Shown here: piece by piece, positions 1-64,000 of the stretch
Layout of the letters: each line of letters starts with the position of its first letter
Numbering within the stretch: position 1 is the first letter of the stretch
Assembly (NCBI GenBank): GCA_963730535.1
Contig: CAVSRU010000010.1
Coordinates: 6,142 to 70,141 of the forward strand
Reading direction: 5' to 3'
DNA from: an uncultured Solirubrobacteraceae bacterium
Lineage (GTDB): Bacteria; Actinomycetota; Thermoleophilia; Solirubrobacterales; Solirubrobacteraceae
Length of the DNA stretch: 64,000 bases
Notes under the pieces: generated by a model
The model's database searches: none
What the model saw: only the letters and a program-made list of their open reading frames with translations
Told to the model about the DNA's origin: nothing
Position numbers and translations under genes: made by a program

Positions 1-33
1 GCGACCACGTCACCGGTGAGGAGTACGGCGCCC

Positions 34-765
34 TCAGATAGGTTGGTTGCTCGGCAGGATCACGAGGTCGCGGATCGTGACGTGTGGGGGGCGGGTGAGC
101 ATGTAGCCCACGGCGTCGGCGACGTCCTCGGACCGGATGCCCTCCCCGCTCGCGACCTTCTTCTCGATCTCCGCGGAGTCCGAGACGCCCCAGAGGTCGT
201 TGAGCACGACTCCCGGCGCGATCGCTCCCATCCGGACGCCCGTCCCGATGAGCTGGCGGCGGACGCCGTGGACGAACGCCTGCAGCGCGTGCTTGGAGGC
301 CGAGTAGACGGGCTCCCAGTAGATGGCCTGGTGGCCCGACACGGAGCTGGTGACGACGACGTCGCCCGACCCGCGCTCGAGCATGTGGGGGAGGGCGGTC
401 CGCACCGTCCTCACGACGCCCGTGACGTTGGTCTCGATGAGCTGCTCGATGGCGGCGGGATCGCTGTCCCAGAGATCGCCGCCGACGTACACGCCGGCGT
501 TGGCGACGAGCACGTCGATGCCGCCGTGCGTCTCGATCGTGACGGCGACGAGCCGCTCGACGTCCTCGGCCTGCGTCACGTCGGCCACGATCGGCGCCGT
601 CCGCTCGCCGACGGTCGCCACGGCGGCGTCGAGCCGCTTGCGCGAGCGCGCCGCGATCACGACTGTCGCACCGAGACGGTGGACCTCGCGGGCGACCGCC
701 AGGCCGATCCCGGCGCTGGCGCCCGTCACCACCGCGACCTTGCCGGCGAGCGGATCGCCCATCAC
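34..765 (-). CDS. short-chain dehydrogenase/reductase (SDR) family oxidoreductase
   Basis: 243-aa ORF. Rossmann motif TGASAGIG and catalytic YSASK (YxxxK). 4-nt overlap with the upstream aldolase gene. Confidence 0.9.
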   Translation of the reverse strand: MMGDPLAGKVAVVTGASAGIGLAVAREVHRLGATVVIAARSRKRLDAAVATVGERTAPIVADVTQAEDVERLVAVTIETHGGIDVLVANAGVYVGGDLWDSDPAAIEQLIETNVTGVVRTVRTALPHMLERGSGDVVVTSSVSGHQAIYWEPVYSASKHALQAFVHGVRRQLIGTGVRMGAIAPGVVLNDLWGVSDSAEIEKKVASGEGIRSEDVADAVGYMLTRPPHVTIRDLVILPSNQPI

Positions 766-1505
766 GCACCCCTCAGCGCCGCGCGGCGGTAGTGCTCGTC
801 GGGCCGGCCGTGGATGCGGTCGGCGTCTGCGGGCGAGAGCGCCTGCACGCCGCCGGCGGCGAGCGCGCCCGCGAGGACGAGCCCGGCCTTGACGGCCATC
901 TCGGTGATCTGCACGACCTCCTCCGGCGTCTGCCCCAGCGCGAACACGCCGTGGTTGCCGAGGTAGATGACCTTCGGCGGCTCGCCGCCGCGCGCGCTCA
1001 GCTCGTCGCGGACGCGCCGGGCCAGCTCGAGACCGGGATCGACGTACGGCACGTACAGGGGCGACCGCCCGAGCACGACGATCTGGTCCGGGAACAGCAG
1101 CTCGGTCGCCAGCGCCTCGGCGTGGGGGGAGCAGAGGATCGCCAGGACCGGCACCGGGTGCGTGTGGCCGACGGCGGCGGCGCCGCCGACCTCGAGGCAG
1201 ACGGCGTGGAGCATGGCCTCGACGGAGGGGCGGCGCCCGGCCCGGGCCTCGATGTCGGCGAACGCCCGCGCGACGGTCGCGTCATCGGCCTCCGGGTCGT
1301 CGAGCAGCGCGAGCAGCCCGGCGGGCTCGACCTCGACGAAGTCGTCCGCGGTCGCCGAGCCCAGCGACGCGCCGCTCGCCTTGACCAGCATGCGGCCGCC
1401 GGCGGTCCGGATCGACGTGTTGCCCTCGCCGAGGATCGCGAGGTTGCGCGCGGGATCGCCGAGCAGGCGCGAGAGCGCGACGAGGCGTTCGAGCTCGGTC
1501 AGCAC
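762..1505 (-). CDS. class II aldolase/adducin-family protein
   Basis: 247-aa ORF. GNTS...KASG and HTHPVPV metal-binding region typical of class II aldolases. Lies between two SDR genes in the same operon. Confidence 0.85.
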   Translation of the reverse strand: MLTELERLVALSRLLGDPARNLAILGEGNTSIRTAGGRMLVKASGASLGSATADDFVEVEPAGLLALLDDPEADDATVARAFADIEARAGRRPSVEAMLHAVCLEVGGAAAVGHTHPVPVLAILCSPHAEALATELLFPDQIVVLGRSPLYVPYVDPGLELARRVRDELSARGGEPPKVIYLGNHGVFALGQTPEEVVQITEMAVKAGLVLAGALAAGGVQALSPADADRIHGRPDEHYRRAALRGA

Positions 1506-1506
1506 G

Positions 1507-2262
1507 TCAGACCGCCGTGTACGCCCCGTCGATGACGATGCTCTGGCCGGCGAGGTACGAGGACGCGTCCGAGCAGAGGAAGACGACGACCCCGTCCAGG
1601 TCCTGCGGCTCGCCCATGCGCCCGAGCGGGATCATCCCGCGCCAGCGCTCGGCGAGCTCCGGGTTCGCCTCCGTGAACTGCCGCGTCATGTCGGACAAGA
1701 AGTAGCCGGGAGCGATGGCGTTGACGCGCACGCCGAGGTCGGCCCACTCGACCGCGAGCGACTTCGTGAGCTGGTCCACCGCCGCCTTGGAGGCGTTGTA
1801 GGACGTCTGGTGCTGGGGGACGTTCACGACGCGGCCGGACATCGAGGACACGTTGACGATCGCGCCGGGGTGGCCACCGTCACGGCACGCGCGTCCGAGC
1901 GCCTGGCAGCACAGGAACGTGCCCGTGAGGTTGATGTCGATCACCCGTCGCCACGACTCAGGGCTGACGTCGAGGCTGTCCTCCCAGACGGTGACGCCCG
2001 CCGCGTTGACGAGCAGGCTGGGGCTGCCCAGGACCTCCGCGACCCGGGCGAACGCGGCCGCGACGCTCTCGGCCGACGTGACGTCGGCCCTCACGCCGAC
2101 CGCGTCCACGCCCAGCGCCTCGGCGCTCGCCTCGACCTCCTCGAGCAGGTCCAGCAGCCCGACGCGCACGCCGTGCCGGGCGAGCGCGCGCGCCATCGAC
2201 AGCCCGAGCCCCCGCGCACCCCCGGAGACCACGGCCACCTTGCCCGCCAGGTCGTCGAACAC
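1507..2262 (-). CDS. SDR family oxidoreductase
   Basis: 251-aa ORF. SGGARGLG glycine motif and YNASK catalytic motif. Confidence 0.9.
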   Translation of the reverse strand: MFDDLAGKVAVVSGGARGLGLSMARALARHGVRVGLLDLLEEVEASAEALGVDAVGVRADVTSAESVAAAFARVAEVLGSPSLLVNAAGVTVWEDSLDVSPESWRRVIDINLTGTFLCCQALGRACRDGGHPGAIVNVSSMSGRVVNVPQHQTSYNASKAAVDQLTKSLAVEWADLGVRVNAIAPGYFLSDMTRQFTEANPELAERWRGMIPLGRMGEPQDLDGVVVFLCSDASSYLAGQSIVIDGAYTAV

Positions 2263-2301
2263 CCTTCCCTCCTCGGTCGTCTACGCGGCGATCATGACCG
2301 A

Positions 2302-2733
2302 TCACTCGCCGCCGTCGGGCCACGCCACTTCGGTCGGCATGCCGTCGCCGCCCTCCGGCTTCGGCCCGCCCACCGCGATCAGCTCGAGCCCGTCGGGGCC
2401 GGACGCGAAGGCCCGCACGACCGCGGGCGCGATCCGCACGACATCCCACTGGCGGATCTCGCGCACCTCGTCGTCGAGCAGGACACGGCCCGAGCCTGCG
2501 ACCACAACGTACGCCTCCTCCTGCTCGCGGTGGCTGTGGCCCACGGGGTTGCGCGTGTCCGGCGCGTAGCGCCAGTGGCTCACGCCCAGGTCGCGCGACC
2601 CGAGCAACTTGCGGCCGAAGCGCCCTTCCAGGCCTGGCACCTTCCCCTCGACGGAGTCGTCGATCTCGAGCAGGTTCACGATCGCGTAGTCGGGCACGGG
2701 TTTCTCCTTCACGGGAAGTCGGTCGGTGCGCAT
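2302..2733 (-). CDS. cupin domain protein
   Basis: Only the C-terminal 143 codons of the 252-aa listed ORF look coding; ATG at 2733. Cupin motif GHSHREQEEAYVVVAGSG. The upstream part is Arg-rich and overlaps the LysE gene antisense. Confidence 0.8.
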   Translation of the reverse strand: MRTDRLPVKEKPVPDYAIVNLLEIDDSVEGKVPGLEGRFGRKLLGSRDLGVSHWRYAPDTRNPVGHSHREQEEAYVVVAGSGRVLLDDEVREIRQWDVVRIAPAVVRAFASGPDGLELIAVGGPKPEGGDGMPTEVAWPDGGE

Positions 2734-2751
2734 TGTTGCGAGGCTGTACTC

Positions 2752-3354
2752 GTGACCGAGCTCCTGGCCTTCATCGGCGTCGCGGCCGTGGTCATCGTCA
2801 CGCCGGGGCAGGACACGGCGCTGACGATCCGCAACACGCTGGCCGGCGGGCGGGGCGCCGGATGCCGGACGGCGGTCGGCGTGGTGGCCGGCCAGGCGGT
2901 GTGGGCGCTGGCGGCGAGCCTCGGCGTAGCGGCGCTGGTGGTCGCCTCGGAGCCGGCGTTCGTGGCCTTGAAGCTCGCCGGGGCCGCGTATCTCGTCTTC
3001 CTCGGCGGCCAGGCGCTGCTGGCGGCGGCTCGGGGGCGCCCGCACGACGCCGGCGGTCACGGCACGGCGGGCGGGCGGGAGCTGCGGCAGGGGCTGCTGA
3101 GCAACCTCGCCAACCCGAAGATGGCCGTCTTCTTCACGAGCCTGCTGCCGCAGTTCGGGGAGACGTTCCCGGCGCTGCTCGGCCTCGGGCTGCTGTTCTG
3201 CGCGATGACGCTCGCCTGGCTGTGCGCGTACGCAGGAGTGGTGGCCCGGGCCGGCGATGCGCTGCGGCGCCCGCGGGTGCGGCGCACCCTCGACGCGCTG
3301 ACGGGCGGCGTCCTCGTCGCGCTCGGCGCACGACTCGCCACCGCGACGCGATGA
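2752..3354 (+). CDS. LysE/RhtB family amino-acid exporter
   Basis: In-frame GTG at 2752 within the 967..3354 read-through ORF. About 200 aa, multi-TM. PGQDT and NLANPKMAVFF motifs typical of LysE-type translocators. Confidence 0.85.
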   Translation: MTELLAFIGVAAVVIVTPGQDTALTIRNTLAGGRGAGCRTAVGVVAGQAVWALAASLGVAALVVASEPAFVALKLAGAAYLVFLGGQALLAAARGRPHDAGGHGTAGGRELRQGLLSNLANPKMAVFFTSLLPQFGETFPALLGLGLLFCAMTLAWLCAYAGVVARAGDALRRPRVRRTLDALTGGVLVALGARLATATR

Positions 3355-3430
3355 CGAGGCTCAGACCAACAGCGCGACGCTGACGTCGGAGAGCTCCGCG
3401 CTAGGCGGAGCTCTCCGGGCAGTGGGGCGG

Positions 3431-3794
3431 TCAGGCGGCGGTCCGGAGCCCGCGCCTGCGATTCGCGAGCGTCATCGCTCCGCCGCCGGCGAGGAGGACC
3501 ATGGCGAGCGTCCCGCCGGCGCCGAGGCCGGCGTCCTCCCAGTCGATCCCGGCGCCCGAGGGCTCGGCGGCCGGAGCCGACGGCGCCGGGGCCGGCGCCG
3601 GCGCCGGGCACCTTGACGGTCGCGAAGGGCGAGAGGCACTCCTTGGTCGCAGGGTTCCGGCTGAAGTTCTGCGGGCACGGCGGCATCGACTGCTCGATGA
3701 GCGGCTGATGGATGTCGACGAACTTCGCCTGCGCAGTCGGCACTGCGACTGCGGCGAACGCCAGCGCGATGGCCAGCGTGCGGATGAGGCTCAT
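3431..3794 (-). pseudogene. small secreted, C-terminally TM-anchored protein with an apparent 1-nt frameshift
   Basis: ATG 3794 gives signal peptide MSLIRTLAIALAFAAVAVPTAQA plus a Cys-containing domain up to ..ATVKVPGAGAG. The frame then degenerates into Arg-rich read-through antisense to the LysE gene. The +1 frame encodes ..APAAEPSGAGIDWEDAGLGAGGTLAMVLLAGGGAMTLANRRRGLRTAA with a stop at 3431. That frame has no start codon of its own. Confidence 0.6.
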
Positions 3795-3880
3795 GGCTCG
3801 GTGCTCCTGTGGGTTGAAGGGATCCGAGCCGCAACGTTCCCGCCACGCCCTTGCACCCCGCCTACAGCCCGCCGACAGGC

Positions 3881-4786
3881 TCAGCGGTAACCGGTGGCGT
3901 CCGGCGGGCGGCCGGCGTCCTGGACCTCGACGAGGTAGCGCCAGCAGTCGGGCCGGGAGCCGTCGACGTCGGTGAAGCCGTACTCGCGCGCGAGCTCGCC
4001 CGACGAGAACGAGCCGCCGTTGCGGCGGTGGACGTCCGGGTCGGCGGCGAGGGCGGCGACGGCGCGGCCGACGAACAGCGGGCTCTCGGAGATGGCGGCG
4101 AAGTGGGGGTTGGCCCCCTCGCGCCAGTTCGCCTCGCCGACGCCCATCGCCTCCAGCATCATCTCCGAGCGCAGCCAGCCCGGCGTCAGCGCCACCGCCG
4201 TGCCGCCGTGCGGCGCGAGCTCGTGGCCCTGCGCGAACGCGAGCCGCAGGACGGCGCTCTTGACGAGGTCATAGAACGCCGAGTTGCGGTAGTTCGCCGC
4301 GTTGTACTCGCGCGTGCCGTCGGTCATCTCGACCACCAGCCCGCCCGGCCGGCGGATCAGCAGCGGGAGCGCGAAGTGGCTGGTGATGAGGTGGGTGTCG
4401 ATCGCGAGCCGCAGCATCTTCAGGCCGTTGTCGAGGTCGTGCTCCCACACCGGGGTGTCCCACTCGAACAGCCGCTCACCGCCCCAGACGTCGTTGACGA
4501 GCACGTCGAGCCGCCCCTGCTCGGCGTCGATCCGCTCCACGAGCGCGCGCACCGCGTCCGCCTCGAGGTGGTCGACCGCGACGGCGATCCCGGCGCCGCC
4601 CGCGGCGCTGACGAGGTCGGCGGTCTCCTCGATCGTCTCCGGGCGGTCGTACTCCGAGCGCCGCGAGCGGGTGCTGCGGCCGGTGCAGTACACGGTCGCC
4701 CCGGCCTCGCCGAGCGCGACCGCGATGCCGCGGCCCGCGCCGCGCGTCGCGCCCGCGACGAGCGCGACCTTGCCTTCCAGCGTCAT
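3881..4786 (-). CDS. SDR family oxidoreductase
   Basis: Real start MTLEGKVALVAGATRGAGRG at ATG 4786. YDLVK catalytic motif. The listed 403-aa ORF extends upstream into the EamA gene as Arg-rich read-through. Confidence 0.85.
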   Translation of the reverse strand: MTLEGKVALVAGATRGAGRGIAVALGEAGATVYCTGRSTRSRRSEYDRPETIEETADLVSAAGGAGIAVAVDHLEADAVRALVERIDAEQGRLDVLVNDVWGGERLFEWDTPVWEHDLDNGLKMLRLAIDTHLITSHFALPLLIRRPGGLVVEMTDGTREYNAANYRNSAFYDLVKSAVLRLAFAQGHELAPHGGTAVALTPGWLRSEMMLEAMGVGEANWREGANPHFAAISESPLFVGRAVAALAADPDVHRRNGGSFSSGELAREYGFTDVDGSRPDCWRYLVEVQDAGRPPDATGYR

Positions 4787-5655
4787 GGTGCCTCCTGGGT
4801 CGGTGTCCGGACGGCGAGGACCGCCCCCAGCACGAGCGCGCCCCCGGCGAGCTGCGCGCCTCCCAGCGACTCGCCGAAGGCGACGAACGCGAGCGCGACG
4901 GTCACCACCGGCTCGAGCGTCGAGAGGATCGACGCGGCCGCCGGGCCGGCGAGCCGCAGGCCCGCGAAGAAGAGGGAGATGGCCGCGACGGTCGACACGG
5001 CCGCGAGCCCGCCGAGCCAGCCGAAACCCGCCGCGGTCACGGCCGTCGGATGGAGGTCGCCGGCGGCGACGGCACCCAACGTCAGCGAGCATGCGGCGCC
5101 GGTGCAGACGAGCGCGCCGAGCGCCAGCGGGCCGATCCGCCCGGCGACGCCCTGCGAGACGAGGATGTACGCGCTGTAGACGACCGCCGTCCCCAGCGCC
5201 AGCACGGTTCCGACGGGGTCGAGCGCGCCCGCGGCGGCTCCCGCCAGGACGAGCACGAGCCCGGCCGAGGCGAGTGCCAGGGCGAGCGCCGTTCGGCGGC
5301 TCGCCGCCTCACGGCCGAGCGCGACGGCAGCCACGGTGACGATCACGGGATAGGTGTAGACGAGCAGCGAGAGCAGCGAGGCGTCGAGACGGTCGAGGGC
5401 CGCGAAGTAGCCGCCGGCTTGCGCGCCGTAGCCGACCGCGCCGAGCACGAGCGCCATGCCGACGTCGCGCCGGCGCAGCGCCCGCAGGCGCCCGGAGCGG
5501 CGCAGCATGAGCAGCCAGAAGAGCGCGGCCGCGAGCACGAACCGGGTCGTCAGCAGCGTGCCGACGGTCGCGCCCTCGTCGTAGGCGAGCTTGCCGAAGA
5601 TCGCCATCGAGCCGAAGGCGGCAGCGGAGGCGAGGCAGAGCAGCGAGCCGGGCAT
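4783..5655 (-). CDS. EamA/DMT family transporter
   Basis: 290-aa polytopic membrane protein (about 10 TM segments) with EamA-like repeats. ATGA overlap with the downstream SDR gene. Confidence 0.85.
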   Translation of the reverse strand: MPGSLLCLASAAAFGSMAIFGKLAYDEGATVGTLLTTRFVLAAALFWLLMLRRSGRLRALRRRDVGMALVLGAVGYGAQAGGYFAALDRLDASLLSLLVYTYPVIVTVAAVALGREAASRRTALALALASAGLVLVLAGAAAGALDPVGTVLALGTAVVYSAYILVSQGVAGRIGPLALGALVCTGAACSLTLGAVAAGDLHPTAVTAAGFGWLGGLAAVSTVAAISLFFAGLRLAGPAAASILSTLEPVVTVALAFVAFGESLGGAQLAGGALVLGAVLAVRTPTQEAP

Positions 5656-5731
5656 GGCACGCGATGCTGCCGGAGCTTCTCATTAGGAACGACTCCGATT
5701 TCTACACGTGATCCAGTAGCGTTGCTTGTCG

Positions 5732-6661
5732 ATGCTCGACCTCCGGCGCCTCCGCCTTCTCCACGAGTTGCACGCGCGCGGGACGATCGCGGCGGTCGCC
5801 GACGCGCTCCAGTTCACGCCCTCCGCAGTCTCCCAGCAGCTCGCGGTGCTCGAGCGCGAGGCGGGCGTGCCGCTGCTCGAGCCGGCCGGGCGCGGGGTGC
5901 GCCTGACCGACGCCGCGCTCGTCCTCGTGGGCCACGCCGGCGCCCTGCTGGAGCGGGCCGAGGTGGCTCAAGCGGAGCTGGCGGCCGCCGCCGGGCGGGT
6001 GGCCGGGCGCGGCCGGATCGCCTCCTTCCAGTCGGTCGCCCTGCGGCTCGCTGTCCCGGCGATGCAGGCGCTCGCCCGCGAGGCGCCGGCGCTCCGGTGC
6101 GAGCTGATCGAGGCTGAGCCCGAGCAGTCGCTGCCCGCGCTCGCGCTCGGCGATGTCGACCTCGTGCTGGCCGACGAGTGGCAGCACCAGCCGCTCGCGC
6201 GGCCCGCCGGGGTCGAGCGCGAGGACCTGTGCACCGATCCCGTGCGCGTCGTGCTGCCCGCGGACCACCCCGCGGCGCGGCGCCACGCCGCCGCCGTGCC
6301 GCTGGGCGAGCTCGCCGGCGAGGCCTGGGCGACGGGGCACCGCGAGACGGGCTGGGAGGAGATCACCAACCGGACCTGCCGCGAGCTCGGGGGCTTCGAT
6401 CCCGACCTCCGCCACCGCACCAACGACAGCGTCACGAGCCTCGCGCTGGTCGCCGGCGGCCAGGCCGTGACGCTGCTCCCGGACCTCGTGCGGCCCGGCG
6501 CGCACCCCGGCATCGCCGTCCGCGACATCGCCGGGGGCTCGGTGCAGCGGACGATCTTCGCCGCGACCCGCGCCGCCGACGCCGATCGCCCGTCGGCACA
6601 GGCGCTGCTGGCCGCCGTCCGCGCCGCCGCCGCTGACCTCGGCTGGCCCGTTCAGCCGTAG
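5732..6661 (+). CDS. LysR family transcriptional regulator
   Basis: N-terminal HTH ..FTPSAVSQQLAVLEREAGVPLL.. Divergent from the EamA transporter gene, the classic LysR arrangement. ATG 5732; alternative TTG at 5726. Confidence 0.9.
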   Translation: MLDLRRLRLLHELHARGTIAAVADALQFTPSAVSQQLAVLEREAGVPLLEPAGRGVRLTDAALVLVGHAGALLERAEVAQAELAAAAGRVAGRGRIASFQSVALRLAVPAMQALAREAPALRCELIEAEPEQSLPALALGDVDLVLADEWQHQPLARPAGVEREDLCTDPVRVVLPADHPAARRHAAAVPLGELAGEAWATGHRETGWEEITNRTCRELGGFDPDLRHRTNDSVTSLALVAGGQAVTLLPDLVRPGAHPGIAVRDIAGGSVQRTIFAATRAADADRPSAQALLAAVRAAAADLGWPVQP

Positions 6662-8511
6662 ATCTTCGAGCCCTCGACCTTGGCCACGCGGCGCCGGAGC
6701 TTGCGCGACCGGAACGGGACGGTGGCCACGAACAGCGCCCCGGGGACCTCGATCTGCGCCAGCAGGCGCTCGACCACCTCGTCGGGATCGCTGCTCCCCC
6801 AGAGCACGAACTTCTGCCGGACGGCGACCAGGTACGCAGGATGCTCGGCGTCGAGGTGCCGCATACGGCGGCGGACGAGATGGCCCCGCTTGATCTCGCG
6901 GTCCTCGGACAGCACGCGCCGGATGCCGTCGACGACGTCGGCATCGAGCCCGTGCGGCACGAACTGCTCGTCGTCGCCGAGGGCGTTCCGCTCCGCCTCC
7001 GCGGCGTCGAGCAGCTCGCCGTGCGCCCGCGCCCGCTCGACGTAGCGCTGAGCCTCCGGCTCGCGGTCGTGCGCCACGAGGAACTCGTAGGCGAGCTGGC
7101 ACGACGGCAGGACCGCCTCGAGGTCGGCGTCCATCGCGCGATCGAGGTGCTCGAGCCCGTCGTCGTCGCCGCTCTCGAGCAGCGCCATCCCGAGCCAGTA
7201 GTGGGCGACGGGGTGGGCGGGCTCGGCGTCGAGCGCCGCTCGCAGGTGGCGCACCGACTCGTCGCGTTCCTCGAAGCGCGCGGCGAGCTGGCCGGCCTCG
7301 ACATGCTCGGCGGCGCTCAGGTCGTGCCGGGGCCGCAGCTCGTCGTAGCGGGCGCGGGCTGCCTGCGCCTCCTCGTGGCGCTCGCGCCACGGCTCTGCGG
7401 CCAGTGAGTGCCACTCGCGGTCGAAGTGCTCGACGAGCGACTGCTCGTGCGGGCCGAGGAAGGCCTCGGCGGCCGTGGGCTCGGGCCGCTCGCTGCCCAG
7501 CGCCACTGCCTGCTCCGGCTCGACGCCGAGCGCGTTCAGGCGATCGCCGAGCGCGGGATGGGTGTCGCCCGTGTCGGTCTCGCGCTGCAGCGCCGCCTCC
7601 AAGACCTTCTCGGCGTCGCCGCCGGCCGCCTCCGGCAGCTGCTCGCGCAATGCGGTGTACGTGCTGACCGGCGCCTGCGGCTCGCGCTCGGCGCGCTCGT
7701 GCAGCGCCGGCCAGAAGCGGCCGCCGAGCCAGGCGGCCACGGCCTCGCCGCGGACCAGGGCGCCGGCCGCGGCGGTGGTGCTCGCGGCGTCGGCGGACGC
7801 GCGGTCGGCCTCGTACTCATCCTGGCGCGCGAGCGCGAACGAGTAGGCGGCGAAGTACGGCGAGTACCAGGCGAAGAAGCGGCGGAACAGGGCGACGCCG
7901 CGGGAGCGGCGCTGCTCCAGCGCATCGAGCAGCTGGGCGTAGGTCTTGCGCAGCCGGTAGATCCAGCCCGCGAACCGCGAATGGTTGCCCGACAGGTGCC
8001 CGAGCTCGTGGGCGATCACCGCGGTGAACTGCTCCGGCGACAGCGCCTGGAGCATCGGCAGCCCGACGAGCAGGTAGTTGCGCTGCGGTCCTACGACGCC
8101 GAGCCTCGGAACCTGCACGACGCCGGCGTTGAGCGTGTCGTCGAGCAGCAGCTTGTGCACCTTCGGTGCCTTCAGGCGGCGCCGCACGTCGTCGATCGTC
8201 TTCCACAGCTCAGGCGCGTCGTCGCGCCGCAGCTCCAGGCCGTCGGGCGCCGGGACCTTGAACGCCAGCGACCGCACGACCACGAAGATCAGGACGAGCA
8301 GCGGCCAGACGAACTTCAGAAGCACCGGCGACGCGGCGACCGCCACCGCCACGATGCCGCCGGCGCCGACCACGACGAGCAGCAGCATCCCGAGCAGATA
8401 GCCGTACCCGGCGGCGGCCAGGAGGCCGACGCGCACGCGATAACCGCGCGGATTCCGTGCCGCCACGCGCTCGAGCCGCCGTGCGAGCGCGTCCCACTCC
8501 TCCATATTCAT
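6652..8511 (-). CDS. M48 family zinc metallopeptidase with C-terminal helical-repeat region
   Basis: 619-aa ORF. N-terminal TM segments, HELGH zinc motif, TPR-like C-terminal half. Confidence 0.85.
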   Translation of the reverse strand: MNMEEWDALARRLERVAARNPRGYRVRVGLLAAAGYGYLLGMLLLVVVGAGGIVAVAVAASPVLLKFVWPLLVLIFVVVRSLAFKVPAPDGLELRRDDAPELWKTIDDVRRRLKAPKVHKLLLDDTLNAGVVQVPRLGVVGPQRNYLLVGLPMLQALSPEQFTAVIAHELGHLSGNHSRFAGWIYRLRKTYAQLLDALEQRRSRGVALFRRFFAWYSPYFAAYSFALARQDEYEADRASADAASTTAAAGALVRGEAVAAWLGGRFWPALHERAEREPQAPVSTYTALREQLPEAAGGDAEKVLEAALQRETDTGDTHPALGDRLNALGVEPEQAVALGSERPEPTAAEAFLGPHEQSLVEHFDREWHSLAAEPWRERHEEAQAARARYDELRPRHDLSAAEHVEAGQLAARFEERDESVRHLRAALDAEPAHPVAHYWLGMALLESGDDDGLEHLDRAMDADLEAVLPSCQLAYEFLVAHDREPEAQRYVERARAHGELLDAAEAERNALGDDEQFVPHGLDADVVDGIRRVLSEDREIKRGHLVRRRMRHLDAEHPAYLVAVRQKFVLWGSSDPDEVVERLLAQIEVPGALFVATVPFRSRKLRRRVAKVEGSKIYG

Positions 8512-8550
8512 GAGCGAACGGATGCCCGGCGCGCAGCGGGGCCAAACCGA

Positions 8551-9036
8551 TCACCCGCAGCAGGGGCGCCGCTCGTGGCGTGCCCGCCGCGCGGCGCGCG
8601 TCACCCACGCGTTGATGTCGCGCAGGCCGAGCGCGAGCGCGACCGAGACGCGATGGCGGCCGTCGACGACGTAGTAGCCGCCGGGGCCTTCGACGATGGT
8701 GATCGGCGGCAGGCTGATGCCCCGCCGGTGTGCGAGCGCGATGCGCTCCCAGCGCGCCCGTACGAGCTCGGACGCGGGGCGGAAGCCGGCGTCGAAGTGC
8801 AGCGCCGGCTCGACCGTGCCGACGATCGATGCCAGCGGGACGACCTCGAGAATCGGTCGCCCACCGGGGAGCAGGGCGGCGGGGGGAAGCGTCGGCGGAT
8901 GGCCCGGGTCGCGCCGGCGCCGGGCCAGCCAGCGGGCGGCGCGCCGCGCGGCCTGGGCACGCCGCGCGCGCTGGAAGTCGGTCCGCGCGTCGAGCGTCGG
9001 GAGGCCCGTCGCGCGGCTGGTGGGGGAGCGGAGCAT
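8551..9036 (-). CDS. ParB/sulfiredoxin-like N-terminal domain protein (short paralog)
   Basis: 161-aa ORF. Core VPLASIVGTV..FRPAS..RWERIA..RRG..PPI..VVDGRHRVSVA is clearly paralogous to the CDS at 23415..24308. Confidence 0.7.
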   Translation of the reverse strand: MLRSPTSRATGLPTLDARTDFQRARRAQAARRAARWLARRRRDPGHPPTLPPAALLPGGRPILEVVPLASIVGTVEPALHFDAGFRPASELVRARWERIALAHRRGISLPPITIVEGPGGYYVVDGRHRVSVALALGLRDINAWVTRAARRARHERRPCCG

Positions 9037-9069
9037 GGAGTCGACGGTACGGCCGCGGGCGCGGTGGTT

Positions 9070-9930
9070 CTAGAACGAAACGGCCATTCTCGGAGCACGC
9101 GAGCGCAGCAGCGGCATGAACGACGCGCTGTGGTCGTGGCCGGGCCCGCACTGCTCCTCGATCTCGCGCAGGAACGTGCGCGGCGACAGGCCGGTCAGCC
9201 GCCGGCACTCCCGCGCCAGATGCGACTGGTCGGCGTAGCCGGCGTCGGCGGCGAGCCGCCCGAGGCCGTGCGCGACCGGCGTGCCCCGTCTGTGCAGCGC
9301 GAGCTGCGCCAGCGCCAGGAAGCCTTGGAAGCGCAGGATCCGGTGCAGTGTCTTGGGGGCGAGGCCGGTCGCCTCGTGGACCCGGCGGCGCAGCTGGCGC
9401 TCGGAGATCGACAGCTGCTCGGGCAGCGAGCCGACGTCGTGATCCTGCCACGGCATCAGCCGCCGGACGGCCTCGGCGACGAGTGGGTCCGGGCTGCCGG
9501 CCACGAGCAGCCGGTGGGTGAGCTGCTGCTCGAGCACCGCGGCGGCCAGCTCCGGCGTCTCCGCGGCGGCCACGCGCTCGCCGAGCGCCCGCGCGGCCCG
9601 GCCCCACAGCTCGTCGGCGGCGATGGTGCGGTCGCTCAGCTCAGCCGGCGGCGCGCCGAGCAGGAACGGGCCGACGCCGGGCCGCAGGCGCGCACCGACC
9701 ACGACGCTGCCAGACGCGAGGACCGAGACGACGGGCCCCGTCCGCGGGCCGACCAGCTCCGCGTCCGCGCCCACCCGGCACACGAGCTCGACGCTCCCGT
9801 TCGGGACGGTGCGATGCGTGTACGGAGGGGCGTCCGGCGCGACCCGCTGGATCCACACGGCGGACACGACGCCGGCAAGCGCGGGCGCCGGCGCTCGCTC
9901 GTGGTAGCTCTGCTCGAGGATCGGCGCCAT
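9070..9930 (-). CDS. AraC family transcriptional regulator
   Basis: 286-aa ORF. C-terminal AraC-type HTH (..DAGYADQSHLARECRRLTGLSPRTFL..). Divergent from the GH3 gene. Confidence 0.85.
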   Translation of the reverse strand: MAPILEQSYHERAPAPALAGVVSAVWIQRVAPDAPPYTHRTVPNGSVELVCRVGADAELVGPRTGPVVSVLASGSVVVGARLRPGVGPFLLGAPPAELSDRTIAADELWGRAARALGERVAAAETPELAAAVLEQQLTHRLLVAGSPDPLVAEAVRRLMPWQDHDVGSLPEQLSISERQLRRRVHEATGLAPKTLHRILRFQGFLALAQLALHRRGTPVAHGLGRLAADAGYADQSHLARECRRLTGLSPRTFLREIEEQCGPGHDHSASFMPLLRSRAPRMAVSF

Positions 9931-9996
9931 GTCGAACTGAGACCGAGAGGCGCGGCAAAGATCATCGGTGGCGCGCGCACGGCATCATCCCGCCCC

Positions 9997-12420
9997 ATGA
10001 CCGTCGACGAGCGCGATCTGGCCGCCCGCGTGGCGCGGCTCTCACTCGAGCAGAAGGTGCGGCTGCTGACCGGAGCCGACTTCTGGTCGCTGCACGAGGA
10101 GCCTGCGGCAGGGCTCCGTCGCCTGGTGGTCTCCGACGGGCCGGCCGGCGCCCGCGGGGAGACGTGGGACGAGCGCGACACGTCGGCGAACGTGCCGTCG
10201 CCGACCGCGCTCGCCGCGACCTGGGACGAGGCGCTGGTCGAGCGGCTGGGCGGCCTGCTGGCCTACGAGTCGCGCCGCAAGGGCGTCGATGTGCTGCTCG
10301 CCCCCACGGTGAACCTGCACCGCACGCCGTACGGCGGCCGGCACTTCGAGTGCTTCAGCGAGGACCCGCTGCTCACGGCGCGGATCGGCGTCGCCTACAC
10401 GCGCGGCGTCCAGGCCGGCGGGGTCGGCGCGACCGTCAAGCACTTCGTCGCCAACGACAGCGAGACCGACCGCTTCACGCTCGACGCCCGCGTGGACGAG
10501 CGCGCGCTGCGCGAGCTCTACCTGGCGCCCTTCGACGCGATCGTCAACGAGGGCGGCGCGTGGTCGGTGATGGCCGCCTACAACGGCGTCAACGGGCACA
10601 CGATGACCGAGAGCCCGCTGCTGCGGCAGATCCTCCACGACGAATGGGGCTACGACGGCCTCGTGATGTCGGACTGGTTCGCCACGCGATCGACCGTCGA
10701 GACCGCCCGGGCGGGGCTCGACCTCGCCATGCCCGGGCCCGAGAGCCCGTGGCGCGACGCGCTCGTGGACGCGGTGCGGGCGGGCGAGGTGGACGAGGCG
10801 GCGATCGACGACAAGGTGCTGCGGCTCCTGCGCCTCGCGGCGCGCGTGGGGGCGCTCGAGGGAACCGAGCCGGGGCCCGCCCCCGCCTACGACGACACGC
10901 AGGTGTCGGCCGAGCTGCGGCGCGTCGCCGCCGCGGGCTTCGTGCTCGCGCGCAACGAGAACGGCGCCCTGCCGCTCGACCCCGGCCAGCTCGGGCGCGT
11001 CGCCGTCATCGGCCCCAACGCCGCCACCGCCCGCACGCTCGGCGGCGGCAGCGCAACGGTCTTCCCGCCCTACACCATCTCTCCGCTCGACGGCCTGCGC
11101 GAGGCGCTCGACGTGGGCCACGTCGGGCACGAGGCGGGCGTGCGGGCGAGCACGCGCATCCCCGTCGCCGACCGGCCCGGAGTCGAGGTGCGCTTCGTGG
11201 CCGAGGACGGCTCCGTGCTCGGCACCGAGCAGCGACCGGGAGCGGCGTTCAACTGGATGGGGGGCTTCGGCCCGGACGTTCCGGACGACCGCGTCGCGCG
11301 GGTCGAGGTCCACACCACGCTGCGGGCCGACGAGGCCGGCACCTACGAGATCGGCGGCTCCGGAGTCGGCCGCCTTTCGCTCTCCCTCGACGGCGAGCCG
11401 GTCTTCGACGAGCGGCTGGGGCTGCCGTCGGGCGCCGACATCGTCGAGGGCCTCATGATCCCGCCGCAGAAGGTGCATCCGGTCGAGCTCGACGCCGGCC
11501 AGGAGGTCGACGCCGTGCTCGCCTACGAGGTCGGCTCGGCGGGGGACGAGTTCGACGTCGGCGGCGCCGTCTTCCAGCTCAACCTCCAGCCGCCGCACCC
11601 CAGCGACGACGAGGGGATCGAGCGCGCGGTCGCGCTGGCCCGCGACACCGACGCGGCGATCGTCGTCGTCGGCACCACGGAGGAGGTCGAGAGCGAGGGG
11701 TTCGACCGCACGTCGCTCGCCCTGCCCGGCCGCCAGGACGAGCTCGTGCAGCGCGTCGCGGCGGTCAACCCGCGGACGGTCGTGGTCGTCAACGCGGGAG
11801 CGCCGGTGCTGCTCCCGTGGGCCGAGGAGGTCGCCGCCGTGCTGCTCGCCTGGTTCCCCGGGCAGGAGTTCGGCCATGCGCTCGCCGACGTGCTGCTCGG
11901 CGACGCCGAGCCGGGCGGGCGGCTGCCGACCACCTGGCCGGCCTCCGAGGAGCGGCTGCCCTCCACGCAGCCGGACGACGGGGTGCTCCACTACCGCGAG
12001 GGGCTGGCCGTCGGCTACCGCGACCCCGACCGGGACGCCCGCTACCCGTTCGGTCACGGCCTCGGCTACACGACGTGGGAGTACCGCTCGATCGACGCGC
12101 CCGAGCAGGTGGCGCCCGGGGAGGACTTCGAGGTCGCCGTGACGGTCGCCAATGCCGGCGACCGCGCCGGCCGCGAGGTCGTGCAGGTCTACGCGGCGCG
12201 GCCGGACGGCGCCGTCGAACGGCCGCCGCGCTGGCTCGCCGGCTTCGCCGTCGTCGACGCCGAGCCGGGGGACGAGGTCACCGTGCGGGTGCCGATGGCA
12301 GCCCGGTCACTCGAGCACTGGGACGGTGGCTGGACCGTCGAGCCGGGGCGCTTCGAGCTGGCGGCCGGCCCGTCGTCGGCCGCTCAGCCGGTCACGACGG
12401 AGCTCGAGGTGCGCGGCTGA
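9997..12420 (+). CDS. glycoside hydrolase family 3 beta-glucosidase
   Basis: In-frame ATG at 9997 within the 1670-aa read-through ORF. GH3 motifs KHFVANDSE and the nucleophile region GLVMSDW. C-terminal FnIII-like domain. Confidence 0.9.
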   Translation: MTVDERDLAARVARLSLEQKVRLLTGADFWSLHEEPAAGLRRLVVSDGPAGARGETWDERDTSANVPSPTALAATWDEALVERLGGLLAYESRRKGVDVLLAPTVNLHRTPYGGRHFECFSEDPLLTARIGVAYTRGVQAGGVGATVKHFVANDSETDRFTLDARVDERALRELYLAPFDAIVNEGGAWSVMAAYNGVNGHTMTESPLLRQILHDEWGYDGLVMSDWFATRSTVETARAGLDLAMPGPESPWRDALVDAVRAGEVDEAAIDDKVLRLLRLAARVGALEGTEPGPAPAYDDTQVSAELRRVAAAGFVLARNENGALPLDPGQLGRVAVIGPNAATARTLGGGSATVFPPYTISPLDGLREALDVGHVGHEAGVRASTRIPVADRPGVEVRFVAEDGSVLGTEQRPGAAFNWMGGFGPDVPDDRVARVEVHTTLRADEAGTYEIGGSGVGRLSLSLDGEPVFDERLGLPSGADIVEGLMIPPQKVHPVELDAGQEVDAVLAYEVGSAGDEFDVGGAVFQLNLQPPHPSDDEGIERAVALARDTDAAIVVVGTTEEVESEGFDRTSLALPGRQDELVQRVAAVNPRTVVVVNAGAPVLLPWAEEVAAVLLAWFPGQEFGHALADVLLGDAEPGGRLPTTWPASEERLPSTQPDDGVLHYREGLAVGYRDPDRDARYPFGHGLGYTTWEYRSIDAPEQVAPGEDFEVAVTVANAGDRAGREVVQVYAARPDGAVERPPRWLAGFAVVDAEPGDEVTVRVPMAARSLEHWDGGWTVEPGRFELAAGPSSAAQPVTTELEVRG

Positions 12421-13135
12421 TCGCCCGCACGGCGCGCACCTGCCGGCGGACCGTGCGCGAGCTCGGGCGGCCGGCGTGCAGCTCGACCACGAACGCGCCG
12501 CCGCCGGGGAGCACCTTGTTCTGCCATCCGGCTGCCGTGCCGCGATAGCGGGGGAGCCGGCGCACCGGCAGCCCGGACACGCCGGCGTAGCGGTCCACGA
12601 GCCGGCGGTCGACTCCCGCCGACGGCACCGTGATCCCGTACGGCTGGTGCAGCCACACCGTCGCGTCCGGCCGGACGCGGCGGGTCAGCCGCATCGCCCA
12701 GCGTGTCTCGGGCTCCGAGCCGGCGCGCCGCCCGGGCCAGTAGCGCCCGCGGGCGCCCGGGCGCCAGCGATGCGGGAAGTTGCGGTTGAGGTCGACGCCG
12801 TGGGCGTTCGTGCGCGTCCCGCGGTTCGCGCCGTCCGGGTTGAGGTTGTGCACGATCCACCACTGGACGCCGGCGGGCGGCCGGCGGCGGACCAGGGCCC
12901 GGGTGACCCGACGCCCTCCCGGCTCGTCGCCGTGCACGGAGCCGACGATCAGCACCCGCCGCGGAGCCTGCGGATCGCCGATGCGCACGGCTGTCAGCGG
13001 CCGGCCTTCGACCGATCGGCCGGCCGGAAACGGCTCGGCTGTCGCGGCGCCGTTGCTCAGAACCACGACGAGCGAAAGGAGCTCACCGAGGAAGATCTGT
13101 CGAGTATGGCGGCGAAGCACGCTATCTTCCCGCAC
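12392..13135 (-). CDS. M14 family zinc carboxypeptidase-like protein (secreted)
   Basis: 247-aa ORF. Hydrophobic N-terminus, Zn-binding HGDE and NRNF motifs. Start codon uncertain because it lies very close to the divergent ArsR-like gene. Confidence 0.7.
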   Translation of the reverse strand: MREDSVLRRHTRQIFLGELLSLVVVLSNGAATAEPFPAGRSVEGRPLTAVRIGDPQAPRRVLIVGSVHGDEPGGRRVTRALVRRRPPAGVQWWIVHNLNPDGANRGTRTNAHGVDLNRNFPHRWRPGARGRYWPGRRAGSEPETRWAMRLTRRVRPDATVWLHQPYGITVPSAGVDRRLVDRYAGVSGLPVRRLPRYRGTAAGWQNKVLPGGGAFVVELHAGRPSSRTVRRQVRAVRAISRAPRAPS

Positions 13136-13150
13136 GTGGAGGAGTTAGAT

Positions 13151-13426
13151 ATGGATGCGAAGCGGCTCGCGGCCCTTGGGCACCCGATCCGCATCGCCAT
13201 ACTCGACGCCGCCGATGACGATTCGGTGAGCCCGAGCGACCTTGCTGTGACTCTCGGCGAGCCTCTTGGCGTCGTCGCGTACCACTTCCGCGTTCTGCAC
13301 AGCGCGGGGCTCATCGAGCTCGCCGACACGAAGCGCCGGCGCGGTTCGATCCAGAGCTTCTACCGCGTCGTGCGCCCGGGTTGGCGCGACTTCATCGGAG
13401 CTCTGCGCGAGCAGGTCGCCGACTGA
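13151..13426 (+). CDS. ArsR-type winged-helix transcriptional regulator
   Basis: GGAG 7 nt upstream of ATG 13151. ..LAALGHPIRIAILDAA..SPSDLA..LGVVAYHFRVLHSAGLIE.. is typical of ArsR/SmtB HTH. An alternative ATG at 13106 would overlap the divergent gene. Confidence 0.75.
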   Translation: MDAKRLAALGHPIRIAILDAADDDSVSPSDLAVTLGEPLGVVAYHFRVLHSAGLIELADTKRRRGSIQSFYRVVRPGWRDFIGALREQVAD

Positions 13427-14561
13427 CGTCGCTTCGCTGCCGCCCGTGGGTGAATACCCACGTGCGCAGCGCGACGTAGCGCGTGACGGTCGCCGCCAGG
13501 CCCGCCGCCACGAGGACGGCGAGCTCGACCTGCCGCGCGGGCGCGGCGTCGATGCCGTGCAGCACCAGCAGCGCGCCGTTGGTGAGCGCGAGCGTGAGGA
13601 CGAAGACGAGGGCCCCACGGACGTGGTGGCGCACGAGCCGGGAGCGACCGCGGATGCCGAACGTGAGCCACCGGTTGGCGGCCGTGTTGCCGATCGCGGT
13701 CAGCGCCAGCGCGGCCGCGTTGGCGCCCGCGGCGCCCAACGGACCGCCCATGAGCAGGAACAGCAGCGCGTAGGCGATCGTGCTGAGCACCCCGACGCCC
13801 AGGAAGCGGGCGACCGGCGTGTCCGCCATCAGGCGCGCGACGCCGCGGAGATCCTCGGCGGCGGTGCGCACGATCCTTACCCGCGAGTCCGGGTCATCCG
13901 TCCAGTCCACCGGCACCTCGTGGATCCGCAGCCCGCGGCGCTGTGCGCGCACGAGCAGCTCGGTGTCGAAGAACCAGCTCTCGTCCTTGACCTCGGCGAG
14001 CAGGCTGGGGAGGAGATCGGTGCGGACGGCCTTGAAGCCGCACTGCGCGTCGCTGAACCGCGCCCGCAGCGTCACGCGCAGGAGCCGGTTGTAGGAGCGT
14101 GAGATCAGCTCGCGCTTGGGGCCGCGCACCACGCGCGCGCTGTGCGCGAGCCGGGTACCGATCGCGACGTCGCTATGCCCGGACAGGAGCGGAGCGACGA
14201 GCGGGAGCAACGCGCGCAGGTCGGTCGAGAGGTCGACGTCCATGTAACAGACCACCCGCGCCTCGCTCCGCGTCCACGCGGCACGCAGCGCGCGCCCGCG
14301 GCCCTTGCGGTCGAGCCGCAGGGCGCTCACGCCCGGCAGCGCCGCGGCGAGCTCCCGCGCCACCGCCGGCGTCGCGTCCGTGCTCGCGTTGTCGGCGATC
14401 ACGATCCGCCACGAGAACGGGAACTCGGCGGTGAGGAAGCGGTGGAGGCGACGGACGCTGAGCGCGAGCCCCGCCTCCTCGTCGTGGACGGGCACGACGA
14501 TCTCGACCTCGGGCTGCGCGCGCTCCGTCGCGGCGGTCGGGTGAAGGGCGAGGGATGACAT
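13392..14561 (-). CDS. family 2 glycosyltransferase fused to a GtrA-like membrane domain
   Basis: Start MSSLALHP at ATG 14561. GT2 motifs IADNASTD and YMDVDLSTD. C-terminal 4-TM GtrA-like region. Confidence 0.85.
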   Translation of the reverse strand: MSSLALHPTAATERAQPEVEIVVPVHDEEAGLALSVRRLHRFLTAEFPFSWRIVIADNASTDATPAVARELAAALPGVSALRLDRKGRGRALRAAWTRSEARVVCYMDVDLSTDLRALLPLVAPLLSGHSDVAIGTRLAHSARVVRGPKRELISRSYNRLLRVTLRARFSDAQCGFKAVRTDLLPSLLAEVKDESWFFDTELLVRAQRRGLRIHEVPVDWTDDPDSRVRIVRTAAEDLRGVARLMADTPVARFLGVGVLSTIAYALLFLLMGGPLGAAGANAAALALTAIGNTAANRWLTFGIRGRSRLVRHHVRGALVFVLTLALTNGALLVLHGIDAAPARQVELAVLVAAGLAATVTRYVALRTWVFTHGRQRSDVSRRPARAELR

Positions 14562-14664
14562 GCGCTCAGCCTCGGTCCCGCGCGTCGGAGATCCGTGTGT
14601 GTCAGCTGAGAGACAACTGAGCGTTCGGCCGCAACTTCGAGCCGGACCTCCTGATGGAAGTCGT

Positions 14665-15306
14665 ATGGACAGACGAAAGAGATTCAGCGGCAAGTTCGCC
14701 AACGTCACGTCGATGCTCGCGCTGTTCGTCGCGCTCAGCGGCACGAGCTACGCGGCCTACAACAGCGTCGGCAAGGGCGACATCCGCGCCAACGCGGTGG
14801 GCAAGAGCGAGCTGCGCTCGAACGCGGTCGGTGCCTGGGAGGTGAGCACCGGCGCGATCCGCCGCAGCGAGATCGCCACCGGCGCGGTCGGCGCCTCGGA
14901 GGTCCGCGAGGGCGCGATCGACCGCACCGAGATCGCCGACGGCGGCGTCGACGCCGCCGACCTCTCCGAGGCGGCGCGCACGACGCTCACCGAGGCCAAC
15001 GCCGTCACCTACCGCACGGCCGTGACCGCCGCCGGCACGCAGGCCGCCGGCAACGCCAAGAGCGTCGCCAAGACCGCCACCGGCGTCTACACGGTCGAGC
15101 TGGCGAAGGACGTCGGAGCGTGCCAGTACTCGGCCACGCTCGCCGGCACCAAGAGCGGCACGACGATCGAGCCGGCCGAGCTCGGCCACATCACCGCCGA
15201 GCCGGCGGCCGAGGCGACGAAGGTCACGGTCAAGACCTACAACGCGCCGGGGACGACCGCTCCGGCCGCGGAGGACGCGCCGTTCCACCTGCTCGTCGCC
15301 TGCTGA
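14665..15306 (+). CDS. secreted/anchored hypothetical protein with decapeptide repeats
   Basis: ATG 14665 gives MDRRKRFSGKFANVTSMLALFVALSGTSYAA (signal/anchor). About six 10-residue repeats follow (xxxAVGxxEv), then a Thr/Ala-rich C-terminal domain. Confidence 0.7.
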   Translation: MDRRKRFSGKFANVTSMLALFVALSGTSYAAYNSVGKGDIRANAVGKSELRSNAVGAWEVSTGAIRRSEIATGAVGASEVREGAIDRTEIADGGVDAADLSEAARTTLTEANAVTYRTAVTAAGTQAAGNAKSVAKTATGVYTVELAKDVGACQYSATLAGTKSGTTIEPAELGHITAEPAAEATKVTVKTYNAPGTTAPAAEDAPFHLLVAC

Positions 15307-15361
15307 CGTGAGCGCCGACCCCCGCGCGCCTGACGGCGCGCGGGGGTTAAGCTCGGCCGCG

Positions 15362-16993
15362 ATGGCCGAGGCCCGCATCGAGCAGCTCGAGCGCGACCTG
15401 GCCGAGGCGGTCGAGCAGCAGGCGGCGGCCCGCGCGGTGCTCGAGGTCATCGGGCGCACGTCGACCGAGCTCGAGCCGGTCTTCGAGACCGTGCTGCGGG
15501 AGGCGGTCAGGCTCTGCCGCGCCGACGCGGGCCTCATCTACGTGCTCGACGAGGACCTGTACCGGCTCGCCTTCGCGATCGGCGGCTCGCAGGAGTACCG
15601 CGACTACGTGGCCGGGATCCCGCTGCGCCGCGGCGCGGGCACGCTGGTCGGCCGCGTCGGCCTCGGGCGGGAGACCGTCCAGATCCTCGACGTGCTCGCC
15701 GACCCCGACTACGAGATGCACCGCGCGCGCGAGCTGGGCGCGTTCCGCACGATGTGCGGCGTCCCGATGCTCTCCTCGGGCAAGGCCGTGGGCGTCATCG
15801 TGCTGTGGCGGGAGACCGTCGAGGCGTTCGAGGACCGCACGGTCGCGCTCGTCACGACCTTCGCCGCCCAGGGCGCGATCGCGATCGAGAACGCCCAGCT
15901 CTTCCACTCCCTCCGGCGCCGCGAGCGCGAGCTCGAGATCGCGGGCCGCCACAAGTCCGAGTTCCTGGCCAGCATGTCGCATGAGCTGCGCACGCCGCTG
16001 AACGCGGTGATCGGCTTCTCCGACGTGCTGCTCGAGCGCATGTTCGGCGACCTCACGGAGCGCCAGGAGGAGTACGTCCGCGACATCCGCGCCTCCGGGC
16101 GGCACCTGCTGGAGCTGATCAACGAGATCCTCGACCTCTCGAAGGTCGAGGCCGGCCGGATGGAGCTCGACGTCGCGCCCCTCTCGCTGCCCGACCTGCT
16201 GGCCCACGGCATGGCGATGGTGCGCGAACGGGCCGCCAACCACCGGATCGCCGTGACGCTCGACGTCGCGCCGGACGTCGGGACGATCTGGGCCGACGAG
16301 CTCAAGCTCAAGCAGGTGGTGCTCAACCTGCTGAGCAACGCGGTCAAGTTCACGCCCGACGGCGGCTCGGTCGCCGTGAAGGCGGAGATCGCTGGCGGCG
16401 AGGCCCGCGTCGAAGTGCGCGACACCGGCATCGGGATCGCGGAGGCCGACCAGGAGCGGATCTTCGAGGCGTTCCAGCGCGGCGGTCGCCAGGCGCCCGC
16501 CGAGGGCACCGGGCTCGGGCTCACCCTCTCGCGGCGGATCGCGGAGCTGCACGGCGGCCGCCTGTGGATGACGAGCCGGGAGGGCGAGGGCAGCACCTTC
16601 ACGTTCGCGGTTCCCGTGCGGCGGGTCGGCGAGGTGCCCGACCGCCGGGGCACGGTGCTCGTGATCGAGGACGACCGGCCGTCGGCCGAGCTGCTGACCG
16701 TCTACCTCGAGGGCGCCGGCTACCAGGCCGTCGTCGCCCGCGACGGCACCGCCGGGCTCGAGCTGGCACGGGAGCTGCTGCCGCGGGCCGTGATCCTCGA
16801 CATCCGGCTGCCGGACGTCGACGGCTGGGAGCTGCTCGCGCGCCTGAAGGGCGAGCCGGAGACGGCGGCGCTGCCGGTGGTCGTCGTGTCGATGCTCGAC
16901 GAGCGGTCACACGGGCTCGCGCTCGGCGCCGCGGGATACCTCGTCAAGCCGGTCGCGCGCGAGCAGATCCTCGACGCCCTGGAGCTGGCGTGA
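15362..16993 (+). CDS. hybrid sensor histidine kinase (coiled coil-GAF-HisKA-HATPase-REC)
   Basis: H-box SHELRTPLN, N box LLSNAVKFT, G box DTGIGI. C-terminal receiver with DIRLPDVDG. ATG 15362; alternative GTG at 15308. Confidence 0.9.
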   Translation: MAEARIEQLERDLAEAVEQQAAARAVLEVIGRTSTELEPVFETVLREAVRLCRADAGLIYVLDEDLYRLAFAIGGSQEYRDYVAGIPLRRGAGTLVGRVGLGRETVQILDVLADPDYEMHRARELGAFRTMCGVPMLSSGKAVGVIVLWRETVEAFEDRTVALVTTFAAQGAIAIENAQLFHSLRRRERELEIAGRHKSEFLASMSHELRTPLNAVIGFSDVLLERMFGDLTERQEEYVRDIRASGRHLLELINEILDLSKVEAGRMELDVAPLSLPDLLAHGMAMVRERAANHRIAVTLDVAPDVGTIWADELKLKQVVLNLLSNAVKFTPDGGSVAVKAEIAGGEARVEVRDTGIGIAEADQERIFEAFQRGGRQAPAEGTGLGLTLSRRIAELHGGRLWMTSREGEGSTFTFAVPVRRVGEVPDRRGTVLVIEDDRPSAELLTVYLEGAGYQAVVARDGTAGLELARELLPRAVILDIRLPDVDGWELLARLKGEPETAALPVVVVSMLDERSHGLALGAAGYLVKPVAREQILDALELA

Positions 16994-18093
16994 ACCGGGT
17001 GCTCGTCGTCGACGACGTGCCGGAGAACCGCCGGCTGCTCGAGGCCGTCCTGGCGCCGCGCGGCTACGACGTCGCGACGGCGAGCGGCGGCCATGAGGCG
17101 CTGGAGCTCGTCGCCGGCGGCGGCGTCGACCTCGTGCTGCTCGACATCGTGATGCCGGACCTCGACGGCTACGAGGTCTGCCGCCGGCTGCGCGCCGACG
17201 CGTCGACGCGCTTCCTGCCGGTGGTGACGATCACCGCCAGCGGCGACCAGGAGAAGCGGCGCGCGCTCGAGGCCGGCGCCGACGACTTCGTGACGAAGCC
17301 GTTCGACCAGGCCGAGCTGCTCGCCCGCGTGCGCTCGCTGCTCCGGCTCAAGCGCTACCACGACACGATCGAGGCCCAGACGGCGGAGCTCGAGGCGTTC
17401 AACCGCCAGCTCGAGCAGCGCGTGCAGGAGCAGGTCCAGGAGCTCGAGCGCGTCGGACGCCTGCGGCGCTTCCTGGCGCCGCAGGTCGCGGACCTCGTCG
17501 TCTCCTCGGGCGACGAGTCGTTCCTCGAGAGCCACCGCAGCGAGATCACGACGCTCGTGTGCGACCTGCGCGGGTTCAGCGCGTTCGCCGAGGCCGTCGA
17601 GCCGGAAGAGGTCATGGCCGTGCTGCGCGAGTACCACGCCGGGGTGGGGGAGGAGCTGCATCGCTACGAGGCCACGCTCGACCGCTTCAGCGGCGGGCGC
17701 GTGATGGCCTACCTCAACGACCCGCTGCCGTGCGCGGACGCCCCCGAGCGGGCGGTGCGCATGGCCGTGGCGGTGCGCGACCGCGTGTGGGAGCTGGCCG
17801 AGGGCTGGAGCCGCTCCGGCTACGACCTGCACCTCGCGATCGGGATCGCCCACGGCCACGCCACGCTCGGGCGCATCGGGTTCGAGGGCCGCTGGGAGTA
17901 CGGCGCCATCGGGAGCGTCACGCTGCTCGCCGAGCGGCTGTCCGAGGCGGCCGAGCCCGGCCAGATCGTCGTCAGCCGCCGGGTCCACTCCGCCACGGAG
18001 GCGATCGTCGTCGCCCAGCCGCTCGGCGAGCTCGCGCTGCCCGGCTTCGCCCGTCCGACCGACGCCTACGACGTCGTCGGCCTCGAGCCCTAG
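16990..18093 (+). CDS. response-regulator receiver fused to a class III adenylate/guanylate cyclase domain
   Basis: GTG 16990 overlaps the kinase stop codon (GTGA). REC motif LLDIVMPDLDG, a coiled-coil linker, then a cyclase homology domain (..TLVCDLRGFSAF..IGIAHG..). Confidence 0.85.
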   Translation: MNRVLVVDDVPENRRLLEAVLAPRGYDVATASGGHEALELVAGGGVDLVLLDIVMPDLDGYEVCRRLRADASTRFLPVVTITASGDQEKRRALEAGADDFVTKPFDQAELLARVRSLLRLKRYHDTIEAQTAELEAFNRQLEQRVQEQVQELERVGRLRRFLAPQVADLVVSSGDESFLESHRSEITTLVCDLRGFSAFAEAVEPEEVMAVLREYHAGVGEELHRYEATLDRFSGGRVMAYLNDPLPCADAPERAVRMAVAVRDRVWELAEGWSRSGYDLHLAIGIAHGHATLGRIGFEGRWEYGAIGSVTLLAERLSEAAEPGQIVVSRRVHSATEAIVVAQPLGELALPGFARPTDAYDVVGLEP

Positions 18094-18674
18094 CCGCCGC
18101 CGCCACAGCCACCGCCGCCGCAGCCGCCACCGCCGCCGCCGCAGCCGCCCCCGACGTGTGCGGTCGAGGCGGCGGAGCCGCCGCCGTACAGGGTCTGGAC
18201 CGAGTCCTGGCTCGCTCGGATGCGCTCGATGTCGTGCGCCTGCCAGAAGAAGCCGCCCTCGATGTCCAGCTGCTGGTCGACGGCGAACAGCAGCGGGACG
18301 CCGGCCACGGTCAGCCCCTGGCTCTCGACGAGGGTGAGCGTGGCCGCGAGGCTCGAGCGCATCGGCACGTCCATCGCCGACTCCGGCGTGTGGTGCAGGT
18401 AGCCGCCGAACGCGTACCGGCAGAAGTGGTGGTACTCGCGCGTCATGAGGATCATCTCGTGCCACGCGACGTCGACCGCCTTGGAGGGCATGCCGAGCAT
18501 CCGGCCGCGGGCGGCCAGGCACACCAGGTACCACTCGCGCAGCCCTTCGAGGGCGATCGCGACCTGGCGGTCGTCGGTGAACGTCTCGCGCAGCTTGGCG
18601 CGCAGTGCGCCCGGGAACTCGTAGCTCTCGATGTATGCCCGGCGCCGTCTGGAGTGGAAGGGGAGGGTGAGCAT
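18090..18674 (-). CDS. hypothetical protein (glycine-rich-domain-protein-like fold) with a C-terminal Gly/Cys tail
   Basis: 194-aa ORF with good third-position GC. Ends ..STAHVGGGCGGGGGGCGGGGCGGGG. Its stop shares the palindrome CTAG with the convergent cyclase gene's stop. Confidence 0.7.
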   Translation of the reverse strand: MLTLPFHSRRRRAYIESYEFPGALRAKLRETFTDDRQVAIALEGLREWYLVCLAARGRMLGMPSKAVDVAWHEMILMTREYHHFCRYAFGGYLHHTPESAMDVPMRSSLAATLTLVESQGLTVAGVPLLFAVDQQLDIEGGFFWQAHDIERIRASQDSVQTLYGGGSAASTAHVGGGCGGGGGGCGGGGCGGGG

Positions 18675-18739
18675 GGGCCAATCCTGCGGCCGGCCGGGCG
18701 CCCGCGGAAGCCACCCTGGGTGGCGCGGTCCGCACCCGC

Positions 18740-19399
18740 TCAGTCGCGGGCGGTCACGATGCCCTGGAGCAGCGCGACGGCGGCGAGGCGCGCGCGCTTC
18801 TGGTTCTGCGGGAGGTCCTCGAGGCCGAAGCGCTCGAACAGCGAGCGCAAGTGGGCCTTTACCGCGTCGACGCTGAGGAAGACCTCCTCGGCGATCTCGC
18901 GGTTGGTGGACGGGGTCGCGAACGCCGAGTCGCGGACCGGCCGGCAGAGCGCGACGAGGATCCGGCGCTGGGTCGGCGTGAGGAGCACCGCCGCCGGGCT
19001 GTCCGGCACCACGACCGTCGAGCTGTCGCCCTGGCTCGGCGCGCCGCGGTAGATCACGGGCGTGTCGCCGAACACCAGCCGGTCACCGTCGCGCAGGACG
19101 CGGCGGCCCACGACCCGCTCGCCGTTGACGAACGACCCGTTGCGCGAGAGCCCGTCGTCGGCCAGCACCCACTGCCCGCCGGTCGCCTCGAGCTGGGCGT
19201 GGAGGCGCGAGACCTCGCGGTCCCAGGCAAGCGCGACGTCGCAGCCGGCGCCGCGGCCAACCGTCAGCGTCCCCGGCGCGAGCTCGTGGATCACCTGGCG
19301 CCCCGCGCCGTCGTGGAAGACGAGGAACGGCGCGCCACGGCGCTCCGCTTCGATGCGCGCCTGGAGCTCGGCGGGGGTGGAGCGGTGGGGGGCGGTCAT
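18740..19399 (-). CDS. FHA domain protein with C-terminal LuxR-like HTH
   Basis: Start MTAPHRS at ATG 19399, which forms an ATGA overlap with the kinase gene. FHA signature GR..CDVAL..VSRLHA..DDGLSRNGSFVNG. C-terminal ..TNREIAEEVFLSVDAVKAHLRSLF.. Confidence 0.85.
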   Translation of the reverse strand: MTAPHRSTPAELQARIEAERRGAPFLVFHDGAGRQVIHELAPGTLTVGRGAGCDVALAWDREVSRLHAQLEATGGQWVLADDGLSRNGSFVNGERVVGRRVLRDGDRLVFGDTPVIYRGAPSQGDSSTVVVPDSPAAVLLTPTQRRILVALCRPVRDSAFATPSTNREIAEEVFLSVDAVKAHLRSLFERFGLEDLPQNQKRARLAAVALLQGIVTARD

Positions 19400-20610
19400 G
19401 CGGCCGGCGCCGGCTCGAGGTCGTCGAGGGCGGCGTGTAGAGCGGCGAGCGGGGCGGCGCTGTCGAGCTCGGCGAGCGCGCGTTCGAGGCGGGCGGTGAT
19501 GGCGTCGAGCTGCTCCTGCGCGCGGCGAGCCGCGGCGAGGCGCTGCGCGAGCGCGGCCACCCGCTCGGCCTTGGCGGGCTCGTGGCCGGAGCGGGCCTCG
19601 GCGATCAGCCGCCCGATCTGCTCGGGCGGATCGGCGGCGACCGCGTCGTCGAGCGCCTGGGCGCGCTCCACGACGCGGCCGAGGCGGTCGAGGAGCGCCG
19701 GCGCGTCGGCGCCGCTCAGCACGGCTCGCGCCTCGGCCTCGAGCCGGCGGGCGGTCGCGACCACCGCGGCCGGCCGGGCCGGCCCGCCGGAGCCCGCGGC
19801 GGCGAGCGCCGCCGCGGCGAACGCCGCCGCGCTCTCGTGCCGCTCGCGCGACTGCTTCGCCATAGCGGTCGCGATCACGTCGTCGAAGGCCTCCGGCGCC
19901 CCCGCGTCCGACACCCGCGGCGGCGGCTCGGCGACGTGCGCCCACAGCTTGCTCTCCGGCGCCTCGAGCGGGAACGGGACGCGCCCGGTGAGCGCGAAGA
20001 ACAGCAGGCAGCCGAGCGCGTAGACGTCGGTCCACGGCCCGGTGACGCCGCCGCGGATGCGCTCGGGCGCGAGGTAGTCGAGCGTGCCCAGCACCTCGGC
20101 GCTGCGCGTGGCGCCGGTGCTGGCGCCGAGGTCCTCGACGAGTCCGAAGTCGGTCAGGTAGCAGTGATCGTCGCCGGTCACGAGCACGTTGGCGGGCTTC
20201 ACGTCGCGGTGCACGAGGCCGCGCCTGTGCGCCGCCTCGAGCGCCGAGGCGACCTGGCCGAGCAGCCCGGCCGCCCGCCGCGGCGCCAGCGCGCCGTCAC
20301 GCATCACGATCGTCCCGAGGTTGTCGCCGTCGACGTACCGCATGGCGAGGAACAGCGCACCGTCCTCCTCGCCGGCCCGGAAGATCGGCACCACGTTCGG
20401 GTGGTCGAGCGACGCGGCGGTCCGCGACTCGGCGATGAAGCGCCGCCGGAATCCCACGTTCTCCGCCAGCTCCGGCGCGATCAGCTTCAGCGCGACGGTC
20501 CGCTCGAGCGAGAGGTCGGTCGCCGCGTAGACGACGCCCATGCCGCCACGGCCGAGCACCCGCTCGATGCGGTGGCCGGCGAGCACGGAGCCGATGCGAG
20601 GGTCGGGCAC
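19396..20610 (-). CDS. serine/threonine protein kinase
   Basis: GRGGMGVVY P-loop, ALK, HRDVKPAN, DFG and APE motifs. Ala-rich coiled-coil C-terminus. Confidence 0.9.
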   Translation of the reverse strand: MPDPRIGSVLAGHRIERVLGRGGMGVVYAATDLSLERTVALKLIAPELAENVGFRRRFIAESRTAASLDHPNVVPIFRAGEEDGALFLAMRYVDGDNLGTIVMRDGALAPRRAAGLLGQVASALEAAHRRGLVHRDVKPANVLVTGDDHCYLTDFGLVEDLGASTGATRSAEVLGTLDYLAPERIRGGVTGPWTDVYALGCLLFFALTGRVPFPLEAPESKLWAHVAEPPPRVSDAGAPEAFDDVIATAMAKQSRERHESAAAFAAAALAAAGSGGPARPAAVVATARRLEAEARAVLSGADAPALLDRLGRVVERAQALDDAVAADPPEQIGRLIAEARSGHEPAKAERVAALAQRLAAARRAQEQLDAITARLERALAELDSAAPLAALHAALDDLEPAPAA

Positions 20611-20687
20611 GGCTCAGTTGTAACCGCGGCGGGGTGTCCGGGCAACCGCAGGTGTGGAGGTCGACACCCGGGTGCCGGGGTTGCGCT

Positions 20688-20946
20688 GGCGAACGTCAAC
20701 TGCGCTGGGTAGGGAGAGTGGGGGTGCCGAAGGGGACAATGGTCCCTCGTCCGAGCGGCTCGTGGCCGGTTAGGAGCCGTAGCGGCTCACAAGTGGACAA
20801 CCGATCGCCGAACGAGGCCACGTTGTCCAATTAGGAGCCGTAGCGGCTCACAAACGGACAACCGATCGCCGAGCGACCCCGCGTTGTCCGGTTCTGCACA
20901 CCCGCCGGCTCCCCAGCCTCCCTACCCAGCGCTGTTGACGTTCGCC
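20688..20946. mobile_element. MITE-like nested-palindromic element, copy 1 (subfamily A); mobility inferred
   Basis: 29-bp terminal inverted repeat: GGCGAACGTCAACTGCGCTGGGTAGGGAG at 20688..20716 against its reverse complement at 20918..20946, with 1 mismatch. The core is about 80-90% identical to copy 2. No ORF with coding character. Confidence 0.7.
20770..20891. repeat. 61-bp tandem duplication (2 units) of a double-hairpin module inside element copy 1
   Basis: Units at 20770..20830 and 20831..20891. Each is TTAGGAGCCGTAGCGGCTCACAA + GGACAAC-N19-GTTGTCC. Copy 2 carries a single unit. Confidence 0.85.
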
Positions 20947-22109
20947 GAAACCACCGCGGCCAACCGAGCCACGGCGGTCTCGAGCTCATCCTCGCCAAGG
21001 AAGCTGAACGAGACCCGCAGCTCGTCACCCCCGCCGTCGTCCGGATAGAACGGCGCGCCCGGCACGTAGGCCACGCCGGCCTCGAGCGCCGCCGCACGCA
21101 TCGCGGTCGTGTCGATCCCCGGCAGCGAGAGCCAGGTGAAGAACCCGCCCGCGGGCTCGCTCCACCCGCACCCCGGTGGCATGTGCTCGCGCAGCGCCCG
21201 CTCGACCGCCCGCCAGTGCGACGCGTAGAGCGCCCGTGCCTCCGGGATCCGCCGCTCGAAGTGGCCGGCGCGGCCGTAGGCCTCGACGATCCGCTGCCCG
21301 AGGCCGCCGGCGCACTGGTCGGTCGTCTGCTTGGCCGCCGCCATCTGCGCGATCACGTCGCGCGGGCCGGCAGCCCAGCCGAGCCGCACGCCCGGGCAGA
21401 AGATCTTCGAGAACGTCCCCGCCTGCACGACGACGTCTGGCGCCAGCGACCACAGCGTCGGCGGCGCGGCGCCGTCCTCGAACGCGATCTCGCGGTACGC
21501 GACGTCCTCGAGGACGAGCACCCCGTACCGTCGGCAGAGGTCGACGAGCGCCTGCCGGCGCGGCAGCGACAGCGTGCGGCCGCTCGGGTTCTGGAACTCC
21601 GGGATCACGTACGCGAGCTTGGGCCGCAGGCCGGCCGCCAGCCGCTCCTCGAGCACGTCCACCCGCATCCCGTCCTCGTCCATCTCGATCCCGTGGACGT
21701 CGGCCTCGACGCCCGCGAAGGCCATCAGCGCGCCGAGGTAGGTGGGCGCCTCGACGACCACCGCGTCGCCGGGGTCGATCAGGCTCTGGCACGCCAGCGT
21801 GATGCACTCCATGCCGCCGCTCGTGACGATCAGCTCGGCCGTCTCCGGGCGCCGGCCCTCGAGCTGCTCCTGGCGGTCGAGCAGGAACTCGCGCACGCTC
21901 GGGATGCCCTCGACCGGCGCATACTGGAGCGCGCCGGCGGGATCGTCGCGGAGCAGCGCGGCGACCAGGTCGCCGAGCGCGTCGGCGGGGAAGGTGGCCG
22001 GGTTGGGGAACCCGCCCATCAGGGACAGGACCCCGGGCGGCGGTCCGGCCAGGATCGCGTTCAGCTCGGCGTCGCCCCGGTTGCGAGCGCGGCGCGCGAA
22101 CTCAGGCAT
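20922..22109 (-). CDS. PLP-dependent aminotransferase (class I/II fold)
   Basis: 395-aa ORF. PLP-lysine region GTFSKIFCPGVRLGW. The last 7 codons (ANVNSAG) and the TAG stop lie inside the element's terminal repeat. Confidence 0.85.
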   Translation of the reverse strand: MPEFARRARNRGDAELNAILAGPPPGVLSLMGGFPNPATFPADALGDLVAALLRDDPAGALQYAPVEGIPSVREFLLDRQEQLEGRRPETAELIVTSGGMECITLACQSLIDPGDAVVVEAPTYLGALMAFAGVEADVHGIEMDEDGMRVDVLEERLAAGLRPKLAYVIPEFQNPSGRTLSLPRRQALVDLCRRYGVLVLEDVAYREIAFEDGAAPPTLWSLAPDVVVQAGTFSKIFCPGVRLGWAAGPRDVIAQMAAAKQTTDQCAGGLGQRIVEAYGRAGHFERRIPEARALYASHWRAVERALREHMPPGCGWSEPAGGFFTWLSLPGIDTTAMRAAALEAGVAYVPGAPFYPDDGGGDELRVSFSFLGEDELETAVARLAAVVSANVNSAG

Positions 22110-22767
22110 CGACCTTGAAGGCGAGCGCGCTGGGCTCGCCGCGGTCCAGCTGCGCGACGTGCTCGTCGTACGTCGTGAGGTCGTGCAGCCGCTCGCCGCG
22201 GGCCATCGCCTCGAGCATCGCGCGCTCGGCGCGCGCGATCGCCTCGCCGGTCTCGAGCGCCGCCGCGAGCCGGTCGGGCGCCGCGATCACGATCCCGTCG
22301 TCGTCCGCGAACACCATGTCCCCGGGCGCGACGTCGACCCCTCCGCAGCGGATCTGCTGTCCCAGCGCGGTACGGGAGACCGTCGAGCCGGACATGGGGA
22401 TCGTCCCGCGCGCGAAGACCGGCAGCCCGAGCCGGCGCAGCCCTTGCACGTCGCGGCAGAAGCCGTCGATCACGATCCCCGCCACGCCGCGGCGCTTCGC
22501 TTCGGTGGCGAACAGCTCCCCGGCGACGGCCAGCCGGCGCCCGCCGGTGACGATCACCAGCACGTCGCCGGCCGAGGCCTCGGCGAGCGCGCTGAACACC
22601 GGCAGGTGGTCGTCGGCGGCCACGACGGTGAGCGCCGGGCCGGCCATGCGCACGTCCGCGACCATCGCCCGGATCGCGGGGTCCACCACGGGCAGCCCCT
22701 TGTCGGCGTCGCACAGCGCCGACACCTCGATCCCCAACAGCCGCTCGACCAGCACGGCGGGGGACAA
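22102..22767 (-). CDS. RraA-family protein (putative 4-hydroxy-4-methyl-2-oxoglutarate aldolase/oxaloacetate decarboxylase type)
   Basis: 221-aa ORF. ..GELFATEAKRRGVAGIVIDGFCRD.. is typical of the RraA fold. 8-nt overlap with the aminotransferase gene. Confidence 0.8.
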   Translation of the reverse strand: MSPAVLVERLLGIEVSALCDADKGLPVVDPAIRAMVADVRMAGPALTVVAADDHLPVFSALAEASAGDVLVIVTGGRRLAVAGELFATEAKRRGVAGIVIDGFCRDVQGLRRLGLPVFARGTIPMSGSTVSRTALGQQIRCGGVDVAPGDMVFADDDGIVIAAPDRLAAALETGEAIARAERAMLEAMARGERLHDLTTYDEHVAQLDRGEPSALAFKVDA

Positions 22768-22776
22768 TAGTGGGCG

Positions 22777-23349
22777 CTAGGTGGCGGGCGCGGGAGGCCT
22801 GAGCGCCGCGATCATCGTCCGCAGGCGCTCGCGCAGCGTGCCGGCGTCGATCCGCAGCAGGCCGGCGATCTCGCGTAGCGACAGCGTCGCGAGGCGCATC
22901 CGCAGGATGTCCTGGTCCTCGGCGGGCAGCCGCTGCTCGAGCGCCGCGGCCGCCTTGGGGTCGAGCTCCGGGAAAGTCGGCGCGCCGCGCGCGGCCGAGC
23001 GGACCGCCGCCGCCAGGTGCCGCTCGTCGCCACGCGAGTCGACCAGCGCGTCCGCGCCGGCGAGCATGGCGGAGGCGACCACCCCGGCGTCGAAGCCGTC
23101 GGCGTAGAGGACGACGTGCGGGGAGGGGAAGGAGCTCTTGATCAGGCGGGTCAGCTCGATGCCGTCGGCGCGGCCCGGGGCGTCCTCGACGACCACGACG
23201 TCGGGCGTCGTGGCGTACAGCATGTGGGCCACCGCGTGGGGCTCGCAGGCGGCGCCGCCCACGACCGTGATCTCGCCCGCCCGCGAGAGCAGCGCCTGGA
23301 TGCCGGCGCGCATCGCGGGATGACCGTCGATGACTGCCACTCGAATCAT
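22777..23349 (-). CDS. atypical (degenerate-receiver) response-regulator-like protein with C-terminal HTH
   Basis: 190-aa ORF. REC-like fold, but the expected phospho-acceptor position reads E (PDVVVVEDAPGRADG) and the acidic pair reads DG. C-terminal sigma70-r4/LuxR-like helix-turn-helix. Confidence 0.7.
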   Translation of the reverse strand: MIRVAVIDGHPAMRAGIQALLSRAGEITVVGGAACEPHAVAHMLYATTPDVVVVEDAPGRADGIELTRLIKSSFPSPHVVLYADGFDAGVVASAMLAGADALVDSRGDERHLAAAVRSAARGAPTFPELDPKAAAALEQRLPAEDQDILRMRLATLSLREIAGLLRIDAGTLRERLRTMIAALRPPAPAT

Positions 23350-23414
23350 GCGACGAAGTTCAACGGACGACCCTGTGAGGAACCTAAGCGGAGGCCGAGA
23401 GGTTCCTCAGACCC

Positions 23415-24308
23415 TCAGTCCATCTCCTTGAGCAGCTGGTGGACCATCGTGTCGTCGTCACTGCCCGGTGCGCGGACCTCGCCGAACAGCCGCTCGACGA
23501 TCTCGTCGCTCCAGTCGTGGGTCTGGAGGAGCAGGAAGCGCAGCATCGCGATCCGCAGGTAGCGCTCGGTCTCGGTGCCCGGGCCGCCGAACTCGTGGTC
23601 GCGGAGCACGGCGACCACCGGCTCGTACTCGTCGCGGAACCACGCCTCGGCCATCTCCTCGCGGGAGAGGAGCGTCCCGCGGGCGTGGCTGGCGCGGAAG
23701 CCCCACGCCTCGATCAGCGTCGCAAGCTGGGCGTAGCGCCACTCGTCGGAGAGCTTGATCCGCTCGCGGGCGGCGGGCGGGAGCGGGACCCGCTCGTGGA
23801 AGACGCGCTCGTGCTGCTTGAGCGGGAGGTCGCGGACGGTCAGCTCGGGGCCGGCGCCCAGCTTGGTGCGCACCTCGATGACGTGCGCCTCGATGTCGGT
23901 GTCGCCCATCGCGTGCGCCACCGAGACGCGGTGATGGCCGTCCTGCACGAAGTGCATGTCGCCGATCCGGAAGACGTCGATCGGCGGCATCGCCTCGCCG
24001 CGCCGGCGAGCGGCGGCGATCCGCTCCCAGCGGCTCCGCACGTCGCTCGACGCGGGGCGGAACTCGCGGTCGAACTCGCCGCGGCGGCGGTCGACGGTGC
24101 CGACGATCGAGGCGAGCGGGATCGTCTGCACGCCGGCGTCGCGCTGGCTCGTCCGTCCCAGCGCCGCCACGACCTCCTCGAACGGGAGCATGGCCGAGAC
24201 ATCGTCAGGCTCGTGGCGCAGGAACGCGGCGATCTGCGCAAGCGCCAGCCGCCGCCGCTCGCGCGAGAAGGCGGACTTGGCATCGGCTCGAGGCGACCCG
24301 CTGTCCAC
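23415..24308 (-). CDS. ParB/sulfiredoxin-like N-terminal domain protein (long paralog)
   Basis: 297-aa ORF with a GTG start. Core IPLASIVGTV..FRPASSDVRSRWERIAAARRRGEAMPPIDVF..FVQDGHHRVSVAHAMG, plus a C-terminal helical extension of about 140 aa. Confidence 0.75.
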   Translation of the reverse strand: MDSGSPRADAKSAFSRERRRLALAQIAAFLRHEPDDVSAMLPFEEVVAALGRTSQRDAGVQTIPLASIVGTVDRRRGEFDREFRPASSDVRSRWERIAAARRRGEAMPPIDVFRIGDMHFVQDGHHRVSVAHAMGDTDIEAHVIEVRTKLGAGPELTVRDLPLKQHERVFHERVPLPPAARERIKLSDEWRYAQLATLIEAWGFRASHARGTLLSREEMAEAWFRDEYEPVVAVLRDHEFGGPGTETERYLRIAMLRFLLLQTHDWSDEIVERLFGEVRAPGSDDDTMVHQLLKEMD

Positions 24309-24325
24309 GTTATGGGTTCTACACC

Positions 24326-24517
24326 AACGTCAACTGCGGCTAGGTAGGAGGGTGGCGGTGCCGAAGGGGACAATGGTCCCTCGTCCGGGCGGGGTGTGGC
24401 CGGTTAGGAGCCGTAGCGGCTCACAAACGGGCAACCGATCGCGGAACGAGGCCGCGTTGTCCGGTTATGTGCCGCCGGTCGGCCCCTCCGCCACCCTACC
24501 CAGCCGCAGTTGACGTT
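24326..24517. mobile_element. MITE-like nested-palindromic element, copy 2 (subfamily A)
   Basis: Termini AACGTCAACTGCGGCTAGGTAGG.. and ..CCTACCCAGCCGCAGTTGACGTT. Shares its core with copy 1 (GGTGCCGAAGGGGACAATGGTCCCTCGTCC..GGCCGGTTAGGAGCCGTAGCGGCTCACAAACGG..). Ends 9 nt from the GH92 stop codon. Confidence 0.7.
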
Positions 24518-24525
24518 CGCTGGCG

Positions 24526-27500
24526 CTACCGCGTCGCCACGACCTCCACCCCGGCGACCCAGCCGCCCCAGCCGTCGGTGGGCTTGCTGTCCTGTATCCG
24601 CAGGTAGAACGTCCGCCCCCCGCCGCGCAGGTCGTTGAGCTGCAGCTCGTACTTCTCCCGGTTGGAGAGGTCGCGGATCTCGCGCGTCTCGCGCAGGTGC
24701 TCGGTCCAGTGCTCGTTGTCGACGGAGGACGACACGACGAACTGGTTGCCCATGTCGAGCGTCAAGGTGCCGCCCGTGACCCCGGCCGGGAGCGTGAAGC
24801 GGTACGTGAAGTACGTGCCGTTGTCCGCGAACCGGCCGCCGTTGTTGAGCTGCGAGCCGTCCGCGTCGAACAGCCACGGGCGCTCCTCGTCAGTCCCGGA
24901 CGCGAACGCGATCGTGTCGCCGACGACCTGGAGCGAGCCGCGCGCGGAGACCGGCTCGTCCTCGCCCGTCGTCGCGCTCACCTGCAGCGGATACGAGCCA
25001 GGCGCGGCGCCCGCCGGCACGGTGACCGAGAACTCGACGGTCTTCGACTCGCCGGGCGCGAGCGGACCGTACGCGGCCGACGTGGGCGTGACCGTGAACC
25101 CGGCCGGCGCGGTCATGGTCACCTCGCCGCTCGCCGCCGTCTCGCCGTAGTTCGAGACCTTCACCGGCACGGTCGCGCTCTCACCCGCCCCGGCGGCCGC
25201 GCCAGATCCGACCTCGACCACGACCGGCGACGCGCTGACCGGCCGGTAGTCGAGCAGCTCGACCTCGGCGACCGCCGCCGGCCGCGCGAAGCGGATCCGG
25301 TACGCGCTGTAGTCGTCGGTCCGCGAGAGCTTGAACGCCCGGGTCTGCGAGCGCCAGCGGAACTGCTCACCGCGCCGCGAGTCGAGCACCGTCCAGCTCT
25401 GCCCGTCGTGTGAGCCCTCCACGACCCAGTCGCCCGGGTCGGCGCCCTCGGCCTTGCCCGAGGTGAGCGTGTAGAACTGCACCCGCTCGCCAGCCGGGAA
25501 CTCCCAGGCCGCCTCGGACCCGGTCGCCTCGGTGCCCGACGTGTTGTCGAACAGCGCGCCGGCGTCGTCGCCGCCGGTCAGGTCGGTGAGCGGCTCGGGC
25601 GGCTCGTTGCCGCCGGTGATCGACGGCGGCGCGTCGGGCTGCCGGCTGCCCCACTTCGAGGGAGCGGGGCCCATCGCGAACTCGAGCCGGCCGCCGCTCG
25701 CGAGGTCCTCGTGGCGCAGGTAGGCGCGCTCCCACGCCTTCCCGTTGAGTCGAAGCCCCTGCACGTACACGTTGCGGCGGCTGTTGGCCGGCGCCTCGAC
25801 CACGAGGTCGCGGCCGTTGGCGAGGTGCACGGTCGCGCGCTTGAACAGCGGCGAGCCGACGGCGTAGTTCGGGCTCCCGACCTGGAGCGGGTAGAAGCCG
25901 AGCGCGCTGAACAGGTACCAGGCCGAGGTCTCGCCGTTGTCCTCGTCACCGGCGTAGCCCTGCCCGATCTCGGAGCCGACGTACATCCGCCGGAGCGCCT
26001 CGCGCACCTTGGCCTGCGTCTTCGACGGCTGGCCCGCGTAGTCGTACATGTACGGGATGTGGTGGGAGACCTGGTTCGAGAAGCCCCACTGGCCCATGCG
26101 CACGTCGCGCGCCTCGGTCATCTCGTGGATCACGCCGCCGTAGGAGCCGACGAACTTGGCGGTCTCCGGCGTCGCGAAGAACTCGTCGAGCTTCGCCGCC
26201 AGGCGGTCGCGGCCGCCGTACAGGTTCGCGAGCCCCTGCCCGTCGTGCGGCACGTGGAACGCGAAGTTCCAGCCGTCGGTCTCGGTGTAGTCGTGCTCGT
26301 GGCCCCAGACCCGGGGGTCGTACTCCTCCGGGGAGGACTTCCACGTCCCGTCCGACGCCCGCCCCTGGAAGAAGCGGATCGCCGGGTCGAACATGTTCAC
26401 GTAGTTCTGCGACCGGCTGCGGAAGTACTCCGCCTCCTCGCGGTAGCGGCGCCGGTCGGCCGAGCTGAACGTCCGGTCGTCAGCGAGCACGGCGGCCGAG
26501 TTCGAGATCCCGAAGTCGTTGATCGCGCCCTCGAGACCCCACGAGACGCCCTCGGACACGCGCGACGGCGTGTAGCCGAGGAAGATCGACTCGATCAGCC
26601 CCTTGCGGCCGACCTGCGTGTTGTACGGGTCGTCCTCGGGCGGCGCCACGGTCGCGTTGCGCAGCGCGGCGTCGTAGGCGTCGCGGGCGTCGAAGCCCTT
26701 GATGCCCTTGACGTGGGCGTCGGCGAACGACACGTCGGAGCTCGTGCCGGTCATCAGGTTCGCGTAGCCGGGCGACGACCAGCGCGAGATCCACCCGCCG
26801 TCGCGGTACTGCTGCACGAAGCCGTCGACCAGCTCGCCGGCCGTGCCCGCGTCGAACAGCGAGTACGCCGACCATGCGGTGCGGTACGTGTCCCAGAACC
26901 CGTTGTTCACGTACACCTTGCCGGGCCGGATCGGCGCGCCGGTCCGCTCGGGGGTGCTGGGCGGCGGCGTGTCCGAGTCCGTCGACTGCACCGCGTGCTC
27001 CCACTGCGGGCTCGCCGCCGTGCCGGTGTTCTCGTGACCCGAGTTGGGATACAGCGAGAGCCGGTAGAGGTTCGAGTACAGCGTCGTCAGCTGGTCCTCG
27101 GTCGCGCCCTCGACCTCGATGACGCCGAGCTTGCGGTCCCAGAGCTGCTGCGCCCGGGCGGACACGCTCTCGATCGTGTCGCTGTCGGACAGCTCGAGCT
27201 CGAGGTTGTGCTTCGCCTGGTCCACGCTGATCAGCGAGGTCGCGATCCGCATGTTCACCGTTCGCGCGTTGAAGCGCTGGCCGTCGACCATCGGTTGGTC
27301 GAACGTGGCGTAGATGAACATCCGCGTGGCGCCGTTGGAGAGGCCGCTGCGCGTCTCGGTCCAGCCCGTCAGGACGCCGTCGGAGATGTTCACGTCCCAC
27401 CGGTCGCCGGCGCCGACGTTCCGGAAGTTCAGGCCGCCCGAGTCACCCGGGAAGGTGAAGCGGAACAACGCCGCGTGGTCGGTCGGCGCGATCTCGGTGC

Positions 27501-28992
27501 CGATGCCGTTGTCGAACTTCACCGCGTAGCGGTGCGGCGAGGCCACCTCGTTGGCGTGCCGGAACGTGAGCTCCTGCGGGATGCCGTCCGCGAAGGGAAC
27601 GACCTGGAAGGTCTGGCGGTCGCCCATCCACGGGCTCGGCTGGTGGCTGAGCGAGAACGCCTCGAGCTGCGGCAGGTTGTCCGCGTTGTTGCGGAACTGG
27701 TACTCGTAGAGCCAGCTCAGCGTGTTGGCGTTGGTCACCGGGGTCCAGAAGTTGAACCCGTGCGGGACGGCGGTGGCCGGGATGTTGTTGCCGCGCGAGA
27801 AGCGCGAGCTGGAGTTCGTGCCCCGCCGCGTGTCGACCCAGTCCGACGGCCGCGAGCGGTCCCGCGGCGCGGGGTCGCCGTCGATCGTGATGTCGTCGAC
27901 CCAGCCCTGGAAGTCGGCCGGGCCGTCCGGGTTGTCGTAGGCGACGAGGATGCGGTCGATCGTCTTGCCCGCCGCCACGGCGCCGATGCGTGAGCGCTTG
28001 AAGTTCCACTGGTTCGTGTAGAGGGTCTTCGCTCGACCCTGGCCGGTCGGGCTCAGCTCCTCTCCGTGCTGGTCCTCGGCGCCGAGGTCCGACAGGTAGG
28101 TGCCGTCGGTGAAGGCGAGGTCGACGGCGGCGTAGGTGCTCGGATACGACAGGTCGTCGGTCATGAACCGCGGGTAGATCAGGTACGAGAGCTCGGTCTC
28201 GGGGTTCACCTGGACGTCGACGTCGAAGACCTTGTTGTAGGAGTAGCCGCGCCCCTCGGCGGTGTGCTGCCCGGCGTACTCGAGGGCTCGCAGGCCGGTC
28301 CAGCCGGCGCCCGCCTTGGCGTTGTAGCCGCCGCGCGGGCCGGCTCCGGCGATCGTGCGCATGTCCGACGGCGGCGGGGGAGTGGTGTCGCCGTTGGAGA
28401 GCTCGATCTCGGCCAGCTGCACGATGTTCGTGCCCGAGTTGCGGGTGATGTTCAGGCGGTAGTGGCGGTACGCGGTGGTGTTGGCGAAGTGGTACTCGCG
28501 CTTCTGGAAGCGCTCGGCGAAGACCTGGTCGGTCTGCGTGTCGAGCGTCGTCCACGTCTGGCCGTCGTTGGAGCCCTGGAGCGTCCAGTCGCGGGGGTCG
28601 CGGGGCTGGGCGTCGTTCGCCGACGTCAGCGCGTAGTGGACGACCGCGACCGGCTCGGCGAGCTCGAGCTCGACCCAGGCGGTGGAGGCGAACACCAGCC
28701 ACTTCGTCTCGGCGGAGCCGTCGACGAGGTTCTCCTTGACCTCGCCGCCGCCCGTGTTCTCGCCGCTGGCGCGGACCGCGACGACGCGGTCGGTGACGTT
28801 GCCAGGGATGCCGGAGCGCCGCGGCCCGGAGACGCCGGAGGCGCGCTCGGCCGTGTTCGTCCACGCCGGCTGCGGATCGCCCGGCTCCAGCGACGACGAG
28901 AAGTCCGTGCTCGGCGCGGCCTGCGCGGGCGCGGCGAGCGCGAGCGCGGCAGCCACCGCCAGCGGTCCGAGAATCCGGCTGATCGACTGCAT
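24526..28992 (-). CDS. secreted multidomain glycoside hydrolase family 92 (alpha-mannosidase-like) with discoidin/F5-8 type C and Ig-like domains
   Basis: 1488-aa ORF. Signal peptide ..ALAAPAQAAPS. GH92 signatures GNNIPATAVPHGFNFWTPVT, SHQPSPWMGDRQ and GDEDNGETSAWYLFSALGFYP. Discoidin-like modules at both ends. Confidence 0.9.
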   Translation of the reverse strand: MQSISRILGPLAVAAALALAAPAQAAPSTDFSSSLEPGDPQPAWTNTAERASGVSGPRRSGIPGNVTDRVVAVRASGENTGGGEVKENLVDGSAETKWLVFASTAWVELELAEPVAVVHYALTSANDAQPRDPRDWTLQGSNDGQTWTTLDTQTDQVFAERFQKREYHFANTTAYRHYRLNITRNSGTNIVQLAEIELSNGDTTPPPPSDMRTIAGAGPRGGYNAKAGAGWTGLRALEYAGQHTAEGRGYSYNKVFDVDVQVNPETELSYLIYPRFMTDDLSYPSTYAAVDLAFTDGTYLSDLGAEDQHGEELSPTGQGRAKTLYTNQWNFKRSRIGAVAAGKTIDRILVAYDNPDGPADFQGWVDDITIDGDPAPRDRSRPSDWVDTRRGTNSSSRFSRGNNIPATAVPHGFNFWTPVTNANTLSWLYEYQFRNNADNLPQLEAFSLSHQPSPWMGDRQTFQVVPFADGIPQELTFRHANEVASPHRYAVKFDNGIGTEIAPTDHAALFRFTFPGDSGGLNFRNVGAGDRWDVNISDGVLTGWTETRSGLSNGATRMFIYATFDQPMVDGQRFNARTVNMRIATSLISVDQAKHNLELELSDSDTIESVSARAQQLWDRKLGVIEVEGATEDQLTTLYSNLYRLSLYPNSGHENTGTAASPQWEHAVQSTDSDTPPPSTPERTGAPIRPGKVYVNNGFWDTYRTAWSAYSLFDAGTAGELVDGFVQQYRDGGWISRWSSPGYANLMTGTSSDVSFADAHVKGIKGFDARDAYDAALRNATVAPPEDDPYNTQVGRKGLIESIFLGYTPSRVSEGVSWGLEGAINDFGISNSAAVLADDRTFSSADRRRYREEAEYFRSRSQNYVNMFDPAIRFFQGRASDGTWKSSPEEYDPRVWGHEHDYTETDGWNFAFHVPHDGQGLANLYGGRDRLAAKLDEFFATPETAKFVGSYGGVIHEMTEARDVRMGQWGFSNQVSHHIPYMYDYAGQPSKTQAKVREALRRMYVGSEIGQGYAGDEDNGETSAWYLFSALGFYPLQVGSPNYAVGSPLFKRATVHLANGRDLVVEAPANSRRNVYVQGLRLNGKAWERAYLRHEDLASGGRLEFAMGPAPSKWGSRQPDAPPSITGGNEPPEPLTDLTGGDDAGALFDNTSGTEATGSEAAWEFPAGERVQFYTLTSGKAEGADPGDWVVEGSHDGQSWTVLDSRRGEQFRWRSQTRAFKLSRTDDYSAYRIRFARPAAVAEVELLDYRPVSASPVVVEVGSGAAAGAGESATVPVKVSNYGETAASGEVTMTAPAGFTVTPTSAAYGPLAPGESKTVEFSVTVPAGAAPGSYPLQVSATTGEDEPVSARGSLQVVGDTIAFASGTDEERPWLFDADGSQLNNGGRFADNGTYFTYRFTLPAGVTGGTLTLDMGNQFVVSSSVDNEHWTEHLRETREIRDLSNREKYELQLNDLRGGGRTFYLRIQDSKPTDGWGGWVAGVEVVATR

Positions 28993-29106
28993 GACGCCTC
29001 TCCCCCTGACAACGTTTTCAGCGGGGGCCGTGCGAAGACGACCCCAAGGCTACGTCCGGTACCCCGCCCGCCCGACGTCCCAAACCTCGGATATGGTCGC
29101 GCCGCG

Positions 29107-29655
29107 ATGGCGAAGAACCTCGTGCTCCTCGGGCCGCCCGGCGCCGGCAAGGGGACCCAAGCCGCACGCCTGAGCGAGGACCTCGGTCTCTTCCACCTCT
29201 CGACGGGCGACCAGCTGCGCGAAGAGCGCGAGGCGGACACCGAGCTCGGGCGGCGCGCCGGCGCGTTCATCGAGCTCGGCGAGCTCGTCCCCGACGAGAT
29301 CGTCGTCGCGATGCTGCTCGGGCGGCTCGACGCCGAGCGCGTGGACGGGTTCCTGCTCGACGGCTTCCCGCGCACCGTCACCCAGGCCGAGGCGCTTCAG
29401 GAGGGTCTCGCCGCTCGCGGGAAGGAGCTCGACCAGGCGATCCTGCTCGACGTGCCCGACGAGGAGGTCGTCCGGCGGCTCGCGAGCCGCGGGCGGCAGG
29501 ACGACGCCCCGGACGTCGTCCGCGAGCGCATGCGCGTCTACCACGAGGCCACCGAGCCGCTCGTCGGCTTCTACGACGACCGCGGGCTGCTCACGCGGGT
29601 CGACGGCACGGGCGATCCGGACGCCATCTACGCGCGCGTGCGCGAGTCCGTCTAG
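29107..29655 (+). CDS. adk: adenylate kinase (short type)
   Basis: ATG 29107 within a read-through ORF. P-loop GPPGAGKGTQ, ..LLDGFPRT..; 182 aa with no long LID insertion. Confidence 0.9.
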   Translation: MAKNLVLLGPPGAGKGTQAARLSEDLGLFHLSTGDQLREEREADTELGRRAGAFIELGELVPDEIVVAMLLGRLDAERVDGFLLDGFPRTVTQAEALQEGLAARGKELDQAILLDVPDEEVVRRLASRGRQDDAPDVVRERMRVYHEATEPLVGFYDDRGLLTRVDGTGDPDAIYARVRESV

Positions 29656-29734
29656 CGCCGCCCCGGTAGGAGGGCGGAGGCGAGCAGCGCGCAGCCGGAG
29701 GCGATCGCGCCCTAGCGCTCCGGCGCGGCCGCGA

Positions 29735-30928
29735 TCAAGTGCCGCTGGTCACGACTGCCGAGGCGGCGAGGGGCAGCGTCGCCTGCACCGTCGTGCCGCT
29801 TCCCGGCGCGCTGGAGACGACGAGCTCGCCGCCGGCCGAGCGAACACGCTGCTCGCTCGACGCCAGGCCGATGTGGCCCTCGAGCAGCGCGGCCGCGCGC
29901 CGGGAGGGGTCGAAGCCGCGGCCGTCGTCGCGCACCTCCAGCTCGACCCGCTCCGAGTCGGCCGCGACGGTCACGCCGACGTGCGCGGCGCCGCTGTGCT
30001 TGACGGCGTTCGAGAGCAGCTCGCGGGCGAGGAAGACGATCAGCTCGTCGTGCCGCCCGCCGGCGTCCGGGTCGACCGCGACGCTGATCTCGGCGCCCAG
30101 CCGACCGGCGCTCCGGTCGGCGAGCGCGCTGAGCGCCGCCGGCAGCCCGGCGTGGTCCAGGACATACGGGTGGAGCTCGAAGATCTCGCCGCGAAGCTGC
30201 GCCATCGTCTCGTCGATCGCGCTGCGCGCACGCTCGAAGGACGCGTCGCGGCCCGTCCGGTGGTAGTCGACCAGCTCCTGCCGCGCGACGGAGAGCGTCT
30301 GCACCGACGCGTCGTGCAGCAACTCGGCCAGGCGGCGCCGCTCGCGCTGCTCGGCGGTCAGCGCGTGCGTCGCGAGCTGGCCGCGCTGCTCCGCGAGGCG
30401 GGCGATCGCCGCGTCGCGCTGGCTGAGAACCTGCGAGACGAGCGTGGCCGCCAGGCCGACCAGCGCGAGATAGGCGACCTGGCTCGTCACGCGCGCCGTC
30501 GCCTGGACCTCGCCGGCGGCAGGGTGCACCAGCGACAGCAGGATGAAGGCGACGATCGCGCCCGCCGACCAGCCGGCCGTGAGCGCCGGGCGAAGGCGCG
30601 CCGCGGCCAGGACGGGCAGCACGAAGAACGCCATCGCGGTCTCCGAGAACGGGCCGCCGGAGGCGTACGTCAGCGCGACGATCGCCGCCAGGTCGATGAA
30701 CGGCTCGGCACGGTCGAGCGCGCCCGGGATCCGCGGCCCGCGCCGGGTGGCCGTCAGGCGGGCCGCGAGCATGGCCGCCGCCCACAGCGCGAAGGCGGCG
30801 AGCAGGTAGGGGAAGGCGGTGGTGTGGGCGCTCGGATGGTCGACGAGCTGCTCGCCCAGCAGCACGACCGGCACGAGCGCCGCCCGCAACGCCGCTACTC
30901 CCAGGCGGCCGACCCGCGGCGCGGTCAC
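29735..30928 (-). CDS. membrane sensor histidine kinase (HisKA_3 / NarL-partner type)
   Basis: 397-aa ORF. About 5 N-terminal TM segments, H-box ELLHDASVQTLS, ATPase boxes LLSNAVKHS and DDGRGFD. 4-nt overlap with the upstream regulator gene. Confidence 0.85.
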   Translation of the reverse strand: MTAPRVGRLGVAALRAALVPVVLLGEQLVDHPSAHTTAFPYLLAAFALWAAAMLAARLTATRRGPRIPGALDRAEPFIDLAAIVALTYASGGPFSETAMAFFVLPVLAAARLRPALTAGWSAGAIVAFILLSLVHPAAGEVQATARVTSQVAYLALVGLAATLVSQVLSQRDAAIARLAEQRGQLATHALTAEQRERRRLAELLHDASVQTLSVARQELVDYHRTGRDASFERARSAIDETMAQLRGEIFELHPYVLDHAGLPAALSALADRSAGRLGAEISVAVDPDAGGRHDELIVFLARELLSNAVKHSGAAHVGVTVAADSERVELEVRDDGRGFDPSRRAAALLEGHIGLASSEQRVRSAGGELVVSSAPGSGTTVQATLPLAASAVVTSGT

Positions 30929-31554
30929 TCGAGCAACCCGCGCCGCATGGCCTCCGCGACGGCGGCGGCGCGCTCGGACACGCCGAGCTTCTCGTAGAGC
31001 CGAGCCTGGTGCGTCTTCACGGTCGGCAGCGCGACGATCAGGCGGTCGGCGATCTGCGGCCCGGACAGTCCTTCCGCCATCAGCGCCAGCACCTCCCGCT
31101 CCCGGGCCGTCAGGATCGGGCGATCCTCGCCGGTGCCGCGCGCCCGGATCTGCTCGAAGACGCCGGCCTGGAGCTCGGGGTCGATCACCGTGCGCCCGCG
31201 CGAGACGGCCATGATCGCGTCGAGGATCGCCTGCCGGTCGGCCTCCTTGCGGAAGTAGCCGGCGGCGCCGCCCTGGACGGCCCGGTACACGAGCTCGGGG
31301 TCCCCGGACGCGGACAGGAACAACACGCGCGTCGGCACACCGTCGCGGGTGAGCGCGTTGAGGATCTGCAGCCCGTCGAGGCTCGGGAGCCTGAGGTCGA
31401 GCACGGCCACCAAGGGCTCCTGCTCGCGGATCACCCGCAGCGCCTCGCGGCCGTCCTCCGTCGAGCCGACGAGCTCGAGCTCCGGACGCTCGCGGACCGC
31501 CCGCTCGATGCCCTCGCGGAACAGCGGGTGGTCGTCGGCGACGACGACCCTCAC
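30925..31554 (-). CDS. NarL/LuxR family response regulator
   Basis: GTG 31554 gives VRVVVADDHPLF..; alternative ATG at 31650. Receiver D in AVLDLRLPSLDG. C-terminal LuxR HTH (..TAREREVLALMAEGLSGPQIA..). Confidence 0.85.
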   Translation of the reverse strand: MRVVVADDHPLFREGIERAVRERPELELVGSTEDGREALRVIREQEPLVAVLDLRLPSLDGLQILNALTRDGVPTRVLFLSASGDPELVYRAVQGGAAGYFRKEADRQAILDAIMAVSRGRTVIDPELQAGVFEQIRARGTGEDRPILTAREREVLALMAEGLSGPQIADRLIVALPTVKTHQARLYEKLGVSERAAAVAEAMRRGLLE

Positions 31555-31852
31555 GCGCGCGGGGGGCTGGCCGGGATGGTCGCGCGCGCGGGAGGCATGG
31601 AGGGTGATCGCCACGCCGTCAGCATCGGGGCCGGCCCGCACGTGCGTCATCGTCCGATCGCCCCCCCGATCGGACGATCTGCGGTTCATCCACCGGTCCG
31701 TGCCACCGCACGACGGTGCATGCGGCCGGTCGCGGCGACGATCTGCTCTCCCCCTGCGCCGCTCCTCACCCTGGCGCGCGGGAACCGGTCCGGGGCCCAC
31801 TCTCCCCCCCGCGGGCCCCGGGCCGGTCGAAAGTGCGAAAGAGGTGATCCGC

Positions 31853-33505
31853 ATGAACGTGCTCACGCGCGCACCGAAGGTCGAACCCCCCACTCGGCCG
31901 CAGCCCGGGAGGCCCGGGCTTCGTCGCGAGATCGGGTTCATCGGGCTGCTGTGGGCGTCCGGCGGCTCGATCATCGGCTCGGGGTGGCTGTTCGGCGCGC
32001 AAGGCGCGCTCGCCACCGCGGGTCCGGCCGCGATCATCTCCTGGGTCATCGGCGCGGTCGCGATCCTGATGCTCGCGCTCGTGCACGCCGAGCTCGGCGC
32101 GATGTTCCCGGTCGCCGGCGGGTCGGGGCGGTTCCCGCACTACGCGTTCGGAGGCGCCGTCGGCGCGTCGTTCGGGTGGTTCGCGTGGCTCCAGGCGGCC
32201 ACCGTGGCGCCGATCGAGGTGATGGCCGTCATCCAGTACGGCCAGCACTACTCGTTCGCCAGCAGCTGGATGAAGGTGAGCGGGGGACAGAACGTCCTGA
32301 CCGCGACGGGCATCGTCGCGGCGATCGTGCTGATGGCCGTCTTCACCGCGATCAACTTCCTCAGCGTCCGTAAGCTCGCCCACACCAACAGCACCGCGAC
32401 GTGGTGGAAGGTCGCGGTGCCGGTGCTGACCATCATCGTGTTGGCGGTCGTCGCGTTCCATCCCGGCAACTTCAGCGCGGCCGATGGGTTCGCGCCGACG
32501 GGCGCGGCCGGCGTCCTGGCCGCGGTCTCGACGAGCGGCATCATCTTCGCCCTCCTCGGGTTCGAGCAGGCCGACCAGCTCGCCGGCGAGAGCGCCAACC
32601 CCAAGCGCGACATCCCGCGGGCGGTGATCGGCGGCATCGCGATCGGCGCGGTGATCTACATCCTGCTCCAGATCGTCTTCCTGGCCGCACTGCCGCCCTC
32701 GCAGATCGGCTCCACGTGGGGCGCCTCGCCGTTCACGACCTTCAGCGGCCCGTTCGCGCAGCTCGCCACGCTTGTCGGCCTCGGCTGGCTGGCCACGATC
32801 CTCTACGTCGACGCCGTGATCTCGCCGGGCGGGACCGGGCTGATCTACACCACGGCCGCTTCGCGCGTGTCCTACGGCCTCAGCCGCAACGGCTACGTGC
32901 CGACGATCTACGAGCGCACTAACCGGCAAGGGATCCCGTGGTTCGGCCTCGTCACCGCCTTCGTGGTCGGATGCATCTGCTTCCTGCCGTTCCCGAGCTG
33001 GAGGTCGCTCGTCGGCCTGATCACGAGCGCGAGCGTGCTCATGTACGCCGGCGCGCCGCTGGCCCTGGGGGTCTTCCGTTCTCGCCTGCCGGAGGCCGAG
33101 CGGCCGTACCGGGCGCCTGCCGCACGGGTGCTTGCACCGGCGTCGTTCGCCGTCGCGAACCTGCTGATCCTGTGGTCGGGCTGGACGACCGACTGGAAGC
33201 TCGGCGTCGCGATCCTGATCGGCTACGTGATCCTCGCGGCGAACCAGGCGCTAAAGCTCAATCCGACGAAGCCGCAGTTCGAAGTCCGCTCCGCTCTGTG
33301 GCTGCCGGTCTACCTCGTCGGCATGGGCCTGATCGTGTACCTGAGCGACTTCGGGCCGACCGCGCACCCGTGGTTCCCGCTCTGGTGGGACATGGTGGCC
33401 GTCGCCGCCTTCAGCCTCGGGATCTACTTCTCGGCGCTGCGCCTCGCCCTGCCGGTCGACAAGATCGAGCGGCTGATCGACCGCGGCCAGGTCGCCCCGA
33501 CGTGA
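31853..33505 (+). CDS. APC superfamily amino-acid permease
   Basis: ATG 31853 preceded by GAAAGAGG. 550 aa, about 12-14 TM segments. N-terminal ..IGLLWASGGSIIGSGWLFG.. is typical of APC permeases. Confidence 0.85.
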   Translation: MNVLTRAPKVEPPTRPQPGRPGLRREIGFIGLLWASGGSIIGSGWLFGAQGALATAGPAAIISWVIGAVAILMLALVHAELGAMFPVAGGSGRFPHYAFGGAVGASFGWFAWLQAATVAPIEVMAVIQYGQHYSFASSWMKVSGGQNVLTATGIVAAIVLMAVFTAINFLSVRKLAHTNSTATWWKVAVPVLTIIVLAVVAFHPGNFSAADGFAPTGAAGVLAAVSTSGIIFALLGFEQADQLAGESANPKRDIPRAVIGGIAIGAVIYILLQIVFLAALPPSQIGSTWGASPFTTFSGPFAQLATLVGLGWLATILYVDAVISPGGTGLIYTTAASRVSYGLSRNGYVPTIYERTNRQGIPWFGLVTAFVVGCICFLPFPSWRSLVGLITSASVLMYAGAPLALGVFRSRLPEAERPYRAPAARVLAPASFAVANLLILWSGWTTDWKLGVAILIGYVILAANQALKLNPTKPQFEVRSALWLPVYLVGMGLIVYLSDFGPTAHPWFPLWWDMVAVAAFSLGIYFSALRLALPVDKIERLIDRGQVAPT

Positions 33506-34119
33506 GCGGTGCCCTGCGCGTCGTGGTGGCCGACGACCACCCGCTCTTTCGCTCCGGGATCGTCCGCGCGCTGGAGGGCGATCCGCGGTTCGCCGTCGTG
33601 GGCGAGGCCGCGGACGGCCTCAGCGCGGAGCAGGCGATCCGCGAGTTCAGCCCGGACGTCGCGCTGCTCGACCTGCGCATGCCGGGCATGGACGCCCTCC
33701 AGCTCCTGGCCCGCCTCCGGCACCGCGAGCCCCCGGTGGCCGTCGCGGTCCTCAGTGCCTACACCGACACGAGCCTCGTGCACAGCGCGATGGCGGCCGG
33801 TGCCGCTGCCTACATCGCCAAGCAGTGCGACCGCGAAGAGATCCTCGACGTGCTCTTCGACGCCGCATTCGGGCGCCGGCGCGTCCAGGTGGGCGAGCGG
33901 CCCGGTGACGAGGACCTCCCGCGCCCGCGCCTCTCGTCACGCGAGCGCAGCACGCTGATCATGCTCAACCATGGCTGGGAGCCGCTGGAGATCGCGCTGC
34001 TGGCCGGGATGACGGTGGAGATCGTCGAGGCGCACGTGGCCAACGCGCGCCGCAAGCTCGGCGCCGCGACGACCGCCGACGCGATCGCCGCCGCCGCGGC
34101 CTGGGGCCTGCTCGACTAG
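33502..34119 (+). CDS. NarL/LuxR family response regulator (no cognate kinase adjacent)
   Basis: GTG 33502 overlaps the permease stop codon (GTGA). LRVVVADDHPLF.., receiver D in ALLDLRMPGMD. LuxR-type HTH at the C-terminus. Confidence 0.8.
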   Translation: MSGALRVVVADDHPLFRSGIVRALEGDPRFAVVGEAADGLSAEQAIREFSPDVALLDLRMPGMDALQLLARLRHREPPVAVAVLSAYTDTSLVHSAMAAGAAAYIAKQCDREEILDVLFDAAFGRRRVQVGERPGDEDLPRPRLSSRERSTLIMLNHGWEPLEIALLAGMTVEIVEAHVANARRKLGAATTADAIAAAAAWGLLD

Positions 34120-35252
34120 TCGAACTCCTCCTCGTACCCCTGGCCGGTCCTCGGCTTGGAGCCGAAGCCGCGCTGGAGGCCGCCGGTGCTGACGCCCGGC
34201 GGCGGGCCGCCGGGCTGCGGGTCGCCGGCGCGGCCGCGGTGGGTCGGGCGGTCGCGGTCGCGGGAGGGCTGGACGCGCTTGGGCTCGTCCTTCTGCTTGG
34301 GGAAGTGCGGCGGCCAGGGCGCGTCGCCGAGGCCCTCCTCCTCGTCGCGGCGGGCGAGCTCGTGCAGGGCGTCGAGCGAGCCAGGACGCTCGTCGATGTC
34401 GGCGGCCGGATCGCCGATCGTGCGCAGGCGCTCGCGCATCGTGTCGAGCCGCAGGTCGCCGGGCTCGACGGCCGGCACCTCGTCCCACTCGAGCGGTGCC
34501 GACACCCGCGCGTCGGGCGTCGGGCGGACGGAGTAGGCCGAGGCGACCGTGCGGTCGCGCGCGTTCTGGTTGTAGTCGACGAACACGCCGTGGCGCTCTT
34601 CCTTCCACCACCTGCTCGTCGCCAGGTCGGGGGCGCGGCGCTCGACCTCGCGGGCCAGGGCCAGGGCGGCGCGCCGCACCTCGAGGAAGCTCCAGCGCGG
34701 CTCGATGCGCACGTTGACGTGCATGCCCTTCGACCCCGAGGTCTTCGGGTAGCCGCGCAGGCCGTGATCGGAGAGCACGTCGCGCACGACCATCGCGGTC
34801 CGGCGCACCTCGTCCCACCCGATGCCCGGCGTGGGGTCGAGGTCGACGCGCAGCTCGTCGGGATGGTCGAGGTCCGCGCGGCGCGCCGGCCACGGGTTGA
34901 AGTCGATGACGCCGAGGTTGACCGCCCACGCCAGGTGCGCGGCGTCGTTGGCCACCAGCTCCTCCGCGGTGCGGCCCGACGGGAACGCCACCGTCGCCGT
35001 CTGGAGCCACTCGGGGATGGTCTTCGGCACGCGCTTCTGCCAGATCGGCTCCTCGCGGATCCCGTTGACGAAGCGCTTCATCACCGTCGGCCGCTCGCGC
35101 AGGTGCACGAGCGCCGGGTCCGCCATGTCGAGGTAGTACTGGACGAGGTCGAGCTTCGTCCAACCCGGCTTGGGAAAGTAGACCTTCGCCGGGTTGGAGA
35201 GCCGTACCTCCCGGCCCGCCGCCTCGATCGTGGTGTACTCGCTCTTGGCCAC
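34116..35252 (-). CDS. stand-alone LigD-type polymerase/primase (AEP) domain protein
   Basis: 378-aa ORF. ..KVYFPK..TKLDLVQYY.., KTSGSKGMHVNV and ..VFVDYNQN.. are typical of NHEJ PolDom. The last ~70 aa form a Pro/Gly/basic low-complexity tail. Confidence 0.85.
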   Translation of the reverse strand: MAKSEYTTIEAAGREVRLSNPAKVYFPKPGWTKLDLVQYYLDMADPALVHLRERPTVMKRFVNGIREEPIWQKRVPKTIPEWLQTATVAFPSGRTAEELVANDAAHLAWAVNLGVIDFNPWPARRADLDHPDELRVDLDPTPGIGWDEVRRTAMVVRDVLSDHGLRGYPKTSGSKGMHVNVRIEPRWSFLEVRRAALALAREVERRAPDLATSRWWKEERHGVFVDYNQNARDRTVASAYSVRPTPDARVSAPLEWDEVPAVEPGDLRLDTMRERLRTIGDPAADIDERPGSLDALHELARRDEEEGLGDAPWPPHFPKQKDEPKRVQPSRDRDRPTHRGRAGDPQPGGPPPGVSTGGLQRGFGSKPRTGQGYEEEFD

Positions 35253-35273
35253 CCAGAAGGAGACTAACCGCGC

Positions 35274-35987
35274 CTACGCGCTGAGCGCGGCCCGCGCCCG
35301 GGCCACGACAGCCTCGCGGGCGGCCTTGCTCACCGGGCGACGGGCGGCGGCCTCGATCACCGGTGCCGGGTCGTCGAGCCGGACGCGCGCCCACCGGGCT
35401 GCTTCGCCCTTCGAGTACCAGACGCCGTCGGCGGCCCACGCCCACGCGCGGCAAGCCGCCAGCACGAGCTGCGCGCCGGTCGGGTCGTCGGCGGCGAAGA
35501 AACCCAGCGCGTCGCGCAGCGACGCGGCGATGAGCGGCCGCGGCAGCGGCGGCACCACGTCGGCGGCCTCCGGCCCGGCGAGCGCCCGCGCGTGCGCGCG
35601 CCCGATCGAGAGGTCGATCACGAACCAGAAGCGCGGGTCCTTGTCGGGATCGAGGCTGACGTGGCGGTCCATGCGCGGCCCGGTGTTGAGGTTGAGCTGG
35701 TAGGCGGCCGCCGCGAGGTCCTCGCGCGCGTAGAGCACGAACTCGAGCCCGCGGGCCGGTACGGGGAGCGCCTCGTGCTCAAGCGCGGCCACGATCGCCT
35801 CGCGCTCGGCGAGCGGCAGCCGCTCGGAGGTCACGGCCTGCACGTCGAGGTCGCTGCGGCCGGGGTCGAAGTCGCCGAGCGCGGCCGAGCCCATCAGCCA
35901 GACGCCGACGAGCCGGTCACCGGCGACGCGGCGCAGCCGCGCGACGAGCTCCTCCAGGTACGCGGTTGGTAGGTCGGCGAACGTCAA
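35274..35987 (-). CDS. nucleotidyltransferase-domain protein (aminoglycoside adenylyltransferase-like)
   Basis: MGSAALGDFDPGRSDLDV nucleotidyltransferase motif. The only in-frame starts are a TTG inside the element terminal repeat (35987) or an ATG at 36071 inside the element core. Confidence 0.65.
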   Translation of the reverse strand: MTFADLPTAYLEELVARLRRVAGDRLVGVWLMGSAALGDFDPGRSDLDVQAVTSERLPLAEREAIVAALEHEALPVPARGLEFVLYAREDLAAAAYQLNLNTGPRMDRHVSLDPDKDPRFWFVIDLSIGRAHARALAGPEAADVVPPLPRPLIAASLRDALGFFAADDPTGAQLVLAACRAWAWAADGVWYSKGEAARWARVRLDDPAPVIEAAARRPVSKAAREAVVARARAALSA

Positions 35988-36188
35988 CGGCGGCTGGGTA
36001 GGGAGGCTGGGGGGCCGGCGTGGCCGGCGATGGCCCGAACTACGCCGAGTTAGCCGCGGAAACCGGGGCAAACTCGACGACAGTTCGCCGAACTATCCCC
36101 GATTAGCGTCGGTTTCCGGGGGTAATCCGCGATAGTTCGCGCGCGGCGGCTGGCTCCCTCGCCTCCCTACCCAGCCGCAGTTGACGTT
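35980..36188. mobile_element. MITE-like nested-palindromic element, copy 3 (subfamily B core)
   Basis: AACGTCAACGGCGGCTGGGTAGGGAGGC at the left; its reverse complement at the right (GCCTCCCTACCCAGCCGCAGTTGACGTT) with 1 mismatch. The core is unrelated to copies 1 and 2 but also built of nested inverted repeats (e.g. CGAACTATC..GATAGTTCG, CGGAAACCG..CGGTTTCCG). Confidence 0.7.
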
Positions 36189-37981
36189 GAAGTGCACCAC
36201 CGCCACCGGGCGGTGATCGCCGACGCCTCGACCGGCGGCGAGAACAGGTAACCCTGCGCGTAGCGGCAGCCGAGCTCGCGCAGGCAGTCGCGCTGGGACT
36301 CGGTCTCGACCCCCTCGGCGATCACCTCGAGGCCGAACCCGTCGGCGAGGTGCAGGATCGCGGTCACGAGCGTCCGCGCGGTGCGGTCGTCCGGCAGGCC
36401 GCTCACGAACGAGCGGTCGATCTTGATCGTGTGCACCGGCAGGCTGCCGAGCCGCGCCAGGGACGAGTGGCCGGTCCCGAAGTCGTCGATCGCGAGCCGG
36501 ACCCCGAGCCTCTGGAGCGCCTCGATCTCGTCGAGCGCCTCCCGCCGGGCGGACATCATCGGCGACTCGGTCATCTCGAGCACGACGCGCTCGGGATCGG
36601 CGCCGCACGCCTCGATCAGCCGCGTGATCGCGGCGGCGCCGATCTGCCGGCACGTGTCCGGAGGGACGTTGATCGACAGCCAGTGGTGGAGGCCGTCAGC
36701 GCGCCAGGCCGCCGCCTGTCGCGCGGCTGCCCGCAGCACCCACTCGCTCAGCGGCCGGATCAGGCCGGTGCGCTCCGCGACGGGGATGAACTCGCTCGGC
36801 GCCAGCAGACCGCGCTCCGGGTGGTCCCAGCGAGCGAGCGCCTCGACGCCCGTCAGCTCGCCAGAGCCGAGGTCGACGATCGGCTGGTAGCGCAGCGTGA
36901 GCTCGTCATCGGCGATCGCCCGTCGCAGGCGGGCGGCGACGCCGACGTCGCCGTTCGCCACCCGCACGCCCGGCCGGTAGACGCGGAACGCGTCCCGGCC
37001 GGCCGCCTTCGCGTCGTACATCGCGGCGTCGGCGTGGTTGAGCAGCGTCTGGCCGTCGGAGGCGTCGAACGGGAACAGGCTGATGCCCACGCTCGCGCGG
37101 ACCTCGATCTCGACGGTGCTGAGCGAGAACGGCTGAAGCAGGATGCGCCGGAGCCGGTCGGCCACATCCTCGGCCGCTCGTGTCGCTACCTCGCGCTCCT
37201 CCGGGAGGTCGGGCATCAGCATCACGAACTCGTCTCCGCCGTCGCGGCCGACGACGTCGCCCGCGCGCCCGGCACGCCGAAGGCGGTCCGCGATCGCGAT
37301 CAGCAGCTCGTCCCCCGTCTCGTGCCCGAAGCTGTCGTTGACGACCTTGAACTCGTCGAGGTCGACGTACAGCACGGCGACCGAGCGCCCGGATCGCTTC
37401 GCCTCGGCGATCGCCCCGTCGAGCAGGACGCGGAACCGATGGCGGTTCGGGAGGGCGGTCAGCTGGTCGTGGTTGGCGCGATGGGTGAGCTCCTGCTCGG
37501 CGCGCTTGCCGTCGCTGATGTCGATGATCAGCCCCTGGGTGAGGGTGCGACGGCCGTCGACCGGGGGGAGGATGACCGCCTGGTCGACGACCCAGCGGAC
37601 GACCCCGTCAGGCGACAGGACCCGGTACTCGACGCGTAGCGGCTCCCTCGCGGCGATCGCGGCGTCGTACTCCTCCTCGACACGGTCGCGATCGTCGGGG
37701 TGGATGGGGTCGAGCCAGGCGTCCGGGTCGGCCATCCACTGCTCGGGCGTGACACCGAACAGCGCCGTGACCTGCGGGCTGATGAACTGGGTGTCGCCGG
37801 TCTCGAAGTCATCCAGGTAGGTGACCGCCGGCAGGCGCTCGATCAGCGACCGGTACTCGGTGAGGGTCGACTGCAGCTCGCCGTGGAGCGCGGCGTTCTC
37901 GCGCGCGAGCGCGTGGGCGTCGAATCGTGACCCCATACGTCGTGCCAGCGCGCGCAGGGTATGGAGGAGAGGACCTTTCAT
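36167..37981 (-). CDS. PAS-GGDEF-EAL signalling protein
   Basis: Start MKGPLLHT at ATG 37981. GGDEF motif RDGGDEFVML; EAL motif GVEALARW. The last 8 codons and the TAG stop lie inside the terminal repeat of element copy 3. Confidence 0.85.
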   Translation of the reverse strand: MKGPLLHTLRALARRMGSRFDAHALARENAALHGELQSTLTEYRSLIERLPAVTYLDDFETGDTQFISPQVTALFGVTPEQWMADPDAWLDPIHPDDRDRVEEEYDAAIAAREPLRVEYRVLSPDGVVRWVVDQAVILPPVDGRRTLTQGLIIDISDGKRAEQELTHRANHDQLTALPNRHRFRVLLDGAIAEAKRSGRSVAVLYVDLDEFKVVNDSFGHETGDELLIAIADRLRRAGRAGDVVGRDGGDEFVMLMPDLPEEREVATRAAEDVADRLRRILLQPFSLSTVEIEVRASVGISLFPFDASDGQTLLNHADAAMYDAKAAGRDAFRVYRPGVRVANGDVGVAARLRRAIADDELTLRYQPIVDLGSGELTGVEALARWDHPERGLLAPSEFIPVAERTGLIRPLSEWVLRAAARQAAAWRADGLHHWLSINVPPDTCRQIGAAAITRLIEACGADPERVVLEMTESPMMSARREALDEIEALQRLGVRLAIDDFGTGHSSLARLGSLPVHTIKIDRSFVSGLPDDRTARTLVTAILHLADGFGLEVIAEGVETESQRDCLRELGCRYAQGYLFSPPVEASAITARWRWCTSTSTAAG

Positions 37982-38138
37982 GGCGGCCGTTCCTGCTGTT
38001 ATCGGCAGCCCGGGCGGCGAGTGAGAGCGTCTGGCGGCACGTAGTTGCGCACGCAAGTGGTCTGCGCTACTCTGGTGCGAACATAACCGGACTGCGGTAC
38101 GGTTATGCGACACCAGCCACCGAAGGGGAACACTTCCG

Positions 38139-38672
38139 ATGAGCACCGCCACCACCGCGCTCCAGGGCACCTACACCGCCGATCCGGTCCACTCGAGCTT
38201 CGGCTTCTCCGTCCGCTACCAGGGCGTCTCGCTCTTCCGCGGCACGCTCGACGAGGTCGAGGCCACGCTGACCGACGGCCGTCTCGAGGGTCGTGCCAAG
38301 GTCGAGTCGATCTCGATCCGCACCCCCGAGCAGTTCCGCGCCCACGTCCTCTCCGCCGAGTTCTTCGACGCCGAGAACCACCCCGAGGTCATCTTCAGCT
38401 CGAACGACCTCGACGTCTCGGGCGACGGCACCGTCACCGTCGAGGGCGAGCTGACGATCAAGGGCATCACCCGCCCCGTCACCGCCACCGGCACGTGGAT
38501 CGCGCCCGAGGGCGACGCCTTCGGCAACACCCGCGGGCACCTCAACCTCGAGGCCCAGATCGATCGCACCGAGTTCGACATGAACTGGAACGCCCCGCTG
38601 CCCTCAGGCGGCAAGGCGCTCGCCAACGAGGTCACGCTGACCGTCGAGCTCTCGCTGGTCAACCAGGCGTAG
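38139..38672 (+). CDS. YceI family protein
   Basis: 177-aa ORF. ..YTADPVHSSFGFSVRY.. and ..ELTIKGITRPV.. are typical of the YceI lipid/polyisoprenoid-binding fold. GAAGGGGA upstream of the ATG. Confidence 0.85.
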   Translation: MSTATTALQGTYTADPVHSSFGFSVRYQGVSLFRGTLDEVEATLTDGRLEGRAKVESISIRTPEQFRAHVLSAEFFDAENHPEVIFSSNDLDVSGDGTVTVEGELTIKGITRPVTATGTWIAPEGDAFGNTRGHLNLEAQIDRTEFDMNWNAPLPSGGKALANEVTLTVELSLVNQA

Positions 38673-38676
38673 CCCA

Positions 38677-39228
38677 ATGCGGATCCTCGGCATCGCGGGG
38701 AGCGTCCGCCGGGAATCCCACAACCGCAAGCTGCTGCGGGCGGCAGGCGAAGTCCTGCCGCCCGGAGCGGAGCTCGTGGAGTGGGAAGGCCTCGCCTCGC
38801 TCCCGATCTTCGACCAGGACCTCGAGTCCGACCCGCCGGCCCGCGTGAGCGAGCTCCTCGCCGCGATCGACGAGGCGGACGCGCTCCTGATCGCCACGCC
38901 GGAGTACAACGCCTCCCTCCCGGGCGGCCTCAAGAACGCGCTCGACTGGGCGTCGCGCCCGTTCCCGGACAACGTGCTGCGGCACAAGCCGAGCGTCGTC
39001 ATCGGCGCCAGCACCGGCCTCTTCGGGGCCGTGTGGGCTCAGGCCGAGGTGCGCAAGGTGCTCAAGGCGAGCGGGGCCGACGTGGTCGAGAACGAGCTGC
39101 CGGTCGGGATGGCCGACAGCGCCTTCACGGACGACGGCAGCCTCGCCGATCCCGAACTGGCCGCGCGCCTCGGCGACCTCCTCGGCGACCTCGAGCGCGA
39201 GGTCAGGACGCCGGCTGAGGTCGCGTGA
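38677..39228 (+). CDS. NADPH-dependent FMN reductase
   Basis: 183-aa ORF. MRILGIAGSVR.. and ..IATPEYNASLPGGLKNALDW.. motifs. Confidence 0.85.
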   Translation: MRILGIAGSVRRESHNRKLLRAAGEVLPPGAELVEWEGLASLPIFDQDLESDPPARVSELLAAIDEADALLIATPEYNASLPGGLKNALDWASRPFPDNVLRHKPSVVIGASTGLFGAVWAQAEVRKVLKASGADVVENELPVGMADSAFTDDGSLADPELAARLGDLLGDLEREVRTPAEVA

Positions 39229-39490
39229 GCCGGAACATCACCTCGTCCTCGTAGCACCAGCTCCAGTCCTCGCCCGGCTCGGCCGAGCGGATGATCGGGT
39301 GCCCCGTCTGTGCGTGGTGGCCGGTCGCGTGCCGGCCGGGTGAGTTGTCGCAGCACCCGATGTGCCCGCATTGCTGGCACATGCGCAGGTGGACCCAGCG
39401 GCCGCCGGTGGCGAGGCACTCCTCGCAGCCGGCAACCTCCGCCGGGAGGTCGCGGATCTCGATTGTGTCGAGGTGCGTGCAGGTGGCCAT
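39203..39490 (-). CDS. UBP-type zinc-finger domain protein
   Basis: 95-aa ORF. Cys/His spacing C..C..C..CxxC..H..CC..H..H is typical of zf-UBP. Confidence 0.8.
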   Translation of the reverse strand: MATCTHLDTIEIRDLPAEVAGCEECLATGGRWVHLRMCQQCGHIGCCDNSPGRHATGHHAQTGHPIIRSAEPGEDWSWCYEDEVMFRLTRPQPAS

Positions 39491-39528
39491 GACGACATGG
39501 TGACGCAGAGGGGTCCAATATCTGCGCC

Positions 39529-41154
39529 GTGACCGTCATCTACGTGACCGGCCATCGCAATCCCGACACGGACTCGATCGCCGCCGCGATCGGATATGCC
39601 GAGCTCAACCAGCGACTCGACCCGCGCAACGAGTACGTGCCGGTGCGGCTCGGCGAGTGCAACGACCAGACGCGCTGGGTGCTCGAGCGCAGCGGGGCCG
39701 CCGAGCCGGCGCTGCTCCCGCACGTGATGCTGCGCGTGAAGGACGTCATGCGCGAGCAGTTCCCGAACGCGCGCCACAACGTGCCGGTGCGCGAGGTGGG
39801 CCTGATCATGGCCCGCGAGGAGGTCGACCTCGTGCCGGTCGTGGCCGACGACGGCGAGCTGGCCGGCGTGATGACCGAGCGCCAGCTCGCTCGGCGCTAC
39901 GTGCGCGAGTCGCGCGAGGCGTCGCGGCTCGACGCGCCGACCGCGGTGGGCGCGATCGCCGGTGTACTCGAGGGCGAGCTGCTCGCCGGCGAGGCCGAGC
40001 GCGAGGTCACGGGGCGCGTGTGGGTCCTCGCCATGGCGACGGAGTCGCTCCCGCTCGGTTTCAGCGCCGGCGACGTGGTGGTGGTCGGCAACCGGCCCGA
40101 CGCGCAGCGGATCGCGATCGAGGTGGGCGTCGCGCTGCTCGTGACCAGCAACGAGACCCGGCCCACCGACGAGGTGCTCGAGCTCGCCCGCGAGCGGGAC
40201 ACGGCGGTCGTCGTGTCGCCGCTCGACTCCTACGTCACCAGCCGCATGATCACCCTGTCGGCGCCGTGCCGGGCGCTGATGGACCGCGAGCCGCTGGCCG
40301 TGCGGCCCGACGACCTCGTCGCCGACGTCTCGGAGATGATCCAGGAGGTCGACTACCGCGCCGCGGTCGTCGTCGACTCGGGCGGGAAGCCGGTCGGCCT
40401 CGTCACCCGCTCGGACCTCATCAACCCGCAGCCGCGGCGCGTGCTGCTCGTCGACCACGCCGAGGAGGCGCAGAGCGTCGCCGGCGTCGAGCAGGCCGAG
40501 ATCGTCGAGATCCTCGACCACCATCACATCGGCTCGATCGAGACGCGGGTGCCCGTGCGCGCCACCTTCGACCCGGTCGGCTCGACCGCCACGCTGGTGA
40601 TCGAGCGCTTCCGCCAGAACGGGATGGAGCCGAGCAAGGCGGCGGCCACGATGCTCCTCGGCGCGGTCCTCTCCGACACGGTGATTCTCAACTCGCCGAC
40701 GACGACCGACCGCGACCGCGCGGTGATCACCTACCTCGAGCAGGTGCTGGCCATCGAAGCCGAGGAGTTCGGCCGCGAGATGTTCGAGCGCACGTCGAAC
40801 CTCTCCAGCGTGCCCGTCGAGGAGATCGTCGAGCGCGACGCGAAGGAGTACGAGGCCGGCGGCAACACGCTGAAGATCGCGCAGGTGGAGACGGTCGGCG
40901 AGGACCTGCACGACCGCGAGGAGGACGTACTGAAGGCGCTCGACGAGGTGCGCGAGCGGGAGGGCCACGCGGTCGTCGCGCTGATGGTCACCGACATCAT
41001 CGCCAAGGGCACGCGCCTGTACCTCTCCGGCGCGGACCGCTTCGCGATCGAGCGCGCGTTCGGGCGCGACGCCGACGACGGCGTGGTCGACCTGCCCGGC
41101 GTGATGAGCCGCAAGAAGCAGGTGGCTCCCAAGCTGCTGGCCGCCGTCGGCTGA
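39529..41154 (+). CDS. CBS-domain-containing family II (Mn-dependent) inorganic pyrophosphatase
   Basis: 541-aa ORF. DHH motifs HRNPDTDSIAAA and ILDHHHIG, a CBS pair inserted after the first motif, and a C-terminal DHHA2 region. Confidence 0.85.
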   Translation: MTVIYVTGHRNPDTDSIAAAIGYAELNQRLDPRNEYVPVRLGECNDQTRWVLERSGAAEPALLPHVMLRVKDVMREQFPNARHNVPVREVGLIMAREEVDLVPVVADDGELAGVMTERQLARRYVRESREASRLDAPTAVGAIAGVLEGELLAGEAEREVTGRVWVLAMATESLPLGFSAGDVVVVGNRPDAQRIAIEVGVALLVTSNETRPTDEVLELARERDTAVVVSPLDSYVTSRMITLSAPCRALMDREPLAVRPDDLVADVSEMIQEVDYRAAVVVDSGGKPVGLVTRSDLINPQPRRVLLVDHAEEAQSVAGVEQAEIVEILDHHHIGSIETRVPVRATFDPVGSTATLVIERFRQNGMEPSKAAATMLLGAVLSDTVILNSPTTTDRDRAVITYLEQVLAIEAEEFGREMFERTSNLSSVPVEEIVERDAKEYEAGGNTLKIAQVETVGEDLHDREEDVLKALDEVREREGHAVVALMVTDIIAKGTRLYLSGADRFAIERAFGRDADDGVVDLPGVMSRKKQVAPKLLAAVG

Positions 41155-41201
41155 GCGCGTCCGCTCAAGCGGGTTGCGCGCCAGGCCGACAAATGTGGGG
41201 T

Positions 41202-42518
41202 ATGAGCGTTCGCCCCGCTTCCTCGACGATCAATCGAGGGGTCGCCCGTCGCCCGTGGATCGACCACTGGCTCGAGACCGTGCGCGACCTCTCGGCGCTC
41301 AAGGCCTCCCACCCGATGATGGACGCCGTCATCGACGAGGTCGACGGCCGCATGATCCGCGTCGGCGAGCGGTGGCTGGCGGACTTCGCGTCCTGCAACT
41401 ACCTGGGGCTCGACCTCGACCGCGAGATCATCGACGCGGTGCCCGCCTACCTGGATGCGTGGGGCACGCATCCCAGCTGGTCGCGGCTGCTCGGCAGTCC
41501 GGTGCTCTACGAGCAGATCGAGGAGCGGCTGACGGACCTGCTCCAGGCCGAGGACGCGCTCGTCCTGCCGACGATCACGCACATCCACATGTCGGTCATC
41601 CCGCTGCTCGCTGCCTCGGGCACGATCTTCATGGACGCGCGGGCGCACAAGACGATCTACGACGGCTGCCAGGTCGCCCGTTCGCGCGGAGCGGCGGTCA
41701 AGCGCTTCCGCTTCGAAGACCCGGACCACCTCGACCAGTTGCTGCGCGCCGAGCGCGACCCGACCCGCCTCGTCTGCATGGACGGCGTCAACAGCATGAC
41801 CGGCAACGCTCCCGACATCCGGGCGTTCGCGGCGGTCGCCCGCGAGCACGGCGCGCTCCTCTACGTCGACGATGCTCACGGCTTCGGCGTCATCGGCGAG
41901 CGTAGCCCGGACGAGACCTGCACGTACGGCCGGCGCGGCAACAGCGTCGTGCGCCACTTCGGCGAGACCTACGAGAACGTCGTCCTGGTTGGGGGCTTCT
42001 CGAAGGCGTATTCGTCGCTGCTCGCCTTCATCGCCTGCCCGACCGACGTCAAGGACCTGCTCAAGGTCGCCGCGCCCCCGTACCTGTACTCGGGCCCGTC
42101 CCCGGTGGCGTCGCTGGCCACCACGCTCGCCGGCCTGAAGGTCAACGAGGCGCGCGGAGACGAGCTCCGGAGCGTGCTGTGCGCCCACACGCGGCGGGTG
42201 CTCGACTGCCTCGAACGTCTCGGCGTCGCGACGCCGAACCGGTCCGGCTTCCCCATCGTCGAGATCCCGGTCCGCGACCACCGGCGGATCGCCGAGGTCG
42301 GCCAGCTCCTCTTCGACCGCGGCGTCTACGTCACCCTCGCCGCGTTCCCGCTCGTGCCGAAGGCCGAGGTCGGCTTCCGCATCCAGCTGACCGCCGCCAA
42401 TACCGACGCCGAGATCGACACGCTGATCGCCGCGCTGGAGGAGCTCGCCGCCCACGACGAGCTGATGCCCGCGGACTCCGAACCGCTCGATCCGCCCTGG
42501 CTGCTGGCCGCGACATGA
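41202..42518 (+). CDS. alpha-oxoamine synthase family PLP enzyme (BioF/KBL/SPT/CqsA-like)
   Basis: ATG 41202 (alternative 41193) within a read-through ORF. ..SCNYLGL.., ..YVDDAHGFG.. and the PLP-lysine region GGFSKAYSS. Confidence 0.8.
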   Translation: MSVRPASSTINRGVARRPWIDHWLETVRDLSALKASHPMMDAVIDEVDGRMIRVGERWLADFASCNYLGLDLDREIIDAVPAYLDAWGTHPSWSRLLGSPVLYEQIEERLTDLLQAEDALVLPTITHIHMSVIPLLAASGTIFMDARAHKTIYDGCQVARSRGAAVKRFRFEDPDHLDQLLRAERDPTRLVCMDGVNSMTGNAPDIRAFAAVAREHGALLYVDDAHGFGVIGERSPDETCTYGRRGNSVVRHFGETYENVVLVGGFSKAYSSLLAFIACPTDVKDLLKVAAPPYLYSGPSPVASLATTLAGLKVNEARGDELRSVLCAHTRRVLDCLERLGVATPNRSGFPIVEIPVRDHRRIAEVGQLLFDRGVYVTLAAFPLVPKAEVGFRIQLTAANTDAEIDTLIAALEELAAHDELMPADSEPLDPPWLLAAT

Positions 42519-45500
42519 CTCGACGGAACTGGCGCGCGCCGGCGCTGTGGCAGATGCATCTCGCGGGCGGCGGGCTGCTCTGCGCGCTGTACGTGTTCGT
42601 GCCGCCGTTCGCCGGCAACCCGATCGTGATGAACGTCCTCGGGCTCTCGCCCGTAGTCGCGATCGTCATCGGCCTGCGCCGCTACCGGCCGGCGTCGCCC
42701 GCCCCGTGGTGGTGCTTCGCGGTCGGCCTGTTCCTGTTCTGGCTCGGCGACGTCTACACCTACAGCTACGAGCTGCTGTTGGAGAGCGACGTGCCGTTCC
42801 CGTCGCTCGGCGACGGGGCGTATCTCCTCGTGTATCCGGCGCTGATGGTGGGCCTCCTCATGCTGGTCAGGCGGCGTAACCCCGAGGGCGACCGCGCCGG
42901 CCTCATCGACTCGCTGATCATGACCCTCGGGCTCGCGCTGATCTCGTGGGTCGCGCTCATCGCTCCCTATCTGCGCGACGACGCGCTGTCGGTGATCCCC
43001 AAGGTGGTCTCGATCGCGTATCCGCTCGGGGACATCCTCCTGCTGGCGGCGGCCATCCGTCTCGCCGTTGACGCCGGCAAGCGTGCGCCCGCGTTCTACC
43101 TGCTCGCCGGGAGCATCATCACGCTGCTGCTGACCGACTTCGTCTACGGCATCGTCACGCTCAACGGCACCTACACCGGCCAGCTCTGGCTCGACGCCGG
43201 CTGGATCGCGTTCTACCTGCTGTGGGGCGCCGCCGCGCTCCATCCGTCGATGCGCGAGCTCGAGCAGGCGGCGCCTGAGCGCGATAACAGGCTCAGGTCC
43301 GTCCGCCTCGGATTGCTGCTCGCCGGCGCAGTCATCGCGCCCGCGATCGAGATGGCGCAGGAGATCCAGGACACCGACGACATGGTCGTGGTCAACATCG
43401 CGTCGATCGTCCTCTTCGGGCTCGTGGTCGTCCGCATGGCCGAGCTTGTGCGCCAGCAGGAGCGATCGGTCAACAGCGAGCGCATCCTCCGCGCCGCCGG
43501 CGACGCGCTCGTCGCCGCCACACGGCGCGACGACATCCATCACGCCGCCCTGGACGCGGCGCGCGCGCTCGTCGATCGGGAGGCCGCCGCGCTGCTCTGC
43601 GCCGTCGAGGACGGTGAGCTGAGCGTGGTGGCGATGGAGCGCGGGGCCGTGCGCGAGCAGGCCTTGTGGACCCTCACCCCGCGCACCGCCGCCAAGCTGC
43701 TGGCGGCCGCCGACGCAGCCGGCACGGCGTTGCTTCGTCTCGACGAGCCGACGCAAGCCGAGCTGCGCCTCGAAGGCGATCGGTCGTCGGCGTGCGTGCT
43801 CGGCCTCTCGGTCCGGGGCGAGCTGCGTGGGATCCTCGTCGTCGCCTGCGACGACGCCACCTCGCGCGCGGTCCGCCGAACCTTGCAGGCACTGGCCACC
43901 CAGGTGTCGCTTGCCCTCGAGAGCGCGACGCTCACCGAGGAGGTCCACCGGCGTACGAGCGAGGCGCGCTTCGGCTCGCTGGTGCAGCACTCGAGCGACC
44001 TCATCACGGTGCTCGACTCGAGCGCCACGGTCGTCTACCAGAGCCCGTCGATCGAGCGGGTGCTGGGCTACAGCCCCGACGACGTCCTCGGCACGCCCTT
44101 CTCCCGCCTGGTCGATGCCGCAGAGCACGGCCGGCTGTTGCACCTGCTCGCGGACGGAGCGGCATATGCGGGCAGCGAGGCCCAGGTCCTGGAGTGCTCG
44201 CTGCGGCACCGGGACGGCAGCGTCCGCCAGTTCGAGATCCTGCACACGAACCTGCTCGACGACGAGCACGTCCGCGGGATCGTCCTCAACGGCCGCGACG
44301 TCAGCGAGCGCAAGGCGTTCGAGGAGCAGCTCGCCCACCAGGCGTTCCACGACCCGGTGACCAACCTCGCCAACCGCGCGCTCTTCGGCGAGCGCGTGCG
44401 CCACGCCGTCGCCCGTTCGCGACGCGAGCAGTGCGCGCTGGCGGTGATCTTCGTCGATCTCGACGACTTCAAGACGATCAACGACAGCCTCGGCCATGCC
44501 GCGGGCGACGAGGTGCTGCGGGAGGTGGCGATGCGGCTCACGGCGAGCATCCGCGCCAGCGACACCGCGGCCCGCTTCGGCGGCGACGAGTTCGCCATCC
44601 TCCTCGAGGACGTCGAGGGTCCGCAGATGGCAGCCGACACGGCGGAGCGCGTCCTCGAGGCGCTCGCCGCGCCGCTGTCGGTCGAGCACAAGCAGCTCGC
44701 CGTGCGGGCCAGCCTCGGGATCTCGTTCGTGGAGGGCGACGCGACGGGGGACGCCGACGAGCTGATCCGCAACGCGGACGCCGCGATGTACATCGCCAAG
44801 CGGGACGGAAAGGGCGGGTACCGGCTATTCGAGCCGGCGATGCACGAGGGCGTGCTCGAGCGCCTCGAGCTGCGTGCCGACCTCCAGCGCGCGATCACGT
44901 CCGACCAGCTCGAGCTGCACTACCAGCCGGTCGTCCACCTCGCTGACGGAACCGTAGCGGGGATCGAGGCGCTCGTGCGGTGGCGGCATCCCGAGCGCGG
45001 GCTGATCGGCCCCGACCAGTTCATCCCCCTCGCCGAGGAGATGGGTCTCATCGTGCCGCTCGGGCGCTGGGTGTTGCGCGAGGGATGCCGGCGTGCGAAG
45101 GCGTTCCAGACGCTGCACCCGCTCGGGGACGCGCTGTCGATGGCGATCAACCTCTCGGTCAAGCAGCTGCAGCACAGCGACATCGTGGGCGACGTCCGCG
45201 ATGCGCTGACCGAGTCCCGCCTCGAGGCGCGGAGCCTGACGCTGGAGATCACCGAGTCGGTGATGATGAACGACACCGACCTCGCGATCGAGCGGCTCCG
45301 GGAGCTGAAGGCGCTCGGCGTGCGGCTCGCCATGGACGACTTCGGGACGGGCTACTCGTCGCTCAGCTACCTGAGCCGGCTGCCCGTCGACATCCTCAAG
45401 ATGGACCGCTCGTTCCTGCGCGCGGGGGCGACGCCCGAGGCCTCGGGTCTCGCCACCGCCGTGGTGGCGCTCGGGAAGACGCTCAAGCTCGACATCGTCG

Positions 45501-45673
45501 CCGAGGGGATCGAGTACGGCGAGCAGTGGGAGACGCTGCGCGAGCTCGGGTGCGACCTCGGTCAGGGCTTCTACTTCTCGACGCCGCTGGACGGCGACGC
45601 CATGCTCGAGTTCCTGCGCACGCGCGGGGCCTCGTCACCGGTCCGCGAGCTCGCCGCGGCCGATGCTGCATAG
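42515..45673 (+). CDS. polytopic membrane sensor: TM domain-GAF-PAS-GGDEF-EAL
   Basis: ATG 42515 overlaps the upstream stop codon (ATGA). About 8-9 TM segments in the first ~300 aa. GGDEF motif RFGGDEFAIL; EAL motif GIEALVRW. Confidence 0.85.
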   Translation: MTRRNWRAPALWQMHLAGGGLLCALYVFVPPFAGNPIVMNVLGLSPVVAIVIGLRRYRPASPAPWWCFAVGLFLFWLGDVYTYSYELLLESDVPFPSLGDGAYLLVYPALMVGLLMLVRRRNPEGDRAGLIDSLIMTLGLALISWVALIAPYLRDDALSVIPKVVSIAYPLGDILLLAAAIRLAVDAGKRAPAFYLLAGSIITLLLTDFVYGIVTLNGTYTGQLWLDAGWIAFYLLWGAAALHPSMRELEQAAPERDNRLRSVRLGLLLAGAVIAPAIEMAQEIQDTDDMVVVNIASIVLFGLVVVRMAELVRQQERSVNSERILRAAGDALVAATRRDDIHHAALDAARALVDREAAALLCAVEDGELSVVAMERGAVREQALWTLTPRTAAKLLAAADAAGTALLRLDEPTQAELRLEGDRSSACVLGLSVRGELRGILVVACDDATSRAVRRTLQALATQVSLALESATLTEEVHRRTSEARFGSLVQHSSDLITVLDSSATVVYQSPSIERVLGYSPDDVLGTPFSRLVDAAEHGRLLHLLADGAAYAGSEAQVLECSLRHRDGSVRQFEILHTNLLDDEHVRGIVLNGRDVSERKAFEEQLAHQAFHDPVTNLANRALFGERVRHAVARSRREQCALAVIFVDLDDFKTINDSLGHAAGDEVLREVAMRLTASIRASDTAARFGGDEFAILLEDVEGPQMAADTAERVLEALAAPLSVEHKQLAVRASLGISFVEGDATGDADELIRNADAAMYIAKRDGKGGYRLFEPAMHEGVLERLELRADLQRAITSDQLELHYQPVVHLADGTVAGIEALVRWRHPERGLIGPDQFIPLAEEMGLIVPLGRWVLREGCRRAKAFQTLHPLGDALSMAINLSVKQLQHSDIVGDVRDALTESRLEARSLTLEITESVMMNDTDLAIERLRELKALGVRLAMDDFGTGYSSLSYLSRLPVDILKMDRSFLRAGATPEASGLATAVVALGKTLKLDIVAEGIEYGEQWETLRELGCDLGQGFYFSTPLDGDAMLEFLRTRGASSPVRELAAADAA

Positions 45674-45701
45674 CTACGAGGGGCTCGATCGTCCCGGCGG
45701 G

Positions 45702-46958
45702 ATGAGCCGGGTCCGGCTGCTCGCGCCGTTCCGGCACCGCGACTTCCGGCTGCTGTGGGCCGGGATGTGCGTGTCGTTGCTCGGCGACGGAGTCTTCCTG
45801 GTGGCCATCGCCTGGCAGGCGTACGAGCTCTCCAACGCGCCGACCGCGCTGTCGCTCGTCGGGATCGCGATGACCGTGCCGATGATCGTGTTCCTGCTCA
45901 TCGGCGGGGTCGTGAGCGATCGTGTCGACCGCCGCAAGGTGATGCTCGCCGCCGATGCGGCGCGCGGCCTGCTGGTGGGGGTGCTCGCGTTCCTCTCGCT
46001 CACGGGCGCGCTCGAGCTATGGCACATGGTCGCGCTGGTCGCCGGCTACGGTGCGGCAGCGGCGTTCTTCGGTCCGGCGTTCGACGCCATCACGCCCGAG
46101 GTTCTGCCGGAGGACCAGCTTGCGCAGGCGAACGCCCTCGACCAGCTCGTGCGCCCCGCCGCGCTGCGGCTCGCCGGTCCCGCGATCGGCGGCTTGCTGA
46201 TCGAGGCGGTGGGCGTCGGTGCCGCCTTCGCGCTCGACGCCGCGACCTTCGCGGTGTCCGCCGCGGCGGTGCTGGCGATGACCCGCCGTCCCCGCAGGCC
46301 CCGCGCCGAGGAGGTCTCCGTCGCCGGCGACATCCGGGCCGGCTTCGCCTACATCCGCGGGCACGTGTGGCTGTGGGCCACCTTCGCGAGCGCCGCGATC
46401 GCATACCTGCTCTTCATGGGCCCCGTCGAGGTCCTGCTGCCATTCATCGTCAAGAACGACCTCCACGGCAGCGCGGCCGACCTCGGTCTCATCTTCGCGG
46501 CCGGGGGGATCGGGTCGGTCCTCTGCGCCGTCGTGCTCGGCCAGCGCGGGCTTCCGCGACGCGACATCACGTTCATGTATGTCACCTGGACGCTGGCGAC
46601 GATCGCCGTCGCGGGCTACGGGCTGGCCGGAGCCGTGTGGCAGCTGATGCTCGTGAGCCTGGCGTTCAACGCGCTGGAAACGGCGGGGACGATCGTGTGG
46701 GCGACCGCCAAGCAGCGGCACGTGCCGCCCGAGCTGCTCGGGCGCGTCTCCAGCCTCGACTGGTTGATCTCGATCGGCCTGCTCCCGCTGTCGTTCGCCC
46801 TCACCGGGCCGGTGAGCGGCGCCATCGGCGTCCAGGCGACGCTGATCGGCGCCGGCGCGCTCGGTGCCGTCGTGACCTTCGGCGCCCTCCTGCTGCCCGG
46901 GATGCGCGCCGTCGAGGGTCGTCATTCGCGCGCGCTGCCGGAGCCCGCAGCCGCCTAG
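45702..46958 (+). CDS. MFS transporter
   Basis: Start MSRVRLLAPFRHRDFRLLWAG.. About 12 TM segments. Alternative start at 45663. Confidence 0.8.
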   Translation: MSRVRLLAPFRHRDFRLLWAGMCVSLLGDGVFLVAIAWQAYELSNAPTALSLVGIAMTVPMIVFLLIGGVVSDRVDRRKVMLAADAARGLLVGVLAFLSLTGALELWHMVALVAGYGAAAAFFGPAFDAITPEVLPEDQLAQANALDQLVRPAALRLAGPAIGGLLIEAVGVGAAFALDAATFAVSAAAVLAMTRRPRRPRAEEVSVAGDIRAGFAYIRGHVWLWATFASAAIAYLLFMGPVEVLLPFIVKNDLHGSAADLGLIFAAGGIGSVLCAVVLGQRGLPRRDITFMYVTWTLATIAVAGYGLAGAVWQLMLVSLAFNALETAGTIVWATAKQRHVPPELLGRVSSLDWLISIGLLPLSFALTGPVSGAIGVQATLIGAGALGAVVTFGALLLPGMRAVEGRHSRALPEPAAA

Positions 46959-46975
46959 AGCTATCGTCCGGTCGT

Positions 46976-48115
46976 ATGAAGCGACCCGTCCAGCACACCG
47001 CCGGAGTCGTCGCCGAGTGGCTGCGCGACGGGCGCCGGGTGGTGGCGGGGACGCTCGTCGCCGTCGACGGCTCGGCACCGCTCGACGTGGGGGCCAGTGT
47101 GTACGTCGAGGAGGGCGGGACGCTCGAGGGTTCGGTCACCGGCGGCTGCGTGGAAGGCGCCGTGGCGCAGGCGGCGCTGGACCTGCTCGCGGACGGAGGC
47201 CCGCCGCGGCTCGAGACCTACGGGATCTCGGACGAGCTGGCCGGCACGGTCGGGCTCATGTGCGGCGGCACCGTGCACATCTTCATCCACGAGATCGCGG
47301 ACGACGCGCGGGAGGCGACGCTGTCCGGCCTCGAGGCGGTCGTCGACGCGCGCCCGGCCGCCGTGGCGACGCTGCTCGACGGGCCCCACGCGGGCGCGAA
47401 GGTGTACGTCGACGCCGACTCGCGGGTGGGGTCGCTCGGCGGCCCGCCGCTGCTCGAGGCCAACGTCGAGCGCGAGGCGCGGGGCCTCGTCGTCCAGGGC
47501 CAGTCGACGGTGCGCTCGTACGGCGAGGACGGGGCGACGCTCGGCACCGGGCTGCGGGTCCACGTGGCCGCCTTCGCGGAGCCGCCGCGGATGGTGATCT
47601 TCGGGGCGATCGACTTCGCGGCCGCGCTGGCTCCGATGGCGCGCGGGCTCGGCTACCGCGTGACGATCGCCGATCCCCGCCGGGCGTTCCTCGAGTCCCC
47701 GCGCTTCAAGGCCGCCGCCGAGGTCGTCGCCGGGTGGCCGGACGCGGTGCTGGAGGAGGGCACCCTCGGCCCGCGCGACGCGGTGCTGGTCTTCACGCAC
47801 GACCCGAAGCTCGACGTGCCCGCCGTGAAGGCGGCGCTCGACAGCGGCGCCGGCTACGTCGGCGCGCTCGGCAGCCGCAAGACGACGCTCGACCGCAACG
47901 AGCGGCTGCGGGAGGCCGGCGTCGACGACGACGACATCACGCGCGTCTTCGCGCCCTGCGGGCTCGACGTCGGCGCCTCGACCGTCGAGGAGACGTCGAT
48001 CGCCGTGCTCGCCGAGATCATCGGCCACCGCGCCGGCCGCGAGGGCGGCTCCCTGCGCAGCGCGTCGGGCCCGATCCGGCGCGAGCGGGACGAGGCCAGC
48101 CGCCTCGTCCCGTAG
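46976..48115 (+). CDS. XdhC/CoxI family accessory protein
   Basis: ATG 46976 within a read-through ORF. N-terminal ..GSVTGGCVEGAV.. and a C-terminal Rossmann-like ..MVIFGAIDFAAALA.. are typical of XdhC. Confidence 0.8.
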   Translation: MKRPVQHTAGVVAEWLRDGRRVVAGTLVAVDGSAPLDVGASVYVEEGGTLEGSVTGGCVEGAVAQAALDLLADGGPPRLETYGISDELAGTVGLMCGGTVHIFIHEIADDAREATLSGLEAVVDARPAAVATLLDGPHAGAKVYVDADSRVGSLGGPPLLEANVEREARGLVVQGQSTVRSYGEDGATLGTGLRVHVAAFAEPPRMVIFGAIDFAAALAPMARGLGYRVTIADPRRAFLESPRFKAAAEVVAGWPDAVLEEGTLGPRDAVLVFTHDPKLDVPAVKAALDSGAGYVGALGSRKTTLDRNERLREAGVDDDDITRVFAPCGLDVGASTVEETSIAVLAEIIGHRAGREGGSLRSASGPIRRERDEASRLVP

Positions 48116-48127
48116 CTCGCGAGGAGG

Positions 48128-48601
48128 TCACGGCATGAACGTGAGCGTCACGCGCTCGTCGCGGCCGCTCGTCGCCGTGCTGTCCGCCGTCCCGCGTGCG
48201 CCCGCGTAGGCGCCGGAACCGCCGGTGATCGCGAGCGGGTCGCCGGTGCCCGCGAGCTCGATATGCCCGTCGGGCAGATGCATGGCGCCCGTGCACAGGA
48301 GGCGCTTGCCGCGACGGTCCGTGGAGGTGCACATGGCATCCATCCGCCCCAGGCGCGCCTGGCCTCCGGCGTCGAAGATCCGGTAGCTGAGGATCGAGGT
48401 GTCGCCCGGCGAGGGCGGCACGTCGCCGCGGCGCCGCGGCGGATGGTCGAGGAACTTGAACGAGGCCTGGCGTAGGACGACCTGCTTCGTGCCCGCGGGC
48501 GGGCCGGCCGTTTCCGCGGGTCCGGCCGACGCGAGCGCGGCGCCGGCGCCGAGGCCGGCGGTGGAGATGACGGTGGCGAGCAGGGCGGTGCGACGGCGCA
48601 T
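48128..48601 (-). CDS. secreted hypothetical protein
   Basis: 157-aa ORF. Signal peptide MRRRTALLATVISTAGLGAGAALASAG. Small beta-rich domain; no family recognised with confidence. Confidence 0.6.
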   Translation of the reverse strand: MRRRTALLATVISTAGLGAGAALASAGPAETAGPPAGTKQVVLRQASFKFLDHPPRRRGDVPPSPGDTSILSYRIFDAGGQARLGRMDAMCTSTDRRGKRLLCTGAMHLPDGHIELAGTGDPLAITGGSGAYAGARGTADSTATSGRDERVTLTFMP

Positions 48602-48793
48602 GGTGGGTCTCCGATCAGGAGTGGGGTGACGCTTCGGGACGCTAGGTCCGCGGCCGCCGGCCGTCGTCGCCCGCCGGAGCGATCTCGCGCCACGCAGGAG
48701 CGATCCGAGCGGCGGCGCGAGTCACCCACGGTGGCTACGCGCCTCACCCGTCCAGGCGATGCGCAGGCGCCGCGACGAGCGTACGGTTGCCTC

Positions 48794-49945
48794 ATGTGGA
48801 CCCTGCGCCAGGCGCGTGGGTGGGCTATGCGCCACTCCAACGAGCTCCTCGTCGCCCTGCTGGTCGGGAGCACGCTCGCGGAGGCGGCGGCCAGTGGCAC
48901 CGGTCTCCCGGCCGTCGCGCTCTCGCTGGTCGTCTTCCTGCCGCTGCTCGCACGCCGTCGCGCGCCGCTGCTCGTCCTGCTCGCGATCCTTGCCGCCGGG
49001 TCCGCCGGATACGCCGCGGTGGACGACTCGGTGGGCGACCTCCAGGCGTGGATCGCCATCAACGTCGCGCTCTACAGCACCGCCGCGCACCTGTCGTTCG
49101 CGCCCGCCCTCGCGGCCGCTGCGCTCGTCGCCGCGTGGGCCGTCGCCGTCGAGGTCGGTCGGCTCGGCGAGACCAACGCGGAGGACCTGGTGGGCGAGTT
49201 CCTCTTCCTGGGTGGTGTGTGGGCGCTCGGGCGCTGGGTCCGCCAGCGGCGCCACCGCACCGACAGCTTGGAGGAGCGCACCGCGGCGCTGGAGGCCGAG
49301 CGCTACGAGCGCGCCCGCGCCGCGGTGGCGGAGGAGCGCGCCCGCATCGCGCGCGAGATGCACGACTCGGTGGCCCACACCGTCAGCGTGATGGTGCTCC
49401 AGGCCGGTGCCGCGGAACAGGCACTCGCGGTCGCCCCGGAGCGCGCCCGGGAGTCACTCATCACGATCCAGGACGCCGGCCGGGAGGCGATCGTCGAGCT
49501 GCACAGGATGCTCGGCGTCCTGCGCGGGCCGGTCGGCGAGCTTGCGCTCGACCCCCAGCCGGGCGTGGCCAGGCTCGACGCACTGGTCGACCAGGTCCGC
49601 CGTGCGGGACTACCCGTCGAGCTCAGCGTGGACGGCGAGCCGCGCCGCCTGCCGGCCGGCGTGGACCGCTCCGTGTACCGGATCGTGCAAGAAGGGCTTA
49701 CGAACACCCTCAAGCACGCCGGCGCCGCGCACGCGAGCGTCCGCCTCAGCTATGACGGCCGGGCGGTGGAGCTCGAGGTGCTCGACGACGGCACCGGTCC
49801 GAGCGCGGGGAACGGCGGCGGTTTCGGCCTCGTCGGAATGCGCGAACGGGCCGAGCTCTACGGCGGCGTCCTCGAGAGCGGCGCCCGGCCAGGCGGCGGG
49901 TATGCCCTGCGCGCGCGGCTGCCCTTCGAGGCGACACCCTCGTGA
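48794..49945 (+). CDS. membrane sensor histidine kinase (HisKA_3 type)
   Basis: TM-rich N-terminus, H-box REMHDSVAHTVS, ATPase boxes GLTNTLKHAGA and DDGTG. ATG 48794 or 48827. Confidence 0.85.
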   Translation: MWTLRQARGWAMRHSNELLVALLVGSTLAEAAASGTGLPAVALSLVVFLPLLARRRAPLLVLLAILAAGSAGYAAVDDSVGDLQAWIAINVALYSTAAHLSFAPALAAAALVAAWAVAVEVGRLGETNAEDLVGEFLFLGGVWALGRWVRQRRHRTDSLEERTAALEAERYERARAAVAEERARIAREMHDSVAHTVSVMVLQAGAAEQALAVAPERARESLITIQDAGREAIVELHRMLGVLRGPVGELALDPQPGVARLDALVDQVRRAGLPVELSVDGEPRRLPAGVDRSVYRIVQEGLTNTLKHAGAAHASVRLSYDGRAVELEVLDDGTGPSAGNGGGFGLVGMRERAELYGGVLESGARPGGGYALRARLPFEATPS

Positions 49946-50604
49946 TCCGGGTCGTCATCGCCGACGACGAGGCGCTCGTGCGCGGCGGCCTGCGCATGAT
50001 CCTCGAGGCGCAGGCGGACATCGAGGTCGCCGGGGAGGCCGACGACGGCCGGGCCGCGCTCGAGCTCGTGCGCCGAGATCCGCCCGACGTGGTGCTGATG
50101 GACATCCGCATGCCTGGGCTCGACGGGATCGAGGCGACCCGTCGGCTGGTCGCCCTCGGCTCGGATGCGCCGCGGGTGGTCATCCTCACGACGTTCGACC
50201 TCGACGGGTACGTCTACGAGGCGATGCGGGCGGGCGCGAGCGGCTTCCTGCTCAAGAGCGGGCGCCCCCAGGAGCTGGTCGCGGGCGTGCGTGCGGCCGT
50301 CGCCGGAGACACGCTGCTGGCCCCGCCGATCACGCGGCGCCTGGTCGAGGCCTTTGTCCACCGCCCGCCGCCCGGGACGACCATGCCGCCGCAGCTCGAG
50401 GAGCTGACGCCACGCGAGGTCGAGGTGCTCCAGCACATCGCCGGCGGGCAGTCGAACGCGGAGATCGCGCGAGAGCTGTTCGTGTCGGAGGACACCGTCA
50501 AGACGCACGCCAGCCGCATCTTCATGAAGCTCGGCCTCCGCGACCGCACGCAGGCGGTGATCCTGGCCTACGAGAGCGGGCTCGTCGAACCGAGCGGCGC
50601 CTAA
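49942..50604 (+). CDS. NarL/LuxR family response regulator
   Basis: 220-aa ORF. MIRVVIADDEALVR.., receiver D in VLMDIRMPGLDG, LuxR HTH. 4-nt overlap with the kinase gene. Confidence 0.9.
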   Translation: MIRVVIADDEALVRGGLRMILEAQADIEVAGEADDGRAALELVRRDPPDVVLMDIRMPGLDGIEATRRLVALGSDAPRVVILTTFDLDGYVYEAMRAGASGFLLKSGRPQELVAGVRAAVAGDTLLAPPITRRLVEAFVHRPPPGTTMPPQLEELTPREVEVLQHIAGGQSNAEIARELFVSEDTVKTHASRIFMKLGLRDRTQAVILAYESGLVEPSGA

Positions 50605-50617
50605 TACCCTGAATCCG

Positions 50618-51956
50618 ATGAGGATTGCGGTCATCGGTGCCGGCCCGGCGGGCTTCTACGCGTCCGACCAGTTGCTGGGCGCCGGATTCGAGGTCGACCT
50701 GCTCGACATGCTGCCGACGCCGTTCGGGCTCGTGCGCTCGGGCGTGGCCCCCGACCACCCGAAGATCAAGACCGTCACGCGCGCGTACGAGAAGACCGCG
50801 CGCAAGCCGGGCTTCCGCTTCTTCGGCGGCGTCACGCTGGGGGAGCACGTGTCGCGGGCGGAGCTGCTCGAGCACTACCACGCGGTCCTCTACGCGTTCG
50901 GCACGGCCGACGACAACCGGCTCGGGATCCCGGGCGAGGACCGGCCCGGCTCCTATCCCGCCACGCGCTTCGTCGCCTGGTACAACGGCCACCCGGACGC
51001 GGTCGACGAGTCGTTCGACCTGTCGGCCCAGCGGGCGGTGGTGATCGGCAACGGCAACGTGGCGACCGACGTCGCCCGCATGCTGCTGCTCGACCCCGAC
51101 GAGCTGGCGATCACCGACACCGCCGACCACGCGCTCGGCCCGCTGGCCGCCGGCCAGGTGCAGGAGGTCGTGATCCTCGGCCGCCGCGGTCCGGTCCAGG
51201 CGGCGTTCACCAATCCCGAGCTGCGCGAGCTGGGGGAGATGGCCGGGCGTCGACGTCCAGGTGGACCCGGCCGAGGTCGACGTCGAGGTCCCCGAGGACG
51301 CGACCCCGACGGTGCGCCGCAACGTCGAGATCCTGCAGGGCTTCGCGGCGCGCCCGCCCGGCAGCGCGGGCCGGCGCATCTCGCTGAAGTTCCTGCGCTC
51401 GCCGCTCGAGATCCTCGGCGAGGGCGCGGACGGGCCGGTCACCGGCATCCGCCTGGCGCACAACCGCCTCGAGGGCGGCCGCGCCGTGCCGACCGGCGAG
51501 GAGGAGGTGATCGGCTGCGGCCTCGTGCTGCGGGCGATCGGCTACCGCGGGCGCCCAATCGACGACATCCCGTTCGACGAGCGCAGCGGCCTGATCCGCA
51601 ACGACGGCGGCCGCGTGTGCGACGAGGACCGCCGCCCCCACCGCGGCGAGTACGTCGTCGGGTGGATCAAGCGCGGGCCGAGCGGCGTGATCGGCACGAA
51701 CAAGAAGGACGCGGCCGACACCGTCGCCAAGATCGTGGCCGACGCCGAGGCGGGCCTGCTCGGCTCACCCGCGTCGCCCGACGCCGACGAGTGCGCCGAG
51801 TGGCTCTCCACCTGCGCGCCCGACGCCGTCCTCTGGGAGGGCTGGCAGGCGATCGACGAGCACGAGCGCCGCGCCGGCGAGCCCCAGGGCCGCCCGCGCG
51901 TCAAGCTGGTTCGGCTCGACGAGCTCGTGGCCGCAGGGCGCTCCGTCGCTCGCTGA
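50618..51956 (+). pseudogene. fprA: FprA-type (adrenodoxin-reductase-like) ferredoxin-NADP+ reductase, split by a 1-nt frameshift
   Basis: The N-terminal part (MRIAVIGAGPAGFYA..NPELRELGEMAG) is in the frame of ORF 50618. The C-terminal part (VDVQVDPAEVDV...GWIKRGPSGVIGTNKKDA..) is in the frame of ORF 51261. The junction is at the GGG run 51245..51247. After the junction the first frame becomes Arg/Gly-rich read-through. Confidence 0.8.
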
Positions 51957-51980
51957 TGGGAGTTCTGGGCGGCGCCGGCA

Positions 51981-52272
51981 AACGTCAACGGCGGCTGGGT
52001 AGGGCGGCTGGGGAGCCAGCGGGTGCGCGTGGATGGGGAGTTTCGTGGATTTCGGCGTGTCTCCAAACGCCGATTTCGATGGCCGCGGGCTCACCGAGAT
52101 ACACGAAAACTCCCCGTCAAGGCGGGCTTAGGTGCATACCGGCGAGGCGAGGATCACCCGGATACACCTTTGTGCGCGTCTAGAGCACAAAGGTGTATCC
52201 GGGCGTCCCGAGACACACCGAAATACACCCAACCCCGGCTTGACAGCCTTCCTACCCAGCCGCCGTTGACGT
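51981..52272. mobile_element. MITE-like nested-palindromic element, copy 4 (subfamily C core)
   Basis: ACGTCAACGGCGGCTGGGTAGG at the left with a perfect reverse complement at the right (CCTACCCAGCCGCCGTTGACGT). The core is AT-richer than its surroundings and built of nested inverted repeats. It lies between two convergent genes. Confidence 0.7.
52157..52203. repeat. perfect 19-bp inverted repeat with a 9-nt spacer at the centre of element copy 4
   Basis: CCCGGATACACCTTTGTGC (52157..52175), GCGTCTAGA, GCACAAAGGTGTATCCGGG (52185..52203). Confidence 0.9.
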
Positions 52273-52323
52273 CCGCCAACAGGACCTCCACGGCGCCAGC
52301 AAAGCGCGCGAACTCGAGGTCGC

Positions 52324-52878
52324 TCATGCCGAGCCAGATCGTCCGGCTCGGCGCACTCTCGAGGGATCGTCGCCGCGAGCGATCGCGTCGGCGACCTGGC
52401 GGGGGACGCGCACCCACTCCGGTGGCTGCCGGACCTTCGGCCACTCGGGGTCGGTCACGTGCCGCTGATCGCCGACTTCGCGTGCCTCGGCGAGCCACGC
52501 GGTCAGCTCGCCATCGACGTCGTCCTCGCGGGCGAGCCGGACGCGGTGCACGTAGTAATAGGGCGGGATGTAGTCGACGCTGGCGAGCCGGGGGCTGTCG
52601 ATCGGCCGCGTCAGCACGAAGTTGGCAAGTAGGTGGTCCCGGCGCGGGGAGTCGATCCCGGCGAACCGCATGCGGGTCTGGAACGTGATCCGCGACTTCG
52701 TGACGTTCTCCGTCACCGGGCCGCCGAGCGCTGCGACCAACCGGTCATAGACGGCGCGGAGCTCCGGCCGGTCGCCGAAGTGGGCTTCGATCGGCCGCAT
52801 GGCGCACGAGTGCGGCATGTTGACGGCCACGAAGGTCTGGCCGCATGTCGGGCAGCGCCACAACGACCGATCGGGCAT
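52324..52878 (-). CDS. hypothetical protein (DUF5655-like, with an N-terminal CxxC...H.C zinc-ribbon-like motif)
   Basis: 184-aa ORF with good coding character. Third-position GC drops over the last ~10 codons, so the C-terminus is uncertain. Confidence 0.6.
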   Translation of the reverse strand: MPDRSLWRCPTCGQTFVAVNMPHSCAMRPIEAHFGDRPELRAVYDRLVAALGGPVTENVTKSRITFQTRMRFAGIDSPRRDHLLANFVLTRPIDSPRLASVDYIPPYYYVHRVRLAREDDVDGELTAWLAEAREVGDQRHVTDPEWPKVRQPPEWVRVPRQVADAIARGDDPSRVRRAGRSGSA

Positions 52879-52911
52879 CGTCAGGCATTGTGACCACCGA
52901 CTACGAGCCCA

Positions 52912-53781
52912 TCATGCCGCCTGGAGGCGCCGGTCCCGCATGAGCGAGGCGACGACGCCGGTGCCGAGGATGGCGGCGATGATCGGCAGGCTGATCTCCG
53001 GCCCGATCTTGCCCACGAACTCGGCCGCCGCCATCTTCGCCCCGATGAAGACGAGCAGGGCGGCGAGCGCCGTCTTGAGGTGGTAGAGCCGCTCGACCAG
53101 CTCGGCGACGAGGAAGAACAGCGGCCGCAGCCCGAGCAGCGCGAACGCGTTGGCGGCGAAGACGATGAACGTGTCGTCGGTGATGGCGAGGATGGCGGGG
53201 ACCGAGTCGACGGCGAAGATCACGTCGACGATCGCGATCGCCACCAGCGCCGCCGCGCCGGTGCCGATCGTGCGTCCAGCGCGGCGCTCGACGAACCCCC
53301 GGACGCGCTCGACGAGTTGCTGCTCGGATGCGGTGTCGTGACGCTGCCGGAACATCCGCCAGCCGGTCCAGATCAGGAACGCGGCGAACACGAACGCGAG
53401 CCAGCTCACGGCGCTCAGCGCCGCGGCCCCGACGACGATGAACGCGGCGCGCAGCACGAGCGCGATGACGATGCCGTAGGTGAGCAGCCGGTGGCGGTCG
53501 GCCACCGGGACGGCAAAGGCCGTGAAGACGAGCAAGAAGACGAAGACGTTGTCGAGCGACAGCGACTTCTCGACGAGGTAGCCGGCCAGGAACGCGCTCG
53601 CGTCCGGCGCCTCACCGACCGTCAGGAGGACGGCGAAGAAGGCGAGCGCGACGCCCACCCAGACGACGCTCGCCACCGCTGCCGAGCGCAGCGGCATCTC
53701 ACCGCCGCGCGACTTGACGACGGCGAGGTCGATCACGAGCAGGACGACGAATGCGCCGGACAGCGCGAGCCAGGGGAGCAC
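52912..53781 (-). CDS. TerC family integral membrane protein
   Basis: 289-aa ORF with a GTG start. ..YLVEKSLSLDNVFVFLLVF.. and ..DSVPAILAIT.. are TerC signatures. About 8 TM segments. Confidence 0.9.
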   Translation of the reverse strand: MLPWLALSGAFVVLLVIDLAVVKSRGGEMPLRSAAVASVVWVGVALAFFAVLLTVGEAPDASAFLAGYLVEKSLSLDNVFVFLLVFTAFAVPVADRHRLLTYGIVIALVLRAAFIVVGAAALSAVSWLAFVFAAFLIWTGWRMFRQRHDTASEQQLVERVRGFVERRAGRTIGTGAAALVAIAIVDVIFAVDSVPAILAITDDTFIVFAANAFALLGLRPLFFLVAELVERLYHLKTALAALLVFIGAKMAAAEFVGKIGPEISLPIIAAILGTGVVASLMRDRRLQAA

Positions 53782-53982
53782 TTCGAGAACCTCCGCGGTC
53801 GGTCTTTAGGACAAGCCGCGAAGGTTTCTCCGCCCGGAGGGCCGCGCGCACCGGGCGAGAAGCTCGCCGTGCTGACGGTGCACGCCGTCGGGATACTTCC
53901 CTTCGACTCCTTCCATCGTAGGCGCGGTTCGCCCGCGCACCCCAGGCCCTATGGCAATCTTTAGGGCCGTGGCAGTCGCCGG

Positions 53983-54013
53983 GAGCGGGAGCCCCTCCAT
54001 GGGGCTCCCGCTC
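53983..54013 (-). terminator. GC-rich stem-loop (13-bp perfect stem, 5-nt loop) 14 nt downstream of the stop at 54027
   Basis: GAGCGGGAGCCCC-TCCAT-GGGGCTCCCGCTC as written on the + strand. No U-tract, as is common in high-GC actinobacteria. Confidence 0.55.
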
Positions 54014-54026
54014 GGCGGTCAGGCGA

Positions 54027-55319
54027 CTACATGGGGTAGAGCCAGATCTTCTTGCTCGACACGCGCTTGTTGCCGGCGGCGTCGATCACCGTCAGCGTCG
54101 CGGCCACCTTGAGCTTGCGGGCCTTGGCCAGCTGCTTCTTGGCCGCCGTGGAGAGCTTCAGCGTGATGTAGCGGCTGTCCCCACCGGCGATCTTCCCGCT
54201 CTTGCTGGCGACCGTCTTGCGGCCCGACTTGAACACCAGCGCCGCACGGCAGAACAGCTCGTCATCCGGGCAGGTCAGGAGGATCTTGACCTTGCCACGC
54301 CGGTTCACGTCCGCGTCCCGCGGCAGGCCGAGCCTCGGCTTCTTCGTATCCCCGCTCGGCGGCGTGTTGTTCCCTCCGCTGGCGGGCGGGGCTGGCGATG
54401 GTGAAGTCGACGGTGGCCGTGGTCAGTCGCGGCGACACGCCGGGGCTGGCTGCGTTGAAGGTGGCGCGGTACTTGAAGAAACGCGCCGGCTGGATCGCGC
54501 CCGTGCTGAACGGGGTCCAGTTCGACGTTGTCGCTGCTCGTGCTCGTCTCGTAGGTGATCCCGCTCGCGGACGTCGCCGAGAAGTTGATGCCCGTCACCG
54601 CAGCGCTGCCGGCATCGAAGACCTTGGAGGTGAAGGTCCCCGTGAGACTTGTCGTGGACTGAGATCGATTCGAGCCGCAGCGGCACGCCGGGGCTCAGGT
54701 CGCTCGCCTGCGCGAACAGCGGGTCCGTGAACGGGTCCGTGTGCGTCGCGACCTGGTTGCCGTCAACGTAGAACTTGAAGCCCTGCGCCGTTCGATCGAT
54801 TCGGAAGTCGTGCGCAATGTTGGGGTCGGCGGTGAGGTCCACTACCTGGTCGGCGCCCCCGTTCTGCATGCGCGCCGAGAGGACGGTGCTGCCCTCCTTG
54901 CGGCTGAAGATCGCCCAGCGGCCGTTCTCGAATCCGCTGGCAAATCCGACGTGCTGGTTGTCCTGGGCGCCGAGGATGCCGCGGAACTTGATGGAAGTAC
55001 CGACCCCGGCGGCCGCGCCGCTGTTGAACAGCGCCTCGTTCAGCAGGAGGCTGCCAGCGTCGGCGCGGGAGGCTTCAGTGGCAACCGGCCATGGCGTCAG
55101 CGATGACGTCGGCAGCTGATCGAATGCGTCGATGAACGCCGGAGCGATCTCGACACCTCCCGCGATTACCGCGGTCGTGTCGTGCTGGGGCGAACCCGAC
55201 ACGAAGTCGTCCTGCTGGGAAGCCGCCTGAGCGGTTCCTGCGGCTCCGAATGCGCCGGCAATCAGCGCCGCCGCCACGGTCCGTCGTACTGATGCCGTAC
55301 GCAACGTAACCCTCCTCAT
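54027..55319 (-). pseudogene. secreted lectin-like (concanavalin/LamG-type) protein with the shared C-terminal Cys-pair module, interrupted by three +1 frameshifts
   Basis: ATG 55319 gives signal peptide MRRVTLRTASVRRTVAAALIAGAFGAAGTAQAA. The coding (high-GC3) frame moves a -> a+1 near 54650-54665, a+1 -> a+2 near 54520, and a+2 -> a near 54380-54395. The final 93 codons are listed as a separate ORF (54027..54308). Confidence 0.7.
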
Positions 55320-55348
55320 CCTTCTGTTGCTGGTCCCGGCGTGGGGGC

Positions 55349-57742
55349 TCATCGGCCCACCAGCCGGATCGTCTTCCGGGTGACCGCCCGCTGACCCGCG
55401 TTCCGTGACACCGCGACTGCGGTGACCCGGAGGGTGCGCTTGCCCGCCAGTGAGGCGCGGGCGTTTCTGGTCAGGGTGAGTTCGATCACTCGGCGCTTGC
55501 CGCCTTTCACAAGGAACGTCCGAGCGGCCACGATCTTCCGACGCGCCTTCAGCTTCAGGTTCACGCGGCACTTGCTCTCGGTGTTCGGGCAGCGGACGCG
55601 AAGCCGGACGGTCCCGTTCTTCGTGATCCGCACGCGCTTGGGCGTGATCTTCACCTTCGGCCCCGTGTGCACGAGCGTGCCGACCGTGAACGTACGCTCG
55701 GCCGGCGTCGGGTCGACCTTCCCGGTCGGGTCGATCGCCCGGACGCGGAACGTGTGCGTGCCCATGGACAGGCCGCGGTTCTCGCGCGGGGTGCTGCACG
55801 CCGTGAAGGAGCTCCCGTCCATCCGGCACTGGAACGTCGCGCCGGCCGCGTCGCTCACGAAGGAGAGTCGTGCGGTCGTCCCGCTCACCGACACGCCGGT
55901 GATCGCCGTGTCGGGCATCGGATCGCCGTAGGTCGCGATGTAATTGCCGCCCGCGGCGGGGAAGCGCACGTAGTCCATGCCCTTGACCCGCTGTGGCGAG
56001 CCGACGACGCCGACGCCGTCGCGAGAGAGGCCCGACAGCGGCCCAGCGGCGGTAGCCGCAGGCACCATGCCCTGCAGTCCGCGAGAGCGGCCGTCGGCGG
56101 CGACGGTGAACCGCATGCGCTGGTTGCTGTAGCTGACGTTCTGGAAGGACGAGCCGTTGCGCCCGTCGAGCCAGTCGAGCATCTGCGCCGCCGACACGAC
56201 CGGCACGCCTCGGAACTTCGCCTCGGCGACGATGGCGTCGGCGCCCGGGTGCGAGGAGGAGTCGGTATGCATGTTGGCGGTGAAGACGCCGTAGTAGCCG
56301 TTGCCGCCGAGAGCGCCCTCGATCAGGTCCCTGATGTGCACATCGAGGTCCTGGCCGGACTCGTCGGTCAGCTGCGTCGTCGCCTGGTAGACGTCGATCA
56401 GCGACCCGTCGAGATCAGCGAATCGCTGCGGGAAGCCGGCGCCGGTGAACAGCCCGGGACGGTTCCCGATCCAAGACTCAGGGAAGTAGTAGTAGTTCGT
56501 GTCGAGCCGAACCCCGTGCGCGAGTTCCGCTCGAGGATTGCTCGCCCAGTCGCTCCACGTGATGCAGTGGTTCCGGTTCGTCCGGGGTCGAGCGGACGCC
56601 CGGGTACGTTGGCGAGGAACGCGGCGAGCTGGGTGTTCCACATGCCGTTGAGCTGGGCCAGGGATGTGTAGTCCGCGCAGCTGCTGGAATTGGTGTTCGG
56701 ATACGCCGCGTTGAGGTGCAGCGCGACCTCGAATCCCTGCGTTCTGGTACCCGACGGCGTTCGACAAGCCCGTCGTCGGCCACAGGTAGGAGGTCGACCG
56801 GATGCACTGCCAGTCGGCCACCGAGCAGCCGGCGGGGCTCGCGGCCTTGAAGGTGTCGAACTGGCCCGCCGTGCCCTGGCCGTTGTGATCGTCGCCCGTC
56901 ATGACGACGGCCGCCTTGTAGCCGTGGGGCAGGTACCAGAACCGCGGCAGCGGCGTCCGGTCCATGTTCATCTGGATGACGAGGTTCGCGAGCAGGCGCT
57001 GCTGCTCGTCCGCCTGCGGGATCGCGACCTTGTCCAAGTTGACCCAGTCAGGCTGGCCGCGGCCCTCGAAGAAATCGTGGGATCGTCGTGGCGTCGCTGC
57101 GGCCCGGCCGACCCAGGCGGGGTTGCCTTGCCGCGTGTAGATGACGGAGCGCGCGAGGTCGTAGGTGAACGCCGCGACCTGCCCGCCGGCTGCACCGACG
57201 CTCTGCAGCGTGACCGCCGCGCCGACTGCACCGCTGCTCACGCCGCCATGCAAGCTGGCGATCTGTTGCGCGCCGGCGAGCCCCCTGATATCGGCGACGT
57301 CGTGGTACTGCATCGACTGGCTGGTGAGTCCGGCGCCGGGAGCCGACGTGGTGTTGATCTGGATGTAGCCGTTGGCCACGTCGCCGGCGTCGCCGCCGAG
57401 CCCGGCGAGCCCGGCGAGCTCGTTGCCCGGCCGCATCGCGATCAGGTTTCCGCCCGCGTTGACCCAGTTGGAGAGCGCACCCACCTGCCCGCCGTTGAGC
57501 GACGCGGGCGCGAGCACGACCACCTGGTATGAGCTCAGCAGTCCGGCGCTGAGCGAGCCGACGTTCGCGACCGCGAACTCGTTCAGGCCCTCGGATCGGA
57601 GTATCTCGGCGTAGTAGTCGCTGAACTTGTCGTTGGTGACGACGAGTACCGGCCCGCCGGACTGGGCCGATGCGGCCGGAGCCCATAGGGCGCCGGCGGC
57701 GAGTAGCGCCGCGAATGTGCGGCGAAAGGTCCTACCCAACAT
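55349..57742 (-). CDS. secreted multidomain hypothetical protein (Ig-like domain plus the shared C-terminal Cys-pair module) with an internal compensated frameshift pair
   Basis: ATG 57742 with GAGGAG upstream; signal peptide MLGRTFRRTFAALLAAGALWAPAASAQ. The ORF stays open throughout. Between about 56590 and 56734 the protein-like, high-GC3 reading (GFEVALHLNAAYPNTNSSSCADYTSLAQLNGMWNTQLAAFLAN) is in the +1 frame, while the nominal frame there is Arg-rich with low GC3. Confidence 0.75.
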   Translation of the reverse strand: MLGRTFRRTFAALLAAGALWAPAASAQSGGPVLVVTNDKFSDYYAEILRSEGLNEFAVANVGSLSAGLLSSYQVVVLAPASLNGGQVGALSNWVNAGGNLIAMRPGNELAGLAGLGGDAGDVANGYIQINTTSAPGAGLTSQSMQYHDVADIRGLAGAQQIASLHGGVSSGAVGAAVTLQSVGAAGGQVAAFTYDLARSVIYTRQGNPAWVGRAAATPRRSHDFFEGRGQPDWVNLDKVAIPQADEQQRLLANLVIQMNMDRTPLPRFWYLPHGYKAAVVMTGDDHNGQGTAGQFDTFKAASPAGCSVADWQCIRSTSYLWPTTGLSNAVGYQNAGIRGRAAPQRGVSEHQFQQLRGLHIPGPAQRHVEHPARRVPRQRTRASARPRTNRNHCITWSDWASNPRAELAHGVRLDTNYYYFPESWIGNRPGLFTGAGFPQRFADLDGSLIDVYQATTQLTDESGQDLDVHIRDLIEGALGGNGYYGVFTANMHTDSSSHPGADAIVAEAKFRGVPVVSAAQMLDWLDGRNGSSFQNVSYSNQRMRFTVAADGRSRGLQGMVPAATAAGPLSGLSRDGVGVVGSPQRVKGMDYVRFPAAGGNYIATYGDPMPDTAITGVSVSGTTARLSFVSDAAGATFQCRMDGSSFTACSTPRENRGLSMGTHTFRVRAIDPTGKVDPTPAERTFTVGTLVHTGPKVKITPKRVRITKNGTVRLRVRCPNTESKCRVNLKLKARRKIVAARTFLVKGGKRRVIELTLTRNARASLAGKRTLRVTAVAVSRNAGQRAVTRKTIRLVGR

Positions 57743-57771
57743 GTCACTCCTCGTTGACGTGTCCTTCACCG

Positions 57772-59979
57772 TCAGCGCCCCCTCGACGCTTCCAGCCGAA
57801 CTGGTGTCCTGGTCACGGTGCGGTGGCCGGCGGCGTCGCGAACCGACGCCACGGCGGTAACTCGAAGCGCGCCCTTTCGCGCCAGCTTGCGGCGCGCGGA
57901 GCGGCTCACGAAGAGACGGACGGGTCGCGGCCCGCCCTGGCTGATCACGACGCGCCGTTCGGCGACCACGCGACCGTTGCGGCGCAGCGACAGCCGCACC
58001 TTGCACGCGGTCTGGCCGCCCGAGCACGAGATCCGGAGCGTGACCATGCCTGCGCGCGACACGCGCGCACGGCGCTTGGTGATGATGGCTCTCGGCTTGG
58101 TCGCGGGCTTGACTCCGCCGGAAGCGGGCGTCCCGCCAGTGCCACCGGAGCCGCCGCCAGGCGGGCCATCGCACAGCGCCGGCGTTGGGCTCCGGCCCTC
58201 GAGGTTGCCGCTGTCGTCGACGGCGCGGCTACGAAGGTTCGTGGTAGCCGAGGAGGGATAGCTCCAGGACTCGCGTCCGATGGCCGGGTGCCAGGCGGCG
58301 CCGCCGTTCGTCGAGACCTCGACGCCGCCGACTCGGCCCCCGCCACTGTCGGCCGCCGTGCCGCGGATGGTGCCTCCGCTCGCCGACGTGATCTGAGACG
58401 TCGGCGCGGTGGCGTCGCTGCTGCAGGACGGGCGGACGAGGTTGCTCTGGGGCGTCGCCGCTTGCGCGCCCATGTCCGCGAAGAGGTTCGCGGTCGCCTG
58501 CTGCATGCGGGCGTCCTCGGGCTCGTTGCCACGTTCGTGGTTCGAGTCGAGTCCCCACGACCACTGCACCGTGCCGGCGCCGAAGACGCGCGCACCGCTC
58601 GGCACCCGGTAGAGGGTCATGTTGTGGACGGCGGTCCCGCTCCCGAAGTTCGAGCCGTAGTCGGTCAGGACCGGGGCGTTCTGCCGGGTGGTGGACGACA
58701 GGCGGAACGAGCCGGCGGGACGGTGGGGGTTGTCGACGTCCTCGTCCCACTCGTAGCCGAGCGTCCCGAACGGCAGCACGGCTCCAACGTCACCGACGTT
58801 CGTATGGCGCCAGAACCGCAGCTTGCCGTCGGCGGCGGGCACCTCGATGCTTCCGGTGGCGCCGTCGTTGACCATGAATAGTTGCCCGGTCAGCGCGTTC
58901 TCCGGCCGCCCGCCGTCGGCCGGCGGGCTGAACCGCGGGTCGCGCCAGGTACCGGTCCACACGCCGCCGAGCGGGTCGATCTTCGCGTTGGCGTGCGTCT
59001 CCTTGTAGGAGACGAGCGTGCGGTGGTTCTTCTCCCAGCGCGTCTTCCAGAAGACCTCGTTGCCGCTGAAGAACGCCATGTGGACGCCCGCCGCCCGCGC
59101 CGCCTCCCAGTTGGCGCGCTGGCCGCCGGACCAGTACTCGTCGTGCCCGACCGAGAGCAGCGCCCGGTGCTCGAGCAGCTCGGCCCCGAGGCGGTCGCTG
59201 TCGACGCCGGTGAAGTAGGAGACGTCGTAGCCGTTGCGCTCGAGCCACCGGACCATCGGGTACTCGGCGTTGAAGACCGAGTCCTCGGACGCGGTGCCGC
59301 GCACCGTGATCGGGCGGTCATAGGAGACCTTGTAGGCGCGGCCGGCGGGCGAGCCGGTGTAGAGCGAGTTGCCGCCGTACTCGTTGTAGGCCTGCCAGGT
59401 CGTGTCCGAGGTCTGGAACAGCAGGTCCGAGCGCCCGTCGTCGTCGCGGACGACGAAGAAGACGTGGCTCTCGCCGCCATCGCTGTCCACGAGGTGAGCG
59501 AAGTAGATGCCGGAGACCGCGGTCGCAGGGACGTTCCAGGACGCCGAGATGCTCCAGCTCGAGCACTCGACGAGTCCCGACGACGAGTCCGTCGTCGGGC
59601 ACGTCGGTTGGTTGACCCCCGCCGTGGACGGGAAGGCAGCGACCTTCCGCGCGCCGGCGCCGCCGTAGTAGCCCATCCGGTAGATGTCGAACCGGAAGCT
59701 CGCTGCCGTCGTATCGACCTTGAAGTCAACCCTCTGGCTCTGGTTGACGCTTATGTCAGTCGCGAAGCCCTGGATCGACGGGCTGCCGCCGCCTGGGACG
59801 TCCCAGATGAGCGGCGAGGTGCCGGGTAGGCAGTTCTCAGCGACGATCTCGTTCGGCGGCGCCGCGCACGGGTCAGCGGCGACGCTCGGCGCCGTGCCCG
59901 TGGTGATAGCCATCCCAACAAGTGCGGCGAGTACCGCGGCCTGGAGCCGCCGGCGCCTCGTCGCCAAAGCTGCTCGCAC
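57772..59979 (-). CDS. secreted N,N-dimethylformamidase beta-subunit-like domain protein with the shared C-terminal Cys-pair module
   Basis: 735-aa ORF. Signal peptide ..MAITTGTAPSVAADP. ..FDIYRMGYYGG.., ..WQAYNEYGG.., ..GHDEYWS.. and ..GYEWDE.. regions are typical of this family. Confidence 0.8.
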   Translation of the reverse strand: MRAALATRRRRLQAAVLAALVGMAITTGTAPSVAADPCAAPPNEIVAENCLPGTSPLIWDVPGGGSPSIQGFATDISVNQSQRVDFKVDTTAASFRFDIYRMGYYGGAGARKVAAFPSTAGVNQPTCPTTDSSSGLVECSSWSISASWNVPATAVSGIYFAHLVDSDGGESHVFFVVRDDDGRSDLLFQTSDTTWQAYNEYGGNSLYTGSPAGRAYKVSYDRPITVRGTASEDSVFNAEYPMVRWLERNGYDVSYFTGVDSDRLGAELLEHRALLSVGHDEYWSGGQRANWEAARAAGVHMAFFSGNEVFWKTRWEKNHRTLVSYKETHANAKIDPLGGVWTGTWRDPRFSPPADGGRPENALTGQLFMVNDGATGSIEVPAADGKLRFWRHTNVGDVGAVLPFGTLGYEWDEDVDNPHRPAGSFRLSSTTRQNAPVLTDYGSNFGSGTAVHNMTLYRVPSGARVFGAGTVQWSWGLDSNHERGNEPEDARMQQATANLFADMGAQAATPQSNLVRPSCSSDATAPTSQITSASGGTIRGTAADSGGGRVGGVEVSTNGGAAWHPAIGRESWSYPSSATTNLRSRAVDDSGNLEGRSPTPALCDGPPGGGSGGTGGTPASGGVKPATKPRAIITKRRARVSRAGMVTLRISCSGGQTACKVRLSLRRNGRVVAERRVVISQGGPRPVRLFVSRSARRKLARKGALRVTAVASVRDAAGHRTVTRTPVRLEASRGR

Positions 59980-60371
59980 GTCGTCGACCTCCTAGAAGTC
60001 GATCGGGGGTTACACGAGCAACGGGAGCGGAGGCCCATCTCGCACGCGGCCTTGCGAAAGAGCTCTCGCTAGGTCACTGATGTGACCTCGGCCGGGGCGC
60101 CGTCGGGCGTACCGCTAGCTGAAGCGGCGGCGATGGGGGCGCCAGCGGCGCATGGCCGTCTCGCCGCGCCGGCGGGCGCCGTTGGCGGCGAGCTGGGCTC
60201 GGGCGAGCAGGAAGCGTCGGCGGGTGTCGTCGAGGTCTCGGGAACGTGTGTCTGGTTGGGTCACGTTGGTCACCGTGACGCATTAACGCGCGGTCTCGGG
60301 TGATGGCGCGGTGCAAGCCCCGCCGTTTGGGGGGGACCGGCACAATTCTGCCCGTGCAGAACGTCCGGGAC

Positions 60372-62267
60372 ATGGCGGCGCCGACGCGTGAGGCGTTCGC
60401 GTCCTTCGCCGAGCTCGCCGGCGGCGACCACGTGTTCCAGGTCAGGCTGGCCCGGCACTTCGCCGACTTCTACGAGCCGCTGGCGCGGCTCTACGGCGAG
60501 GACGCGCGGCTCGAGGCTGTGGCCGCGACGATGGCGGAGGCGTACGCGGCGCGCGAGGAACGCCTGAGGCAGCTCGACTACGAGCGGGAGATCACCCCGG
60601 ACTGGTTCCAGCGCCAGAGCCAGGCGGGCTACATCGCTTACGCCGATCGCTTCGCCGGCACGCTCGCCGGCGTGCGCGAGCGGCTGCCGTATATCCGCGA
60701 GCTCGGCCTCAGCTACCTGCACCTCATGCCGCTCCTGCGGTCCCGGCCCGGGGAGAGCGACGGCGGCTACGCGGTGGCCGACTACCGCGCCGTCGAGCCC
60801 GCCCTCGGCACTATGGACGACCTGCGCGGGCTTTCCGCGGCGCTGCACGACGAGGGCATGAGCCTGTGCATCGACCTCGTGATCAACCACACGGCGCGCG
60901 AGCACGACTGGGCGCAACGGGCGACCGCGGGCGACGCCACATTCCGCGACTTCTACCTCACCTATCCCGATCGCACGAAGCCCGACGCCTTCGAGCGGAC
61001 GCTCCCGCTGGTGTTCCCGGACTTCAAGCCGTCGAACTTCACGTGGTCCGAGGAGCTCGGGCGCTGGGTCTGGACCACGTTCAACGAGTGGCAGTGGGAC
61101 CTCGACTACGCGAACCCCGCCGTCTTCGCGGCGATGCTCGAGAACCTGCTCTTCCTGGCCAACGCCGGCGTCGACGTACTGCGGCTCGACGCCGTGCCGT
61201 TCATGTGGAAGCGGCTGGGGACGAACTGCCAGAACCAGCCGGAGGTGCACGAGCTGCTCCAGGCGTACCGGGCGATCGTGCGGGTGGTGGCGCCCGCGAT
61301 GGCCTTCAAGGCGGAGGCGATCGTCTCTCCTCACGACCTCGTCGGCTACCTCGGGATGGGCCGGCACGCCGGCCGCGAGTGCGACCTCGCGTACCACAAC
61401 TCGCTGATGGTGCTGCTGTGGAGCACGCTCGCCACCCGGCGCGTCGACCTCATGACGAGCACGCTGCGCGCGATGCCCGTCGCGCCCACCGGCTCCACCT
61501 GGATCACCTACGTGCGCTGCCACGACGACATCGGCTGGGCGATCACCGAGGACAACGCGGCCGCCGCCGGGGAGGACGCTCACGAGCACCGCAAGTTCCT
61601 CGTCCGCTACTACCAGGGCCACTTCTGGGAGTCGTTCGCGCGCGGCGCGGTGTTCCAGCCCGAGTTCAACGGGGAGGGGCGGACGAGCGGGACCGCGGCG
61701 TCGCTGGCAGGGCTGGAGGCGGCGCTGGCGGCGGGCGACGAGCAGGCGATCGACCTCGCCGTGCGCCGGATCCTGCTGCTGTACGGCGTGGCGTTCTCCT
61801 ATGGCGGCATCCCGCTCGTGTACATGGGCGACGAGATCGGGCTGCTCAACGACTACGGGCATCGCGACGACCCGGAGCGGGCGGCGGACAACCGCTGGCT
61901 GCACCGCCCGTGGATGGACTGGCAGGCAGCCGAGCGCCGGCAGGAGCCGGGCAGCGTCGAGGCGCGGCTGTTCGAAGGGCTGCGCGCGATGGCGGGCGCG
62001 CGGCGCGCCTGCGTGGCGCTGCACGGCGCGGGGAGCGTGGAGCCGCTGCGCACCGGCAACCCGCACGTGTTCGGCTACCGCCGCGATCACCTGGGGACGA
62101 CGTTCCTCGCGCTCGCGAACTTCTCCGAGCACGAGCAGCCGGTCGCCGCCGTCCAGCACGGGCTGCGGATCGACGACGGCCTGCTCGTCTCGCCCGGCCG
62201 CCCGCCGCGGAGGGCGGGCGACCAGGCGATCCTCGAGCCGTACGGCTTCGTCTGGCTCGACTACTAG
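60372..62267 (+). CDS. GH13 alpha-amylase family enzyme, amylosucrase-like
   Basis: ATG 60372. GH13 conserved regions DLVINHTA, GVDVLRLDAVPFMWK, FKAEAIV and VRCHDDIGW. N-terminal helical domain as in amylosucrases. Confidence 0.85.
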   Translation: MAAPTREAFASFAELAGGDHVFQVRLARHFADFYEPLARLYGEDARLEAVAATMAEAYAAREERLRQLDYEREITPDWFQRQSQAGYIAYADRFAGTLAGVRERLPYIRELGLSYLHLMPLLRSRPGESDGGYAVADYRAVEPALGTMDDLRGLSAALHDEGMSLCIDLVINHTAREHDWAQRATAGDATFRDFYLTYPDRTKPDAFERTLPLVFPDFKPSNFTWSEELGRWVWTTFNEWQWDLDYANPAVFAAMLENLLFLANAGVDVLRLDAVPFMWKRLGTNCQNQPEVHELLQAYRAIVRVVAPAMAFKAEAIVSPHDLVGYLGMGRHAGRECDLAYHNSLMVLLWSTLATRRVDLMTSTLRAMPVAPTGSTWITYVRCHDDIGWAITEDNAAAAGEDAHEHRKFLVRYYQGHFWESFARGAVFQPEFNGEGRTSGTAASLAGLEAALAAGDEQAIDLAVRRILLLYGVAFSYGGIPLVYMGDEIGLLNDYGHRDDPERAADNRWLHRPWMDWQAAERRQEPGSVEARLFEGLRAMAGARRACVALHGAGSVEPLRTGNPHVFGYRRDHLGTTFLALANFSEHEQPVAAVQHGLRIDDGLLVSPGRPPRRAGDQAILEPYGFVWLDY

Positions 62268-62899
62268 GGCCGGCCCGGGTGCTCCTCGACGGAGGTCACC
62301 TTGAAGGCGCGGTCGACCTTCACCTCGACCTCGGTGCCGTCGGGCTTGCGGACGTGGGCCTCGTAGACCCCGCCGCGGTCGGTCTCCACCCGCAGGACGG
62401 TGCCGCCGCTGACGCGGGCGAGCGCTGCCGCCTTGACCTTGTCGGCGGTGGCGCCGGTCAGGGCGCGCTCGCCGGGACCGCCCGGTCCGTGGTGGCGGCC
62501 ATCCGGGCCGCCGCGACCGGCCTCGACGGCCGTGACCTCGAACGCCCGGTTGACCTTGACCTCGACGATCGTGCCGTCGGCCTTGCGGATGTGCGCCTCG
62601 TACACGCCGCCCGCGTCGGTCTCCACGCGCAGGACCGTGCCGGCGACCCGCTCCAGGGCGGCCGCCTTGACCTTCTCGGCGGTGTCGCCCGTCAGCGCGG
62701 TCTCGCCGCGACCGGGGCCGCGGTCGCCCGGGCCACGGTCGCCTGGACCGTGATCCCCGGGGCCGTAGCCGGCGGGGGCGGCTGACCCCGTCGTCTGGGT
62801 GCTGCGGTCTCCGGCGGCGCCGGCGATCGCCGTCCCGCCGATCGCAGCCGCGCCGACGGCGGCGGCCACTGTGAGTCCCTGCTTGAGCTTGGATGACAC
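62264..62899 (-). CDS. secreted protein with two tandem PepSY domains
   Basis: GTG 62899 with AGGAGA upstream and a signal/anchor ..GLTVAAAVGAAAIGGTAIAGAAG. A GPGD(H/R) repeat linker. Two copies of about 75 aa: ALTG.TA.KVKAAAL.RV.G.VLRVETD.GGVYEAH.RK.DGT.VEVKV.RAF.VT.VE. Confidence 0.8.
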   Translation of the reverse strand: MSSKLKQGLTVAAAVGAAAIGGTAIAGAAGDRSTQTTGSAAPAGYGPGDHGPGDRGPGDRGPGRGETALTGDTAEKVKAAALERVAGTVLRVETDAGGVYEAHIRKADGTIVEVKVNRAFEVTAVEAGRGGPDGRHHGPGGPGERALTGATADKVKAAALARVSGGTVLRVETDRGGVYEAHVRKPDGTEVEVKVDRAFKVTSVEEHPGRP

Positions 62900-62997
62900 G
62901 AGTCTCCTATCGGTGGTTTCGAAGCGAGTCTCGGAGCGCCGCCTGGGGCGGCCGTCGGAGAACGCTGAGGATCTCCTGAGACCGCCCCCGGCGCGGC

Positions 62998-63264
62998 TCA
63001 GACCGTTGAGTCCGAATCCGAGCCCTGCTGCTGCTGCGAGCCGCCGCCCTCGTCCTCGGGGCACGGCGTGCGACCCGATCCGTCACCCTCGGGCGCCTGG
63101 GGCTGCTGGGCCTCGGGTGCCTGGTACTGGATCGGCGTCGTGGTCTGCTGGGCCGGCGCGGGATCGCCTGCCGCCCAGCTCGACACCGCGGCTACGAGCG
63201 CCACGAGCATGGCGAGCGCGAGCACGTACAGCGCGACGTGCCACGGCCTGCGAGCTGCCTGCAT
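62998..63264 (-). CDS. small membrane-anchored Gln/Pro-rich hypothetical protein
   Basis: ATG 63264 with AAGGAG upstream. One TM segment (HVALYVLALAMLVALVAAV) followed by a low-complexity acidic Q/P-rich tail. 88 aa. Confidence 0.55.
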   Translation of the reverse strand: MQAARRPWHVALYVLALAMLVALVAAVSSWAAGDPAPAQQTTTPIQYQAPEAQQPQAPEGDGSGRTPCPEDEGGGSQQQQGSDSDSTV

Positions 63265-63384
63265 GGCGTGTGCTCCTTTCGTCGGGTACGCGGAGCACGC
63301 TGGCAAGCCTCCCGTCAGCCTCGGATAACGGGCCGCCGCAGTTCGAGGTAAGGCGTTTGGTGTCGCGGGTAGCATCAGTCACGA

Positions 63385-64000
63385 ATGTGGGAATCGGCCG
63401 TGGACGCCGCGGCCGCGCTGGAGCGCGCGCTCCACGGCCTCGGATCGGCCGTGGCCGGCGCGTCACCGGGGTGGCTCGCGCTCGGGCTGGGTCTGCACCT
63501 GCTGAATCAGGTGGCACGCGGGCGCGGCTGGTTCGCGGTCGTGCGGGCGGCGTGCCCGGACGAGCCGGCGCTGCGACGGCGTGACGTCGTCGCCGCCTGG
63601 ATCGCCGGCGCCGGTGCGGGCGGGATGTTCTCGGCGCGCGGCGGCGACGCCGTGCGGGTGCTGCTGCTGCGGCGCCGCGCCCCGGAGGCCGGCTGCCCGC
63701 TGATCGCCGGCACGATCGTCGCCGAGGGAGCCGGCGAGCTGGCCGTCGGGCTCGCGCTTCTGGCTGTGGCGCTGCTGGCCGGCGTGGGGCCCGAGCTGGG
63801 CGCGCCGACCTCGACGCTGGCGTTCGTGATCGCCGCGCTCGCCCTCGCCGTCCTGGCCGGCTCGCGCGTAGCGGCAGTACGCCGGGTCGCCTCGCGGGTG
63901 GGGATGGGCTGCGCGAGCCTGCGCTGCCCACGCCTCTACGCGCGCACCGTGCTCCCGTGGCAGCTCGTCAGCCGGGTCTGCCGCTTCGGCGCCCTCGCCT
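63385..64000 (+). CDS. lysylphosphatidylglycerol-synthase-TM-like (UPF0104) membrane protein, 3'-truncated by the window edge
   Basis: Not in the ORF track because there is no stop before the window end. ATG 63385 opens a frame with high GC3 that reads MWESAVDAAAALERALHGL..WLALGLGLHLLNQVARGRGWFAVVRAA.., a multi-TM protein. Confidence 0.55.
   Translation, partial: MWESAVDAAAALERALHGLGSAVAGASPGWLALGLGLHLLNQVARGRGWFAVVRAACPDEPALRRRDVVAAWIAGAGAGGMFSARGGDAVRVLLLRRRAPEAGCPLIAGTIVAEGAGELAVGLALLAVALLAGVGPELGAPTSTLAFVIAALALAVLAGSRVAAVRRVASRVGMGCASLRCPRLYARTVLPWQLVSRVCRFGALA

Follow-up and report, generated by a model that had tools for sequence, protein, structure and literature searches.

Bacterial repeats that combine inverted ends with a variable interior are already known in several forms. 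In MITE superfamilies, and in the BIMEs of E. coli, the same ends occur with different cores. BIMEs and REPINs are extragenic, high-copy and lineage-specific mosaics, in which two inverted units surround a variable linker; they lie behind stop codons, where genes converge or run in the same direction, carry GTAG in the conserved unit and have no target-site duplication. Each REP unit is its own short imperfect palindrome headed by GTAG or GTGG, the linkers of BIMEs are a few short motifs, and REPIN-RAYT systems have been described mainly from Proteobacteria. The Correia elements (CREE/NEMIS) have terminal inverted repeats, measure 100-300 bp, are non-coding and occur in hundreds of copies near genes; they duplicate a TA target site and come in discrete size classes, and in RNA their inverted repeat forms a long duplex that is cut by RNase III in Neisseria. 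ERIC/IRU and the pneumococcal BOX elements are imperfect palindromes in transcribed intergenic DNA, each of one core design, with variants produced by internal insertions and deletions in ERIC and by module number, boxA-boxB(n)-boxC, in BOX. The attC sites have conserved inverse ends (..AAC / GTT..) around a variable centre and one-sided bulges, lie directly after an ORF, are 57-141 bp long and form arrays of ~1 kb cassettes next to intI. Among eukaryotes, the Foldback (FB) transposons possess long inverted ends made of short tandem subrepeats in variable number, with a middle that is variable or absent.

The elements described here lie in the window, by which we mean the whole 64,000-nucleotide stretch of DNA that was analysed; its G+C content is ~73% and its genes are ordinary chromosomal ones. 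An initial annotation had placed four copies of a repeat with common inverted ends (arms) in this stretch, and all four were found where it had located them. The window contains exactly 4 elements, or 8 arms, against a chance expectation of ~0. The motif ACGTCAACNGCGGCTGGGTAGG, allowed up to 3 mismatches, matches 6 times versus 0 times in 100 shuffles, the two arms of copy 1 escaping this search solely because each lacks one G (GCG-CTGGG); AACGTCAAC occurs 7 times versus 0.06 expected. An nhmmer profile built from 120 arms and run on the 64-kb window identifies exactly the 8 arms of the 4 elements, at E-values of 9e-14 to 2e-8; at E ≤ 1 it detects no additional, degenerate copy in the window. 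The inverted terminal repeats reported by the annotation extend over 36-41 nt and are 83-92% complementary (copy 1, 36 nt, 92%; copy 2, 39 nt, 85%; copy 3, 40 nt, 88%; copy 4, 41 nt, 83%). Clustering likewise separates the three unrelated interior types that it had distinguished (copies 1 and 2; copy 3; copy 4), and the long branched hairpin that it had proposed is predicted for all 4 copies, with fold stabilities of z = -9.3, -7.7, -10.2 and -12.3 (copies 1, 2, 3, 4) relative to dinucleotide shuffles. The elements and their neighbours are listed below; L numbers denote loci of other genomes.

15308..20610, unstranded: gene block of ~5.3 kb (hybrid histidine kinase ... FHA, Ser/Thr kinase), which begins beside copy 1 and is missing in L150, L105 and L106
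20611..20687, unstranded: non-coding spacer from copy 1 to the kinase start, homologous in the filled locus L152 and missing in the 'empty' loci L151 and L156
20688..20946, unstranded: copy 1, whole element, flanked by two - strand genes, those of the aminotransferase and the Ser/Thr kinase
20688..20723, + strand: left arm of copy 1, GGCG AAC GTCAAC T GCG-CTGGGTAG GGAGAGTGGGG, with one G missing; 36 nt, 92% complementary
20763..20884, unstranded: core of copy 1, two tandem 61-nt hairpin modules, 85% alike
20911..20946, - strand: right arm of copy 1, which includes the aminotransferase stop TAG (20922-20924, - strand)
20922..22109, - strand: class I/II aminotransferase gene, whose last ~7 codons and stop are encoded by the copy 1 arm
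24326..24517, unstranded: copy 2, element, with arms at 24326-24364 and 24479-24517 and a core of the same family as that of copy 1
35976..36188, unstranded: copy 3, element, with arms at 35980-36019 and 36149-36188; its ortholog is L104:6381-6617
36167..38170, - strand: PAS-GGDEF-EAL gene, which ends within the copy 3 arm; the whole gene is missing from the syntenic L104
51977..52277, unstranded: copy 4, element, with arms at 51977-52017 and 52237-52277, between the convergent FNR and DUF5655 genes

The 61-nt hairpin module of copy 1, where it is present twice, occurs once in copy 2 and once in L069. Copy 2 follows by 8 nt the stop codon of a GH92 gene (24526-28992, - strand) and precedes by 17 nt the longest-ORF start of a 297-aa ORF. 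The core modules of copy 3 are of the form CGAACTA..TTAGC.CGG(AAA/TTT)CCG. Copy 4, whose core family is also found in L014, L019, L020 and L089, has inner hairpins at 52026-52124 and 52116-52244 and the tandem 13-mers GGCGGCTGGGTAG / GGCGGCTGGGGAG in its arm; it lies 25 nt beyond the stop codon of the gene for ferredoxin-NADP+ reductase (FNR) and 51 nt before that of the convergent DUF5655 gene. The FNR gene of the window contains at least one frameshift, possibly an assembly indel. It can be seen that stop codons are 8, 25 and 51 nt away or inside an arm, in agreement with the annotation, according to which every copy lies within 51 nt of a stop or overlaps it. Both stops of the latter kind, those of the aminotransferase and of the GGDEF-EAL gene (TAG at 36167-36169, within the right arm of copy 3), are the TAG of the arm motif GGGTAGG.

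Elsewhere the terminal repeat, which the annotation had proposed to look for in other genomes, is abundant: the exact arm motif is present in at least 104 stretches of GTDB species-representative genomes, from ~30 MAGs. Among the matches listed, nearly all hosts are Solirubrobacteraceae or Solirubrobacterales MAGs, 20 tiles come from one MAG, and the sole exception is a contig of 2.4 kb assigned to an Asanoa bin. One locus, L104 (MAG MFD06742.bin.2.54), shares 6.3 kb of collinear sequence with the window, 86.7% identical, which makes the source of the window a relative of that MAG. The statement that the repeat matches no named family has held up in every collection searched. Rfam yields no match in the whole window at the gathering score, weak chance matches only for the region of copies 1-2 in E-value mode, and for 8 loci a single match, to an unrelated c-di-AMP riboswitch; a scan of viral contigs for the terminal repeat gives no match; in the plasmid collection the whole element has no match and a 50-nt arm matches at chance level only; and the searchable literature (taxon plus repeat terms, arm sequence) contained nothing relevant. 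Apparently, then, this is a large Solirubrobacteraceae family of non-coding hairpin repeats that has not been described before.

Alignment of 156 arms gives the consensus (GCC)GGCG-AAC-(GTCAAC)n-K-GCGGCTGGGTAG-GGAGGCTGGGGAG-CCGGCG, an arm of ~45 bp in which hexamer repeats GCGAAC/GTCAAC are followed by tandem 13-mers GGCGGCTGGGTAG/GGAGGCTGGGGAG and then by CCGGCG. Across these arms conservation is strong from position -1 to ~+31 and decays outward (A 93%, G 80%, C 72%, G 74%, G 67%); the GTCAAC hexamer is present in 0-3 copies, and there are terminal stutters. Common variants confined to one arm of an element produce bulges in the stem (GCGC for GCGGC, CATTGAGGG for CTGGGTAGGG, unequal hexamer numbers); a G, and TGGGTA opposite ATTGA, also form one-sided bulges. 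A single arm has no internal stem, and all long stems are formed arm-to-arm. The interiors of 65 paired elements, 77-430 nt in length, fall into ~30 core clusters; each of the three core types of the window is found again in other genomes, and one genome can hold several copies of a single type. Cores consist of short hairpin modules that vary in number and orientation. There are minimal 'shells' of ~80 nt (in L001, L007 and L047, among others), and in L019 four shells are nested one within the next. L081 has a lone core module without arms behind a stop codon, which indicates that the structure is mosaic.

Among the closest known systems are BIMEs and REPINs, with which the family has in common all the general properties mentioned above, including GTAG, here within GGGTAGGG of the arm. 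It differs from them in that an arm pairs only with the other arm rather than with itself, in that the linker comprises 0-350 nt of modular hairpins of ~30 types, and in that no RAYT gene was found by Pfam scans of the window or with approximate probes in 1.07 Mb; the host, moreover, is an actinobacterium. The Correia elements are similar in their terminal repeats, size, non-coding nature and copy number near genes, but the present family has no duplication, many unrelated cores and no related IS that could be found. To ERIC and BOX, whose variants may be likened to those seen here, there is no sequence relationship, and here only the arms are common to all. The Foldback transposons belong to another domain of life and show no homology, so that the parallel is structural only. 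The annotation had called a shared end with interchangeable cores unusual. As such this arrangement is not odd, given the MITE superfamilies and BIMEs; what is unusual is that there are ~30 core types and that cores have been replaced at orthologous sites. Overall the family is best placed in a group with BIME/REPIN, ERIC, BOX and MITEs, yet it departs from each specific family tested in the features that define it.

Gene contexts were assigned for 83 elements, with genes in the loci called crudely by third-codon-position GC content. By this measure 16 elements are located between convergent genes, ~19 between co-directional (tandem) genes and 2 between divergent ones, and most of the remaining elements have the 3' end of a gene on at least one side. 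Stop codons are mostly found -22 to +11 nt from the AACGTC of an arm; in 11 of the 83 elements, copies 1 and 3 of the window included, the TAG of GGGTAGG supplies the stop of the gene. At the four window copies there is no hairpin-plus-T-run terminator, the arms being followed by CGCC. The suggestion that TTGACG, read outward from each terminus, could serve as a -35 hexamer is unsupported, because it has no -10 partner at any of the four copies, and no sigma-70-like outward promoter is found there.

What is being conserved in these elements can be judged from the arms and the cores separately. Since the loci were mostly chosen by an exact arm match, the apparent conservation of the arms is inflated; the partner arms, which played no part in selecting loci, agree with the consensus at 93% identity. 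For the cores, the closest match to any other core is 86.5% identical on average, with no homologue at all for 19 of 60. The highest full-length identity between any two copies is 89%; the family is old and has had no recent burst, and there are no near-identical copies that would prove current mobility. Pairing between arms, calculated per variable column, equals the expectation for independent arms (15 versus 13.6 expected at the N position). This lack of covariation implies that the arm is kept as a sequence and not as a helix, and suggests that its conservation is due to recognition by a protein or to templating from other copies. In the cores, on the other hand, 14 of 72 pairs are altered on both sides among four homologous elements, and module copies are homogenised within an element, resembling each other more closely than they do their counterparts elsewhere in the family. 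No strand-specific RNA signature can be recognized: G-U-type mismatches number 48 on the sense strand versus 61 on the antisense strand, and the folding energies of the two strands do not differ (p = 0.16). As neither strand is favoured while the cores show paired changes, palindromy appears to be maintained at the level of DNA and not by selection on an RNA from one strand. A known mechanism that would maintain it is template switching in quasi-palindromes, from one arm to the other.

The dispersal of the same arm-plus-core units over many loci implies copying. The annotation had suggested looking for target-site duplications, for a full-length IS with the same ends and for empty sites. No target-site duplication flanks any of 49 well-bounded copies, whose flanks mostly consist of inverted GGCG...CGCC or are unrelated on one side. 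Neither the window nor the 1.07 Mb of loci nor the plasmid collection yielded an autonomous IS with these ends; Pfam scans of ~48 window ORFs (a few stretches are without any Pfam hit) detect no transposase, integrase or HUH-nuclease domain, as the annotation had noted for transposases, and a tblastn search of the 1.07 Mb with approximate probes, a weak negative, yields no Y1/RAYT-like ORF. No arm-bounded gene was found among the loci: arm pairs up to 4 kb apart turn out to be separate small elements or degenerate partner arms. Two candidate mobilisers were rejected. The transposase gene in L033 belongs to an IS1182-like IS that is inserted into an element and has its own, different ends; the ORF beside a solo arm in L065, downstream of dnaG, is HNH endonuclease-like by sequence motifs and is not arm-bounded.

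Comparison of alleles gives no clean filled-versus-empty pair. For copy 1 seven orthologous alleles were recovered, of which L150, L105 and L152 are filled, L106 retains a small remnant only, and L151 and L156 are empty. In the latter two the aminotransferase stop overlaps the kinase start; they hold the sequence ..GAAAC TGCACC.., similar to the initial 12 nt of an arm that has no GTCAAC hexamer, and lack the 73-nt spacer common to the filled window and L152. In a gene tree, the deep nodes of which are weakly supported, the empty alleles are nested among the filled ones. L151 and L156 are best read as imprecise secondary deletions rather than as pre-insertion sites. For copy 4 no empty site was found, the FNR orthologs being too distant (77-88% amino acid identity) and not syntenic.

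In the pairs L009/L016, L059/L064, L007/L002, L018/L038 and L077/L078, the arms have been retained at orthologous sites with cores that differ completely. Between retained arms, cores have been exchanged, shortened or enlarged on the spot. The clearest case of such turnover is copy 1 versus L152, whose cores are unrelated although homologous non-coding sequence borders the element on either side. The ortholog of copy 2 in L150 has another core, and the 297-aa ORF is missing there. In the comparison of copy 3 with L104 a core family is shared, at 69.5% identity, with arms ~90% and flanks 86.7% identical; besides the absence of the GGDEF-EAL gene from L104, the gene across copy 3 also differs. 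Gene-sized differences recur beside other elements: where the kinase-to-histidine-kinase block of 5.3 kb is lacking (L150, L105, L106) the element adjoins a different gene, and there are 2.9 kb extra beside the element of L078 and 0.9 kb extra for L099. In a small count made by eye, breaks were present at 3 of 3 junctions with an element versus 0 of ~10 without. Deletion between neighbouring elements, considered as a common source of a swapped core and a lost gene, fails for L078 and for copy 2 of the window, because there is no second element at the far boundary.

These results are best interpreted as those of a lineage-specific mosaic palindromic repeat, BIME/REPIN- or MITE-like in form. On balance we consider it probable that the arms are DNA-level sites of recognition or homology, or both, that the family spread by means of an enzyme that leaves no target-site duplication, and that the cores are rebuilt by recombination or conversion together with template switching. 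In such a scheme the arms would be the part recognised by a trans-acting protein. A DDE transposase is made less likely by the absence of a duplication and by the hairpin design, which point instead to an enzyme specific for hairpins or sites (Y1/HUH, IS110 or recombinase type) or to a DNA-binding protein of the host. The arms could also provide movable homology at which copies recombine or undergo gene conversion, giving rise to core swaps and to insertions and deletions, while arm-to-arm template switching and internal duplication might account for the growth of cores and their lasting palindromy, and the palindromes may make their sites fragile. As a side effect, transcripts that read through an element would carry a 30-45-bp stem, which could be a barrier at the 3' end or a processing site; such an RNA hairpin behind the stop codon is likely as a by-product but unproven. 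A stronger version, in which the arms are the sites of a dedicated DNA enzyme (a hairpin- or cruciform-specific recombinase, IS110-like or HUH-type) that places and exchanges hairpin 'cassettes' behind stop codons, we regard as distinctly improbable. If true, it would turn the elements into active hot spots of whole-gene gain and loss, and into a new site-specific system in Actinomycetota instead of decaying MITEs.

Other explanations have to be weighed against the same data. The annotation had called the elements MITE-like, and in form this description stands (terminal inverted repeats, 190-300 bp, non-coding, multi-copy), but neither a target-site duplication nor a clean empty site nor near-identical copies are seen, and no partner IS was found in 1.07 Mb. 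A classical MITE would be a deletion derivative, or a TIR-capture product, of an IS with a DDE transposase and would be mobilised in trans, the different cores being subfamilies that share one transposase. Several subfamilies with common ends are indeed what is seen, the tandem subrepeats of the arm could be multiple binding sites for a transposase, and a palindromic target could lie behind the conserved GGCG/CGCC flanks. Against this we have the 49 copies without duplication, the failure to find an IS with these ends in the window, the 1.07 Mb of loci or the plasmid collection, an identity between copies that never exceeds 89%, and the fact that dead MITEs are not expected to keep their arms conserved in old copies; this account is rather unlikely. 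We also think it unlikely that the elements are primarily host RNA elements, that is 3'-UTR hairpins (for example factor-independent terminators, barriers to exonucleases, RNase III sites or structures that stall ribosomes near the stop codon) under selection in the transcript, with a mobility that is incidental or extinct. Their position within ~10 nt of stop codons, the avoidance of divergent promoter regions, the very stable stems and the lasting occupancy of orthologous sites across species would all fit, and REPs and Correia elements, by analogy, have such effects. However, the transcribed strand shows neither an excess of G-U-compatible mismatches nor a bias in folding energy, the arms without covariation preserve sequence and not pairing, no T-run follows the stem, and a purely structural role needs no constant arms over ~30 unrelated cores.

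The likeness to attC sites extends to the imperfect palindromes with conserved ends and variable centres directly after ORFs, to the outermost bases AAC...GTT, to the one-sided bulges (a G; the GTCAAC hexamer; TGGGTA opposite ATTGA), and to the gene-sized insertions and deletions that adjoin the elements, two genes even ending inside an arm. Nevertheless CGTCAAC/GTTGACG misses the core-site consensus RYYYAAC/GTTRRRY at 2 of 4 degenerate positions on each side, the elements are 190-430 nt long (190-300 bp in the window) and 3.4-16 kb apart among ordinary chromosomal genes, variable genes have an element on one side only and are not bracketed by two sites, and the Pfam scans reveal no integrase domain in the window. 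To our knowledge integrons are not known from Actinomycetota. A role as attC-like or other sites of site-specific recombination, marking mobile gene cassettes in the manner of an integron, is therefore very improbable. The chance that they are an artefact of assembly or sequencing, which the annotation had named as a possible refutation and to which the frameshift in the FNR gene might lend some colour, is negligible, since orthologous positions are occupied in independent long-read and short-read assemblies from different technologies and projects. The reading we prefer remains that of arms acting as DNA sites, with cores rebuilt between them.

In soil the Solirubrobacteraceae are abundant, yet hardly any have been cultured and their genome dynamics have barely been described. 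An appreciable part of their 3' intergenic spacers seems to be taken up by the family; its elements provide genes with stop codons and C-terminal residues, and coincide with points at which close relatives differ by blocks of genes. If a specific protein binds the arms, the family could lead to a new enzyme of mobilisation or recombination in Actinomycetota, and would provide a natural experiment on the tolerance, maintenance and rebuilding of long palindromes as well as a practical marker for the binning and annotation of MAGs; if it is merely a fossil repeat, it would be a useful, if unsurprising, entry for repeat libraries. The elements cause false extensions of ORFs, and they are possible break points in assemblies.

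The outer portions of the elements vary in more than the number of GTCAAC hexamers, the subrepeat of the conserved arms. Tandem stutters of 14–22 nt, such as three successive copies of AACGTCAACTGCCG, add further variation at the outer ends of two elements from other genomes (L014:3647-3690 and L064:7762-7800). At another such locus (L019:6454-7226) an arm-plus-shell unit occurs four times, each inside the next, with units of approximately 59 nt per side, around a core of the type found in copy 4; this arrangement reflects either self-nesting or a symmetric duplication of the termini. The core can also be interrupted, as at L033:300-1880, where it contains an IS1182-like insertion sequence with inverted ends of its own (..GCATAGAGGCTGT..); its contig was placed in an Asanoa bin, probably in error. 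Finally, the hairpin GAGTCCGGAGTTGTTCGGCCTCAGGCCGAACAACTCCGGACTC, which forms the core of the elements in four loci (L053, L065, L074 and L086), is found solitary and without arms directly after a TGA stop codon at L081:6262-6318.

Gene content differs on both sides of copy 3 between the window and L104, the locus of a relative (87% identical) that carries the orthologous element. On one side the window has a whole PAS-GGDEF-EAL gene (36189-38040), whereas L104 has 32 nt in its place (6342-6374); a second, paralogous GGDEF-EAL gene lies at 42179-45673 of the window. On the other side a nucleotidyltransferase-like gene of the window is replaced in L104 by a different gene, whose sequence motifs look CotH-like.

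The aminotransferase gene, whose TAG stop codon lies inside an arm of copy 1, has distant orthologs that are free of the element (L107:2790-2840, L109:1340-1386 and relatives) and terminate in ..AAG*. One such end, GCC GCT GGT TAG G, agrees at 11 of 13 positions with the arm segment GCG GCT GGG TAG G; the resemblance may represent coincidence, an old remnant of the arm, or similarity to the target.

Upstream of copy 4, the ferredoxin-NADP+ reductase gene (50744-51944) is divided between two reading frames, with the shift near 51216-51241: the frame that matches residues 1-166 of the homolog differs from the one that matches its residues 158-397. The split gene is either a pseudogene or the product of an assembly indel. 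Three stretches of the window (16993-19396, 29655-30925 and 46958-48626) yield zero Pfam matches and carry long overlapping ORFs on both strands; in relatives the first of these carries one response-regulator/guanylate-cyclase gene and another that is UCP032817-like.

Among further features of the loci from other genomes, a 240-aa ORF at L065:1188-1910, just downstream of a dnaG-like ORF, adjoins an element with a single canonical arm, and resembles an HTH-HNH endonuclease as judged from its motifs. A c-di-AMP (ydaO/yuaA) riboswitch (60.9 bits), bearing no relation to the elements, is located at L019:5600-5748.
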